Assembly: GCF_963921235.1 (NCBI RefSeq)
Contig: NC_086097.1
Coordinates: forward strand, 168,766,001-168,830,000
Length of the DNA stretch: 64,000 nucleotides
Direction: 5' to 3'
Source: Mobula hypostoma
Lineage: Eukaryota
In this document: in pieces, positions 1 to 64,000 of the stretch
Layout of the letters: every line of letters begins with the position of its first letter
Position numbering within the stretch: position 1 is the first letter of the stretch
Made by a program: the position numbers and the translations under genes
The notes under the pieces: model-generated
What the model saw: the letters and a program-made list of their open reading frames with translations, nothing else
What the model was told of the DNA's origin: nothing
Database searches by the model: none

Positions 1-510
1 GTTTTCCAAATGTTGATAAACCTTATTCCCCAGAATCCTCTCCGGTAACTTACCTGTCTCTGACTCACCAGTCTATAAATTTAAGGATTATTTCTATTTT
101 CCATCTTGAATAAAGGGTCAACATTTTCTACTCACCAGTCCTACAGGACTTTGCCTGTGGCCAGAGAGGACATAAAGATAATGGTCGAGAGTCTAGCAAT
201 CTCATCTTCTGCTTCTCTCAGTAAGCTGGAGTATATCTCATCAGTCACTGGGGAATTATCCATTTTAAATGTTCTTAAGGGACCCAACATTACTTCCTTC
301 ACTAGCTTGAAGTGCCATAGCAAGTTAGTATGCTCCACACTGATCTCCCTAACCTCCATGTTATTTTCCTTGGTAAATACTGATTCAAAATACTTATTCA
401 GAACTTCATGCACACCCTTTGCCTCCGAGCACAAGTTCCCATCTTTAACCTTGAGTGGTTCTAGCTGATTCCCAGTATCTTCTTGCTCTTGATACATGAA
501 AGGAATGCCT
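1..510 (-). mobile_element. Degraded CR1-type LINE ORF2 fragment
   Basis: ORF 141..497 has LNKYFESVFTKE...SPVTDEIYSSLLREA...IIFMSSLATG, typical of the pre-RT region of CR1 ORF2. Frameshifted. Confidence 0.75.
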
Positions 511-871
511 TGGAATTAGACCATAAGATATAGGAGCAGAAATAGGCCATTCAGCCCATCGAGTCTACTCCGCAAATTCTCTTTAATCCCACTTGGCAAA
601 GACATTTCAAGACCAACCTGTTCCACCTCAACCCCACCCCCAACCTCTCAGTTTTCCTAATTTCCTTCACAACATAATTGCTGAATAACTTAAATTCAAA
701 TAATTAAATAAATCTGAAATTAAAAAAGTAAATTGATATGGGCACCAAGAAACTCACGGTCATAAAAAAAAACTATTTGATATACTCATGTCCTTCCTTT
801 CCCAGCTGTTTCACTGTGACTTCAGGTCAGTTAATGGTTTACTCTTGAGAAACGAGAAAGCAAGTTATCTA

Positions 872-2306
872 GCGAAGATCTGCAGATGCTGGAAATCCGA
901 GCAACACACACACAAAATGCTGGAGGAACTCAGTAGGCCAGCAGCAACTATGGAAAAGCACACAGTCGACATTTCAGGCCAAAACCTTTCAACAGGACTG
1001 CAGGAAAAATGCTGAGGAACAGATTTAACAGGTGGGGGGGAAGGGGGGAGAGAATCACAAGGTGGTTAGTGAAACCTGGAGGGGGAGGGATGAGGTAAAG
1101 AGCTGGGAAGTTGACTGGTGAAAGAGAGGGGAAAGGGGATGGGAATGGGAAATGGTGAAGTGGGGGGGCATTACTGGAAGTTTGAGAAATTGATGTTCAT
1201 GCCATCAGGTTGTAAGCTACCCAAGCAGAATACAAGGCGTTGTTCCTCCAACCTAAATGTGGCCTCATCACAACAGTGGAGGCGGCTATGGATTGACATA
1301 TCGGAATGGGAATGGGAAGTGGAATTAAAATGGGTGCCCCATGCAAGATTCCACTTTTTCTGGCGGACAGAGGGTAGGTGCTTGGCAAAGTGGTCTCCCA
1401 GTTCCCAATCTACACCAGGTCGCACCAATATACAGGAGGCCACACCACGAGCACTGAACAAAGTATGTGACCCCAACAGACTCACAGGTAGTGAGGGAGG
1501 AGGTGCAGGGGCAAGTGTAGCACATGCTCCACTTGCAAAGATAAGTGCCAGGAAAGAGATCAGTGGGGAGGGACAATCGGACAAGGGAGTTGCAGAGGGA
1601 GCAATATCTGTGGAAAGCAGAAAGGGGGGAGGGGAGGGAAAGATGTGCTAGGTGGTGGAATCCCATTGGAGGTGGAGGAAGTTTCAGAGAATTATGTGCT
1701 GGATGTGGAGGCTGATGGGGTGACAGATGAGGACAAGAGGAACCCTATCCCTGGTAGGGTGATGGGAGGATGGGGCAAGCGCAGACGTGCATGAAATGGA
1801 AGAGATGCGGTTGAGGGCAGCGTTGTGGTGGAGGAAGGGAAGCCCCTTTCTTTGAAAAGGGAGGACTTTCCTTCATTCTAGAATGAAAAGCCTCATCCTG
1901 AGAGCAGAGGTGGCAGAGACGGAGGTACTGAGAGGAGAAGGGAATGGTGTTTTTACAAGTAGCAGGGTGGGATGAGATATAGTCCAGGTAGCTGTGAGAG
2001 TCTGTGGGTTTATAATAGACATCGGTGGACAAGCTGTGTCTGGAGATAGAGATAGTGAGATCGAGAAAGGGGAGGGAGGTGTCAGAAATGGACCAGGTAA
2101 ATTTGACAACAGGGTGGAAGTTGGTAGAAAAGTGGATGAAATCGACGAGCGGATGCAGGGAGCAACACCAATGTAGTCGTCGATGTAGCATAGGAAAAAA
2201 GTGTGGGACAGTCACCAGTGTGGGCTTGGGAAACAGACTGATCCACGTAGCCGATGAACAGGCAGGCATAGCTGGGCCCCATGTGACTACCCATGGCTAC
2301 ACCTTT
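872..2306 (-). mobile_element. Penelope-like element (RT + GIY-YIG endonuclease), 5'-truncated and frameshifted
   Basis: MGSHMGPSYACLF, KFTWSISDTSLPFLDL, VYYKPTDSHSYLDY (PLE RT); VTYFVQCSWCGLLYIGAT and RLEEQRLVFCLGSLQPDGMN (GIY-YIG). The 3' tail has a hammerhead-like motif at 963-1000. Confidence 0.88.
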
Positions 2307-2648
2307 TAGATAAGCAAATCATCTATCAAGATACAGATGCCTGGAAGTTGGTTTGTAGTAATTCAACCAAGTGAGTTAACAGCTGTTAATAAACAAGGCT
2401 TCTTTAAACAGCTATAATAGAATTCCAATGGATGATCACTGAGCTATTATAAACAGGACAGCAAGCTTCACATCTTCAAATTGCAACGGCTTTGCTATAG
2501 TCTAATCTATTCCCACTTTACTAATGAGTGAATTAGTGCATAAAATCTTAACTTGCTTCCATATTTGGTCAACATGAAAGACTTTTAACAGTGTATTTTA
2601 CACCAAGGAACAAAATCACTTTCGAGATGCCCATGTATAGATTTTTAC

Positions 2649-2866
2649 CTTAAGCATGTTGCAAAAGCTCTCCTGGGATTTCGATGCACAAAGTGAATTG
2701 GGAAACCTTTGAAAGTATGTCCATCAGGCACTGCTCGCTTGATAGCATCTTGGAACTCTTCATTGCCTGCAGACACTCCTGTAGTACGCTCAATCTCATA
2801 TGCGGCAAGTGCAGGCGATAGCAAATAAGACAGATTGTCATCCCACACAGTGTTCAGACCAAGGTC
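2649..2866 (-). CDS. CEP76: CEP76 exon 11 ([20 protein letters not shown]...RRAFATCL)
   Basis: 218 nt, CAACAG acceptor, GTAAAA donor. Inside ORF 2645..2902. Confidence 0.97.
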
Positions 2867-5800
2867 CTGTTGAGGTAGAATCAGTACAACAAAGACTACC
2901 AATGAAAATAAATGACAAGTGGCAGCAATCCAATTATTGATTAAAATTTCAGGTCTCTTATCAGCTTGATAATTTGTTGATAATTAAACTAGATGTCATT
3001 AAAAGTTTGACATTATCTCAGCAGTACTGCCAAAGAACACTGATGTTTAAAAGAACATCACTAATGTAACATTCAGGGAAAGGTTTCACTAATAATTAGG
3101 TATATTATTCAAGTAATGATTTACTTGAATGATTTTTGGTTGTTATTACATATTATACTGCTGCTAATCTTGCAAACCTAATGTTAAGTCTTATTTATTT
3201 AGGGCAGGATTAGAGAAATTTTAAGTCCACACAAGTGGATTTTTTTCTGGCTATTCCAAATTAATATTTTGCTTCCAACATGAAATTAAAATTAAATTCA
3301 TTTAACTTTCCAGACAATATTCTGATTACTCAACTAAAAATGAAACTAGTATTCTGCTTTATAGGGATTTTAAAACTTCTGTGGCAAATTTAACTAAATT
3401 CCTCAGGCAAGAAACCCTTAAAACCTGTATTGTAATATATTAAAATAATTGTTACATATATGTCACAAATATAAGTAATTCTTTTTGAAAGAGAAAATAG
3501 TGTGGAGGAGAATGCAAGAATTGGAACCAGTCCATTCAGCCCTTTGTATCTGTACTATCATTTTCATAAGCTGATCCTTCTATCTCCTTTCCTGCACGAA
3601 CAAGGTTCCCTTATTATCTATTATCAACTGATTTCTGACTTAAATGAATTTAACAATTGAACCTCCATTAGTCGTCTTGGATAAAAACAAATTCAAAAAT
3701 TCATTATCCATCTGGAAAAGAATTTTTCCCCACCTACTTTGAACTGCTAACACCTTATTCTGAGACTTGGCTCAAGAGACCCCAGCTAGGAACAACATCT
3801 AGCCAATTAAGAAATTATATACAGTATGTTTCCAACTCTCATTCTTCCAATCTGGTCTGCTCACTTCTTCATCACAGCAATCTATCTAGCGAACCTTTGT
3901 TGCACTTCCTCATTCACAAGAATATTCTTCATGTGTAGACAATACCTATACAGAACTTTTTCCTGAGCGCTGTCTTCCCACAATCCTATATAATTCCAGT
4001 AAAATGTCTTTATTCTTCCTCTCAAATCCTATGGAACTAAAGATCGTTACACCATTTGTCTTCCTAATTGCTTGCTGTTTTATATTGTTTCAAAAACAAA
4101 ACATTGAATCACAGTGGATTTAATTTGCTTTTTTTGCCACCGGTCAACAGAAAAGAACTTTCTTGTCAAAGTGAAAACCGATCTCTACAAAGTGATCTAA
4201 ATTAGTTTCAAATATAAAACACAAAATAATTGATTACACAAGTATCACCCACTTTAATGACACACCAAATTATAACTGGTGCAGTCATTTGGTTTTAGAA
4301 GACACATAATTAGTTAAATGGAGATCACCATGTGCAGTCAAGGTGTTTCAATTGATTGTAGTAAGAATACACCTGTACAGTATCTGAATGGTCCAACTGC
4401 TGGTGAGTCAGTGTCCTGGCAAAAACCACACCATGAAGACAAAAGAACACCCTAAGCAACTCTGCGAAAAAGTTGTTGAAAAGCACAAGTCAGGAGATGG
4501 ATACTAGAAAATTTCCAAGTCACAGAATATCACTTGGAGTACAGTTAAGTCAATCATCAAGAAATAGAAAGAATATGTAAAGCTGTAAATCTGCCTTGAG
4601 CAGGCTGTCCTCAAAAACAGAGTGACTATGCAAGAAGCGGACTAGTGAGGGAGGCCACCAAGAGACCCATGCCAACTCTGGAGGAGTCACAAGCTTCAGT
4701 GACTGAGGTGGGAGAGACCTTGCATACAGCTGTTGACCAGGTGCTTCACCAGCCGCAGCTTTATGGGAGAGTGGCAAAGACAAAGTCACTGCTGAAAAAA
4801 AACTGACATAAAATCTCAGCTAGAGTTTGCTAGAAGGCATGTGGGAGTCTTTGAAGTCAGCTGGAAAAAGGTACTACGGTCTGATGAAACAAAAATTGAG
4901 TTTTCGGCCATTAGACTAAATGCTGTGTTTGGTGTAAGCAAAACACTGCATGCCATCAACAATGCACCATCCCTATCGTGAAGAAAGGTGGTGGCTGCAT
5001 TATGCTGTAGGGATGCTTCACTGCAACAGACCCCAGAAGGCTTGTGAAGGTAGAGGGTAAAATGAATGCAGCAAAATCCTGGAGGAAAACCTGATGCAGT
5101 CTGCATGAGAACTGCAACCTGAGAGAAGATTTGATTTCCAGCAAGACGATGACCCCAAGCATAAAGTCAAAGCTACAAAGCAATTGCTTAAAAACAACAA
5201 AGTCCTGGAGTGGCCAAGTCAGAGTCCAGACGTCAATCCAATTGAGAATTTCTGGTTGGACTTGAAAAGGGCCATTCATTCACAATCCCCATACAATTTG
5301 ATAGAGCTTGAGCAGTTTTGTAAAGAAGAATGAAGAAGGATTGCATTGTCCAGATGTGCAAAGCTGATATAGGCACCTATCCACACAGACTCAAGGCTCT
5401 AATTGCTGCCAAAGGTGCATCAACTAAATAGTGACTTGAAGGGGGTGAATAGTTATGCAATCAAATATTTTACGTTTTATACTTGTAACTAATTTAGATC
5501 ACTTTGTAGAAATCTGTTTTCACTTTGACATGAAAGAGCCTTTTACTGTTGATCAGTGTCAAAAAAGTCAGATTAAATCCACTGTGATTCAATGTTGTAA
5601 AACCATAAAACATGAAAATGTTCAGGGGGAGGTGAATACTTTTTATAGGCCACACACATACACACACTCTAAGACAGGGGTCCCCAAGCTTTTTTGCTCT
5701 GCAGACCGGTTTAATATAGTATTGACAATATTCTTGCAGACCAGCCGACCCGGCGGGGGGGGGGGGGTTGTTCAAGTAGGGTTAAACTCACCTCAACATG

Positions 5801-8800
5801 TCTTTTACAGTTAGGGTTTCCAACTTTCTCCCTCCCAAATAAGGAACAAAAGTAGCAGTCAAATCCTGACGAAGGGTCCCGGCCCGAAACGTTGACTGTA
5901 CCTCTTCCTATAGATGCTGCCTGGCCTGCTGCGTTCACCAGCATTTTTTGTGTGTGTTGACGAGACACTTGTGTTTACCCCGAGAAAGACTACCATAACC
6001 TCGAAGCCTTGCGCGGGCACCTGTGTGCGCATGCATGATGTTCGCATATGTGACGTGCACATGCGCATATGTGCCGATTTTTTTCCCATTAATTGGTTGT
6101 GCCTTAATCTTCTCAACTACACTGTACATACATTATTTCTACTTTATATAGGCTGTGTATTTATCATATCATTAATGCTTTTACTATATGTTAGAATTAT
6201 TTTAGGTTTTATGTGTTATTTGGTAGGTTATTTTTTGGGTCTGGGAACACTCAAAAATTTTTCCCATATAAATTAATGGTAATTGCTTCTCACTTTATGC
6301 CATTTCCGGATGAAAGGTTTCATAGGAACGCTCTACCTTAGCGGGGGAAATACAGGACAAGGGCGGTCCCGTATGGGACAAACCAATTTAGCCCAATATA
6401 CAGGATGTCCCAGCAAATACAGGACAGTTGGCAACCCCATATTCAAGTTCAACAGTGTGTGACAGGGAATGAGGAAAGGTGCAGCTGACTCGTATCATTT
6501 CCTCGCGGCCTGGTAGCACATGCTTTGCAGCCTGGTACCGGTCCGCAGCCCAGTGGTTGGGGACCGCTGCTCTAAGAGATACTTAACTGAGTAAAAGGTA
6601 TCAAAAAAAAAAGGGAACTATCTTTGCCTAACCTCTTTCAGTTCCCTTGGATTGTTCCCATGGGCTGCAAAAAGGCTAAAGTGATGACAAAGGGAAATGA
6701 GAAATAACAGACATTTTAGTTGACAGGAAAGTTGCCTGTAAGGTATAATCAAAAAACAAACTTATCTACGTGGATAGATATATTGATAGAGCTTTCCAAA
6801 TTGAATTCTGGAAAAGGCGACCATACTGACTTTGTTTTAAACTAAACTATCAGGATAGCAAACATAGGTAAACAATTAGGTCAAAAGCAACAGGGATACT
6901 TTAATGAGATAATTTGGAGGATGGGAGGACGCAAGAGGAAGACAAATTGGTCTGCTTCAGCATTGTACATACTGTGTAATATATGCACAAGGAGTTATTT
7001 ATTACAATAGTCCTCTGTAATTAGAGGTCATTCTAGACTGGATAAGAAATTTGCAACATCAATGACATAGGTTGTGAATGCAGCCTTACAGTAGTACACA
7101 GGGATTTATCAATTATCAATGTGAATGCATTGGAGAAACTGCTCACAAATATATAACTGATTAAAAAAGACGTGAGTGAAAATACCTTAAACAAGAAAGC
7201 TCGGCTCTTGGTAAAACTTATGCATTTGGACGGCATCTGACAGTTACTTATTTTCAATAAATGTAGGAGAAATATAGCAGAAAGTCTGTGCTATCAGAGA
7301 TTTTATCATGTAAAATCTCTAGCCTTCTTGTACTAACTACAGCCCTTCAGGCTGGATAGCCTAGCTTGCCCTTTTTCACATGGTAGCACACAGAGATACC
7401 TCATCCACTGGTGATCCAAATTACGGAAACTTTCCATTGGAGTTCCAAGAAAATAGTGAGGCTAGGACTGGTTTCAGGGTTGATTCTCATGTCAGGGTAT
7501 CAAATTATATGCTGAAATGTTTGTATTGTACAGTATTCATCTATTAAATACAGGAGACAGAATACAAAATTTCCATCCTCTTTAAATAAACTATAAAAGA
7601 ACGTCATTCAATTATATGTTGTATTTAAATAGGGCAGAAATACAGTCACATTACTGAAGATCTCAAAATACCATTATGCTTGTTTATTTTCATACCTTCC
7701 TGTGTTCTGAAATCAGACCCCTCAAAGCCAATTCAATCTCATTGCTCGCAACTGCTGCATCAATCGTTGGAGCACACAAAGGTGGAAATGGTGGCAATGA
7801 AATAGACGATCCGGGAGCACACACAGATCTTATGGCCTCTGTACTCATGGGTTTCCACTGCGATTCATCATTTAGGTCAAAGTGGCACAGTTCAACTGTG
7901 TCAGATGGCTGACAATTTGCATAAAAGCTCTGGTGATTGAAGAGGCAGCCGATTGAGCAATATGGATACACCCTCTTTGGTTGCTCTACTAATGGTGGGT
8001 CATCAGGATTAACAGGCTGGTGAACATATCTGTATAAAAACAAAGCCAAAAATCAACTTTAAATATACAGGAATATAACAGTTTCCCAACAGCGTGTTTG
8101 TATTAAATGGATCAAACATTGATTTTAAAGTCAATTAAATCATGACTAAATACATCTAACACTTCTCTAAATTAAAATAGGAATTGTCTGTAACTAAGAT
8201 ACAGATTAATAGAATTCCTTAGACAATCAGTGCTTGATCTATTAACTACATTTAATCCTCTTAAAGCAGTTCAAGCAACACAAGTGCATTAAACTTAGAT
8301 AAAAAAGACATGGAATGTTAGGAGAATTGGCATGAATCAACAAATGGCAAGTATTGTTCAAAGCAAGTGATGACATGGGAAGGTGATGAAGTTTTGGGGT
8401 ACTCGGAGGTATGTGACAGGCCAGTCAATGTGGTTTCCTTAAGGGGAAATTTTACCTGACAAATCTGTTGGAATGCTTTGAGGAAATAACACCCAGGATA
8501 GACAAAGGGGAGTCAGTGGATATTGTTTATTTGGATTTTCAGAAGGCCTTTGGCAAGTGCTGCATATAAGGCTGGTTAACTAGATAGAAGTCCATGATGT
8601 TTCAGGACAGATTCTACCATGGATAGAAGATTGGTTGACTGGCAGGAGGCAAAGAGTGGGAATAAAGGAGGCCTTTATTCGTTGGCTGCCGGTGTTCCAC
8701 AGGGGTTAATGTTGGGACCATTTCTTTTCACATTACATGTCAGCGCTTTAGATAACATAATTGATAGCTTTGTGGCCAAGTCTGAAGACAATACAGAGGT

Positions 8801-11800
8801 AGGTGGAGGGGCAGGAAGTATTGAGGAAGCAGAAAGTCCGCAGAAGGATTTAGATTGGGAGAATGGACAAAGAAGAGGGAGATGGAATACAGTATAGGGA
8901 AGTGTATGGTCATGTAGTTTGGTAGAAGGAATAAAGGCACAGACTATTTTCTAAACAGGGAGAAAAATTTAAAAAAAAGGCGGTGTAAAGGAATTTGGGC
9001 GTCCTCGTGCAGGATTACCTGAACATTAACCTGTCGGTTCAGACAGTATTTAAGGAAAGTAGGAGACTTCCGGTAGCGCTCATGGAGTGAAGTCGCGTTC
9101 TTGACTCGCTCCATTACCTCTGAGTTTTTTTTCTCTATGGTCAGCTATACTTTTATTAACCATTAAGGCATCAATTCTTACAATACTTTGAATTAAACTG
9201 AATTCTCCGACAATTGGATGATACTTAGATCTGCTATGTCTAAGAACGGGAAAAACGGCAAGGATGGTAAACCTCCGGTTAAACCGAAAGCTACGGATCT
9301 CCCCCCGACTGAATCACCGGTGACTTTGAAAGCTATATCGGAGTTAATTCAGAGGGAAATTTCAACCTCTGTTAGGGAGATGATTCGTACGGAAATTGCA
9401 GGCCCTGTTAAAGACCTGATTCATACGGAAATCTCAACTAATCTCCAGAAAATTACCGATTCAATTGATAAGATGCAAACATTTATTGCGGAACATCAGT
9501 CGGCTATATCTGATCTTCAAAAATTCGCGCAACAAAGTGAGCTTAAGATGGGGAAAATCGAAGAAACAATTAATGTAATGAAGAAGAAACTTGACTTTTT
9601 GACTTTTAAAAAGTCTGACTTGGAATCTAGAATGCGACGGCAGAATTTACGAATGATCGGGGTAAGGGAAGCTGTGGAATCTAACAACCCCATGAAATAT
9701 TTTTCTCAACTTTTAAAAGATGCATTCCCTACTGTATTTCCTGACCAACCACCGCTTCTGGATCGTGTTCACAGAATCCCATCATACTCGTCTAGGTCAG
9801 ATAGACCTAGGCATGTTATCTTACGTTTTCATTACTTTCAAGACAAGGAGAGACTGTTTCGATTCGCTCGATCTAAAGGTTTCATTGATTTTTCGGATCT
9901 TAAGTTCCGATTCGTGGAAGATTTCAGTAAACCAATCTGGGACCAGCGGGTTCGTTACAGATCCGTGATGTCGGAATTCTATAAGATGGACTTAAGACCA
10001 GCGCTGCTGTACCCTGCACGTCTAAGGATTCGCATGTCAGATGGAGCCCTTCGTTTTTTTGATTCTCCATCGGATGCCCAGAGTTATCTGGATCAACTTT
10101 CATCTTTAACATCTTAATTGCTTTTTTTTAATTATCTCCGTTGATCGGAGGCTGTGAATTGGTTGGTTTTAACTTTTTCGTGCCCTATTTGGGCAGAAAA
10201 GTTTATTTTTGATTTCTTAATATGGTTGCTAAACTTTCTTTTTAACTGCGTCATTTCTTTCTTTTCCCAGGGGATTCTGGGTGGTTACTTCCTTTTTGTC
10301 ATCTTACGTATTTCCTGTGTGGCCTTAAATTTTGTAGTTTTTTTTTAAATTTTATTCTGTTTTGCTTTTTATAACCACTTTATGTCAATAATCTTATTTT
10401 TTCTTGTTGCTGTGTCTATTCATGGGTTTGAGGTTTATTGTGGTTTTTTTTTAATATATATTTTCCGGCTTTTGTTCTGTTCTGTGTGTATTTTAATTGA
10501 GCTACCTTTTTTTTTACTTTTTTACTGTTTTACAATTAGCTGATCCTTTTCATATTTATACCTTTTTTTTAGGGAGCGTATACCGGAAGTCATGGGGGTA
10601 GTTTTAGCGCTTGCTTCTTTCTGGCGGGTCTGCTTTAGATTTTGCCTTCGGGTCTTGGGGCGGGGGTGGTGGGAGGGGCTTCACGTTTTAGTTTGTTTCT
10701 CTTTGGGCTATATACATTATTGAAGTACTGGTTGCGTCCTTTTTCCCGGTATCTTTTGTATGTTCTGTTTCCTCTCCGGGTTTGTGGGTCGCGCCTATCG
10801 TCAATCCTCCTTGTTGTGGGTTGACTTTAGGATTTATGGAGTCTATTATTAATTTTGTCTCCTGGAATACTAACGGTCTTAATCATCCTATTAAAAGGAA
10901 AAAAGTTTTTAAAGTGTTCCGGAGACTTAAAGCACAAATTTTATTTTTACAAGAGACCCATGTACGGAGGGGGGACAGACTACGTTTTTTCAAATTCTGG
11001 AAGGAACAACAATTTCATTCGAACTCCAATGCTAAGATCCGAGGCGTTTCTATTTTTATAGATTCCTCAGTTACTTTTATACAACAGGATATTATCTCTG
11101 ATCCGAATGGTAGATTTTTATTGGTTAGTGGTTTACTATTTAATAAAAAAGTAGTTTTGGTTAATGTTTATGCTCCTAATATGGATTGTCCGGAATTTTA
11201 TAAATCATTGTTTGATCAGTTTCCGAATTTGAATGAGTTTTCATTGATTTGGGGCGGAGATCTTAATACCTGTTTGTCTCCAGCTTTGGACCGTTCGGCT
11301 CCTTTACGGACTTTACCTAATAAATCTGCAAATCTGATTAATTTCTTCCTTTCTGATTCTGGGTCGATGGACATTTGGCATTTTCTGCATCCTCAGGAAA
11401 AAGATTTTTCCTTCTTTTCACATGTTCATCATTCCTATTCAAGAATTGATTATTTTTTCATTGATTCTCGTCTTATTCCTTCAGTGATTAAATGTGATTA
11501 TGATTCTATAACCATTTCGGATCATGCTCCACTTAAGCTTTCTATTAAAATTATGGCCAATATACCAAATAGACAATGGCGTTTTAATTCGCTGTTGCTT
11601 CAGGACTCGGACTTTGTTAATTTTATGAATGAACAGATTGGGCTTTTTTTTTTTACAATTAACCATACAGAAGATATTTCGGTTAACACTCTTTGGGACA
11701 CTTTTAAAGCCTATATTCGGGGTCAGATTATTTCGTATTCTGTTGCTTTGAGGAAGAAACAGAAGCAGGAGGAGATGGCAATTGTGGACAAGATTAAAGA

Positions 11801-14800
11801 AATTGATAAGAAATATGTTATGGCTCCTTCTGAGGAGTTATACAAACAAAGAACTGAACTTCAAATGGAACACAGTTTACTACTCTCGTCCTCGATTGTA
11901 AACCAATTAAAGAAAACAAGAAGTGACTTTTATGTTCACAGTGACAAAATTGGCAAGCTGCTGGCTAATCAATTGAAATCTAATTATGTTAAATCTCAAA
12001 TCAATCAGATTTATAACCAAAATGATCGATTGATACTGGATCATGTGGGGACTAATCAAACCTTTTGTGATTTTTATTCTTCTTTTCTTTCTTTCTTTTT
12101 AAATCTTTTTATTGAGTAAGTATACAAAAAAGGTAAGCCATATAAACATTAATACAATGTTAAAGTATAATAAAATTCCAAAAGATAACAATACCAAAAA
12201 GAAAATACTACAAACAATGTAATTTAAGCATAAGAAACCAAGATAACATAATAGTATACTAGATTTTATATATATCAATGGAAAAAAAAGAAAAAAAAAA
12301 AAACCCCAAAAAAAAACCCACCGTGCAACTAACTAAAAGCAAAGCAAAGCAATGGGCTAACTTGAAACCAAACAGAGTTAAACTTAAAATCACGTCCTCA
12401 ATCCCGACCTCCATTAAAACAGTGAAAAAAGAACAAGAAGGGTAAATATTACATTAAATGAAAATATCGAATAAAAGGTCCCCAAATCTGTTCAAATTTA
12501 AATGAAGAATCATAAAGGTTACTTCTAATTTTCTCCAGATTCAAACATAAAATCGTCTGAGAAAACCAAAAAAAGGTAGTTGGAGCATTAAGCTCTTTCC
12601 AATGTTGTAAAATACATCTTTTCGCCATCAAAGTAAGAAATGCAATCATTCTACGGGCTGAAGGGGAAAGATTACTAGAAATTTTAGGTAGTCCAAAGAT
12701 AGCGGTAATAGGGTGAGGAGAGATATCTATATTTAATACCTTAGAAATAATATTGAAAATATCTCTCCAAAAAGTTTCCAAAGTAGGGCAAGACCAAAAC
12801 ATATGAGTTAAAGAGGCTATCTGCCCCGAACATCTATCACAGAAAGGATTAATATGCGTGTAAAAACGCACTAACTTATCTTTGGACATATGTGCTCTAT
12901 GAACCACTTTAAATTGAATTAGGGAATGTTTAGCACAAATAGAGGAAGTATTAACTAATTGTAAAATCTGCCCCCAATCATCCACAGAGATGGTAAGCCC
13001 CAATTCCTGTTCCCAATCTACCCTAATCTTATCAAATGGAGCTTTCCTAAGTTTCATAATAATATTATAAATCATAGCCGATGCACCTTTCTGACATGGA
13101 TTAAGGTTAATTATCGAATCTAAAATATATATAGGAGGAAGCATTGGAAAGGAAGAAAGTATAGTACTTAAGAAATTTCTAACTTGTAAATATCTAAAAA
13201 AATGTATTCTTGATAAGTTATATTTATTAGATAATTGTTCAAAAGACATAAGGGAACCATCTAAAAATAAATCCAAAAACCGTAAAATACCCTTAGTCTT
13301 CCAAGTTTGAAAAGCGCGATCCGTAAAAGAGGGAGGAAAAAATATGTTACCTAAAATAGGAATCGCTAACCCGAATTGATTAAGATCAAAAAATTTTCTG
13401 AATTGAAACCAAATACGCAAAGCATATTTAACGATCGGGTTAGAGACCTGCTTAAGGCGTTTCGAATCAAAGGGAAGAGATGAACCTAAAATAGAACCAA
13501 GTGTATAACCCTGAACAGATTGTAATTCCAATGCTACCCATTTAGGAATAGATAGTATGTCCCGGTCAAGTAACCAAAATTTCATATGTCGAATATTAAT
13601 AGCCCAATAATAAAATCTAAAGTTAGGTAATGCTAAACCTCCATCTCTCTTAGCTTTCTGTAAATGTATTTTACCCAGTCTCGGATTCTTATTCTGCCAA
13701 ATAAATGAAGAAATTTTAGAGTCGACTTTATCAAAAAAAGATTTAGGAACGAAAATTGGTAATGCCTGAAACACATATAAAAATTTTGGCAAAAAAAACA
13801 TCTTAACTGCATTAATACGACCAATCAAAGTTAAATATAAGGGAAACCATTTAGATGAAAGTTGAGTAATATGGTCTATTAATGGTAAAAAGTTAGTCTT
13901 AAATAAATCTTTATGTTTACAAGTAATTTTAATCCCAAGATATGAAAGGTAATTATTAATCAATTTAAATGGAAATTTATAATATAAGGGAAGATGTTTA
14001 TTAATCGGAAAAAGTTCACTCTTACTAAGATTTAATTTATAACCTGAGAAAAGACCAAATTGTGCTAATAACTCTAAAACAGCAGGAATAGATCTCTCAG
14101 GATTAGAAATATATAAAAGTAAATCATCAGCATAGAGTGATAATTTATGGAACTTTAATCCCCGAGTTATCCCAGTAATATTTGAAGATTCTCGAATAGC
14201 AATTGCAAGAGGTTCTAATGCAATATCAAATAATAGGGGACTAAGAGGACAGCCTTGTCGAGTACCACGAAAGAGAGGAAAAAAAGGTGAGTTTAAAGAG
14301 TTAGTACGAACCGAGGCTACAGGGGAGTGATATAACAGTTTAATCCAGGATATAAATTTCAAGCTAAAATTAAACATTTCAAGCACCTTAAATAAATAAG
14401 GCCATTCTACTCTATCAAAAGCTTTCTCGGCATCTAAAGAAATAACACACTCAGGAACATTTTGTGAGGGAGTATAAACGATATTTAACAATGTACGAAT
14501 ATTATAAAAAGAGTAACGACCTTTAATAAAACCCGTTTGGTCTTCCGAAATAATAGAAGGAAGTACTTTTTCTAGTCTATTTGCTAATAACTTAGAAAAA
14601 ACTTTAGAATCAACATTTAATAAAGATATTGGTCTATAAGATGCACATTGAGCAGGGTCTTTATCCTTCTTTAGTATTAAAGAAATTGATGCTCTATTAA
14701 AAGATTCCGGAAGTTTACCAAGTTTCAAAGAAGCCTCAAAAACCTTATAGAGCCAAGGAATCAATAAAGAAGCAAAACATTTATAAAATTCAACGGTAAA

Positions 14801-17800
14801 CCCATCAGGGCCAGGAGCTTTCCCCAGATTCATAGAAAAAATAACATTCTTAATCTCATCCATTGTAATGGAAGTATCTAATAAAGAAGACATATCCTGT
14901 GAAATCTGAGGGAAATCTAACTTATCTAAAAAATCATTCATATATTTAGAATCTCGAGGAGACTCTGATTGATATAAAGAAGAATAAAAATCACAAAAGG
15001 TTTGATTAATCCCCACATGATCCAATATCAATCGATCATTTTGGTTATAAATCTGATTGATTTGAGATTTAACATAATTAGATTTCAATTGATTAGCCAG
15101 CAGCTTGCCAATTTTATCACTATGAACATAAAAATCACTTCTTGTTTTCTTTAATTGGTTTACAATCGAGGACGAGAGTAGTAAACTGTGTTCCATTTGA
15201 AGTTCAGTTCTTTGTTTGTATAGCTCCTCAGAAGGAGCCATAACATATTTCTTATCAATTTCTTTAATCTTGTCCACAATTGCCATCTCCTCCTGCTTCT
15301 GTTTCTTCCTCAAAGCAACGGAATACGAAATAATCTGACCCCGAATATAGGCTTTAAAAGTGTCCCAAAGAGTGTTAACCGAAATATCTTCTGTATGGTT
15401 AATTGTAAAAAAAAGCTCAATCTGTTCATTCATAAAATTAACAAAGTCCGAGTCCTGAAGCAACAGCGAATTAAAACGCCATTGTCTATTGTTTGGTATA
15501 TTGGCCATAATTTTAATAGAAAGCTTAAGTGGAGCATGATCCGAAATGGTTATAGAATCATAATCACATTTAATCACTGAAGGAATGAGACGAGAGTCAA
15601 TAAAAAAATAATCAATTCTTGAATAGGAATGATGAACATGTGAAAAAAAGGAAAAATCTTTTTCCTGAGGATGCAGAAAACGCCAAATGTCCGTCGACCC
15701 AGAATCAGAAAGAAAAAAATTAATCAAATTTGCAGATTTATTAGGTAAAGTCCGTAAAGGAGCCGAACGGTCCAAAGCTGGAGATAAACAGGTATTAAGA
15801 TCTCCGCCCCAAATCAATGAAAACTCGTTCAAATTCGGAAACTGATCAAACAATGATTTATAAAATTCCGGACAATCCATATTAGGAGCATAAACATTAA
15901 CCAAAACTACTTTTTTATTAAATAGTAAACCACTAACCAATAAAAATCTACCATTCGGATCAGAGATAATATCCTGTTGTATAAAAGTAACTGAGGAATC
16001 TATAAAAATAGAGACGCCTCGAATCTTAGCATTGGAGTTCGAATGAAATTGTTGTTCCTTCCAGAATTTGAAAAAACGTAGTCTGTCCCCCCTCCGTACA
16101 TGGGTCTCTTGTAAAAATAAAATTTGTGCTTTAAGTCTCCGGAACACTTTAAAAACTTTTTTTCTTTTAATAGGATGATTAAGACCATTAGTATTCCAGG
16201 AGACAAAATTAATAATAGACTCCATAAATCCTAAAGTCAACCCACAACAAGGAGGATTGACAATAGGCGTGACCCACAAACCCGGAGAGGAAACAGAACA
16301 TACAAAAGATACCGGGGAAAAGGACGCAACCAGTACTTCAATAATGTATATAGCCCAAAGAAAAACAAACTAAAACGTGAAGCCCCTCCCACCACCCCCC
16401 ACCCCAAGACCCCAAGGCAAAATCTAAAGCAGACCCGCCAGAAAGAAGCAAGCGCTAAAACTACCCCCATGACTTCCGGTATACGCTCCCTAAAAAAAAG
16501 GTATAAATATGAAAAGGATCAGCTAATTGTAAAACAGTAAAAAAATAAGTAAAAAAAAAAGTTAGCTCAATTAGAATACACACAGAACAGAACAAAAGCC
16601 GGAAAATATATATTAAAAAAAACCACAATAAACCTCAAACTCATGAATAGACACAGCAACAAAAAAAAATAGGATTATTAACATAAAGTGATTATAAAAA
16701 GCAAAACAGAATAAAATTTAAAAAAAAACTACAAAATTTAAGGCCGCACAGGAAATACGTAAGATGACAAAAGGGAAGTAACCACCCAGAATCCCCTGGG
16801 AAAAGAAAGAAATGACGCAGTTAAAAAGAAAGTTTAGCAGCCATATTAAGAAATCAAAAGTAAACTTTTCTGCCCAAATAGGGCACAGAAAAGTTAAAAC
16901 CAACCAATTCACAGCCTCCGATCAACGGAGAAAATTAAAAAAAAAGGCAATTAAGATGTTGAAGATGAAAGTTGATCCAGATAACTCTGGGCATCCGATG
17001 GAGAATCAAAAAAACGAAGGGCTCCATCTAACATGCGAATCCTTAGACGTGCAGGGTACAGCAGCGCTGGTCTTAAATCCATCTTATAGAATTCCGACAT
17101 CACGGATCTGTAACGGACCCGTTGGTCCCAGATTGGTTTACTGAAATCTTCCACGAATCGGAACTTAAGATCCGAAAAATCAATGAAACCTTTAGATCGA
17201 GCGAATCGAAACAGTCTCTCCTTGTCTTGAAAGTAATGAAAACGTAAAATAACATGCCTAGGTCTATCTGACCTAGACGAGTATGATGGGATTCTGTGAA
17301 CACGATCCAGTAGCGGTGGTTGGTCAGGAAATACAGTAGGGAATGCATCTTTTAAAAGTTGAGAGAAATATTTCATGGGGTTGTTAGCTTCAACGGCTTC
17401 TCTCACGCCGATCATTCTTAAATTCTGCCGTCGCATTCTAGATTCCAAGTCAGAGTTTTTAAAAGTCAAAAAGTCAAGTTTCTTCTTCATTACATTAATT
17501 GTTTCTTCGATTTTCCCCATCTTAAGCTCACTTTGTTGCGCGAATTTTTGAAGATCAGATATAGCCGACTGATGTTCCGCAATACATGTTTGCATCTTAT
17601 CAATTAAATCGGCAATTTTCTGGAAATTAGTTGAGATTTCCGCATGAATCAGATCTTTAACAAAGCCTGCAATTTCCGTACGAATCATCTCCCTAACAGA
17701 GGTTGAAATTTCCCTCTGAATTAACTCCGATATCGCTTTCAAAGTCACCGGTGATTCAGTCGGAGGGAGATCCGTAGCTTTCGGTTTAGCCGAAGGTTTA

Positions 17801-20800
17801 CCATCCTTGCCGTTTTTCCCGTTCTTAGACATAGCAGATCTAAGTATCATCCAATTGTCAGAGAATTCAGTTTAATTCAAAGTATTATAAAAATTGATGC
17901 CTTAATGGTTAATTAAAGTATAGCTGACCATAGAGTAAAAAAACTCAGAGGTAATGGAGCGAGTCAAGAACGCGACTTCACTCCATGAGCGCTACCGGAA
18001 GTCCCCTTTATTCTTCTTTATATCAATCAGAGTCTCCTCGAGATTCTAAATATATGAATGATTTTTTAGATAAGTTAGACTTCCCTCAGATTTCACAGGA
18101 TATGTCTTCTTTATTAGATACTTCCATTACAATGGATGAGATTAAGAATGTTATTTTTTCTATGAATCTGGGGAAAGCTCCTGGCCCTGATGGGTTTACC
18201 GTTGAATTTTATAAATGTTTTGCTTCTTTATTGATTCCTTGGCTCTGTAGGGTTTTTGAGGCTTCTTTGAAACTTGGTAAACTTCCTGAATCTTTTAATA
18301 GAGCATCAATTTCTCTAATACTAAAGAAGGATAAAGACCCTGCTCAATGTGCATCTTATAGACCAATATCTTTATTAAATGTTGATTCTAAAGTTTTTTC
18401 TAAGTTATTAGCAAATAGACTAGAAAAAGTACTTCCTTCTATTATTTCGGAAGACCAAACGGGTTTTATTAAAGGTCGTTACTCTTTTTATAATATTCGT
18501 ACATTGTTAAATATCGTTTATACTCCCTCACAAAATGTTCCTGAGTGTGTTATTTCTTTAGATGCCGAGAAAGCTTTTGATAGAGTAGAATGGCCTTATT
18601 TATTTAAGGTGCTTGAAATGTTTAATCTTAGCTTGAAATTTATATCCTGGATTAAACTGTTATATCATTCCCCTGTAGCCTCAGTTCGTACTAACTCTTT
18701 AAACTCACCTTTTTTTCCTCTCTTTCGTGGTACTCGACAAGGCTGTCCTCTTAGTCCCCTATTATTTGATATTGCATTAGAACCTCTTGCAATTGCTATT
18801 CGAGAATCTTCAAATATTACTGGGATAACTCGGGGATTAAAGTCCCATAAATTATCACTCTATGCTGATGATTTACTTTTATATATTTCTAATCCTGAGA
18901 AATCCATTCCTGCTGTTTTAGAGTTATTAGCACAATTTGGTCTTTTCTCAGGTTATAAATTAAATCTTAGTAAGAGTGAACTTTTTCCGATTAATAAACA
19001 TCTTCCCTTATATTATAAATTTCCATTTAAATTGATTAATAATTACTTTTCATATCTTGGGATTAAAATTACTTGTAAATACAAAGATTTATTTAAGACT
19101 AACTTTTTACCATTAATAGACCATATTACTCAACTTTCATCTAAATGGTTTCCCTTATATTTAACTTTGATTGGTCGTATTAATGCAGTTAAGATGTTTT
19201 TTTTGCCAAAATTTTTATATGTGTTTCAGGCATTACCAATTTTCGTTCCAAAATCTTTTTTTGATAAAGTTGACTCTAAAATTTCTTCATTTATTTGGCA
19301 GAATAAGAATCCGAGACTGGGTAAAATACATTTACAGAAAGCTAAGAGAGATGGAGGTTTAGCATTACCTAACTTTAGATTCTATTATTGAGCTATTAAT
19401 ATTCGACATATGAAATTTTGGTTACTTGACCAGGATATACTATCTATTCCTAAATGGGTAGCATTGGAATTACAATCTGTTCAGGGTTATACACTTGGTT
19501 CTATTTTAGGCTCCTCTCTCCCTTTTGATTCGAAACGTCTTAAGCAGGTCTCTAACCCGATAGTTAAATATGCTTTGCGCATTTGGTTTCAATTCAGAAA
19601 ATTTTTTGATCTTAATCAATTCGGGTTAGCGATTCCTATTTTAGGTAACATATTTTTTCCTCCCTCTTTTACGGATCGCGCTTTTCAAACTTGGAAGACT
19701 AAGGGTATTTTACGGTTTTTGGATTTATTTTTAGATGGTTCCCTTATGTCTTTTGAACAATTATCTAATAAATATAACTTATCAAGAATACATTTTTTTA
19801 GATATTTACAAGTTAGAAATTTCCTAAGTACTATACTTTCTTCCTTTCCAATGCTTCCTCCTACATATATTTTAGATTCGATAATTAACCTTAATCCATG
19901 TCAGAAAGGTGCATCGGCTATGATTTATAATATTATTATGAAACTTAGGAAAGCTCCATTTGATAAGATTAGGGTAGATTGGGAACAGGAATTGGGGCTT
20001 ACCATTTCTGTGGATGATTGGGGGCAGATTTTACAATTAGTTAATACTTCCTCTATTTGTGCTAAACATTCCCTAATTCAATTTAAAGTGGTTCATAGAG
20101 CACATATGTCCAAAGATAAGTTAGCGCGTTTTTACTCGCATATTAATCCTTTCTGTGATAGATGTTCGGGGCAGATAGCCTCTTTAACTCATATGTTTTG
20201 GTCTTGCCCTACTTTGGAAACTTTTTGGAGAGATATTTTCAATATTATTTCTAAGGTATTAAATATAGATATCTCTCCTCACCCTATTACCGCTATCTTT
20301 GGACTACCTAAAATTTCTAGTAATCTTTCCCCTTCAGCCCGTAGAATGATTGCATTTCTTACTTTAATGGCGAAAAGATGTATTTTACAACATTGGAAAG
20401 AGCTTAATGCTCCAACTACCTTTTTTTGGTTTTCTCAGACGATTTTATGTTTGAATTTGGAGAAAATTAGAAGTAACCTTTATGATTCTTCATTTAAATT
20501 TGAACAGATTTGGGGACCTTTTATTCGATATTTTCATTTAATGTAATATTTACCCTTCTTGTTTTTTTTTCACTGTTTTTAATGGAGGTCGGGATTGAGG
20601 ACGTGATTTTAAGTTTAACTTTGTTTGGTTTCAAGTTAGCCCATTGCTTTGCTTTGCTTTTAGTTAGCTGCACGGTGGGTTTTTTTTTGGGGTTTTTTTT
20701 TTCTTTTTTTTCCATTGATATATATAAAATTTAGTATACTATTATGTTATCTTGGTTTCTTATGTTTAAATTACATTGTTTGTAGTATTTTTTTTGGTAT

Positions 20801-23800
20801 TGATATCTTTTGGAATTTTATTATACTTTAACATTGTATTAATGTTTATATGGCTTACCTTTTTTGTATACTTACTCAATAAAAAGATTTAAAAAGGAAA
20901 GTAAATGCAGTGTTAAAATATATTTGGAGAGGACTAGAAGGATGTAATACTGAGGCTTTTTAAGGAATTGGTCGGACTACACTTGTAGTATTATGAGCTG
21001 TTTTGGGCCCTGTATCTTGGAAAAGATGCACTAGCAATGGAGAGGGTCCAGAGGAGGTTCATAAGAATAATTCCAAGAATGAGAGGGCTAACGTTTGATG
21101 GCTCAGGACCTGTACTTGTTGGAGTTTAGAAGTATGGGAGGCATCTCACTGAAACCTATTGAATATTGAAAGGCTTAGATAGAATGGATGTTGAGAGGAA
21201 GATCTCCTATGGTGGGCTAGTCTAGGACCAGAGGGAACAGCCTCAGAATAGAGGGGCATCCATTTACAACAGAGATGATGATGATGAGGAGGAGGAGGAA
21301 TTTCTTTAGCCAGAGGGTAGTAAATCTGTGGAATTCATTGTCACAGACAGCTGTGGAGGCCGAATCATTGGGTATACTTAAATTGGAGATGGATAGGTTC
21401 AGGATGTGAAAGGTTACAGGAAGAAGGCAGGAGAAGGAGGTTGACAAAGATAATAAATCAACCATAATAGAATGGCAAAGAAGACTCGATGGGCCAAATG
21501 GTTTAATTCTGCTCCTATACATGGTCTTATGAATAAATAGAGAAAGCACAAAAGAAAAAAGGAATATAGGAAATCAATGCTGAAGCCTACACCGCAACCT
21601 GCAATAGCAATAAGGAAATCAAGATTTCAGGTGCAGTCAGGCTCACGAGCTCACTGATTGATCAGACCAGACCTGCACTCGTCACATCCAGAAAATATTC
21701 GAAATAACCACAAATTCTGCAGACACAAGCTCAGACTATAAGTAGTAAACAAGCCAGTTTAAGGTTTAATTATTTCACAGATAGGTTAGCCAATGGAACA
21801 GACAGTTGAAAGAAATAGATAATACCAGCAAGTAAGAGGGGGTTGGTTAGTTATTTGGCAAAATAATATAATAGAACATAGATTATAATAATAGAAAATA
21901 GATAATAATAGCTGCAATATGTAGGCATGTACATACTACACATGACTCTATGGACTGCTATTTCTCAAATGCGGGGTGTACAAGCTTATTGATAATGCAA
22001 AGCTGGGTGGCAGTGTTGACTGTAAAAAGGATGAAGAAAGGCATTTCTGTATTTAATGTGTAACAACCTAACCATGAGATTCAAAAAAAAGTTTTCAAGT
22101 ACCTTAATTAATCCTACTGGATAAATAGCATTCTAATTTATTACACGGGTATTTCTTCCAATTTTCAGTCCAATGACACTGTTATATGGAAATTGGAAGG
22201 GTGAGTGTTCATGATGTTATCATTCAGGGGTTATTCTGGAGTCCAACACCTTGCTGGCCTGTTGGTGATTTATATGACTACTTAAAGAACTTGAACCAGA
22301 GCAAAAACTAAGTTTTGTGCACTGGAGGAAAATAGAAGAGTAGGTAGGGTGGCCCTGATATTAAAGAATGGGATAAAAGCAGGAGAAAGAATCAGTTTCC
22401 TTTAGAGCTAAGAAACAAGGCGTAGAAGAAACCACTGATGGGAGCTTTGTATATAGAGACCCCCCCCCCCCGCAAAAGTGGTAGTAATTTAAGACAGAGT
22501 ATAAACCAAGAGATTAAAGATGCAGTCGACAGGAACAATGCATTAGTCGCAAGGGACGTCAGTCTAAAATCATTCCAAATTAACAGTAATAATGTGAGGA
22601 CAAATTCATAAAGTGTACAAGAGATGGATTTTTTTGCTATGTAATGGAAACAAGGGAATAGACAATTTTAATTCTTTTGTGAATGAGTTATGATTTGGAG
22701 TCTTTAGTTATCATAATATGAAAGAACCTTATATAGTAATTTAAAATGTTTTTGTTTAATCTGAAGCCAAGGTCTTAGATCTATATAAATGACAATGGCA
22801 TGAAGCATGAGTGTATTGGAAAAAAAAACATTAAAACATTTAACTGCAGCATCTATGGACAATCATTTAAAGAATTAACACATAGGTTTAAGTCATGTAC
22901 TCCCCTTTAAGATGCAAAATCAAACAGGAAAACTAGTCTGTCCATGGCCATCAGTAGAAGTTAGAGACGACATTAGAAAACGTGCCAAAAGAAAACAAAA
23001 GCAGGAAATCATGATTTCCAAAGGCAAATTATGTTTGGAACATCCACTGGAATTTTCTGAAGTTATAATTAATAGAATGCAATAGGGTAAATCAGTTAAT
23101 GTTGTATATTTACACTTTAAGGCAGCTTTGTAAGTCGCCACACCATAGATTATTAAGCAAAATTAGAGGTTATTAACAAGTGTAAAACAAGAATTAGCAG
23201 AGAACCCAAAATGAATAATTTGGAGGATGGAACAAATAGTGGGCCACAGGGTCAAACGCTGTATGCACAAGCTCGTTGATGATGCAAAACTGGGCAGTAA
23301 TGTAGACTGCCAAAAGGATGCAGAAAGATTTCATTAAGATGTGAACAGGTTAAATAAATGTGCATGGTCATGGCAGCTGGTATATAACTGGAAAAAAGGT
23401 TAGGTCACCACCCCACTCCCGGTAGAAAAAAAATAGAAGGGTGAGTAGACTTTCAATGCTTAGAGTTTGGTGTTCGTAAGCACCTTGGTGTACTTGGACA
23501 CCAATATACAGTACTACATAACTAACATACAGTTCCAGGTAGCAAATAGTATGTTGGCCTTTATAGCCAAAGGATTTAAGAACATAATTCTTTCTCCCAT
23601 TATATGGGATTTTGTTGACACATGTGCACGTCTGATCAATCTACCAAAGGAAGCAAATATTCAAGATGGAGGAAGTGCAACATAAGCTCAAGAGAGTGAT
23701 TCATTACACGAGGACTGGCCCTACACTGATAAGTTTAGACAAATGAGTGGTAATGTCTTTGAAATGTACAAAATGGTATAGTGTACAAACAGGCCATGAC

Positions 23801-26800
23801 ATAGTAGAGGTATGGATGCTTCCCTTGGCTGAGTATCAGAAATAAGAGATGAAAGTGAATTTTCTTCATCCCATAGTAGTTATTTAGACTTCTTTACCAA
23901 AGGAGCTATGAAAGCTCAGCCACTTAGCATACATAAGAAAGCCCATTACCAATTTTTTCGATATTAGGGAAATAAAACTATTTGGTTTAGTGCAGGAAAA
24001 TAGTATTAAAATTAAAGACCAGCCATGATATTATTGAATGCAGAATCAGGCACGAGGGGTTGAATATCCAACTCTTGCCTCTATTTCTTATGGTCTACAA
24101 AATCAGTAACCTGGCACCAAGCTGATAATTTTCTCAAAACCTCAACCATTACCCAGTTAAATAGAACATGGTTCTAAGGTGGAAGATCTTTGTGCAAGAC
24201 TGACAGAGAAATCCTGTATATGCACCCTCTCTTAGAATTGTACCCAAGACTCAACATATAGATTACTGGGGTAGAAAAGTATACTGGTAACATTATATAC
24301 TTTAATAATGAATGAATACTTTGTTTTCACCTGCATCCTGTTAAGCTCTCCCAGAAAACAACATCCCCATTTGTTCCACAGGTTATCACCCAAGTGTGGG
24401 GCACCCTTCTTGCTTTTGTTCCTACACACACGTAGGCATCCAATCCAAAGCCCAGCAGCAAACTGCACAGTAAGGTGGCATGATCCTCACAGTCTCCCTA
24501 AAGGTAACCAAAAGTAGATAGACTGATTGTCCCCAATGGAGAAAAAAAACATTCACCCCAAAACATCCCAATTTAACAATAATTAGATACACTAAAGCAG
24601 AATCCTTTTGTCTCTTTCATGCCGAAATCTATGCTTCCCTAACTTTCATCCAATCTCTGGTCAACTAATAGAAAAATAGAAAATAATTTGCTAACTTAAC
24701 AAGGACTTCCCCAAAAAATAACTGATTGGATGTATAAAATGTTTTCATACATCCCATGAACACAATAAACTTATTTATTTTAACACAGAATGGGGCTATC
24801 CATCCCAACAGGACAACGTTGGCCCTCAAGTGCAATTCCGTCAATCCCATTCCCACTCTCAATTCCCTGTGGCTCAGCAATATATGCTCCTTCACGTGCC
24901 CATCAATTCCTCTTTGATGCTTTTGCCATGCGACAATGAGGATAGAAATAGAATGAGGTCGCGGATAAATATGTTGCTGAAGAATCGGAGTGGGGGCCGG
25001 GATTCAGATTTCTGGATAATTGGGATCTCTTCTGGGGCAGGTGTGACCTGTACAAAAGGGACAGTGATGCTGGGAAGGTCATGTAATAAGGATAATGTCA
25101 CAATTGTACTGGGGGACTTCAACATGCAAGGGAATTGGGAAAATCAGGTTGGTGTTGGATCACGAGAGGGAATTTGTTGAATGCCGACAAGATGTACTTG
25201 AGCCTATTGAGCCTACTAGGGGAAAGGCCATCTTAGATTGGGTGTTGTATGATAGCCCAGGTCTTATTAGGGAGCTTAACGTAAAGGGACTCTTACGAGG
25301 CCGTGATCACAATATGACTGCAATTTGAGAGAGAGAAGCACAAGTCACATATATCAGTATCGCAGTGGAATAAAGGGAATTACAAAGGCATGAGAGAGGA
25401 GTTTGCCCAGGTGGATTGGAGGAGGATACTGGCGGGGATTTCAGCGGAGCAGAGATGGCTGAAGTTCCTTGGAATAGTTCGCAAAGCACAGGATAGATAT
25501 GGCCCACAGGAGCAGTTGTTTTCAAATGGTGGAGGTAGAAAACCGTGGCTGACAACGGAAGTCAAGGACTGCATAAAAACTAAGGAAAGGGCATATAAGA
25601 TAGCAGAAGTGAGTGGCAAGTTGGATGATTGGGAAGCTCTTAAAATCCAACAAAAGGCAACTAAAAAAGCTACAAGGAAAAAGGTGAAATATGAGGGCAA
25701 ACTAGCCAATAATATAAAGCAGGATACTAAAAGTTTTTTCAGTTATATAGAGTAAAAGGGAGGTGAGAATTGATATTGGACCACTGGAAAATAATGCTGG
25801 TGAGGTAATAATGGGGGACAAAGAAATGACAGATAAACTTAATGGATACTTTGCATCAGTCTTCACTGTGGGAGACCCAAGCAGTGAGCCAGAGGTCCGT
25901 GAGCTTCAGAGAGCAGAACTGAGTGTCTTTGCTACTACAAAGGAAAAAGTGCTAGGTAAACTCAAAGATCTGACAGTAGGTAAGTCACCTGGACCAGATG
26001 GACTACATCCCTGAGACCTGAGAGAGGTTGCTGAAGAGATAATGATGCATTGATCATGATCTTTCAAGAATCATTTGATTCTGGCATGGTCCCAAAGGAC
26101 TGGAAAATTGCAAATGTCACTCCACTCTTTAAGAAAGAGGAAAGCAAAAGCGAAGAAATCATAGGTCAGTTGGCCAAACCTCAGTGATTGGGAAAGTGTT
26201 GGAGTCTATTATTAAGGATGAGGTTTTGGGGTACTTGGAGACTAATGATAAAATAAGTCAAAGGCAGCATGGTTTCTGTAAAGGGAAATCTTGCCTGACA
26301 AATCTGTTAGAATTCTTCAAGGAAGTAACAAGCAAGGTGGACAAAGGAGTGGCTTTGTATGTTATTTACCTGGATTTTCAGAAGGCATTTGATACGATGC
26401 CACATATGAGGCTGCTTAACAAGGTAAAATCCTATGGCATTACAAGAAAGATGCTGGCATGGATAGAGTAATAGCTGACAGGCAGGAGGCAGTGAGTGGG
26501 AATAAAGGGGGCCTTCTCTGGTTGGCTGCCAGTGACTAGTGGTGTTCCTCAGGGGTCAGTATTGGGACCGCTGCTGTTCACATTATTTGTCAATAATTTA
26601 GGTAGTAGAATTGATGGCTTTGTGGCAAAGTTTGCGGATGATACGAAGATAGATAGAGGGGAAGGTGGTGCTGAGGAAGCAATGTGGATGCAGCAGGACT
26701 TGGACAAATTGGAAGAACGGGCAAAAAGTGGCAGATGGAAGAGTGTTGGAAAATGTATGATAGTACATTTTGGTAAAAGGAACAATACTGCAGACTATTA

Positions 26801-29800
26801 TCTTTTAGGGGAGGAAGTTCATACGTTAGGGGTGCAAAGGGACTTAGGAGTCCTCGTGCAAGACTCCCAGAAGGTTAATTCACAGGTTGAATCTGTAGTA
26901 AAGAAGGCAAATGCAATGTTGGCATTCATTTCAAGGGGAATAGAATTTAAAAGCAAGGAGATAATGCTGAGCCTTTATAAGACACTAGTCAGGCCGCACT
27001 TGGAGTACTGTCAATAGTTTTGGACCCAATATCTCAGAAAGGATGTGTTGCCATTGGAGAGAGTCCAGAGGAGTTTCACAAGGATCATTCCAAGAATGAA
27101 GAGGTTAACATATGGGAAGCATTTGGCAGCTTTGAGTCTGGAATTTAGAAGAATTGAAACTTAACAAAAGTTGGAAGGACTAGATAAGGTGGATGTGGAG
27201 AGGATGTCTCCTATTGTAGGGGTATCCAGAACTAGAGGGCACAGCCTCAAAATTGAGAGGTCACCTTTTAGAACAGAGGGAAGGAGGATTTTTTTAGCCA
27301 AAGAGTAGTGAATCTGTGGTATGCTTTGCCACAGACTGTGGTGGAGGCCAAGTCCATTGGTATGTTTAAGGCAGCAGTTGATAGTTTCCTGATTGGTCAG
27401 GGCATCAAAGGATATGACGAGAAGGTAGATTTATTGGGTTGAGTGGGATCTGGGATCAGCCAGTGATGGAATGGTGTAGCACAATCGACAGGCTGAACTG
27501 CCTAATTCTGCTTCTATGTCTTATGGTCTTACTAACATTAAGGAATAATTAACCTATCAGAGTATCATTGGCCTTGTTAAGAAACTGAAGTACTCAGTGG
27601 AAACTCTCACAGTATGGGGAACACATGCAAACTTCACCTAGGCAGCACCAAATCAGGATTGAAACTAATGTTTGGACTGAAGACGCAGTGCTTACTGCAG
27701 TAGCACCATGTCACATCTAAACTACAAGTACTTCAACCTTCCTTAAAATTCACCAAAAACTTTCTGTTACTGATGAATCTGTAAAATATATAACCCATTA
27801 GATTACAATTCAGTATCACATATTTAATTTTTAGACAAATTTCTTTCACACAATATTGTAGGAACAAAACATGATTAAACAATTCTGGAATTAAAATTGC
27901 TGAGAATGGGAATGAGATGCAAAGGCCAAGCAACGGACTTAGAATACTTTACACAAATAATTTAAAGGTAAAATATTGTGGATACTGGACATCTGAAATA
28001 TAAAAAACAATGGGAATATTGGAAACTCTTCAGCTAAGCAGGCAGCATCTGTGGAAAGAGAAACAGTTAATGTTTCTGGTTCATGATCCTTCTGGGAACC
28101 AGAGGAAATTGGAGATGATCTGTTTTTAGGATGAAGAGAGTGGGGGCTGAGAATAAATGGGTGGAAGATAGAAGAGTTTAATGATATGATAGTGAAAAAT
28201 GAATAAGAGACAACAGAATTAGTAAAAGAATAACCAGAGTAGATATAAATGAGAGAAACATTATTGTTACCTGGAATAGAGAATAAGGGGTAGCAAGACT
28301 CAAGGAAATGAGAGGAGTAGTGTACCATAAGGATTAGTACTCAGGCTTCTGTTCCTCACAATTTACATTAATGAAGTACAACACTCAAATTTCTGGGAGT
28401 TGCTCCTTGAAGGGCAGGTTGAGGGGAGGGGTGGAAGAGTCAAAGCTGATGACTGTACCAAATTAACAATGATAAATAGTAATAAGATACCTCATGGGAG
28501 GAGAGCTATTTAAGAGGTTGGTTACACTAATGAGTGATGAGTTACAGGCACCAAGAAACAAGGGAGAGGGGTGGAGAAAATGGAGGGGATTTCTTTGAAA
28601 GGGTGGAGATTAAAAGGTACTGAATGACAAGTTGTCCTGGTGTGTCCAGGAAACTACTAGCTCACAAAGTTCTTTAATAGGAGTACACCTGACAATGTAT
28701 GCATTTCAAGCAGGATTGAGGGTGTGTGTGGGGGGGGGTTTGGAGGAGAAAATGATCACTCAGTATCAAATGGTCAACTATAAAGACATTGTCCTTGTTC
28801 TCTTCCCCCTTCTCTGCAAACATCTTCAATTTTTAACTTTTCCAAGTGAGTAGTGCAATTTGAGGGAGTTGATTGGAATGTATCACAGGGAAAATTATTG
28901 GGGAACAGAGATTCAGTGATCTAGCAGACTCAATGGACTAAAACTGCCTTCTCTCTGTCATAAGAAAATTATAGAAATACTATGATATCAAATTCTAACT
29001 TTGCTTTAAAATATCTAATTTAGCTTTTAACAAAGATAGACCTGAAAATAAAACTAAATAGTAAGATAAGTACCTTGCCTTTACAGAGAAAACTCAGGAG
29101 AGTGCACCATTGTTCTTGTTTGGATCCACCTCCAACCGTGGTGGCTCTCTCATAGCCAAGAACATTGACAAACCTAGCAGCTTGTCTTGGTGTGTCCAGA
29201 AGCCTGCCAGCCCGCAAAGGTTTTACATAAGAGCACACTGGACGATTTATACCATTTTCGTCCTGAGGAAGAAGAAAGGTGAAAATAGTCAATTTCTTCA
29301 GCATAGTTAATTCAGGTGCAAAATAATACATTCTATAATCTGAACAAAGAAAATAGAATCTGAAGTTCTTAAACACAGACGCATTATTCTATGACCAACC
29401 ATTAAAAATGGCAGGGTTGCAGGTACTTGCAAAATTACCTTACTATCTGAAATACGAAATTAAAATTTAACATTTTAGTAACATAAGCTTAAACACTCAC
29501 CTGTGCAAAGATTTTCACAAGTCTGGTGTTATGTGAAGGCCTGATCTGAAGATACTCTCTCCACCACTGTTTGGCATATATGAGATACAAACGTTCCTTT
29601 TCTGCAGACTTTTGACGTTCTAATGTTAGCTGTAAATTTTAACAGTTAAAAATATGAAACAAAGTTTGGCCATAAATTCTTACACAGCACAGATACTATG
29701 TCACAGTGATTCTCTACAACATGTTGATAAGCGATGGATGTCACCATTGCCATGTATCATAGGCAGTGTTGAAATCCGATCACATGGTTAACTGTTTTTT

Positions 29801-32800
29801 ATTGTGATAATTTCCTTGCTCTTGAACAAAATCTTAACAAAAGTTCAACTTCCTTGATAAATCATTAGGCTGAATATGTTAAGCCAGAATAAATGAGCTG
29901 GCAGGCAACTTAACTACAGGGTAAGAAGTTGTGGGAAGGAATCCAATGTAAAGGAAACCACATGATGAACACTACACAAAGCACACTAGATTGTTACAAG
30001 TGTAAGTGAATCACTGCTTCACGTGGAAGGACTGTTTGGATCCCAAGTGGTGGAAAGAGGTGAAAGGACTGTCCCCCCGCCCCCCCCCCCAAATGTCATC
30101 CCTATAGGATGCTTTCTAGGACCAGAGGGTAACAGCCTCAGAACCTCAGAGATGGCAAGGTATTTTGTTAGCCAAAGGGTGGTAAATCTGTGAAATTCAT
30201 TGCCACAGATGGCTGTGAAGGCCTAGTCATTAGGCATATTTAAAGTGGTGGTTGGTAGGCCATTGATTAGCATGGGCATCAAAGGTTACAAGGAAAAGAT
30301 AAAAAATGGGGTTGCAGCATCCTAGCCTGAAATGTTGACTATTCACTCTTTTCCATTGATGCTGTCTGGCCTGCTGAGTTCCTCCAGCATTTTGTGTTTG
30401 TTACTTCTGCAACAATTTTTTGTTGTTTAGAAGGTGGCAAAGGGTTGTATTGGATATGGTTAAGGTTCATACAACATGTTAGAAGTACAGAATTCTAGGA
30501 TTTTTACCTCGTGATCATGAGGCAACAGCAATATACATTTTGGCTAGAGTAACATATGACCTGGAAGGTAAACAAGATGGAAATGATTCTCAAGCTGCCT
30601 TTCTTTTAACTGGTGTTGGGGATCATGTTTTTGGGAAGAATTGCTTGTGTTGCCTATACAGTAGCCACATTGCTTTTGCTTTCCTGCGAAGAGAGCGGAT
30701 TCTAAATATCAAACTAATACAAATTTTTCCAAAAATAAGTTAGTTTTCCTTGTACAATGAGTAACTCACAGGAAAACTGCCTTCTGTTCATTTATTTAAT
30801 TTTTGAAAAATGAATCAGCTTGTAACTTACAATGAGCTCCGTTTACTGGGAACCTCCATTTGGTGGAAAATCAAGAGTGTGGCAACTTGCAGCAGGCTGC
30901 TCACTGCAGATCCACTCATCACATCTATTATAATCATTGTAATTTTTAAAAATCTAAATTCTGTTTCTGCACTTTATTCTGCATTGTTATTGTTTTACCT
31001 TATCTACCTCAATGCACTGTCTAATTATTTCATCTGTATGAAAAGTATGCAAAACAAGCTTTTAATTGCATCTTAATACATGTGACTATAATAATAAATG
31101 AAAACCAGCAATGTGAATGGTGCAAAATTAAAATTTTAATGCTTCAAGAAATATTGGCAAATGTTCTAGGAGGTTGTCAGTCGGTTTTCATCACCTCAGA
31201 TAGATAGAAGATAAATAGTCAAATATCAAAACTTTGGTCAGACCAGAGTGTGCATCATATTTTGTTGATGATTAGATAAATTCTGACACCAATTTTGACT
31301 GATGTCAGGTGATACCTTGTTGGCATCTCCTAGGGAACTGCTGAAGCTATTGTTATTGTAGTGCAACCCCACACATTGCCAATACTGTTCTCAGCTACAG
31401 TTTCTCATTTGCTATTATCAATGCAAAAGGAATTCATATCCTTTTATAACTTCACCTGGTCACCCTGCTTCACTGCCAATAGAGCAAAGCGCATAAGAAT
31501 AAAAACCCCATAAAGAGTATTACCAAGAAAATGGGCAATAGAATTGCTATTGCCATCTTGTTTAGAGGATGGTGCTGCTTTGCTTTGTTCTGAGTAATGC
31601 AAGAGAATAATTGTTTGAACTTTTTAAGCAGGTGAGATGGAACAATCTAGGACATACATTTAACCAGAACCAGGAACAGAATTTGTAAAAAAGAATAAAT
31701 TACCTAGAAAATTAGAAGTTTGGTCGGAGTGAAAAACAGAAAAGATTGTTTTCTAAGAAGCTGATATCCTCCCTCAGATTCTACCGGTATTTCTCTAGAA
31801 CAATGAAATAATCAGCGGCATTACACCAGCCTTTTCCAAGTTTTTACTTGCAGTGATTGGGCCTAAACAGATCTGTTTAGGAGCAACGTACATACCACTT
31901 CAGCAAGTGACACTATCAAAAGACTTGTTCTCACCCAATTCATTACAAAAATCAGGAAATTATACCCAAGATAGATTACAACAGATACAGTACCTGAGTG
32001 TCAACTACTTCCTGGCTGAGTGGCTGTATCAGATGGGGATATATTTCAAGTTTTAGATTTAAAACTCCAACTGGAACTTTAGATTCAGTGCCTGAAAAAA
32101 TTTGAATAAACATTTCATGACAAGTGCATTCAAAGCTACAGTCTTAATACTAATGAAACTTGATTCAGAATGTATCAAACACAAAAATGTGACAGGTCAT
32201 GATTGTCAAATATCTATGAACAATAACAAATTTAGAAGTGTGGGATATGCACTCAATAAGAGGTGGCAAGGAGGGGCTGAATGCAAACTAGGTATGACAC
32301 CCCATGTCAGTTAAAAAATATTCTCACTTCAACTTTTCCTGTTTAAATTGGAAATCAAAATAATGCTTGATTTATTATATTTCCTTGTTGCAAGTATTCA
32401 AAACATTGTCTTTGTCACTAGTAAAATGTGTTTTCACAAAGCAGACAAAATAGAGTCATAGAAAAGTGCAGCACAGAAGTAGGCCCTTCAAGGCATCTAG
32501 TCCCTGTTGAACCATTTAAACTGCCTACTCCCATAAAAGCTAAGGGAAAACACTTTTCCAAAATTACACTTTATGTCTAAAATTAGAATACATGGATTCA
32601 CAAGGCAAAAGCAGCCATTCTAAGCCTTTATTTGCTTTTTGAAACACCCATCCAATACTTCCAGAACCTTTTAATTATAATGTAAAGAGTTAGTCTATGA
32701 TGTAACTAATCATTAAGTCGTCCAAAGTTGCATTTACATTAAATTTACTGACATTTTCCTTAATTTTTCATTTGATTACTATCCACGGCAACTGTGGACC

Positions 32801-35800
32801 ATTTAAATAAATGCACAAACTCTTGAACTAGTGTTACTGCTGTGGATCCCAAACTTTATTGGGCTACTGCCCTCTTGGTTCCTAGATCATATCCACTGTG
32901 CCACACCCCATCTAGCCATTACTTAAAAACTATAAAGAATTTTGAATACAATGCACAGTGAAAGAAAATAGAATTTGCAAATTCAAAGCAGTGACAATTG
33001 CAAAAACTATTCAAATCTATTTAAAGCTACAAATAAAATGATTTATTTATTTAATTACAGTAAAAATAATTTACATCTACAATTTTAGAGCATACATTAG
33101 TACTCCAAACATTCACTTAATTACTTTTTCACATTCAATGAGATGGATGGGCTTGGTGCAGTGAAATCAGGTTCTCATCATCAGGCTAAATATCACTCAG
33201 GAAGAGTCTCAGATCCTCATTTAGTCTGCAGCTGTTTTGTTGCTTTGAAAGAAGTTGGGCAACTGCACTGAAACCACGCAACACTAAATAGGATGTTGGA
33301 AAGGCTATAAAGACATCTTGACCTTTTTCCACAGTACAGGATAACACTCAGAGATTTCTTTCTGCCACCAAGAGACTTGACGTGATTTTTTCAACCTCAG
33401 CTTCAGCTCAAAGTCATTTTGCAGAAATCAGTCCTTCATCTATCTTGTTAATTCATTACAAGTATTCACAAATGGATTTATTACCCAATCTAGTAGTTGG
33501 GTCAAGAGAAGATCCTGAAATCCCTGTTACGTGTTTATGCAGCTCACCCAGTTGGGCACAGCATACATGATGATCATCTGGCATTTTCTTTCTCTTCCTA
33601 CTAAAAGAGGCTCAGAAATTAGAAAAGGTTGCATTGGACAATGTTGCACTTCAATAGGGTTAACTTGGACAGAAATGTGGAGACGACTGATATGACTTTG
33701 GTAAGATCCACATTTCCTTACAATTGAAGATTGATTTCATTAAATGTTGCAAATAATTTTAAGAAATAGGCAATGTCATGCCTAATATTCTTGAGTTGAT
33801 TATTGAATGAAGCATTCAAGTCGTCAAAGAATTTTTATCAGTTTCAAAATAGAGAGCATGGAACTTAATTTTACTTACTGCTGCAATAAGAGTATTTAAT
33901 TATTTGTGGAGCCAATCATTTTGGTTTTTTTTGGTGACAAGATGTTGTCTGTGAATTACAGTGAATGGCAAATGTTAGCTACAGCTTTTTGCCAAGGACG
34001 TTATAACCTCATGGTGGTATTCTGTCACTGATGCACCCTATCTGTTGTACCAGCAAGAATGTTGGCAAGCAAAATGTCCTTCTTTGAAAAATTGCTCATT
34101 TGGAATAAAGTGGACGAACTTGTAGCGCAATTAAAGATTAGTCGGCATGACGTTGTGAGCATCACAGAACTGTGGCTGCAAGGAGGTCACAGTTGGGAGT
34201 TTAACACGAAGAGGATATACTTTGTATTGACAGGACAGGCAGGGAGGTATAGGCCATGTGTGGCTCTGTTGGTAAGAGATGGAATTACATCTTTAGAAAG
34301 AGGTGACTTAGGGTCAGAGAATGTTGAATATTAGTGGGTGGATTTAAGAAACTGCAAAGGTAAAAAAACCATTATGGGAATCATATCTAGGCCTCCAAAC
34401 AGTAGCCAAGCTGTAGGATTGAGATTGCAAGGGAAGCTGGAAAGGACATGTAATAAGGGTAATGTCACAATTGCAATGGTGACTTCAATATGCAAAGGGA
34501 TTGGGAAAATCAGGTTGGTGTTGGATTGCATGAGAGTGAACTTATTGGATGCCTAGAAGATGGCTTCTTAGAACAGCTTGTGCTTGAGCCTACTCAGGGA
34601 AAGGCCATCTTAGATTGGGTGTTGTGTAATAACCCAGATCTTATTAGGGAGCTTAACATAAAGGAACCCTTACGAGGCAGTGACCATAATATGATTGAAT
34701 TCATACTGCAATTTGAGGGGGAGAAGCACAAGTCACTTGTATCAGTATCGCAATGGAATAAAGGGAATTACAAAGGCATGAGACAGGAGATTGCCCAGGT
34801 GGATTGGAGGAGGATACTGGCAGGAATGATGGCAAAACAGAAGTGGCTGAAATTCCTGGGACTTGTTCACAAGGTGCAGGATAGATACATCCCACAGGAG
34901 AATTTCTCAAACGACAGAACTGGCAACCATGGCTGACAAGGAAAGTTAAGGACTGCATAAAAGCCAAGGAAAGGGCATTCAAGGTAGCAGAATGAGTGGG
35001 AAGTTGGTTGATTGGGAAGCTTTTAAAATCCAACAAAAGGCAACTAAAAAGCTACAAGACGGGAAAGGATGAAACATGAGGGCAAACTAGCCGATAATAT
35101 AAAGCAGGTTACTGAAAGTTTTTTTTTCCCAGTAATACAAATAGTAAAAGGGAGGTAAGGGTTGATATTGGACCACTGGAAAATGATGCTGGTGAGGTAG
35201 TAATAGGGGACTAAGAAATGGCAGATGAACTTAATGGATACTTTGCATCTGTCTTCACTGTGGAAGACACTAGTAGTGTTCCAGAGGTCTTTGAGAGTCA
35301 GGGAGCAGAAGTAAGTGCTATTGCTATTACAAAGGAAAAAGTGTTAGGTAAATGGAAACGGTCTTAAGGTGGATAAGTCATCTGCTCTAGATGGACAACA
35401 TCCCAGACTCCTGAGAGAGGTTGCTGAAGAGATGACGGATGCATTGGTCATGATCTTTCAAGAATCACCTGATTCTGGCATAGTCCTGGAGGACTGGAAA
35501 ATTGCAAATGTCACTCCACTCTTCAAGAAGAGAGGATGACAAAATAAACTAAATTGTAGGCCAGTTAGCCTACCCTCAGGTTGGGAAAGTGTTGGAGTCC
35601 ATTACTAAGGATGAGGTTTTGGGGTACTTTGAGACTCGCGATAAAATATGTCAAAATCAGCATGGTTTCTGTAAAGGGAAATCTTGCCTGACAAATCTGT
35701 TAGAATTCTTCAAAGAAGTAACAAGCAGGTTGGACAAAGGGGAGGCAGTGGATGTCATTTACTTGGATTTTCAGAAGTCATTTGATAAGGTGCCACACAC

Positions 35801-38800
35801 GAGGCTGCTTAACAAGATAAAATTCTATGGTGTTACAGGAAATATACAGGCATGATTAGAGGAGTGGCAGATAGGCAAGAGGTAGTGAGTGGAAATAAAG
35901 GGGGCCTTCTCTGGTTGGCTGCCAGTGACTAGCGGTGTACCTCAGGACTCTGCTTTGGGACTGCTACTTTTCAGATTGTTTGTCAATAATTTAGATAGTG
36001 GAATTGGTGGCTTTACGGCAAAGTTTGTGAATGATACGGAGATAGGTGGAGGGGTAGGTAGTGCAGAAGAAGCAATACCATTGCAGCAGGACTTAAATTA
36101 GAAGAATGGGCAGAAAAGTGGTAGATGGAACGCAGTGTTAGGAAATGTATGATAATGCATTTTGGTAAAAGGAACAACAGTGCAGACTATTATCTAAATG
36201 GGAAAAAAATTCAAACATCAGAGATTCCAACTTAGGAGTCCTCGTACAAGACTCCCAGAAGGTTAATTCACAAGTTGAGTCTGTGGTAAAGAAGGCAAAT
36301 GCAATGTTGGCATTTATTTCAAGGGGAATAGAATATACAAACAATGAGATAATGCTAAGCCTTCATAAGGCACTAGCTAGGCCGCAGTTGTGAGAATTGT
36401 CAAAAGTTTTGGGCCCCTTATCTCAGAAAGGATGTGTTGTCATTGGAGAAAATCCAGAGGAGTTTCACGAGGATGATTCCAGGAATGAGGAGGTTAAAAT
36501 ATGAGGAGCGTTTGGCAGCTTTGGGTCTGTTCTCACTGGAATTTAGAAGAATGCGGGAGAATTTCATTGAAACCTACTGAATGTTGGAGGGACTAGGTAA
36601 GGTGAATGTGGAGAGGCTGCTCCTTCTGGCGGGGCTACCCAGAACTGGAGTGTACAGCCACAAAATTGAGGGGCAACCTTTTAGAACAGAAGGAGGTATT
36701 TCTTTTAGCCAAAGAGTGGTGAATCTGTGGAATGCTCTGCCAGACTGCAGTGGAGGTCATCCATGGGTATATTTAAAGCAGATCGTCCTTGAAGGTTCTC
36801 AGTCATCATAAATCAAGGCAAGTGGTCTTGCTGTCGCCGAGAATGTGCCCACTGACATTACAGCTAAATACAAGCAGCACAAGTATTTGAGACAAGCCTT
36901 GAAAGCTTGCGGCTACCCAGACTAGGCCTTCATCAAGGCAGCAACAAAAACCAGATGGGACGTCAGCCCAATAGACAGAGGTAAGGAGCAAGGCAGATGG
37001 AAAAACAGTCATCCCACATGTAGCTGGAGTTTCAAAGAAACGCAAAAGGATTTTCAACAAACACTGAATCCCTGTGTTTTTTTAAACCTACAAACACTCT
37101 CAGATAGAAGCTCGTCCACCCCCAGGATCCTACACCCAAACGTAAACACAGCATTGTTGTATATGTTATCCAATGCAATGAGAGCTGCACAGATCGGTGA
37201 GACAAAACAACCACTTCACAAATGGATGGCACAACATAGGAGGACCAACACCCCAGGTCAAGACTCTGCTGTATATCTACATCTGAAGGACAAGGGACTC
37301 TCCTTTGATGGTATATTTTGGATACGGAGGACAGGTGGTTTGAAAGAGGGGTTAAAGAAGCTAACTTTGTCAAAATGGGAAAGCCATCCCTGAACAGAGG
37401 GGGTGGGGTACCTACCAGCTACTTACAATGCAGTTCGAACATCTCTACCCTGGCATCTCCACAACAGTTCACACCTCCATTCATGCAAAGACTAATGACC
37501 CTCTCGTTACATCTATGACTTAATGACCCTCATGTGATTATTATACCTTTGAACAACTCAGTTTGTAATCCGGAAAACTACGCACAATGGATTGGAACTG
37601 AAAAAGGCCTCTTGATTGAGTGGCAAAACATCTTCTAGACAACACAGCAAGTCCAGTTGCCTTGATTTACTACTGCTTGATATTTAAAGCGGAAGTTGAT
37701 AAATTCCTGATTGGTTGGTGCATCAAGGGATATAGTGAGAGTATAGGTGTATGGGGTTGAATGGGATCAGGGATTAGCCATGGTAAAATGGTGGAGTGGA
37801 CTTGATGGGCTGGGACTTTCCAGATTTAGTAATGAATAACGAAATGTTGTATGAAGCACACAAACCATCATTGTTTCGTTGTAAAGGGTTGATAAATGTT
37901 TTGAATTGTTATCCATTTCCGAAAGTTTTCACAAAGTGACCGAAAATAAGCCAAGATCTTGTTTGCTTTATCAAAGAGTATTCTTTTCAAACATTCACGG
38001 AACCCGGACTGTTTCTTTGCTTCATTTGAAAAAAAAACTATCACACAAACAGACACATTGGCTGCCGTTGGTTGCTTGGTGCTGGTATAAATCCACACTT
38101 CAGAGATATCACACTTCTTTTTTGTTTGGCCCACTTCTGCCATTTTCCTTATAGATTAACAACCACAGTCAATCACCTATTGTTTAAGTCCTACCTCACG
38201 CACTGCAATCAGTAAAGGGGAAAGTTATGACATCACAGTTAGAAACATAGAAAACATACAGCCCACAAAGCTGTGCCGAACATGTCCCTACCTGAGAACT
38301 ACCTAGTCTTTACCCATAGCCCTCTACGTTTCTAAGCTCCATGTACCCATCAGGAGTCTCTTAAAAGACCCTATCGTTTCCGCCTTCACCGGCAGCTCAT
38401 TCCATGCACTCATCACTCTCTGCATAAAAAATTTAACCCTGACATCTCCTCTGTACCTACTTCCAAGCACCTTAAAACTAGTCATAGTCATACTTTATTG
38501 ATCCTGGGGGAAATTGGTTTTCATTACAGTTGCACCATAAATAATTAATTAGTAATAAAACCATAAATAATTAAATAGTAATATGTAAATTATGCCAGGA
38601 AATAAGTCCAGGACCAGCTTATTGGCTCAGGGTGTCTGATCCTCCAAGGGAGGAGTTGTAAAGTTTGACGGCCACAGGCAGGAATGACTTCCTATGACGC
38701 TCTGTGTTGCATCTCGGTGGAATGAGTCTCTGGCTGAATGTACTCCTGTGCCCAACCAGTACATTATGTAGTGGATGGGAGACATTGACCAAGATGGCAT

Positions 38801-41800
38801 GCAATTTGGACAGCATCCTCTTTTCAGACACCACCCTCTCATGCTAGCCATTTCAGCCCTGGGAAAAAGCCTCTGACTATCCACACGATCAATGCCTCTC
38901 ATCATCTTGTACACCTCTATCAAGTCACCTCTCATCCTCTGTCGCTCCAAGGAGAAAAGGCCGAGTTCACTCAACCTATTCTCATAAGGCATGCTCCCCA
39001 ATCCAGGCAACATCCTTGTAAATCTCCTCTGCACCCTTTTTATGGTTTCCACATCCTTCCTGTAGTGAGGCGACCAGAACTGAGCACAGTACTCCAAGTG
39101 GGGTCCGACCAGGGTCCTATATAGTTGCAACATTACCTCTCAAGCAAAATATCTCGGCTGGACCACAGGCTGGAGAAATGTGGTCAAGACCATTTGAAAG
39201 AGCAGATTCTGAACTTTATCCCATTGAACTCCAAACCCTACTTCACAGGAATTGTGTCACTGCATGATTAGAATATGGGTATCGTACTACAGTAGTGATG
39301 GCAATAATGCATGGGAAATAACATGATTTCATCAGTCCAGAATTCCCTTGATATGCCAAATACTTAAGTGTCAGATTGCTTTTCATCAATTATAACACGT
39401 TTCAAGAGAATGGTAGGTTAGCAAGAGATGAAGTTATGAGGTGATCATTGTATTTCATTATGATTTCATTATGAGGCACTAAAGATCAAATACCAAGATA
39501 AGCAATTAATTTCTTAAATTGGGCCTGTAAACACTCAGCTGCTTCTCCTTGCTACTCAGTGCCCCACCCCCACCACCCCATTAGTTTTATCTCCCCCTTC
39601 AAAACTCCCACTGGCCTCAGGGACAGAGGTCAATATCACCCACTTTGGGAATCACTGGTTTAGAGTCTTTACATAGTTTAATTCCAGATTACAATTTAAA
39701 GATCTAAACTGCATTGCTGAAAGTTTTAGACGGTAAGATACTTTATTGACTCCAAAGGAAATTACAGTGTCACAGAAGCATTACAAGTGCACAGACATAC
39801 AAGTATTAGAAGAGAAGAGAAGAGAAAAAGAATATAAAAAACAAGTTACCACAAACAGTCTAACAGGAGGGGGTCATCACTTCCCCGGCTATAGGTTGAA
39901 TCATTATGCTGCTCCAAAGAGCAGTATATGAGGCCATTCTTACCCTTGGCCTCAAGGGTAAGAATGGCCTCATATACTGCTCTTTGGAGCAGCACAGTTG
40001 TCTTATAGCCTATTACTAAAAGTGTTCCTCTGTTCAGCCAAGATGGCATGCAGAGTTCAGAAACATTGTCCAGAATTGCCAAGATTTTCCATAGGGTCTT
40101 TTGTTCTACCACAGCCTCCAGTGTGTCCAGTTTGACTCCTATGACAGAGCCAGCCTTTCTAATCAGTTTATGGAGCCTGTTGGCATCACCCATGTTGATG
40201 CCATTGCCACAGCACACCACCGCATAGAAAATTGGACTGGCGACAACAGACTGGTAGAACATGTGGCCTGCGTACTCCAAAGGACCACAATCTCCTCAGG
40301 GAGTAGAGGTGACTCTGACCCACCTTGTACACAGCCTCTGTGTCGGTGCTCCACTCAAGTCTGTCATCCAGATGCACCCTCAGGTACCTGTAGGTCCTCA
40401 CCACATCCACATCTTCACCATCAATAGTAACAGGGAGCACTGCAGGCTTAGTCTTCCTAAAGTCTATTACAATCTCCTTTGGCTTACTGATGTTGAGCTG
40501 CAGATGATTTGGCTTGTACCATTTGACAAAGTCCTCCACCAGGGCCCTGTATTCATCCTCCAGTCCTCCATTTATACACCCAACTATTGCTGAGTCATCA
40601 GAGAATTCCTGCAGATGACATGACTCAGTGCTGTATCTTAAGTCCAAGCTGCACAGGGTAAACTGGAAGGTAGCCAATACGGTCCCCTGTGGGGCCCTAG
40701 TGCTGTTTGACACATAGCTTTGAAGCCACACAAACTATGGTTTGCCAGTCAGGTAGTTCATTACGCAGGATACAATGGAAGTGCCAACCTGCATTAACTG
40801 GAACATCCCCCCCACCCCCCCAGCAATGATGTCTGCATAGTATTGAAGGCACTATAGAAATCAAAAAACATGATCCTCACAGTGCTGCCCTACTTATCCA
40901 TATGGGAGTAGTCTCCGTTCAGCAGGTAGATGACAGTACTGTTGACTCCAATGTGCTCCTTGTAGGCAAACTGTAGTGGATGAAGGACAGATCTGACCAC
41001 GGGTCAGAGGCGAGTCTGGAACCAGCTTCTCTAGGATCTTCATGATGTGAGGTCAAGGCCACTGGATGCTAGTCATTCAAGACTTTCGGTTGGCCCTTCT
41101 TGGGTACTGGGACATGATATTTTCCACACAGTCAGGACCCTTTCCAGACTGAGACCGATTGAAAATGTGCTGGAGAACTTTTAATGTGGGCACCAACGTT
41201 GTTTAGAATTTCACCATCAACAGTAACAGTAATAGAGTGCCAGTTGTGAGAAGGATTCAGAGGCAGTTGAAGGTCAATGGCTGAGGACACAATATGAAAT
41301 ATTAACTAAAGAAATAGGTTACCTCCTCTGTAAAAAACACCAAGTAGAATATATAATTAATAAGTAATAATTCCAGGGAAGGCCTTGCCTTAGTAGCATG
41401 TTTGTATTGACACATCATGGCAGTGATATATATCAGCGATAATAAACCTGATTCTGATTCCAGGCGAGTTCAAGCCACTCTCCAGTGTTTGACCACATTA
41501 ACTGGGTTGACACCACAGTTGTCAGTTGAGGAAATTATTTCAAAGTGGCAGGTTAAGGTTTCACCTGCATTTAGCTGAAGTGAAGTGAACACATAAGGTT
41601 TAACTGTCATTAATAAAACTCCAACAGGTCAGCTCTTAAGAACAATACATCATCTTCAGCTAAATACTCACTGCAAATTGTAACAGGTCGATTATTTTTG
41701 TTGGTCAACATGCAAATTAGCTGACAATTCTGTCAAAAAAAATTGAACAGCAGAGTTCAAAGGTAATTTATTGTTAGCAAAACTGGTTTGAGCTGTTTAG

Positions 41801-44800
41801 AAAATATGGAAAGTGCTGTTGAAATACATTTCTTTTAATAACTCAAATGGTAGTAAATTCATGGAATTATTTCTGATTGAAAGTTCATACCATTCAAAAA
41901 TTTTGCCACACAGCACTATCCAATGGCACAAAAGTCTAAAGAAAGAGTAATTGGAATTATTTTTATTACCATCATATCAGCTAATTTATCAACTGTACTG
42001 ATTTGTCAATATTCAAATACAAATGGTTTTGAAAAATCAAACTTTTTTTAAAAAAATGACAAGCCATATACCAGTAGTTAGGAAATTATACAGATGAACA
42101 AAATGTTGCAACTTTTGCCAGATATCCCTTGTTCAATTAATAAACTACATATTTGGTAAAATTGGGGAGCTGTTAGATTCCATTTTATCCCATGCTTATG
42201 CAAAAACTGCATGATAGTGTTATATATTTAATATTTCAGTAATATTTGAGTAATATTGCACACAAGTTGCACCCATTATTCTTTATGGGTTACACGCAAA
42301 AGTACGTGAATAGCACATGTTGTTTCGCCATCATGTCTTATGTGCACGCCTCACTAAAGTACAAGTATACACAAATTATCCCCGAGTTGCCGTATTTTTC
42401 TTTTGATTAATTTCTGGAGATATGGAACATAACAATGGTGATGAGCAAGTTTTAAAAACAAACATGAGAGAACTACCTACCTCTTGAAGCTCAGCAAGAC
42501 ATTTGCGCTATAGTTAAAAAAACATGACACGTGTTTCTTTAAAAGGGGACAGAGATTGTAGAGTTGAAGAAAAAAAAGGCAGAAAACTGACAAAAGTCAT
42601 GGTACAAAAACAGTGAATATCAGGTGACAATCATATTTTAAAACGAAACTTATGGATGGCTACATCGGAAAGACAGATGTGTTCAATTACACAAAAGATA
42701 ACTGGGAGATGTACTCAGAATAAATTGAGCAGTATTTTGAAGCAAATGAAATAGCCAATGAGAAACAAGTGCCAGTTTTGCTAAGTGCAATAGGTGGATG
42801 ATTATACAGTTTACTAAGTTTAACTGCTCCAACCAAGCCAGCCAAAATGAGCTTTGCTAATAGCATGAAAGTATTGCAGGAATAATTAGAACCAAAACCA
42901 TTGTTTATTGCAGAACACTTTAAGTTTCATAAATGGAATCAAAATTGAAGAGAAGCCCATTTTAGCATACGTAGCTGAATTGAAGTAGTTGTCTGAGTAT
43001 TGCCATTTCAGTGATGGGGTTAATTATTCACTGAGTGATCATTTAGTTTGTGGAATCTTGCAAAAAAAAATTCAAGAAGGCTCCTAACTGAAGTGCAACT
43101 CAGAGTTAAGAAGAGCAGTTGAAATTGTGTATTCAATGAAAACAGCAGACAGATACAAGTGAGTTGCGGTCAGAAATGAAAGTGAGCGTGATCAAAATTG
43201 CAACACCCAAGCAAGATCTACAAAATTGCAAGACCTACCTGACCGAATAAATTGTGCTATCATTGTAGCAGGGGCTCATATACACCAGACCAACCCAGGT
43301 TTAAAGGCAAAACTTGCAGAAAATGCAACAAGGTAGGACACATACAAAGAGCATGGTGGGCAGAGAAAAATAAATGAACTGCACAGAGAATGGAAAAAGC
43401 TAAAAGGTTATGAAATTGCAGTTTCAAAAAGAGCAATAATCTGCATACTGCTGATGAAAAATCTGTTAACGATGAGATTGATTCAGGACTGAGTAGCCCT
43501 GAGATCTATGACGTCAAAACCAACAAGACTAACAATTTGGCTCACACTAGAAGTGAATGGAAAATTAATTAAAATGGAATTGTATACTGGCTTCATCTTG
43601 CTTCTGCCGATGTACAGACAGAAGCTGAAACAAGAGGCAGCATTAGTTAAAATCGTCCACTGTTGGTCTGACCAATTGGGCTCCGTGCTACAGGACTACT
43701 TTGATGACATCAACTGGAATGTCTTTCATGATAAGGATGCCCCGGAACTCACAGCAGAGGTCACGAGCTTCATCCAGAAATGCATGAAAAATGTTGTCCC
43801 CAAGAAACTGGTCAGGGTCTTTCCAAACCAGAAATCCTGGATCAACAGTTCCGTGCGAGCAACACTTATCGTGCGACATAGAGCTTACATTGCTATTAAT
43901 CAGCAGGTATTCAAGATATGCAGCTACAATCTGCGCAAAGTCATCATGGCGGCGAAACGACAATACAGGGACAAGATCCAGACACAACTCTCCACCAACG
44001 CATGCAGCTTATGGGAAGGTCTACACACCATCCCAGACTTCAAAGCCAAGTGCAGTGGTGCTGCAAACATCACTTCCTCTCACCCAGATGAGCTAAACCT
44101 TTTTTCTAAAATAACGCTCAGTTCGATATCACCAACACTGAACCCCCAAAGGGACCTGCATCTTGGTCATCTCTGAGGCTGAAGTATGCTGAAGTTTCCA
44201 ACAAGTGGACAGTCACAAGGCTACCCGGACAGCATCCCAGGGTGGGTAATCAGGATTGCACGGCACAACTGGTAGGTGTGTTTATAGACATTTTTAATCT
44301 CTGCCTCTCCCAGTGTAGAGTGTCTTCCTGCTTCAAAACATTCACCATTGTCCCTATACCTAAGAGGCCAATGTAACATGTCTGAACAATTGGTGTCCTG
44401 TTGCACTCACCTTAATGATAAACAAATACTTTGAGAGGCTGTTCAAAGACTACATCTGCAGCATGCTACCACCCAAATTGGTCCCCTACAATTCACCTAC
44501 CGACACAACTGATCGACAGATGACACAACAGCCATAGCTCTACACACCATCCTTACACATCTGGAGAAGGAGGATGCTTACGTGAGAATGCTGTTCTTGG
44601 ACCACAATTCAGCATTCAACACCATAGTTCCAGCCAGGCTTAACAAGGAGCTCAGAGATCTTGGCTTTCATCCTGCCTTGTGCAGCTGGATCCTGGACTT
44701 CCTATCAGATTGCCAGCAGGTAGCAAGAGTGCACTCCCTCACCTCTGCCCCTCAACACAGGTGCCCCCCAGGGACGTGTCCTAAGCCCCCTCCTTTAATT

Positions 44801-45620
44801 TCTATATACCCATGATTGTGTCGCCACTCACAGCTCCATTCTGCTAATTAAATTTGCTGACGATATTACATTGATTGGCTTAATCTCAAATAATAACGAG
44901 GCAGCCTACAGAGAAGAAGTCCTCACCCTGACACACTGGTGTCAAGAAAACAACCTCTCCCTTGATGTCACAAAAACAAAGGAGCTGGTTGTGGACTACA
45001 GGAGCAAAGGAGACATCAATGGATCTGGGGTTGAGAGGGTGAACAGCTTTGTGCTCCTTGGCATACGCAACACTGAGGATCCCACGTCATCTGTAAGGTG
45101 AAAAAAACCACAACTGTGTCTCTATCACCTCAGACGGTTAAAGAAGTTTGGTATGGGTCCCCAAATGCCAAGAACTTTCTACAGGGGCACAATTGAGCAC
45201 ATTCTGACAGGCTACATCACTGCCGGGTATAGGAACTGTACTTCCCTCAATTGCAGGACTCTGCAGTGAGTGGTGCAGTCAGCACAGTGCATCTGTAGAT
45301 GTGAATTTCCCACTTTCTAGGACATTTACAAAGACAGGTGTGTAAAAGGGGCCTGAAGGATTATTGGGGACCCGAGTTACTGCCAATCACAAACTGTTCC
45401 AGCTGCCACCATCCGGGAAACTGTTCTGTAGCATGAAAGCCAGGATCAACAGGCTCTAGGACAGCTTCTTCCACCAGCCCATCAGACTGATTAATTCACA
45501 CTGATACAATTGTATTTCTATGTTATATTGACAATCTTGTTGTACATACTATTTATTACAAATTACTATAAATTGCACATTTAGACAGAGACAAAGGTTT
45601 TTACTTATGCATGTGAAGGT

Positions 45621-45670
<50 letters not shown>

Positions 45671-48600
45671 AATTAATTCAGTTCAGGCATTCCACAAAAT
45701 GAGTTTGAACAGCATTTCAAAAATTGTGAACTGAAGCCTGCAGATATCTAACTAAGAACTTATATTGGTAAAAAGATAACTCCTGTGAAAATGACATTTG
45801 TAATAGAGAAATACAAGAACTAACAAGTACATTGAGCTCGCATGTTGTAAAAACAGGAGGGCTAGCATTATGGGGCCGTGATTGGCCGAGACAATTACAG
45901 TTTGATTGGAGATCCATCGCCTATTTGCATATAACATTCCCTGCAATAGAGACAACTGAAAGCAAATTAATAAAGGTATTGGATGATGCTGCAGCAGTGC
46001 TCAAGGATAGCATTGGAAAATGCAAACATATCAAGGGTGTTAAATGAAAATGCCACACCCAAGTTTTACAAAGCCCATTCTCTATGATAAAGCAGCCAAT
46101 GAGCTGGATTGCATGGAGACTGAAGGGATTCTTTCCAAGGTTGAGTTGAGCCCATGAGCAACACTGGTGGTCCCAGTAGCCAGGAAGGATAGGTCTGCGA
46201 GGATCAGTGGTGATTTTAAGGTCACCATCAACTCAGTATTGAAGGTAGCTCAATACCCTCTGCCTAGGATAGAGGACATCTTCACAAACCTTTCTGAAGG
46301 AAAACACTTCAAAGTGGACTTAACTGAGGCCTCCCTCCAGATGGAGTTGGAAGAAGAATCCAAAGTGTTTCTCACCACAAACACTCAGAAAGGGCTTTAT
46401 CACTATAATAGGCCTATTTTTGGAGTAGCATCTGCACTCCGGCAGAAAGCTGTGGACTTGGTGCTGCAAGGCCACTCAGGCACTCAGTAGTACCTGGATG
46501 ACATCATTGTTACTGCTGAGGACAAGAAGGAACAACTCCAAAATCTTAAGACAGTGTTAAAAAGATGAGACGATTATGGGCTTAAAGCATGATGTGACAA
46601 TTCTTTAAACCAAGCATCACTCATTGTAGTCACACCATTCACACACAAGAACTACACAATTGTGCTGAGCACATTCAAGCAGCAGTGGATTGCCCAAGGC
46701 CAAAGGACATGTCACTGTTGCAGGGTCTTTTTGGGATTTGTTAATTACTATAACATTTTTCTACCAAACCTGGTTACCACACTCCACCCCCTGAATTCAT
46801 TACCACAGATCAAAAAGAAATGGCAATGGACAAAGCAGTGTCAGGTGGCTTTCCAAAAGGCAAAGGAAATGGTGACGTCAGACACGATACTTACACAATA
46901 TGATCCACATCATCCAGTGAAGCTTACCTGTGATGTTTCACCTTATTGTATAGGTGCAGGTATGCCACGTAATGAGTGATGAATATGAACACCCCACAGC
47001 CTTTGCATCACATTCACTTACCGCTGCAGGGAAAAATTATGCATGGATTGACAGGTCTTGAGCCTGCATTGGGGTATAAAACATTTCAACCAGTACTTGT
47101 ATGGGAGAGAGTTTGCCCTCATTACTGATGATCAACCACTATTGTTCATTCTCAATTCACAAAAGGGCTTTCCACTAACTGCAGCAGCACGAATGCAGCA
47201 ACTGGCCCTGTTTCTCAGGGGACACAATTAAGAGTTTGAATTCAAGAGGACAACCAATATTGAAAATGCTGATGGACTGTATCGTTTACCCAAGGAAAGG
47301 GCAATACCTGAAAAGTTTACAAAAGAGGTTACTCCAATGCAAATCGAATGTCTCCCAACTACAGCAGATCATGCAAAGGGAAACCAGAAAAAGACCCTAC
47401 ACTGTCTCAGGTCACCATGGCAACCCAAACTGGCTGGAATTTACAGCGGAAATTCCAGTTCCCCCATTTTTACCAGCTCTGAGATGAACTTGCTTTTGAT
47501 GGGGGTTTCCTTGTGTGGGGATTGTTGTACCAGCCAAGCTGAGAGCTGAAGTGTTGGAGGAGCTACATGCTGGTCATCTAGGCATGGTCAAAATGAAAGT
47601 GGTGGCTTGACGCTTTGTTTGGTGGCCTGGGATAGATCAGCAGAGTGAGCAGCTTGCTGTTACAACAGGATGCTGTAATGTTGAGTTAGGTTTATGGGTC
47701 TGGCAAATGATACAGAAAAGCATTCTCTGGGATATATTAATCATTTATTTACAAGTAGTAAAAATTCGACCAAACATTTGTGTTCCCCAAGTTACAGACA
47801 CTAGAAAAATTGAATATTCAACAAACATACTTAGTTAAAAGTGCAGAGAGTATACCTTCTCAATCATCTTGTGCATCCTTGCCTAAAACAAAGGAAGCAG
47901 AGAGTAAGCAGCTTCCATGTGCTATTTTATATATCCAGATCATTTGAAACTGGACACCAGGCAGCCATCCAATGGGAGTAGCAGCTGCAGTTTCTAAACC
48001 AACCAATTACAATGGACATACATCAAAGTTGCTGGTGAACGCAGCAGGCCAAGCAGCATCTATAGGAAGAGGTGCAGTCGACGTTTCAGGCCGACTGCAC
48101 CTCTTCCTATAGATGCTGCTTGGCCTGCTGTGTTCACCAGCAACTTTGATGTATGTTGCTTGAATTTCCAGCATCTGCAGAATTCCTGTTGTTTGCAATT
48201 ACAATGGAAGTGACTTTTGACAATCAGAATAAGGCACATCCCCACAGGACAGATGCCAGAAGAAAAGTATTCAGAGCTGTTAACCACTTCCTGCAGTCAC
48301 AGAATCAACTCCTATAACCACCTTGGGGAAGCCCGAGAAGCTGAGATTGTTCATAGCCACAACTCTCAACAGTCAAGCAGAGTAACCCTCCCTGTCAAGA
48401 AAGATGTTACCCCACAAGAGTAAGAAATCCTCCACAGTGATTAAATCTTTAGTCCTGAATGGGACTATTTAAGATTTACAATGCTGTTAATGTCTGTAGA
48501 ACAGTTATATTATACAGTATATATAGTTGAGATGCATTATGGATCGTGTTGGAGTTTATAGTTAAGCAGAGAGGAGTGTTGTGCATTTAATATATCAGTA

Positions 48601-51600
48601 ATATTTGAGTAATATTATAGTAATATCCAGTTTGATTAAGCATTCTTTGTTTATACAATTCATTACAGGTTATGTGTAAAAGCACGTGAATGGCATATGT
48701 CATTGCACCACATCATACGTGTGCCTCACTAAAGTACAAACGAAGCAAACACAAGTTATCCTCAGGCTTCTGTGTTTTTCTTTTGCTTAATTTCTGTTGA
48801 TACAAAACATTTCAGACAGAATGTCTATCAATGCAGAACCAACAAGCAAGTGCACTAACAGTTCAGAAGCTGGACTAAAAAGCCAAACAGGTTGTGCTTT
48901 GAACAACAATGTTCACACTGACCAAAACCAATCAATACATAAAAATATTTAATCAAGATTTTTAAAAAGTCTTACCTACACCCAATAACTCCACTGACAT
49001 GCTCATTTTTCCATCTGGTGAACTCAGCAGAGGCCGCCATTCTAAGTAGTGTGACGCAATCAGTGTTATTTCACTGGAAGTATCTGTCTTTGTAAGAACC
49101 ATGTGCACAGGATCACAGATTGATAATAACGTTGTTGCATCAGCCATCTTACTGCCATCACCTGGATGCAATTGGATAGCAAGATTTAAAAAATCTAATT
49201 ACTTGAGCTACAGGCTAGGTTTTCACATGACATAGAACACCACATGGCCCATCAAGTCTATGCCTGCTCTCAAAGCAATCCCATCTTTCCACACTTATTT
49301 CTCAGTCACCTATTTTCTATCACATGCCTGATTTTCCCACCAGCCACCTACAGTACATCCAGGAGTAATTTACAATAATTAAATTACCAACTAGCTTGCC
49401 TTTGGGACTTGAGAAGATGGAAGACAGATACTCATGCAGGCACAGGGAGAACATGCAAACACCACACAGGCAGTACCAGAGGTTTGGATTGAACCCATGT
49501 TGCTGGAGCTTTGGCATCAGTACTATCCACTGAGAAGCAGGGCCACAGTGTTACGACAATAAAATTTATGATGAATAATTGGAGAAAAATCCTTTTTTGT
49601 GACTGGTAGGATGTCAATAAGTCTAATAAAGAAATTTACCATTTAATGAATTTCTCCTGCGTTAGTACTGTGTGGTCCTCAAGCTTCTGCTTTTGAAGTA
49701 AATACTGCTTTTGCTCATAAGTGAGGTTTACAAGTTACTGCAACAGAAAAGCAGAAATCTGGACATGTCCCCTTCTCGTTACTACCATAATGAGGTGGTA
49801 CAGGAGCCTAAATTTTTTCTTCCCTTCCAGAATCACGCTGTTTTCAGAAAGTGCAGACTCATATTAGGTAGTATTGATTGAGAAGAGCAAGTATTTACAA
49901 CAGAAATCCTAACCAGTTTTCCATTTGGCTAATTTAGGATACTGGAGACTTTCACACACCAACTACTCTAGTAGACACTTGACAATTAGTCTGGGAAATG
50001 TAGCCAAAATCTTCTGACTGCGTAATTCAGTATTACAGAGCCTTAATGATAAACATCAAAGACACTAAAGGAAGCCCATTATTCTTCTAGAATGTAGACA
50101 TTAAATCATTTTTATTTTAAATCTATTATAAACAAACCTTAAGCATCACTTACCTAAACTGTCTTTATGAACTTCCAGCAGAAAACCATCCTGCAGATCA
50201 GGCTCACAGGCACATGGCACAGGCTTGGACTGGAAGCGCTGATTTCGGAAATGCAAATAAAGTTTAAACGTAGAGCACACTTGCCCTGGTAAAGGTTGTG
50301 GCTCTTGTAAATGCTCCAGGAATGCTCTACCACCCAAAACCTGAAGGTACAGATTTCTTCTAGTAGGATCAATGTTTGCTGCAACATGAATGGCAAAACA
50401 TAAATGTCATCCGCCTGCTTAAAAAGATTTGCATTTAAATAACACCATTCGCAAGTTCAAGATGACTTGAAGGGCTTTACAGCCAATGATCTACATTCAA
50501 AATCATCTGTTATAGCATTGCTTTGTTGAACAAAGCACTTCAATTAATTTGTCCTCATCTGAGCTGTCTGGGCAAATATCTAAACTTCCATATTCATTTA
50601 TGCCAAAGGTAGTAATGAGATAAAAATGAGTAATTCAGTTTCTTTAATCTAAAATATTAACTGATCTTCTTTGCACATGTGCGCTTGACCTGCTGAATGT
50701 TTCCAAAATTATCCCATTTTATTGGTTGCTGAATAAATAACTTTTGAGCACATATCTGAGCTGTCTGGGCAAATATCTAAACGTCCATATCTGTTTATGC
50801 CTGTTTTAAACTAAATTTCTGTTTGCTCTCTCATGTTTCATAAAAGGTGCCTTCTTAGATAATATATAGCATGTCCAAAGCACTGCAAAGAAGAGCTAAT
50901 GTAGATTTTGTGTTCAGACCTCTGGAACAGGACTTGTACTTAAACCAATGTTTGCAAGAACAAAATATATTTAACATACATTTTGTGAACTACAGTAATT
51001 TCCTTAAATACACATATAATGCAGCTCAAGGAAATTAAGTAGAAGAAATAAAATACATTACTTCCAAAACAAAGTAGATGCCTTAATCTGACCAAAAATT
51101 ATTTAACCCAGTCACAATTTTTTGTTTGCCGCACTAATAGCACTTATTGGCAACATCTCAAACTACCATGACAAAAACTCCCATATGACACTAAGAAAGC
51201 TGCTGCCTCACAGTCCCAGTATGCTTGGTTCCATCCTGACCTTTCGGACCACCTGTGTAAAGTTTGCATATTCTCTATGAACACTCCAGTTTCCTCCCAA
51301 ATGCCAATGAGCAAATTAGTGGGTTAACTGGTCACTATAGGGACCAACAGTTGGAATGGGTTGTTTTCAGATTGGAAGTAACTAGTGAAGGACTGAAATT
51401 GGTAACTATTAAAGATCTGGAGGAAAGGAAGAACATGCAAGATTTCTATGAGAATGATGTGCTCAATTTCTATGATTAAAACAGAATATAGACCGATTTA
51501 GAGGGTGGGCAAAGACTGGGAAATGGAGTTTAATATGGGGAAGTGCAAGTTCATACAATTTGGTAGAAGTGAAAAGGTAAGAATGGATCAATATTTGATC

Positions 51601-54600
51601 AATCAAAAACAAGAGGGATATGGACAAATGTCACAAGGGAACTGAGGCCAGCTTAGATCAAATGTGGTCATATAAAATGAAGGGCCAGGTTTGAAAGATC
51701 TAAGGCCTTCTCCTCCCATTTTTGTGTATACTATAATTGCCCATGTATTGTAGGCAAATGGAAGAATTTGGGAGAGCAGATCAGAACATGGGGAAAATAA
51801 AATAGGATTAGTATAGGTGTCCCCCGCTTTTCGAACATTCACTTTACGAAACCTCACTGTTACAAAAGGTCTACATTAGTTCCCCGTTTTCGCTATCAGA
51901 AAGTGTTTTCACTGTTACGAAAAAAAAATCAGCGCGCGATAAAAGGCAGTGCGCGCCCCGAGCAGCCGCTCTCCCGCGGATTCGGAACGGCATTCTCGCC
52001 GGCATTGCTCAAACACGTGCCTGAGAGCAGCCATTTGCAAGATGAGTTCTATGGTATCAGGAAAGCCTAAAAGAGCTTGTAAGGGTGTTGCACTTAGCAT
52101 AAAACTAGACATAATTAAGCACTTCGATCGTGGTGAACGAAGTAAGGACTAAGTGAGTTTGGCTGGCGAATGTGATGTTGAAGAGGTTTTGGCATCCCAT
52201 GACCAAGAACTGATAGATGAAGAGCTGATGCAATTGGAAGAAGAAAGGATAACAATCGAAACCGAATTCATTAGCGAAATGAACGTGAAGCAACCGTGTG
52301 AGATTTTCGCTGCAATGATAAAGTACGACTTTAATTTTGAAAGGGTACGTCGGTTTAGGGGATATTTGCAGGATGGTTTGAGTCCTTACAAAGAACTGTA
52401 TGATAGAAAAATGCGTGAGGCTCAGCAGTCAAGCAAGCCATCCACATCAACCACAGCAGAGATGAACCTCGACCTTTGACATCAAGGTGGGCAGTCATAG
52501 GAGAAGATGAGCTGCCTGCTCTAATGGAAACAGACGACGAGATGACACCCCAGTGTCCCACTACCCCACGATTTGCGGAAAATGCAGCGGTAGCCGGGAG
52601 GCACACAGCACATCTTTAAGAAAAAAGTCGAAATAAACATGCTAATTAATTAGGTGCCGCCCGACACGTAATTGTCCGCCCAGATCAGAGACGACGCAAT
52701 CGGAAATTGGCACTGACCTGGGCCGACAATTACATGCCAGGCGGCACCTAATTAATTAGCTTGTTTATTTCAGCTTTTTTCTTAAAGATGTGCTGTGTGC
52801 CTCCCAGTTACCGCTGCACCCCTGCATGCTTCGCGGATCAGTATCGGTCGCCTGGAGGGTGGGGGGCCACTGCACCACCCAACCTGCAACGACTCAGCCT
52901 AACACACCATCATCAGTGTGCTCAGTGCTGTCTTCCCAATTCCAGTAAGTGGTACTACACTGTACATACATTATTTCTACTTTATATCAGCTGTGTACTG
53001 TTAAGTGTTATTTGGTATGATTTGGTAGCTTCATAGCTTAAAGGTTACTGGACAGCGCTTGCGCCGTGTTTTTGCCAACAGCGCTTGCGTGAGATTTTCA
53101 GCCGACGGCGCTTGCGTGAGATTTTCGCTACGAAGAACAGTGTAGTAATGATTGTAGAAAAGTATTTCTACTTTATATAGGCTGTGTATTTATCATATCA
53201 TTCCTGCTTTTACTATATGTTACTGTTATTTTACGTTTTAAGTGTTATTTGGCATGATTTGGTAGGTTATTTTTGGGTCTGCGAACGCTCACAAAATTTT
53301 CCCATATAAATAAATGGTAATTGCTTCTTCGCTTTATGACATTTCGGCTTACGAACCATTTCATAGGAACGCTCTACCTTCGGATGGCGGGGGAAATCTG
53401 TATGTGACCAGAATAAATAGATTGGCAAGTACTTAGTGGGTCAAAGGGCCTGGTTCTAAAACTTGTGACTACTATTCCAGATCATATTTCTTTAAACAAA
53501 CATTCTGGGATTTGGTCAGCATCGATTAGAAACATAGAAAACCTACAGCACAATACTGGCCCTTCGGCCCACAACGTTGTGCTAAACATGTCCCTACCTT
53601 AGAAATTACTAGGCTTACCCATTGCCCTCTACTTTTCTAAGTGCCATGTACCTATCCGATAGTCTCTTAAAAGACCCTATCGCTTCCGCCTCCACCACCG
53701 TTGCTGGCAGCCCATTCCATGCACTCACCACTCTTGGAGTAAAAAAAAACTTACCCCCGATATCTCCTCTGTACCTACTCTTCAGCACCTCAAACCTGTG
53801 TCTTCTTGTGGTTAATTGGTGGGGAAAATAGTGTATTCAATATAATTGGATTCTTGCCAGAACTACCATATATACACTATATTTAATCAGTAAAGCTTAT
53901 TACTTCACACAAACTTTGTATGATGAGATAGACCTGGCTAACTGCAGGATCTCTCACCAGAGTTCACCCACTTCTTATTCTTCCCACTGCACAGAGGACA
54001 AAAGACTAACAAGATGAAACCACAAGATGAAATAGTGATTATTGCGGAGAGCTAGTTTGCCTTCACCCAGCCAAAGGAATAGTGGGTGTATTAGATCAGT
54101 AAGCTGTGGACCACTGCGCACTGAGTATTTATCTGTATTAGCCCCTCAGTTAAGATAAACATTCCTCTTGCTAGTTAAATTGCAATAAAAAAGCAAAAGA
54201 TTGAGATTTTGTAGCAATATATCTAAGTTCACTCAATATTAAAGGCAACATTTCAAACTGATAAGGCCACAAGAAAATGAAGAATTCTAGACTTTATTTC
54301 AAGTGGCTTAGAATATAAAAAGCTACAAATGTATCCAAATCTTTGTCCTCAGATAGTCTACTCCAAGCAGCATTACAATCAGGCTCAATGGACATTTGAT
54401 GTAGAATACTACAAATTATTTAGAGATACAGCATGGAATAGACCCTTCTGGCCCTTCAAGCTATTCCGCCAACAACCCCGATTTAAAACCTTAGCCTAAT
54501 CACAAGACAATTTACAATGCCCAATTAACCTACCAACTGGTAGGTCTTTGGACAGTTGGAGGAAACCGGAGCACCTGGAGGAAACCAATGCATTTCGAGC

Positions 54601-57600
54601 TCCTTCCAGAGGATACCAGGATTGAACTCCAAACTCCAACAATAGTGTCTCGCTAACTGCTACACTACCGTGGCATTTCAAAAAAAATAAAAAGACTTAA
54701 ATTTGAACAGCTTTTCATGATACTATAATAGATTTATCTGAAACTATGAAAGAGGCTGGATAGACATCATGGCCCAGATATCCTATTATTCTCTATTGAA
54801 ACTCTAGTTAAATTAAATTTGACCCCACTAACAATTTTTATTTACAAGTAATAATACACCAATGAAAAACACATTAATGGATGTGGAGGTCAGAGAGTGA
54901 ACAGCTTTAAGTTTCTCAGCATAAATATTACATGGTCTGTACATTCCGGCTGCATGAGAAAAAGGCACAACAGTGCCTCTTTCACCTCAGACAATTGAAG
55001 AAGTTTGGTGTGGGCCCCCAAGTCCTAACAACTTTCTACAGGGGCACAATTGAGAGCATCCTGACTGGCTGCATCACTGCCTGGTATGGGAACTGTACTT
55101 CCCTCAATCGCAGGACTCTGCAGAGAGTGGTGCGGACAGCCCAGCTCATCCGTACACGTGAACTTCCACTATTCAGGACATTTACAAAGACAGGCGTGTA
55201 AAAAGGGTCAGAAGGATCATTCCGGACTCATGTCACCCCAACTACAAACTGCTCCTTCTGCTACCTTCCAGGAAATGATATTGCAGCATAAGAGCCAGGA
55301 CCAACAGGCTCCAGTACAGCTTCTTCCACCAGGTCATCAGACTGCTTAACTCATGCTGACACAACTGTATTTTTATGTTATATACTATTACAAATGACTA
55401 CAAATTGCACATTTAGATGGAGACCTAATGTAAAGATTTTTACTCATGTATATGAAGGATGTAAGTAATAAAGTCAAATTTAAAAAAATACTAAAAATTA
55501 AATAGATTTGTTTGTGCCCAAATAAATGAACTGCAGGAAACACTCACTTTTCTTTAGTTCACGTGGCTCTTTGTCTACAAAATGTGTGGCTGGTTTTGAA
55601 TTGCTTGTAGCTTCTTTATCTGGAACCTTCTGGAAATTAAAAATGGTTGTATTTCAATTAAGTTCACATAAAGGAAAGAGCACTTGTCATATTAGAAGAT
55701 GGAATTAAAGGATTTACAAGCCTTTGGAATTGCAGTTAGACTTCCCTGTATGAAACCCGAAGATTGTAGACCAATGTGAACATAAAGCAGATACTTCATA
55801 GAAAAGAATGATCGAAAATAAATTAAAAACAATAAATGTCTAAGGCTTGAAGAATTGAACGGAGTTCATAGGATTTGGTTTCAAAAGCAGATGACATGGA
55901 ACACAAATTACTGAAAACAGATATGCCATTCTTGTTAACTGTTACAATTACAATCATTCACTGTGTTCCTTTGAAACACAGAATCTTGTGGTCATAATAT
56001 GCCGCACTGTATGAAATAAAGATACCACAATACCTAGGTGAATGAAATATTCTGATATCCAAACATCAATGCCCATATTTTTCATAATATGCAGCACAGA
56101 TCCCCCAAAGAGCTTAAGCACGAGAGCATCAGAAATAGATGTATCTGTTGGTGATTTCACCTCTCAAGCTTGGTCTGCCAATGCTAGAGCTTGAGTATAC
56201 CCAATGACTGAGCCCCCACATCACTCATGCAGAAAATTCCAAAGGTTCTCTCCCTTCAGAAGAAACCCCTCCTCATCTCTGCTCTGAATGTCCAGTCCCT
56301 TATCTTGAGAAACTAATCACATGATTTTCGACATCCCAGGGAAAGGAAATATAACCCCGTATCTATTCTGCTAAGCCTTGTATTAATTTTGTATGCATCT
56401 ATGAGAATGCTCATTCTTCTAAATGGTCAGGTATAAGCCCAATCTGCTTACTCTCTCTTCAAAGGAAAAAGTCTCCAAATCAGAAATCAATCTGGTAATT
56501 CTTCATGGTCAAGAGAATTGAACAGTACAAAATACTTCAGATAAGTCCCACCAGAGCCCTTTATAATTTCCGTGAGACATTTTTACTCTAACATTCAAAT
56601 CCTCCTGTGATAGAAGCCAACAAAAGGTCTTCCTAATTGCTTGCTGTAAATGTACATTGGGCGTTCAGTGTGCAAAAGACAAATTGTGCAACACAAAAAG
56701 AAACAAAAATAATAAATGAGCAATAAATAGAGAACATAAGATGAAGTGTCTTTTAAAGTGAGCCCATAGGCTGTGGAAACATTTTAATGATGAAGTGAAT
56801 TTGAGTGAAGTTATCCCCTTTGGTTCAAGAGCCTGATGGTTGAGGAGTAATAGCAACTGTTTCTGAGCCTGGTGGTGTGAGACCTGAGGCTCCTGTACCT
56901 GCTTCCTGATGGCAGTAGCAAGAAGAGAGCATATCTTGAGTGGTGGTGGTCCCTGATGATGGATGCTGCTATCTTGCAACAACATTTCCTTTAAATGTGC
57001 TCAATGGTGGGGAGGGCATTACCCGTTATGGACTGGGCCATACACACTACATTTTGCAGTATTTTCCATTCAAGGGTACAGGTGCTTCCATACCAGGCTG
57101 TGATGCAGTCAGTCGATATACTCTTCACTACACATCTATAGAAGTTTGTCAAAGTTTTAGGTGTTATGCCAAATCCTCATAAACTCCTAAGAAAGTAGAG
57201 ATGCTGCCATGCTTTCTTCATAATTGCACTTGCATGCTGGTCCCTGGACAGTCCTCTAGAATGATTAAAAAAACTGAGGAATTTAAAAGTTGCTGAACCT
57301 CTCCACCTCTAATTGACTGATGAGGACTGGCTCATGGACCTATGGTTTCCTCCTCCTGAAGTCAATCATCAGCTCCCTGACCTAGACCCATCATATAAAT
57401 GTAATTGCAAAGACAGTGCCTCTATTTCCTCAGGAGTCAGCAGATTCAGCACGTCACCAAAATCCTTGACAAACTTCTATGGATGTGTGGTGGAAAGTAT
57501 GCTGACTGGATGCATTATAGCCTGGTATGGGAACACCAATGCTTTTGAGCGGAAAATCAAATTCGACCCAGTACATCACGGGTTAAGCCCTCCCATTGAG

Positions 57601-60600
57601 CACATCTATATGAAAGGTCACTGAAAAACAGCATCCATCAAATATCCTCACCACGCAGGTCGTGCTCTTTTCTCGCTGCTGCCATCAGGTAGAAGGTACA
57701 AGTCTCAGGACTCACACCACCAGATTCAAGAACAGCTATTATCCCTCAACCATTGGGCTCTTGAACAAAAAAGGATAGCTATACGCATTTATTTCTTGTG
57801 TTCTCACAACCGATGGTGTCACTCTTTATCTTGTCATTTCACACTCTCATTATTTATTGCTATTTGCTCATATTTGCATTTGCACAGTCTGTTTCAATGA
57901 TCCTGTTTACAGTTACTGCTGTATAGATTAGCAAAGTATGCCCACAGGATAAAGAATCTCAGGGTTGTATGTGGTGACATGCATGTACTCTGATAATAAA
58001 TTTATTTTCATCTTTGAACAACCTCTCAAAACACTTCCTCACTGTGGATGCAAGTGCTACTGTACGACAGTCATTGAAAGTCTTCATCCATTCACATTGT
58101 GTATGTGTACTTGAAGCCTTCCTGTTTCCTCCTTACGAATCATACTGATACCCAGCTTAGAATCACCAAAAAAAAACTTGAATATATTACACATGGTGTC
58201 CTTATTTAAATCAGTATGTAGGTGTGAACAGCTTTATTCCAGCAGTAATATTTGCAACAACCAATACAAATAATAGCCCATTAACCCTATTTCATTTTCT
58301 GTTCATACCTTATATTCTGTTTGGGTAGGCTCCGACCTCATGGCATGAACATCGATTTCTCAAACTTCCACCATTTCCCACCCCCTTGTCTTTCTCTCAT
58401 GTTATCTCCTTGCCCTCCCATCACCTCCCTCATGTTATCTCCCCACCACCTTTCTTCTTTCTTCCATGGCCTTCTGTCTCTTTCACCAATCAACTTCCCA
58501 GCTCTTTGCTTCATCCCTCCCCCTCCAAGTTTCACCTATCACCGGCCATTTCTCTCTCCTCTACCCCCACCTTTCAAATCTACTCTTCAGCTTTTTTCCC
58601 TCCAGTGCTGCCGAAGGGCTTCCGCCTGAAATGTCAACTGTACTTCCCCCCCCGCCGCCCCATAGATGCTGCCTGGCCTGCTGAGTTCCTCCAGCATTTT
58701 GTATGTTGTTCAATGATTACTATGATTCTTTTCAACTCATTATTTAACTTTCATGTTGTCACCTTCCCTTTAGCATCATATTCCTTAATTTCAAGTCACC
58801 AAGCATCCTAAAATGCACTTTATTCTATTTTTCAAATTCATATTACTGCATTTCCTTGGTCATTTCCAAAGAAAGATCATGGATTCAATGGGCACAAAAA
58901 CTGGCCCTTCAGCCCAATGTGTCCATGCTAAACATCAACACCACCGTCTGCACTACCCCCATTTAGCAGTTTTCTATACCTTGGTGATGTACATACCCTT
59001 CTAGGTACTGTGAAAGATTCAGTCTCCATCACCCATAGTCACACATTCCAGATTCCAACCACCTTCTGGGTGAAAAAAATCCTCCTCTGTACTCCTCTAA
59101 TTCTCATACACTCCACTCTAGACCAATGTCCTCTTGTTTTAAAGGCCTTCAGTATAGGAAGTAGTTTCTCAATATCTACCCCTATCTATGCTCATCATTT
59201 TGTATACCACTTCGTTTTCTTCATTCTCCACACTCCTTTCATCTCTTCGGCCTCCTCTGCTCCAAGAAAACAAACAACAAATTCAGCTTATCCAGTCTCT
59301 CCTCATAACTGAAATGTTCCATTCAAGTCAAACTTCCAGTGAATCTCCTCAGCATAATCACAAGTTCATAAGAGTATGGTGAACAGAACTACATATTGTA
59401 CTCCAACTGTGATTCAAATTGTTTTATAAATTTGTACTATAATCTCCCATGTCAGATTCCAATGTCCAAGTAATACAAGAGAAATACAACAATTCAATAC
59501 ATTAACAGGAGTTTAAACACATTTCTGTACACTAAGAGCAGTAAACACAAATCAAACATATTTTTAGACTTTCATTTTGATCCTCTGAAAGATGCCATTC
59601 ATTGCAGTGAAATACTTACAGTTAAAAAACTGAGTTCCTTCATGACATCATCTACAATTCCCCGGCGTTGTAAGGCTTTTACAAGATCAGCCTCAGACAA
59701 ACCTTGTGAACTCTTGCCTTGTTCATCTTGAAATGACTCTGATAAAATGTCTCTGATTCTTTCATGAATGTTCATCTGGTCAAAAGATATTCAGCAAGCT
59801 ATTAACATACTGACTTACAGGTTTAAAACTAACTTTATAATGATTAAGTGCATTATCTTTCAATGTTTATTATTTATCTTGGTCCTCTGGAAAAATTACT
59901 CCTTTGATATGCAACTTATGAGAGGTAAAATAACTTATCTTGTTTATCATGAAAGAAAAGACACAGTTGCTGATTATTTCCAACACAGATGAATGAGGGG
60001 GGGAAAAAAAAGTTATGTTTTAGGTCAATGACTTTTCATCAGAATATTCTAATGAACATCGAGCTGAAATATTAACTGGCTTTCTCTCTCCACAGAGACT
60101 AACTGACTTTCTAGAACGCAAACACGGCAAAATCTGCAGAGGCTGGAAATTCAAGCAACGCGCACAAGAAAATGCTGGTGAACGCAGCAGGCCAGGCAGT
60201 ATCTATAGGAAGAGGTCCTCTTCCTATAGATGCTGCCTGGCCTGCTGCACTGACCAGCACTTTTTGTGTGTGTTGCTTGACTTTCTAGAAATTGTTTTCT
60301 AATACAGACTACCAACATTTGCAACTTTTTAAAATTTTCGCTCCTTAATCTGTAAGATATGCAATAAGTGCAGCTACTATATAAAAGTTTAAAATCTTAA
60401 AATACATTGGATTTAAAATTTAAAAACTGAGTCTCAGATGGTTTAAAGCTGATACTCTCTTATCCTCAGATACATATTTAAAACTAACCTTGATTTACTT
60501 TGTTTAAAGTTTACATGGAAGTAAGAAACAGTAGCTTTCAACTCCAAAAGCAAGTAGTAGAAAGGCAAGTGTCAATGCATCCCCTTATACACGAGTCTAT

Positions 60601-63600
60601 ATGCATATGTACAGATATCAGAAATAAAGACATTTAAATACTTCTAGTGTATGAGCTACTCTAGGCCTTAAAAATATTGTAGTTAAGATAACAACTTATT
60701 TGCAATAAGTTTTAATCCCAAAGTTACTGCTGTGTGAAGTTATTTGGTAGATGCCTCACTGTCTGAACAAAGATCAGATATTTTCTTTACTCCTAGATCA
60801 GTAAAGTTTGTATAATTCTCCAGCACATTCTGCTACATGAGACAACCTACTTAGGAAAAAAATATAATAATGCAAGAACAAAGAATAGAAAGCATAAAAT
60901 CTATCGAGAAAATATTATTCTTTATACCATATTGCCAGTATTATACCAGTATAATACATTGACAAACAAGTGTTTTTACTAGGGTAAAGTTACAGATCTC
61001 TGCCCATCAGTACTATGCCCTACTAAGAATGGAAACATGTTACAAGCTGTAAAGAAAAGTAAGATTAGAAAACTTAAGGCTCCAAGCATTATTTCCCCAT
61101 ATCTTGCTTGATACAGGTGTAAGGGAACATAATGGGGAGAAGTGTACATAATTCGCAACAACTGACATTGAGTTGGAGTTTCGCTTTAAAAGCTTGGTCT
61201 GACATGATGACATTGTTATGTAAAGATTTTTAGTGCACTTTTGTGTTTGGGTTTTGTAGTTCAATAAAATGTGTTACATGTTTCGTTAAACATAAAACTC
61301 CTCACTGTTTTGTTTGTGAAAACCTACACAGGCATGGCCCAAGTGAACTGGAAGATGAATAATATGATAATATTGCATTGGTTACATTTTTACAAATTTG
61401 AGTATTTTGAGGAGATGGCCAAGATGACTGACAAGGGCAGAGCAGTGGATGATGTCTGGTGATTTTAGTAAAGTATTTTAAAGAGCCCATCATGATCAAG
61501 AAGATTAAGGTGAATAGGATCCATTGTGAATTGATAGTCTAGATTCAGAACTGCCTTGCCATAGAGATTGAGAGTAGCAGCAGAAGGATGTTATTCTAGC
61601 TGGAGGTCTGTAACTAGTGGTGTTCCTAAGGTTCAGTGCTAGGGCTTCTCTAGTTTGAAATATAAAAAATGACTTGATAGAATATGTACTAGGGCATGTT
61701 ATACAGTTAATGGCAGGACCATTGATAGCACTTATCTATAGAGAGATCTTGACAAACAAGTCTATAGCTTCCTTAACGTGGCCACACAAACAGATAGGAT
61801 GCTGAAGGAAGTGTACGGCATGCTTTCTTTTATCGGCTGGGGCACTGAGTAACAAAGAGTAAGGAAATCATGCTGCAACTATACAAAACGTTGATTAGGC
61901 TGCACTTGAAGAATTGCATGCAATTCTAATCACTCCATTACAAGAAGGACATGGAAGCTTAGGAAAGGGTATTGAAGAGGGTTTACCAGAATGTTGCCTG
62001 AATTAGACAACATGAGCTACAAGGAGAGGCTGGACAAACTGGGGTTGTTTTCTCTGGAGTGTTGGATGATGAAAGGAGACTTGATAGGTTTTATACAATT
62101 ATGAAAGGAATAAACAGTCTGAAGCTTTTTCCCCAGGATAGAAATGTCAAGTACTAAGAAACATGCATTTAAGGCGAGATAGGGAAGTTTAAAGGAAATA
62201 TACAGGGTCTTTTTTCTTTCTTTTTACAAAGTGTGGTAGATGCCTGAAACAGGCTACCAGGAGTAGCATAGGAACCAAATGTGATAGAAGCATTTAAGAG
62301 GCATTTAACATGAACATGCAGGAATGGAGGAATATTGCTCTTGGATGGGCAGCAGAGATTGCATTTAATTCAGCATTGTGTTCAGTGAAGACATTGTGGC
62401 CTGTTCTTTCTCTCAACTGCTTTCTGTTCTACACTCAGGGTCAAAATGTTTAATTACAGGTCAGTCATTCAAACACCAGTACAAGTCCTTCCTGGCTTAT
62501 GAATGCCTGACTTATGAGCACCACATTCAAGTAAGCTTTTGGGGGAAATGGAATAATAGATGACAATAGATCCAAGGCACATTCTACCAGCTGGGAACAG
62601 CACTTATTCATTGAGGCCAGCTGGTGGCAGCTCTTCCCCAGCCTGTTTGCTATACAGACATCCCACCTCTCTCCCGCATATCGATAGCAGCTCCCTATAA
62701 CAATTGGTGCTGTGATCCTCTGCTACACACCGTTTATGTTCACTTCACTGAATAACAGAACCCGGTCATAACCTGGGGATTGCCTTTATTTGGTAAAATG
62801 CAAGGAAAAAAAAGTTGGGTGCAACTTTAGAGTGTTGGCATCGTCTCATAATATTTTAGATGCAGCAGACATTCATGAGGTTAGTTCCAGAGATTATTAA
62901 AGGTGCTGAGGTAGGGAAAACATTGGAGCACATGGTGCCTTAGGGTCTATGAAGTATACAACTGAAAAAAGGTGAAAAATTGCCTACTTAAGACAAATGC
63001 AGAGGAAAGCCTGCTCTCAGAGGGCTGTGGGCATTTTGAATTCTTTACCCCAGAGAGCTAGGGACAAAATAGGTTATCAAATATACTCAATATCACGACT
63101 GGCAAGCATTTAAGTTAAAAGGAAGTCAAGCAGTATGGAGAAGTGGAATTATGGCACTGCACTGCAGCTAATTTTGAGCAAACATTTCAAACATTCCTGC
63201 AGCAAGCACGATAGACCACTCATAATCCTGCTTCGTAATCACGCCAGAAATGCACACACCATTTGGATCAAAAACAGCTGCTGCACTTTTTGGTAAAATC
63301 GGATTACAAAGTGTTAGTGTTTAGAAGAGGCTGTAGGGACGTCACCACCGATGACAAAGACTACTTATGAGGGGAGAGTAGCTTTATTCGCCTCTGTCCG
63401 AAACAAATGCAATGACAACTCGTGAAACGCTGGACCCACTTCCCTTGGGCAACCGGGAAAGTTACAAACTCCCACCTGCGAGGAAAGGGGCCTGAAGCCC
63501 ACTGTCTGAGGGTGGTGGGCAAACACTCTCATACTTAAAATACCTAAGTTCACTGTCATAGGCATTGATGGGCACCTGGTGTCAGAGGACTGGGACGTGT

Positions 63601-63787
63601 TTCACTTGAGCCTCACTTAAGACTACCTGACAAACGCCAAAAGCCTCGGCAAGGGGTGGGAGCCGTTCGGAGACTTGGGGTGAGAATGGATCATTGCACT
63701 GCTCGGCTCACCATCGGAACTCACCTGGGTCAGCTGGTTGCGAACGATTTGCCTCAGCTCGGAGGCTTTCTCCAGCGACAGCGACAT
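2649..63787 (-). CDS. CEP76: Centrosomal protein of 76 kDa, multi-exon gene span (coding exons 1-11; final exon lies outside the window, left of base 1)
   Basis: Eleven manually translated exons join in frame (63+156+82+225+186+98+129+189+167+334+218 = 1847 nt), all with GT-AG boundaries. The peptide matches my recollection of vertebrate CEP76 (MSLxxEKASEL..., [70 protein letters not shown]). Confidence 0.97.
4075..5652 (+). mobile_element. Tc1/mariner transposon, decayed, long (~200 bp) inverted repeats; left end eroded
   Basis: About 4100-4255 is the reverse complement of about 5438-5595. Transposase remnant from ATG 4433 (MKTKEH...) with [16 protein letters not shown] and [14 protein letters not shown] motifs, interrupted by stops. 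Confidence 0.9.
5675..6569. mobile_element. Non-autonomous hAT (Charlie-like) element, composite
   Basis: TIRs CAGGGGTCCCCAA / TTGGGGACCGCTG. Perfect 8-bp TSD CTCTAAGA (5667-5674, 6570-6577). Confidence 0.9.
5777..6439. mobile_element. Nested non-autonomous hAT (Blackjack-like) element inside the Charlie-like MITE
   Basis: Ends TAGGGTT...GGCAACCCCA with flanks TGTTCAAG / TATTCAAG (7/8). Subterminal (G/A)GGACA repeats. Confidence 0.65.
7696..8029 (-). CDS. CEP76: CEP76 exon 10 ([12 protein letters not shown]...LISEHRK)
   Basis: 334 nt, TACAG acceptor, GTATGA donor. Inside ORF 7690..8049. Confidence 0.97.
8419..9061 (+). mobile_element. Old CR1 LINE, 5' part (host of the L1 insertion)
   Basis: Decayed RT motifs ([32 protein letters not shown]). 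Continues at 20894 across the TSD. Confidence 0.85.
9218..10117 (+). CDS. L1 element A ORF1p (coiled coil + RRM + CTD), 299 aa, intact
   Basis: [29 protein letters not shown] and LLYPARL motifs typical of vertebrate L1 ORF1p. Confidence 0.92.
   Translation: MILRSAMSKNGKNGKDGKPPVKPKATDLPPTESPVTLKAISELIQREISTSVREMIRTEIAGPVKDLIHTEISTNLQKITDSIDKMQTFIAEHQSAISDLQKFAQQSELKMGKIEETINVMKKKLDFLTFKKSDLESRMRRQNLRMIGVREAVESNNPMKYFSQLLKDAFPTVFPDQPPLLDRVHRIPSYSSRSDRPRHVILRFHYFQDKERLFRFARSKGFIDFSDLKFRFVEDFSKPIWDQRVRYRSVMSEFYKMDLRPALLYPARLRIRMSDGALRFFDSPSDAQSYLDQLSSLTS
10836..12085 (+). pseudogene. L1 element A ORF2, 5' part (APE endonuclease), interrupted by element B
   Basis: [37 protein letters not shown] motifs. 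Similarity to B ORF2 stops at FCDFYSS. Confidence 0.93.
12449..16225 (-). CDS. L1 element B ORF2p (APE endonuclease, reverse transcriptase, C-terminal CCHC), 1258 aa from ATG
   Basis: Uninterrupted ORF. EN motifs as in [36 protein letters not shown]...HMFWSC. Confidence 0.96.
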   Translation of the reverse strand: MESIINFVSWNTNGLNHPIKRKKVFKVFRRLKAQILFLQETHVRRGDRLRFFKFWKEQQFHSNSNAKIRGVSIFIDSSVTFIQQDIISDPNGRFLLVSGLLFNKKVVLVNVYAPNMDCPEFYKSLFDQFPNLNEFSLIWGGDLNTCLSPALDRSAPLRTLPNKSANLINFFLSDSGSTDIWRFLHPQEKDFSFFSHVHHSYSRIDYFFIDSRLIPSVIKCDYDSITISDHAPLKLSIKIMANIPNNRQWRFNSLLLQDSDFVNFMNEQIELFFTINHTEDISVNTLWDTFKAYIRGQIISYSVALRKKQKQEEMAIVDKIKEIDKKYVMAPSEELYKQRTELQMEHSLLLSSSIVNQLKKTRSDFYVHSDKIGKLLANQLKSNYVKSQINQIYNQNDRLILDHVGINQTFCDFYSSLYQSESPRDSKYMNDFLDKLDFPQISQDMSSLLDTSITMDEIKNVIFSMNLGKAPGPDGFTVEFYKCFASLLIPWLYKVFEASLKLGKLPESFNRASISLILKKDKDPAQCASYRPISLLNVDSKVFSKLLANRLEKVLPSIISEDQTGFIKGRYSFYNIRTLLNIVYTPSQNVPECVISLDAEKAFDRVEWPYLFKVLEMFNFSLKFISWIKLLYHSPVASVRTNSLNSPFFPLFRGTRQGCPLSPLLFDIALEPLAIAIRESSNITGITRGLKFHKLSLYADDLLLYISNPERSIPAVLELLAQFGLFSGYKLNLSKSELFPINKHLPLYYKFPFKLINNYLSYLGIKITCKHKDLFKTNFLPLIDHITQLSSKWFPLYLTLIGRINAVKMFFLPKFLYVFQALPIFVPKSFFDKVDSKISSFIWQNKNPRLGKIHLQKAKRDGGLALPNFRFYYWAINIRHMKFWLLDRDILSIPKWVALELQSVQGYTLGSILGSSLPFDSKRLKQVSNPIVKYALRIWFQFRKFFDLNQFGLAIPILGNIFFPPSFTDRAFQTWKTKGILRFLDLFLDGSLMSFEQLSNKYNLSRIHFFRYLQVRNFLSTILSSFPMLPPIYILDSIINLNPCQKGASAMIYNIIMKLRKAPFDKIRVDWEQELGLTISVDDWGQILQLVNTSSICAKHSLIQFKVVHRAHMSKDKLVRFYTHINPFCDRCSGQIASLTHMFWSCPTLETFWRDIFNIISKVLNIDISPHPITAIFGLPKISSNLSPSARRMIAFLTLMAKRCILQHWKELNAPTTFFWFSQTILCLNLEKIRSNLYDSSFKFEQIWGPFIRYFHLM
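16951..17850 (-). CDS. L1 element B ORF1p, 299 aa, intact
   Basis: 287/299 residues identical to A ORF1p by manual comparison. Confidence 0.93.
   Translation of the reverse strand: MILRSAMSKNGKNGKDGKPSAKPKATDLPPTESPVTLKAISELIQREISTSVREMIRTEIAGFVKDLIHAEISTNFQKIADLIDKMQTCIAEHQSAISDLQKFAQQSELKMGKIEETINVMKKKLDFLTFKNSDLESRMRRQNLRMIGVREAVEANNPMKYFSQLLKDAFPTVFPDQPPLLDRVHRIPSYSSRSDRPRHVILRFHYFQDKERLFRFARSKGFIDFSDLKFRFVEDFSKPIWDQRVRYRSVMSEFYKMDLRPALLYPARLRIRMLDGALRFFDSPSDAQSYLDQLSSSTS
18020..20546 (+). pseudogene. L1 element A ORF2, 3' part (RT + CCHC), with nonsense mutation
   Basis: Resumes right after the TSD (YQSESPRD...). TGG>TGA at 19389-19391 relative to B (FYYW). Confidence 0.93.
20894..21532 (+). 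mobile_element. Old CR1 LINE, 3' part
   Basis: Continues 8419-9061. [16 protein letters not shown] and [13 protein letters not shown] motifs, and 3' tail ...AATTCTGCTCCT...ATGGTCTTATG. Confidence 0.85.
21965..24095 (+). mobile_element. Patchwork of very old CR1-like LINE fragments
   Basis: Scattered residual motifs (GATGATGCAAAACTGGG, GCAAATAGTATGTTGGCCTTTATAGC) and a CR1-like tail near 24040-24095. Boundaries approximate. Confidence 0.5.
24331..24497 (-). CDS. CEP76: CEP76 exon 9 (transglutaminase-like core; [18 protein letters not shown]...VPHTWV...FWESLTG)
   Basis: 167 nt, CTTTAG acceptor, GTGAAA donor, phase 0/2. Confidence 0.96.
24925..27531 (+). mobile_element. CR1 LINE, decayed, with internal deletion (short ORF1-like piece joined to EN/RT)
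   Basis: ORFs 25390-27017: [65 protein letters not shown]. Tail ...TATGTCTTATGGTCTTA. Confidence 0.92.
29074..29262 (-). CDS. CEP76: CEP76 exon 8 ([13 protein letters not shown]...[12 protein letters not shown])
   Basis: 189 nt, CCTCAG acceptor, GTACTT donor. Inside ORF 29020..29376. Confidence 0.97.
29501..29629 (-). CDS. CEP76: CEP76 exon 7 ([43 protein letters not shown])
   Basis: 129 nt, TTTACAG acceptor, GTGAGT donor. Confidence 0.96.
31994..32091 (-). CDS. CEP76: CEP76 exon 6 ([32 protein letters not shown])
   Basis: 98 nt, TTTTTTCAG acceptor, GTACTG donor, phase 1/0. Confidence 0.95.
34096..37815 (+). mobile_element. CR1 LINE (EN + RT), decayed, same family as 24925-27531, split by a Penelope insertion
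   Basis: [54 protein letters not shown]. Resumes at 37680. Confidence 0.9.
36783..37679 (+). mobile_element. Penelope-like element 3' fragment (GIY-YIG), second family
   Basis: VVYVIQCNE...[17 protein letters not shown]...[19 protein letters not shown]...[22 protein letters not shown] (36769-36779, 37680-37690). Decayed hammerhead core at 37595-37635. Confidence 0.88.
38240..39140 (-). mobile_element. CR1 LINE 3' portion, interrupted at 38481-38834
   Basis: [24 protein letters not shown]...[20 protein letters not shown]. Tail (plus strand) TAGAAACATAGAAAACATACAGC. Confidence 0.88.
38481..38834 (-). mobile_element. Rex1/Babar-type LINE 3' fragment nested in CR1
   Basis: SHPLH...[27 protein letters not shown]-terminus. 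Short tandem tail (TAGTCA)n on the plus strand. Confidence 0.75.
39730..41180 (-). mobile_element. Rex1/Babar-type LINE, 5'-truncated and decayed
   Basis: [70 protein letters not shown]. Confidence 0.85.
42218..42434 (+). repeat. Gypsy 5' LTR
   Basis: Shares TCAGTAATATTTGAGTAATATT and GCCTCACTAAAGTACAA blocks with 48577-48814. Confidence 0.85.
43592..45680 (+). mobile_element. Rex1/Babar-type LINE inserted in the Gypsy protease region
   Basis: [11 protein letters not shown]...[61 protein letters not shown]. Gypsy sequence resumes at about 45680. Confidence 0.85.
45624..45665. repeat. (TA)21 microsatellite at the LINE 3' end
   Basis: Read directly from the sequence. Confidence 0.95.
48017..48195. 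mobile_element. Fold-back insertion of a Penelope 3'-terminal repeat
   Basis: 65-bp inverted arms (48016-48080 / 48092-48156, one mismatch). 13-bp direct repeat CAATTACAATGGA at 48004-48016 and 48196-48208. Confidence 0.88.
48577..48814 (+). repeat. Gypsy 3' LTR
   Basis: Direct repeat of 42218-42434, preceded by purine tract AAGCAGAGAGGAG. Confidence 0.85.
48976..49161 (-). CDS. CEP76: CEP76 exon 5 ([22 protein letters not shown]...SVELLGV)
   Basis: 186 nt, CCAG acceptor, GTAAG donor. Overlaps ORF 48962..49171. Confidence 0.96.
49225..49520 (-). mobile_element. Degraded V-SINE-like element
   Basis: Minus strand GGGTTCAATCC (B-box-like)...TGTGTGGTGTTTGCATGTTCTCCCTGTG..., with a LINE-derived tail. 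Confidence 0.6.
50154..50378 (-). CDS. CEP76: CEP76 exon 4 (C2 domain; [26 protein letters not shown]...LLEVHKDSL)
   Basis: 225 nt, TTGCAG acceptor, GTAAGT donor. Overlaps ORF 50146..50337. Confidence 0.96.
   Translation of the reverse strand, partial: QTLILLEEICTFRFWVVEHSWSIYKSHNLYQGKCALRLNFICISEISASSPSLCHVPVSLICRMVFCWKFIKTV
51814..53400 (+). mobile_element. Tigger/pogo-like DNA transposon, internally deleted (non-autonomous)
   Basis: TA-flanked TIRs (T)AGGTGTCCCCCGC / GCGGGGGAAATCTG. N-terminal HTH ([23 protein letters not shown]) joined to an acidic C-terminus ([21 protein letters not shown]). No DDE core. Confidence 0.85.
53528..53790 (-). mobile_element. CR1 LINE 3' end fragment (same family as 38240-38480)
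   Basis: Near-collinear with 38240-38480 (TAGAAACATAGAAAAC...TCTCTTAAAAGACCCTATCG...CCTCTGTACCTAC). Confidence 0.8.
54420..54675 (-). mobile_element. tRNA-derived V-SINE-like element
   Basis: Minus strand GCCACGGTAGTGTAGCAGTTAGC (A-box-like), GGAGTTCAATCC (B-box-like), core TTTCCTCCAGGTGCTCCGGTTTCCTCC...CCAAAGAC. Confidence 0.72.
54870..55480 (+). mobile_element. Rex1/Babar-type LINE 3' fragment (same family as 43592-45680)
   Basis: [16 protein letters not shown]...[21 protein letters not shown]. Collinear with 45010-45620. Confidence 0.85.
55548..55629 (-). CDS. CEP76: CEP76 exon 3 ([27 protein letters not shown])
   Basis: 82 nt, TTTCCAG acceptor, GTGAGT donor. Phase 0/1 links exons 2 and 4 in frame. 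Poorly conserved linker ending in LKK. Confidence 0.88.
56660..57370 (-). mobile_element. Rex1/L2-like LINE 3' fragment
   Basis: Minus-strand [30 protein letters not shown] C-terminus. Inverted relative to 57395-58016. Confidence 0.65.
57395..58016 (+). mobile_element. Rex1/L2-like LINE 3' fragment
   Basis: [23 protein letters not shown], and a 3' end ...TACTCTGATAATAAATTT...TTTGA. Confidence 0.7.
58308..58712 (+). mobile_element. Penelope-like element 3' fragment (same family as 872-2306)
   Basis: [20 protein letters not shown], pyrimidine-rich UTR, hammerhead-like motif 58603-58640, and tail GATGCTGCCTGGCCTGCTGAGTTCCTCCAGCATTTTG. Confidence 0.85.
59620..59775 (-). CDS. CEP76: CEP76 exon 2 ([15 protein letters not shown]...[19 protein letters not shown])
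   Basis: 156 nt, CAG acceptor, GTAAGT donor, phase 0/0. Not in the ORF track; translated by hand. Confidence 0.95.
60117..60277. mobile_element. Second fold-back insertion of a Penelope 3'-terminal repeat
   Basis: Inverted arms about 60151-60215 / 60217-60280, centred on 60216. 13-bp direct repeat TGACTTTCTAGAA at 60104-60116 and 60278-60290. Confidence 0.85.
61390..62410 (+). mobile_element. Decayed CR1 LINE 3' half
   Basis: [49 protein letters not shown] remnants. Confidence 0.75.
63725..63787 (-). CDS. CEP76: CEP76 coding exon 1 ([21 protein letters not shown])
   Basis: ATG at 63787, 63 nt, followed by donor GTGAGT. Confidence 0.95.
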
Positions 63788-64000
63788 GCTCCCCGAGGCC
63801 CCAATCAATCCGGCCGACAGGCACCACCACTCGCTGACACCGCCTCTTTCATCGTCAGCAGTCCACCAATCGGGCCGTGGTAGCTGAGACCCCGCCCCCT
63901 CGCCAAATGTCACTCAATCCGACTTCCGCCTCGGCACGCCCCGGTCAGACCCCGCCCCTCCCAATGACTGTTCACACAGCACCAAGGGGCCTCCGAACGT
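63788..64000. promoter_or_regulatory. CpG-rich CEP76 5' UTR / proximal promoter
   Basis: CpG-rich stretch directly upstream of the ATG. GC boxes CCCCGCCCC at 63890 and 63950, CCAAT at 63801, 63866 and 63961, ETS-like ACTTCCG at 63922. Confidence 0.75.

What the first reader, a model, noticed from the sequence alone, without database searches (positions are those of the whole stretch)
9052..20903. Intact L1 nested head-on inside a near-identical sister L1, inside a CR1, inside CEP76 intron 9
Seen: three layers can be resolved to the base. CR1 is split by L1-A (TSD AAGGAAAGTA, pre-insertion site TTT|AAGG). A's ORF2 is split by L1-B in the opposite orientation (TSD AAAGAAGAATAAA in B's sense, site TAT|AAAG). 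Both L1s are full length with the same 5' end; B keeps both ORFs open, while A also has one nonsense change. Established: the sites resemble the L1 endonuclease TT|AAAA preference, and most L1 copies are 5'-truncated. Inference: a recently or currently active L1 family whose T-rich body is a good antisense target for its own endonuclease. B is a candidate retrotransposition-competent element.
Basis: partly seen in the sequence, partly recalled or inferred. Interest (0 to 1): 0.75.

Follow-up and report, generated by a model that had tools for sequence, protein, structure and literature searches.

The report
Ray L1 nested backwards in sibling
In a devil-ray-like genome a complete LINE-1 jumping gene with both genes unbroken sits backwards inside a 98%-identical, more damaged sister copy, which itself splits an old CR1 repeat in an intron of CEP76; it is likely an ordinary chance product of a very abundant young family, and whether the inner copy can still jump is untested.

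Summary
The three-layer nest is in the sequence exactly as described: both target-site duplications are exact (10 and 13 bp), the CR1 halves rejoin on sister copies, and CEP76 intron 9 is confirmed by exon mapping. Both elements are fish-type L1 (every part within the zebrafish size range, same 5' motif). Their 117 substitutions are mostly synonymous (ORF2 pN/pS 0.10-0.18), so they come from two separately propagating lineages of one family. Outer copy A carries a stop and three changes at near-invariant residues; inner copy B keeps all catalytic motifs. The T-rich body does hold 2.2-2.6 times more endonuclease-like sites for backwards insertion, the reverse of human L1, but no orientation count was possible. 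Reads did not confirm any junction, and on a slow shark clock an intact copy need not be recent. L1-in-L1 nests are well known, and this scan has already noted similar nests elsewhere in this genome (unchecked notes). Real, ordinary; interest 0.22.

The parts
7696..8029 (-). CEP76 coding exon 10
   Evidence: 100% identical to Mobula hypostoma CEP76 aa 433-543, AG/GT borders
8030..24330 (-). CEP76 intron 9 (16.3 kb; about 4.5 kb without the two L1s)
   Evidence: exon mapping
24331..24497 (-). CEP76 coding exon 9
   Evidence: aa 377-432
8385..9061 (+). old 5'-truncated CR1-type LINE, left half (ends with first copy of A's duplication)
   Evidence: about 70% identical to sister copies at 26217 and 35663; RT remnant
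20894..21531 (+). CR1-type LINE, right half to its 3' end (starts with second copy of A's duplication)
   Evidence: continues on sister copies with 10-base overlap; 3' end read
9052..9061 (+). target-site duplication of L1-A, left copy (10 bp)
20894..20903 (+). target-site duplication of L1-A, right copy
9062..12085 (+). L1-A 5' half: 5'UTR, ORF1 9236-10117 (open), inter-ORF region, ORF2 5' part from 10836
12073..12085 (-). target-site duplication of L1-B, copy at B's 3' end (13 bp, part of A's ORF2)
18007..18019 (-). target-site duplication of L1-B, copy at B's 5' end
12086..18006 (-). L1-B, full length 5,921 bp, same strand as CEP76
17833..18006 (-). L1-B 5'UTR (174 bp), starts with the zebrafish-type GGACTTCCGG motif
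   Evidence: motif in PMC5381506 passage
16951..17832 (-). L1-B ORF1 (293 aa)
   Evidence: Pfam Transposase_22 E 9e-10; human ORF1p E 3e-15
16226..16950 (-). L1-B T-rich inter-ORF region (725 bp, 49% T)
12449..16225 (-). L1-B ORF2 (1,258 aa; endonuclease, RT, C-terminal CCHC)
   Evidence: human ORF2p E 1.5e-184 over aa 4-1231
12086..12448 (-). L1-B T-rich 3'UTR, poly(A) signal and short tail of A-runs broken by single G
18007..20893 (+). L1-A 3' half: rest of ORF2 (stop at 19389-19391, natural end 20546), 3'UTR, 3-base A tail running into the duplication

Best explanation
A full-length fish-type L1 (B) sits in the opposite orientation inside ORF2 of a 98%-identical sister (A), which splits an old CR1 in CEP76 intron 9, and this most likely arose by two successive, independent target-primed insertions from different active lineages of one very abundant young family, the second landing in the first by chance. 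Shown: the order of layers, the exact duplications, the open frames of B, the extra damage in A, purifying selection on the differences between them. Inferred: the endonuclease nicked CCTT/AA in the CR1 and, later, CTTT/AT on A's sense strand; the T-rich sense strand offers about twice as many such sites for backwards as for forward insertion; the G-broken 3' tail of the RNA likely paired with the CTT/CTTT end of each nick to prime reverse transcription; A persisted long enough to decay before or after B arrived; the whole nest is spliced out and is likely near neutral.
For: Exact 10- and 13-bp duplications and rejoining of both interrupted elements. Sites within the range of human L1-endonuclease sites. 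All five parts within fish L1 size ranges (PMC5381506 section 7) and zebrafish 5' motif. ORF2: 41 synonymous vs 16 non-synonymous differences, pN/pS 0.10-0.18, p<=3e-10; ORF1 15 vs 13, pN/pS 0.24-0.38: most differences passed through replicating lineages. Against 60 outgroup ORF2 proteins A departs at R182 (60/60 conserved), I406 (59/60), F620 (55/60), W874 (60/60); B has no private change in any of 321 columns conserved at 90% or more. Summed contig depth over A's 5' half is about 1e5-2.6e5 against 17.4 in the unique flank in a run identical to the window over 1,912 bp (not a copy number, but far above single copy). With 2,000-10,000 full-length copies in an assumed 3.5 Gb, 3-84 full-in-full nests are expected by chance. 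A 2,230-nt contig of a probable RNA run matches only exon 10 with 1,291 nt on the exon 1-9 side, the length of spliced mRNA.
Against: No junction was seen in reads, and the best-matching run may be the source sample. Copy number is not measured; at 500-1,000 full-length copies only 0.2-0.8 nests are expected genome-wide, and unchecked scan notes list two more full-in-full nests, so an excess over chance is not excluded. B has three derived-looking ORF2 changes (F760L against 53/60, A1119V, C493Y). It is unknown whether the animal behind the RNA run carries the nest. Tail-target pairing rests on two junctions.
Confidence: 0.78

Rival explanations
1. Biased self-targeting: because this lineage became T-rich and ends in AAAG-like repeats, it preferentially inserts backwards into its own copies, the mirror image of human L1; such nests would disable siblings and, when transcribed with a host gene, would form kilobase-long double-stranded RNA that feeds small-RNA silencing of the family.
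For: Opposite-orientation sites 2.2-2.6x more frequent than same-orientation sites in the body, and 1.7-3.5x the per-strand density of the rest of the window; human L1-in-L1 is 21,559 sense vs 9,899 antisense (PMC2836564 Table 3). ORF2 is 39% T and 29% A against 31% T and 33% A for fish L1 (PMC7140322 passage). Perfect runs of 21 nt or more cover 2,576 of 3,010 and 2,665 of 2,837 columns of the two possible duplexes. Unchecked notes e1-9843444 and e1-8034732 describe further backwards nests.
Against: One nest examined here; a looser site definition (YYRRRR) gives only 160 vs 118; a twofold site excess is a passive bias, not targeting; no small-RNA or editing data; contigs of the family are deep in a probable RNA run (about 2,300-2,900 vs 19 for CEP76), which does not suggest strong silencing, though contigs cannot show RNA level.
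Confidence: 0.14
2. Assembly artefact: reads from several near-identical L1 loci were joined into a false nest.
For: Kilobase-long 97-98% identical inverted repeats; no read or contig shown across any junction.
Against: Both duplications are exact, the CR1 rejoins to the base, A's two halves share the same decay pattern, CEP76 exons are collinear across it, and the left flank is matched without a difference over 1,912 bp.
Confidence: 0.04
3. Recombination, inversion or twin priming rather than a second full insertion made the inverted middle.
For: Front-flipped (twin-primed) copies are reported for this family in unchecked notes; the cut end at B's 5' junction is complementary to B's own RNA.
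Against: Twin priming at that site would put B's 5' half on the same strand as A; here B is collinear and complete from its first base, runs intact through its own copy of the site (B position 3019) and is bounded by a duplication. Longest identical runs (185 and 311 bp) are no longer than random (p 0.23, 0.18), so no conversion tract.
Confidence: 0.02

Closest known systems
Zebrafish (fish-type) L1 families, Boissinot and Sookdeo 2016, PMC5381506 (abstract, passages, sections 7, 10, 11, 16 read)
   Same: Total length and all five parts within the fish ranges; GGACTTCCGG 5' end; long T-rich inter-ORF region and 3'UTR; fast-changing ORF1 N-terminus; AATAAA near the end.
   Different: ORF2 has more T than A (39% vs 29%); no pure poly(A) in either copy, whereas the paper says all its L1s end in poly(A); full-length copies seem abundant and one lasted long enough to decay and be hit again, whereas the paper says full-length copies in fish are rare and seldom fix.
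Human L1-into-L1 nested insertions, Levy et al., PMC2836564 (12 of 30 passages incl. Table 3)
   Same: L1 landing inside L1, with duplication, orientation following the strand bias of endonuclease sites.
   Different: Human bias is 2.2x sense; the site counts here predict about 2x antisense. The human set is of any L1 subfamilies and lengths, not full-length near-identical sisters.
Human L1 ORF1p/ORF2p (PDB 2ykp, 8sxt)
   Same: Full-length homology, endonuclease and RT motifs aligned.
   Different: YADD where the human chain has FADD; short 5'UTR; long spacer.
LINEs with repeat tails (UnaL2 TGTAA, I element TAA; PMC3747384 passages)
   Same: A short-unit 3' repeat rather than poly(A), suited to pairing or slippage at the nick.
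   Different: Those are L2 and I clade; this is L1 clade with a poly(A) signal, and the tail here is only 1-4 units.
CR1-clade LINEs of cartilaginous fish (HER1 listed for sharks and rays in PMC3747384 Table 1)
   Same: Outer element has a CR1-type RT C-terminus and 3' end (pattern recalled, not from a call).
   Different: No HER1 sequence was compared; family-level identity untested.

Membership tests
Vertebrate L1 clade, fish type | ORF1 with L1 RNA-binding (RRM/CTD) domain | tested here: met
   Pfam PF02994 above cut-off; human ORF1p E 3e-15
Vertebrate L1 clade, fish type | ORF2 with APE endonuclease, RT and C-terminal cysteine motif | tested here: met
   named nearest proteins are fish LINE-1 ORF2 at 44-47%
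Vertebrate L1 clade, fish type | Short 5'UTR with GGACTTCCGG, long T-rich spacer, T-rich 3'UTR | tested here: met
Vertebrate L1 clade, fish type | Target-site duplication at a TTTT/AA-like nick | tested here: met
   10 and 13 bp; CCTT/AA and CTTT/AT
Vertebrate L1 clade, fish type | Poly(A) signal followed by poly(A) tail | tested here: inconclusive
   Signal present; tails are short A-runs broken by G in both copies; two copies cannot tell a family trait from internal priming on an inherited patterned tail
Retrotransposition-competent L1 (copy B) | Full length, both ORFs open, catalytic motifs intact | tested here: met
Retrotransposition-competent L1 (copy B) | Transcribed from this locus, makes daughters or jumps in an assay | not testable with these tools
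   Contigs cannot assign family RNA to this copy; no genome held
Target-specific LINEs that home into other elements (Tx1-like habit) | Repeated insertion at a fixed position of the target | not tested
   A and B use unrelated targets (a CR1 and an L1); no genome to count
CR1 clade (outer element) | CR1-type RT and 3' end | tested here: inconclusive
   RT remnant and homology to sister copies; clade label rests on recalled motifs

The most novel reading that the evidence does not exclude
This ray L1 lineage has flipped the mammalian rules: strand-biased C-to-T change has made it T-rich, it primes with an AAAG-type tail instead of poly(A), and so it inserts backwards into its own full-length copies well above chance; nests like this one, transcribed inside host introns, become natural 3-kb hairpins covering the whole element, a built-in brake by which an L1 burst seeds its own silencing.
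Probability: 0.1. Interest if true: 0.62.

Novelty: new member of a known kind. Interest (0 to 1): 0.22.

Why it matters
As one locus it matters little: a clean record of two L1 insertions that gives a three-state marker (empty, A, A+B) for devil-ray population and species history, and one more intact template for studying an L1 of a cartilaginous fish. The family matters more than the nest: abundant long-lived full-length copies, a T-over-A sense strand and G-broken tails depart from the published fish pattern, and they make a sharp testable prediction (L1-in-L1 bias opposite to human).

Tried and rejected
No whole genome is held, so copy number, orientation counts, tail surveys and daughters of B could not be computed. 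Reads: no RNA holder listed on record; only the left flank and A's 5' half were laid (4 of 24 listed runs), so B's two junctions and A's 3' junction remain unchecked; summed contig depth is not a copy number and the 90% cut favours the window's own lineage. Metagenome scan for sister 3' ends gave 1 locus of 85 candidates, 42% identical and ending before any tail: no use. No sister ORF2 above 65% identity among 868 hits (best 120 listed), so changes were polarised with 60 distant proteins only (60 of 120 listed). No look-alike stretch in other genomes' notes. No other copy of this L1 in the window. Gene conversion between A and B: no long identical tract; the lower synonymous difference in the 3' part is borderline (p 0.058). 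Fast ORF1 N-terminus (10 non-synonymous/3 synonymous vs 3/12, p 0.007) rejected as novel: the coiled-coil region is described as highly variable in fish. Premature polyadenylation of CEP76 by sense-oriented B: B's body has 4 AATAAA, A's antisense halves 18; no effect shown. Three searches for L1s with non-poly(A) repeat tails (listings only) and one on ray genomes listed nothing on point; this does not show it is unpublished, and Repbase-type records and supplements were not seen.
Full report
Observation. Self-comparison of the window shows two inverted blocks that together span 9061-20904. They resolve into A 5' half (9062-12085, +), a complete B (18006 to 12086, -, 5,921 bp) and A 3' half (18007-20893, +). 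Outside A, the two CR1 pieces align to two sister copies in the window at about 70% and overlap there by exactly 10 bases. An exon peptide is 100% identical to CEP76 entries of Mobula hypostoma; with that protein, coding exons 1-11 map on the minus strand and the nest falls in intron 9, 8030-24330. So A and the CR1 are antisense, B sense, to the host gene.

What the elements are. ORF1 hits Pfam Transposase_22 and human ORF1p; ORF2 hits endonuclease, RT and zf-RVT and aligns to human ORF2p over residues 4-1231. B's parts (5'UTR 174, ORF1 882, spacer 725, ORF2 3,777, 3' part 363 bp) all fall in the zebrafish ranges of Boissinot and Sookdeo (PMC5381506, section 7), and the 5' end carries their zebrafish motif (passage). 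T-rich spacers and 3'UTRs are described there as well. Two departures: ORF2 is 39% T and 29% A against 31% and 33% for fish L1 (PMC7140322, passages); and neither copy ends in pure poly(A). After the poly(A) signal B has four short A-runs broken by single G, A has three A, and in both the tail runs on into a duplication that starts the same way.

History. A and B differ by 117 substitutions and 11 indels. In ORF2, 41 are synonymous and 16 not (pN/pS 0.10-0.18, p at most 3e-10); in ORF1 15 and 13. Most differences therefore arose in replicating lineages, and the two copies are cousins, not parent and daughter. Against 60 distant ORF2 proteins, A has lost residues kept in 60, 59, 55 and 60 of 60 (the last to the stop), while none of B's private changes falls in the 321 columns conserved at 90% or more; B does have F760L (53 of 60 keep F), A1119V and C493Y, and five or so differences cannot be polarised. 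A is the more decayed, as the nesting order requires. If all 16 non-synonymous differences arose after insertion, the two copies together have decayed 0.54-0.62%. The orthologous flank in a related organism differs by 33 of 1,911 bases, 0.86% per lineage, and that run also holds the left CR1 piece at single-copy depth, so the CR1 predates that split and A probably follows it (inference). Young is relative: at the epaulette shark rate of 7e-10 per generation (PMC10587355, passages; another species), 0.1% is 1.4 million generations. Open frames do not show present activity.

Reads. Four of 24 listed runs were laid on 5000-12000. One matches 6549-8460 without a difference and may be the source sample, so it is not independent. 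Summed depth over the L1 part is 6.5e4-2.6e5 against 17.4 in the flank there, 8e3-1.2e5 against 45 in the sister organism, and 0-2.2e3 against 3-5 in a third; the tool warns this is no copy number, but it points to a large, lineage-weighted family. In a probable RNA run a 2,230-nt contig matches exon 10 only, with 1,291 nt on the upstream side (exons 1-9 code about 1,295), as for spliced mRNA; whether that animal carries the nest is unknown. No displayed piece spans the CR1/A junction, most pieces were not displayed, and the other three junctions were not covered.

Mechanism. The nicks read CCTT/AA (A) and CTTT/AT (B) on the cut strand, like many human sites (PMC4859970, 12 of 31 passages). 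Human L1-in-L1 runs the other way, 21,559 sense vs 9,899 antisense (PMC2836564, Table 3 passage). One nest cannot test the predicted reversal. By chance, 2,000, 5,000 or 10,000 full-length copies in an assumed 3.5 Gb give about 3, 21 or 84 full-in-full nests, 500-1,000 copies fewer than one. The scan's notes on this genome list two more full-in-full nests and further partial ones (unchecked), which fits chance at the higher copy numbers and would be an excess at the lower. I commit to chance landing with a mild passive antisense bias (0.78), primed likely by pairing of the G-broken tail with the nick (inferred from two junctions).

Rivals. Biased self-targeting with a silencing consequence (0.14): in CEP76 pre-mRNA either pair of halves could form a 3-kb duplex, with perfect runs of 21 nt or more over 86% and 94% of columns; nothing here shows small RNAs or editing. 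Misassembly (0.04) is disfavoured by the exact duplications and the rejoining CR1. Twin priming or recombination (0.02) would not give a collinear full-length B between duplications, and no conversion tract is seen.

Novelty and verdict. A new member of a known kind: fish-type L1 in a known nested arrangement, already met by this scan at other places in the same genome. What could be new belongs to the family (tail, T bias, abundance of full-length copies, strand-biased change), not to this locus. Three literature searches on non-poly(A) L1 tails (listings only) gave nothing on point, which does not establish novelty; supplements and repeat databases were not seen. Interest 0.22.

Noticed in passing
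window 9236-20543 (A vs B coding differences): Synonymous transitions between A and B are 40 C/T vs 7 A/G on the L1 sense strand, where site counts predict 63% C/T (p 0.001); non-synonymous ones are 16 vs 9 (p 0.16). Suggests strand-biased change during the L1 replication cycle, a possible source of the T-richness.
   Followed up: partly
window 12086-12448 and 20547-20903: Both L1 tails are short A-runs broken by G, not poly(A), and run into duplications that begin with the same unit.
   Followed up: partly
window 9236-9625 and 17443-17832: ORF1 residues 1-130 differ at 10 non-synonymous vs 3 synonymous sites, the rest at 3 vs 12: relaxed or positive selection on the N-terminus/coiled coil.
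   Followed up: partly
window 16951-17832: ORF1 shows no CpG depletion (observed/expected 1.14) and only 15 of 98 A-B transitions are at CpG.
   Followed up: no
window 56809-57780: A roughly 970-bp self-inverted region at 67% identity, between CEP76 exons 2 and 3; probably an old non-autonomous DNA transposon.
   Followed up: no
window 52583-52818, 48016-48156, 60143-60288, 39907-39994: Short palindromic elements (85-95% self-complementary), likely MITE-like; related arms recur at 879-997, 5864-5959 and 30325-30401.
   Followed up: no
window 25063-27374 and 34430-36781: Two 2.3-kb CR1-type copies, 82% identical, same strand, on either side of CEP76 exons 6-8.
   Followed up: no
window 46593-46979: An ORF fragment resembling LTR-retrotransposon RT/RNase H (resemblance recalled, not searched).
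   Followed up: no
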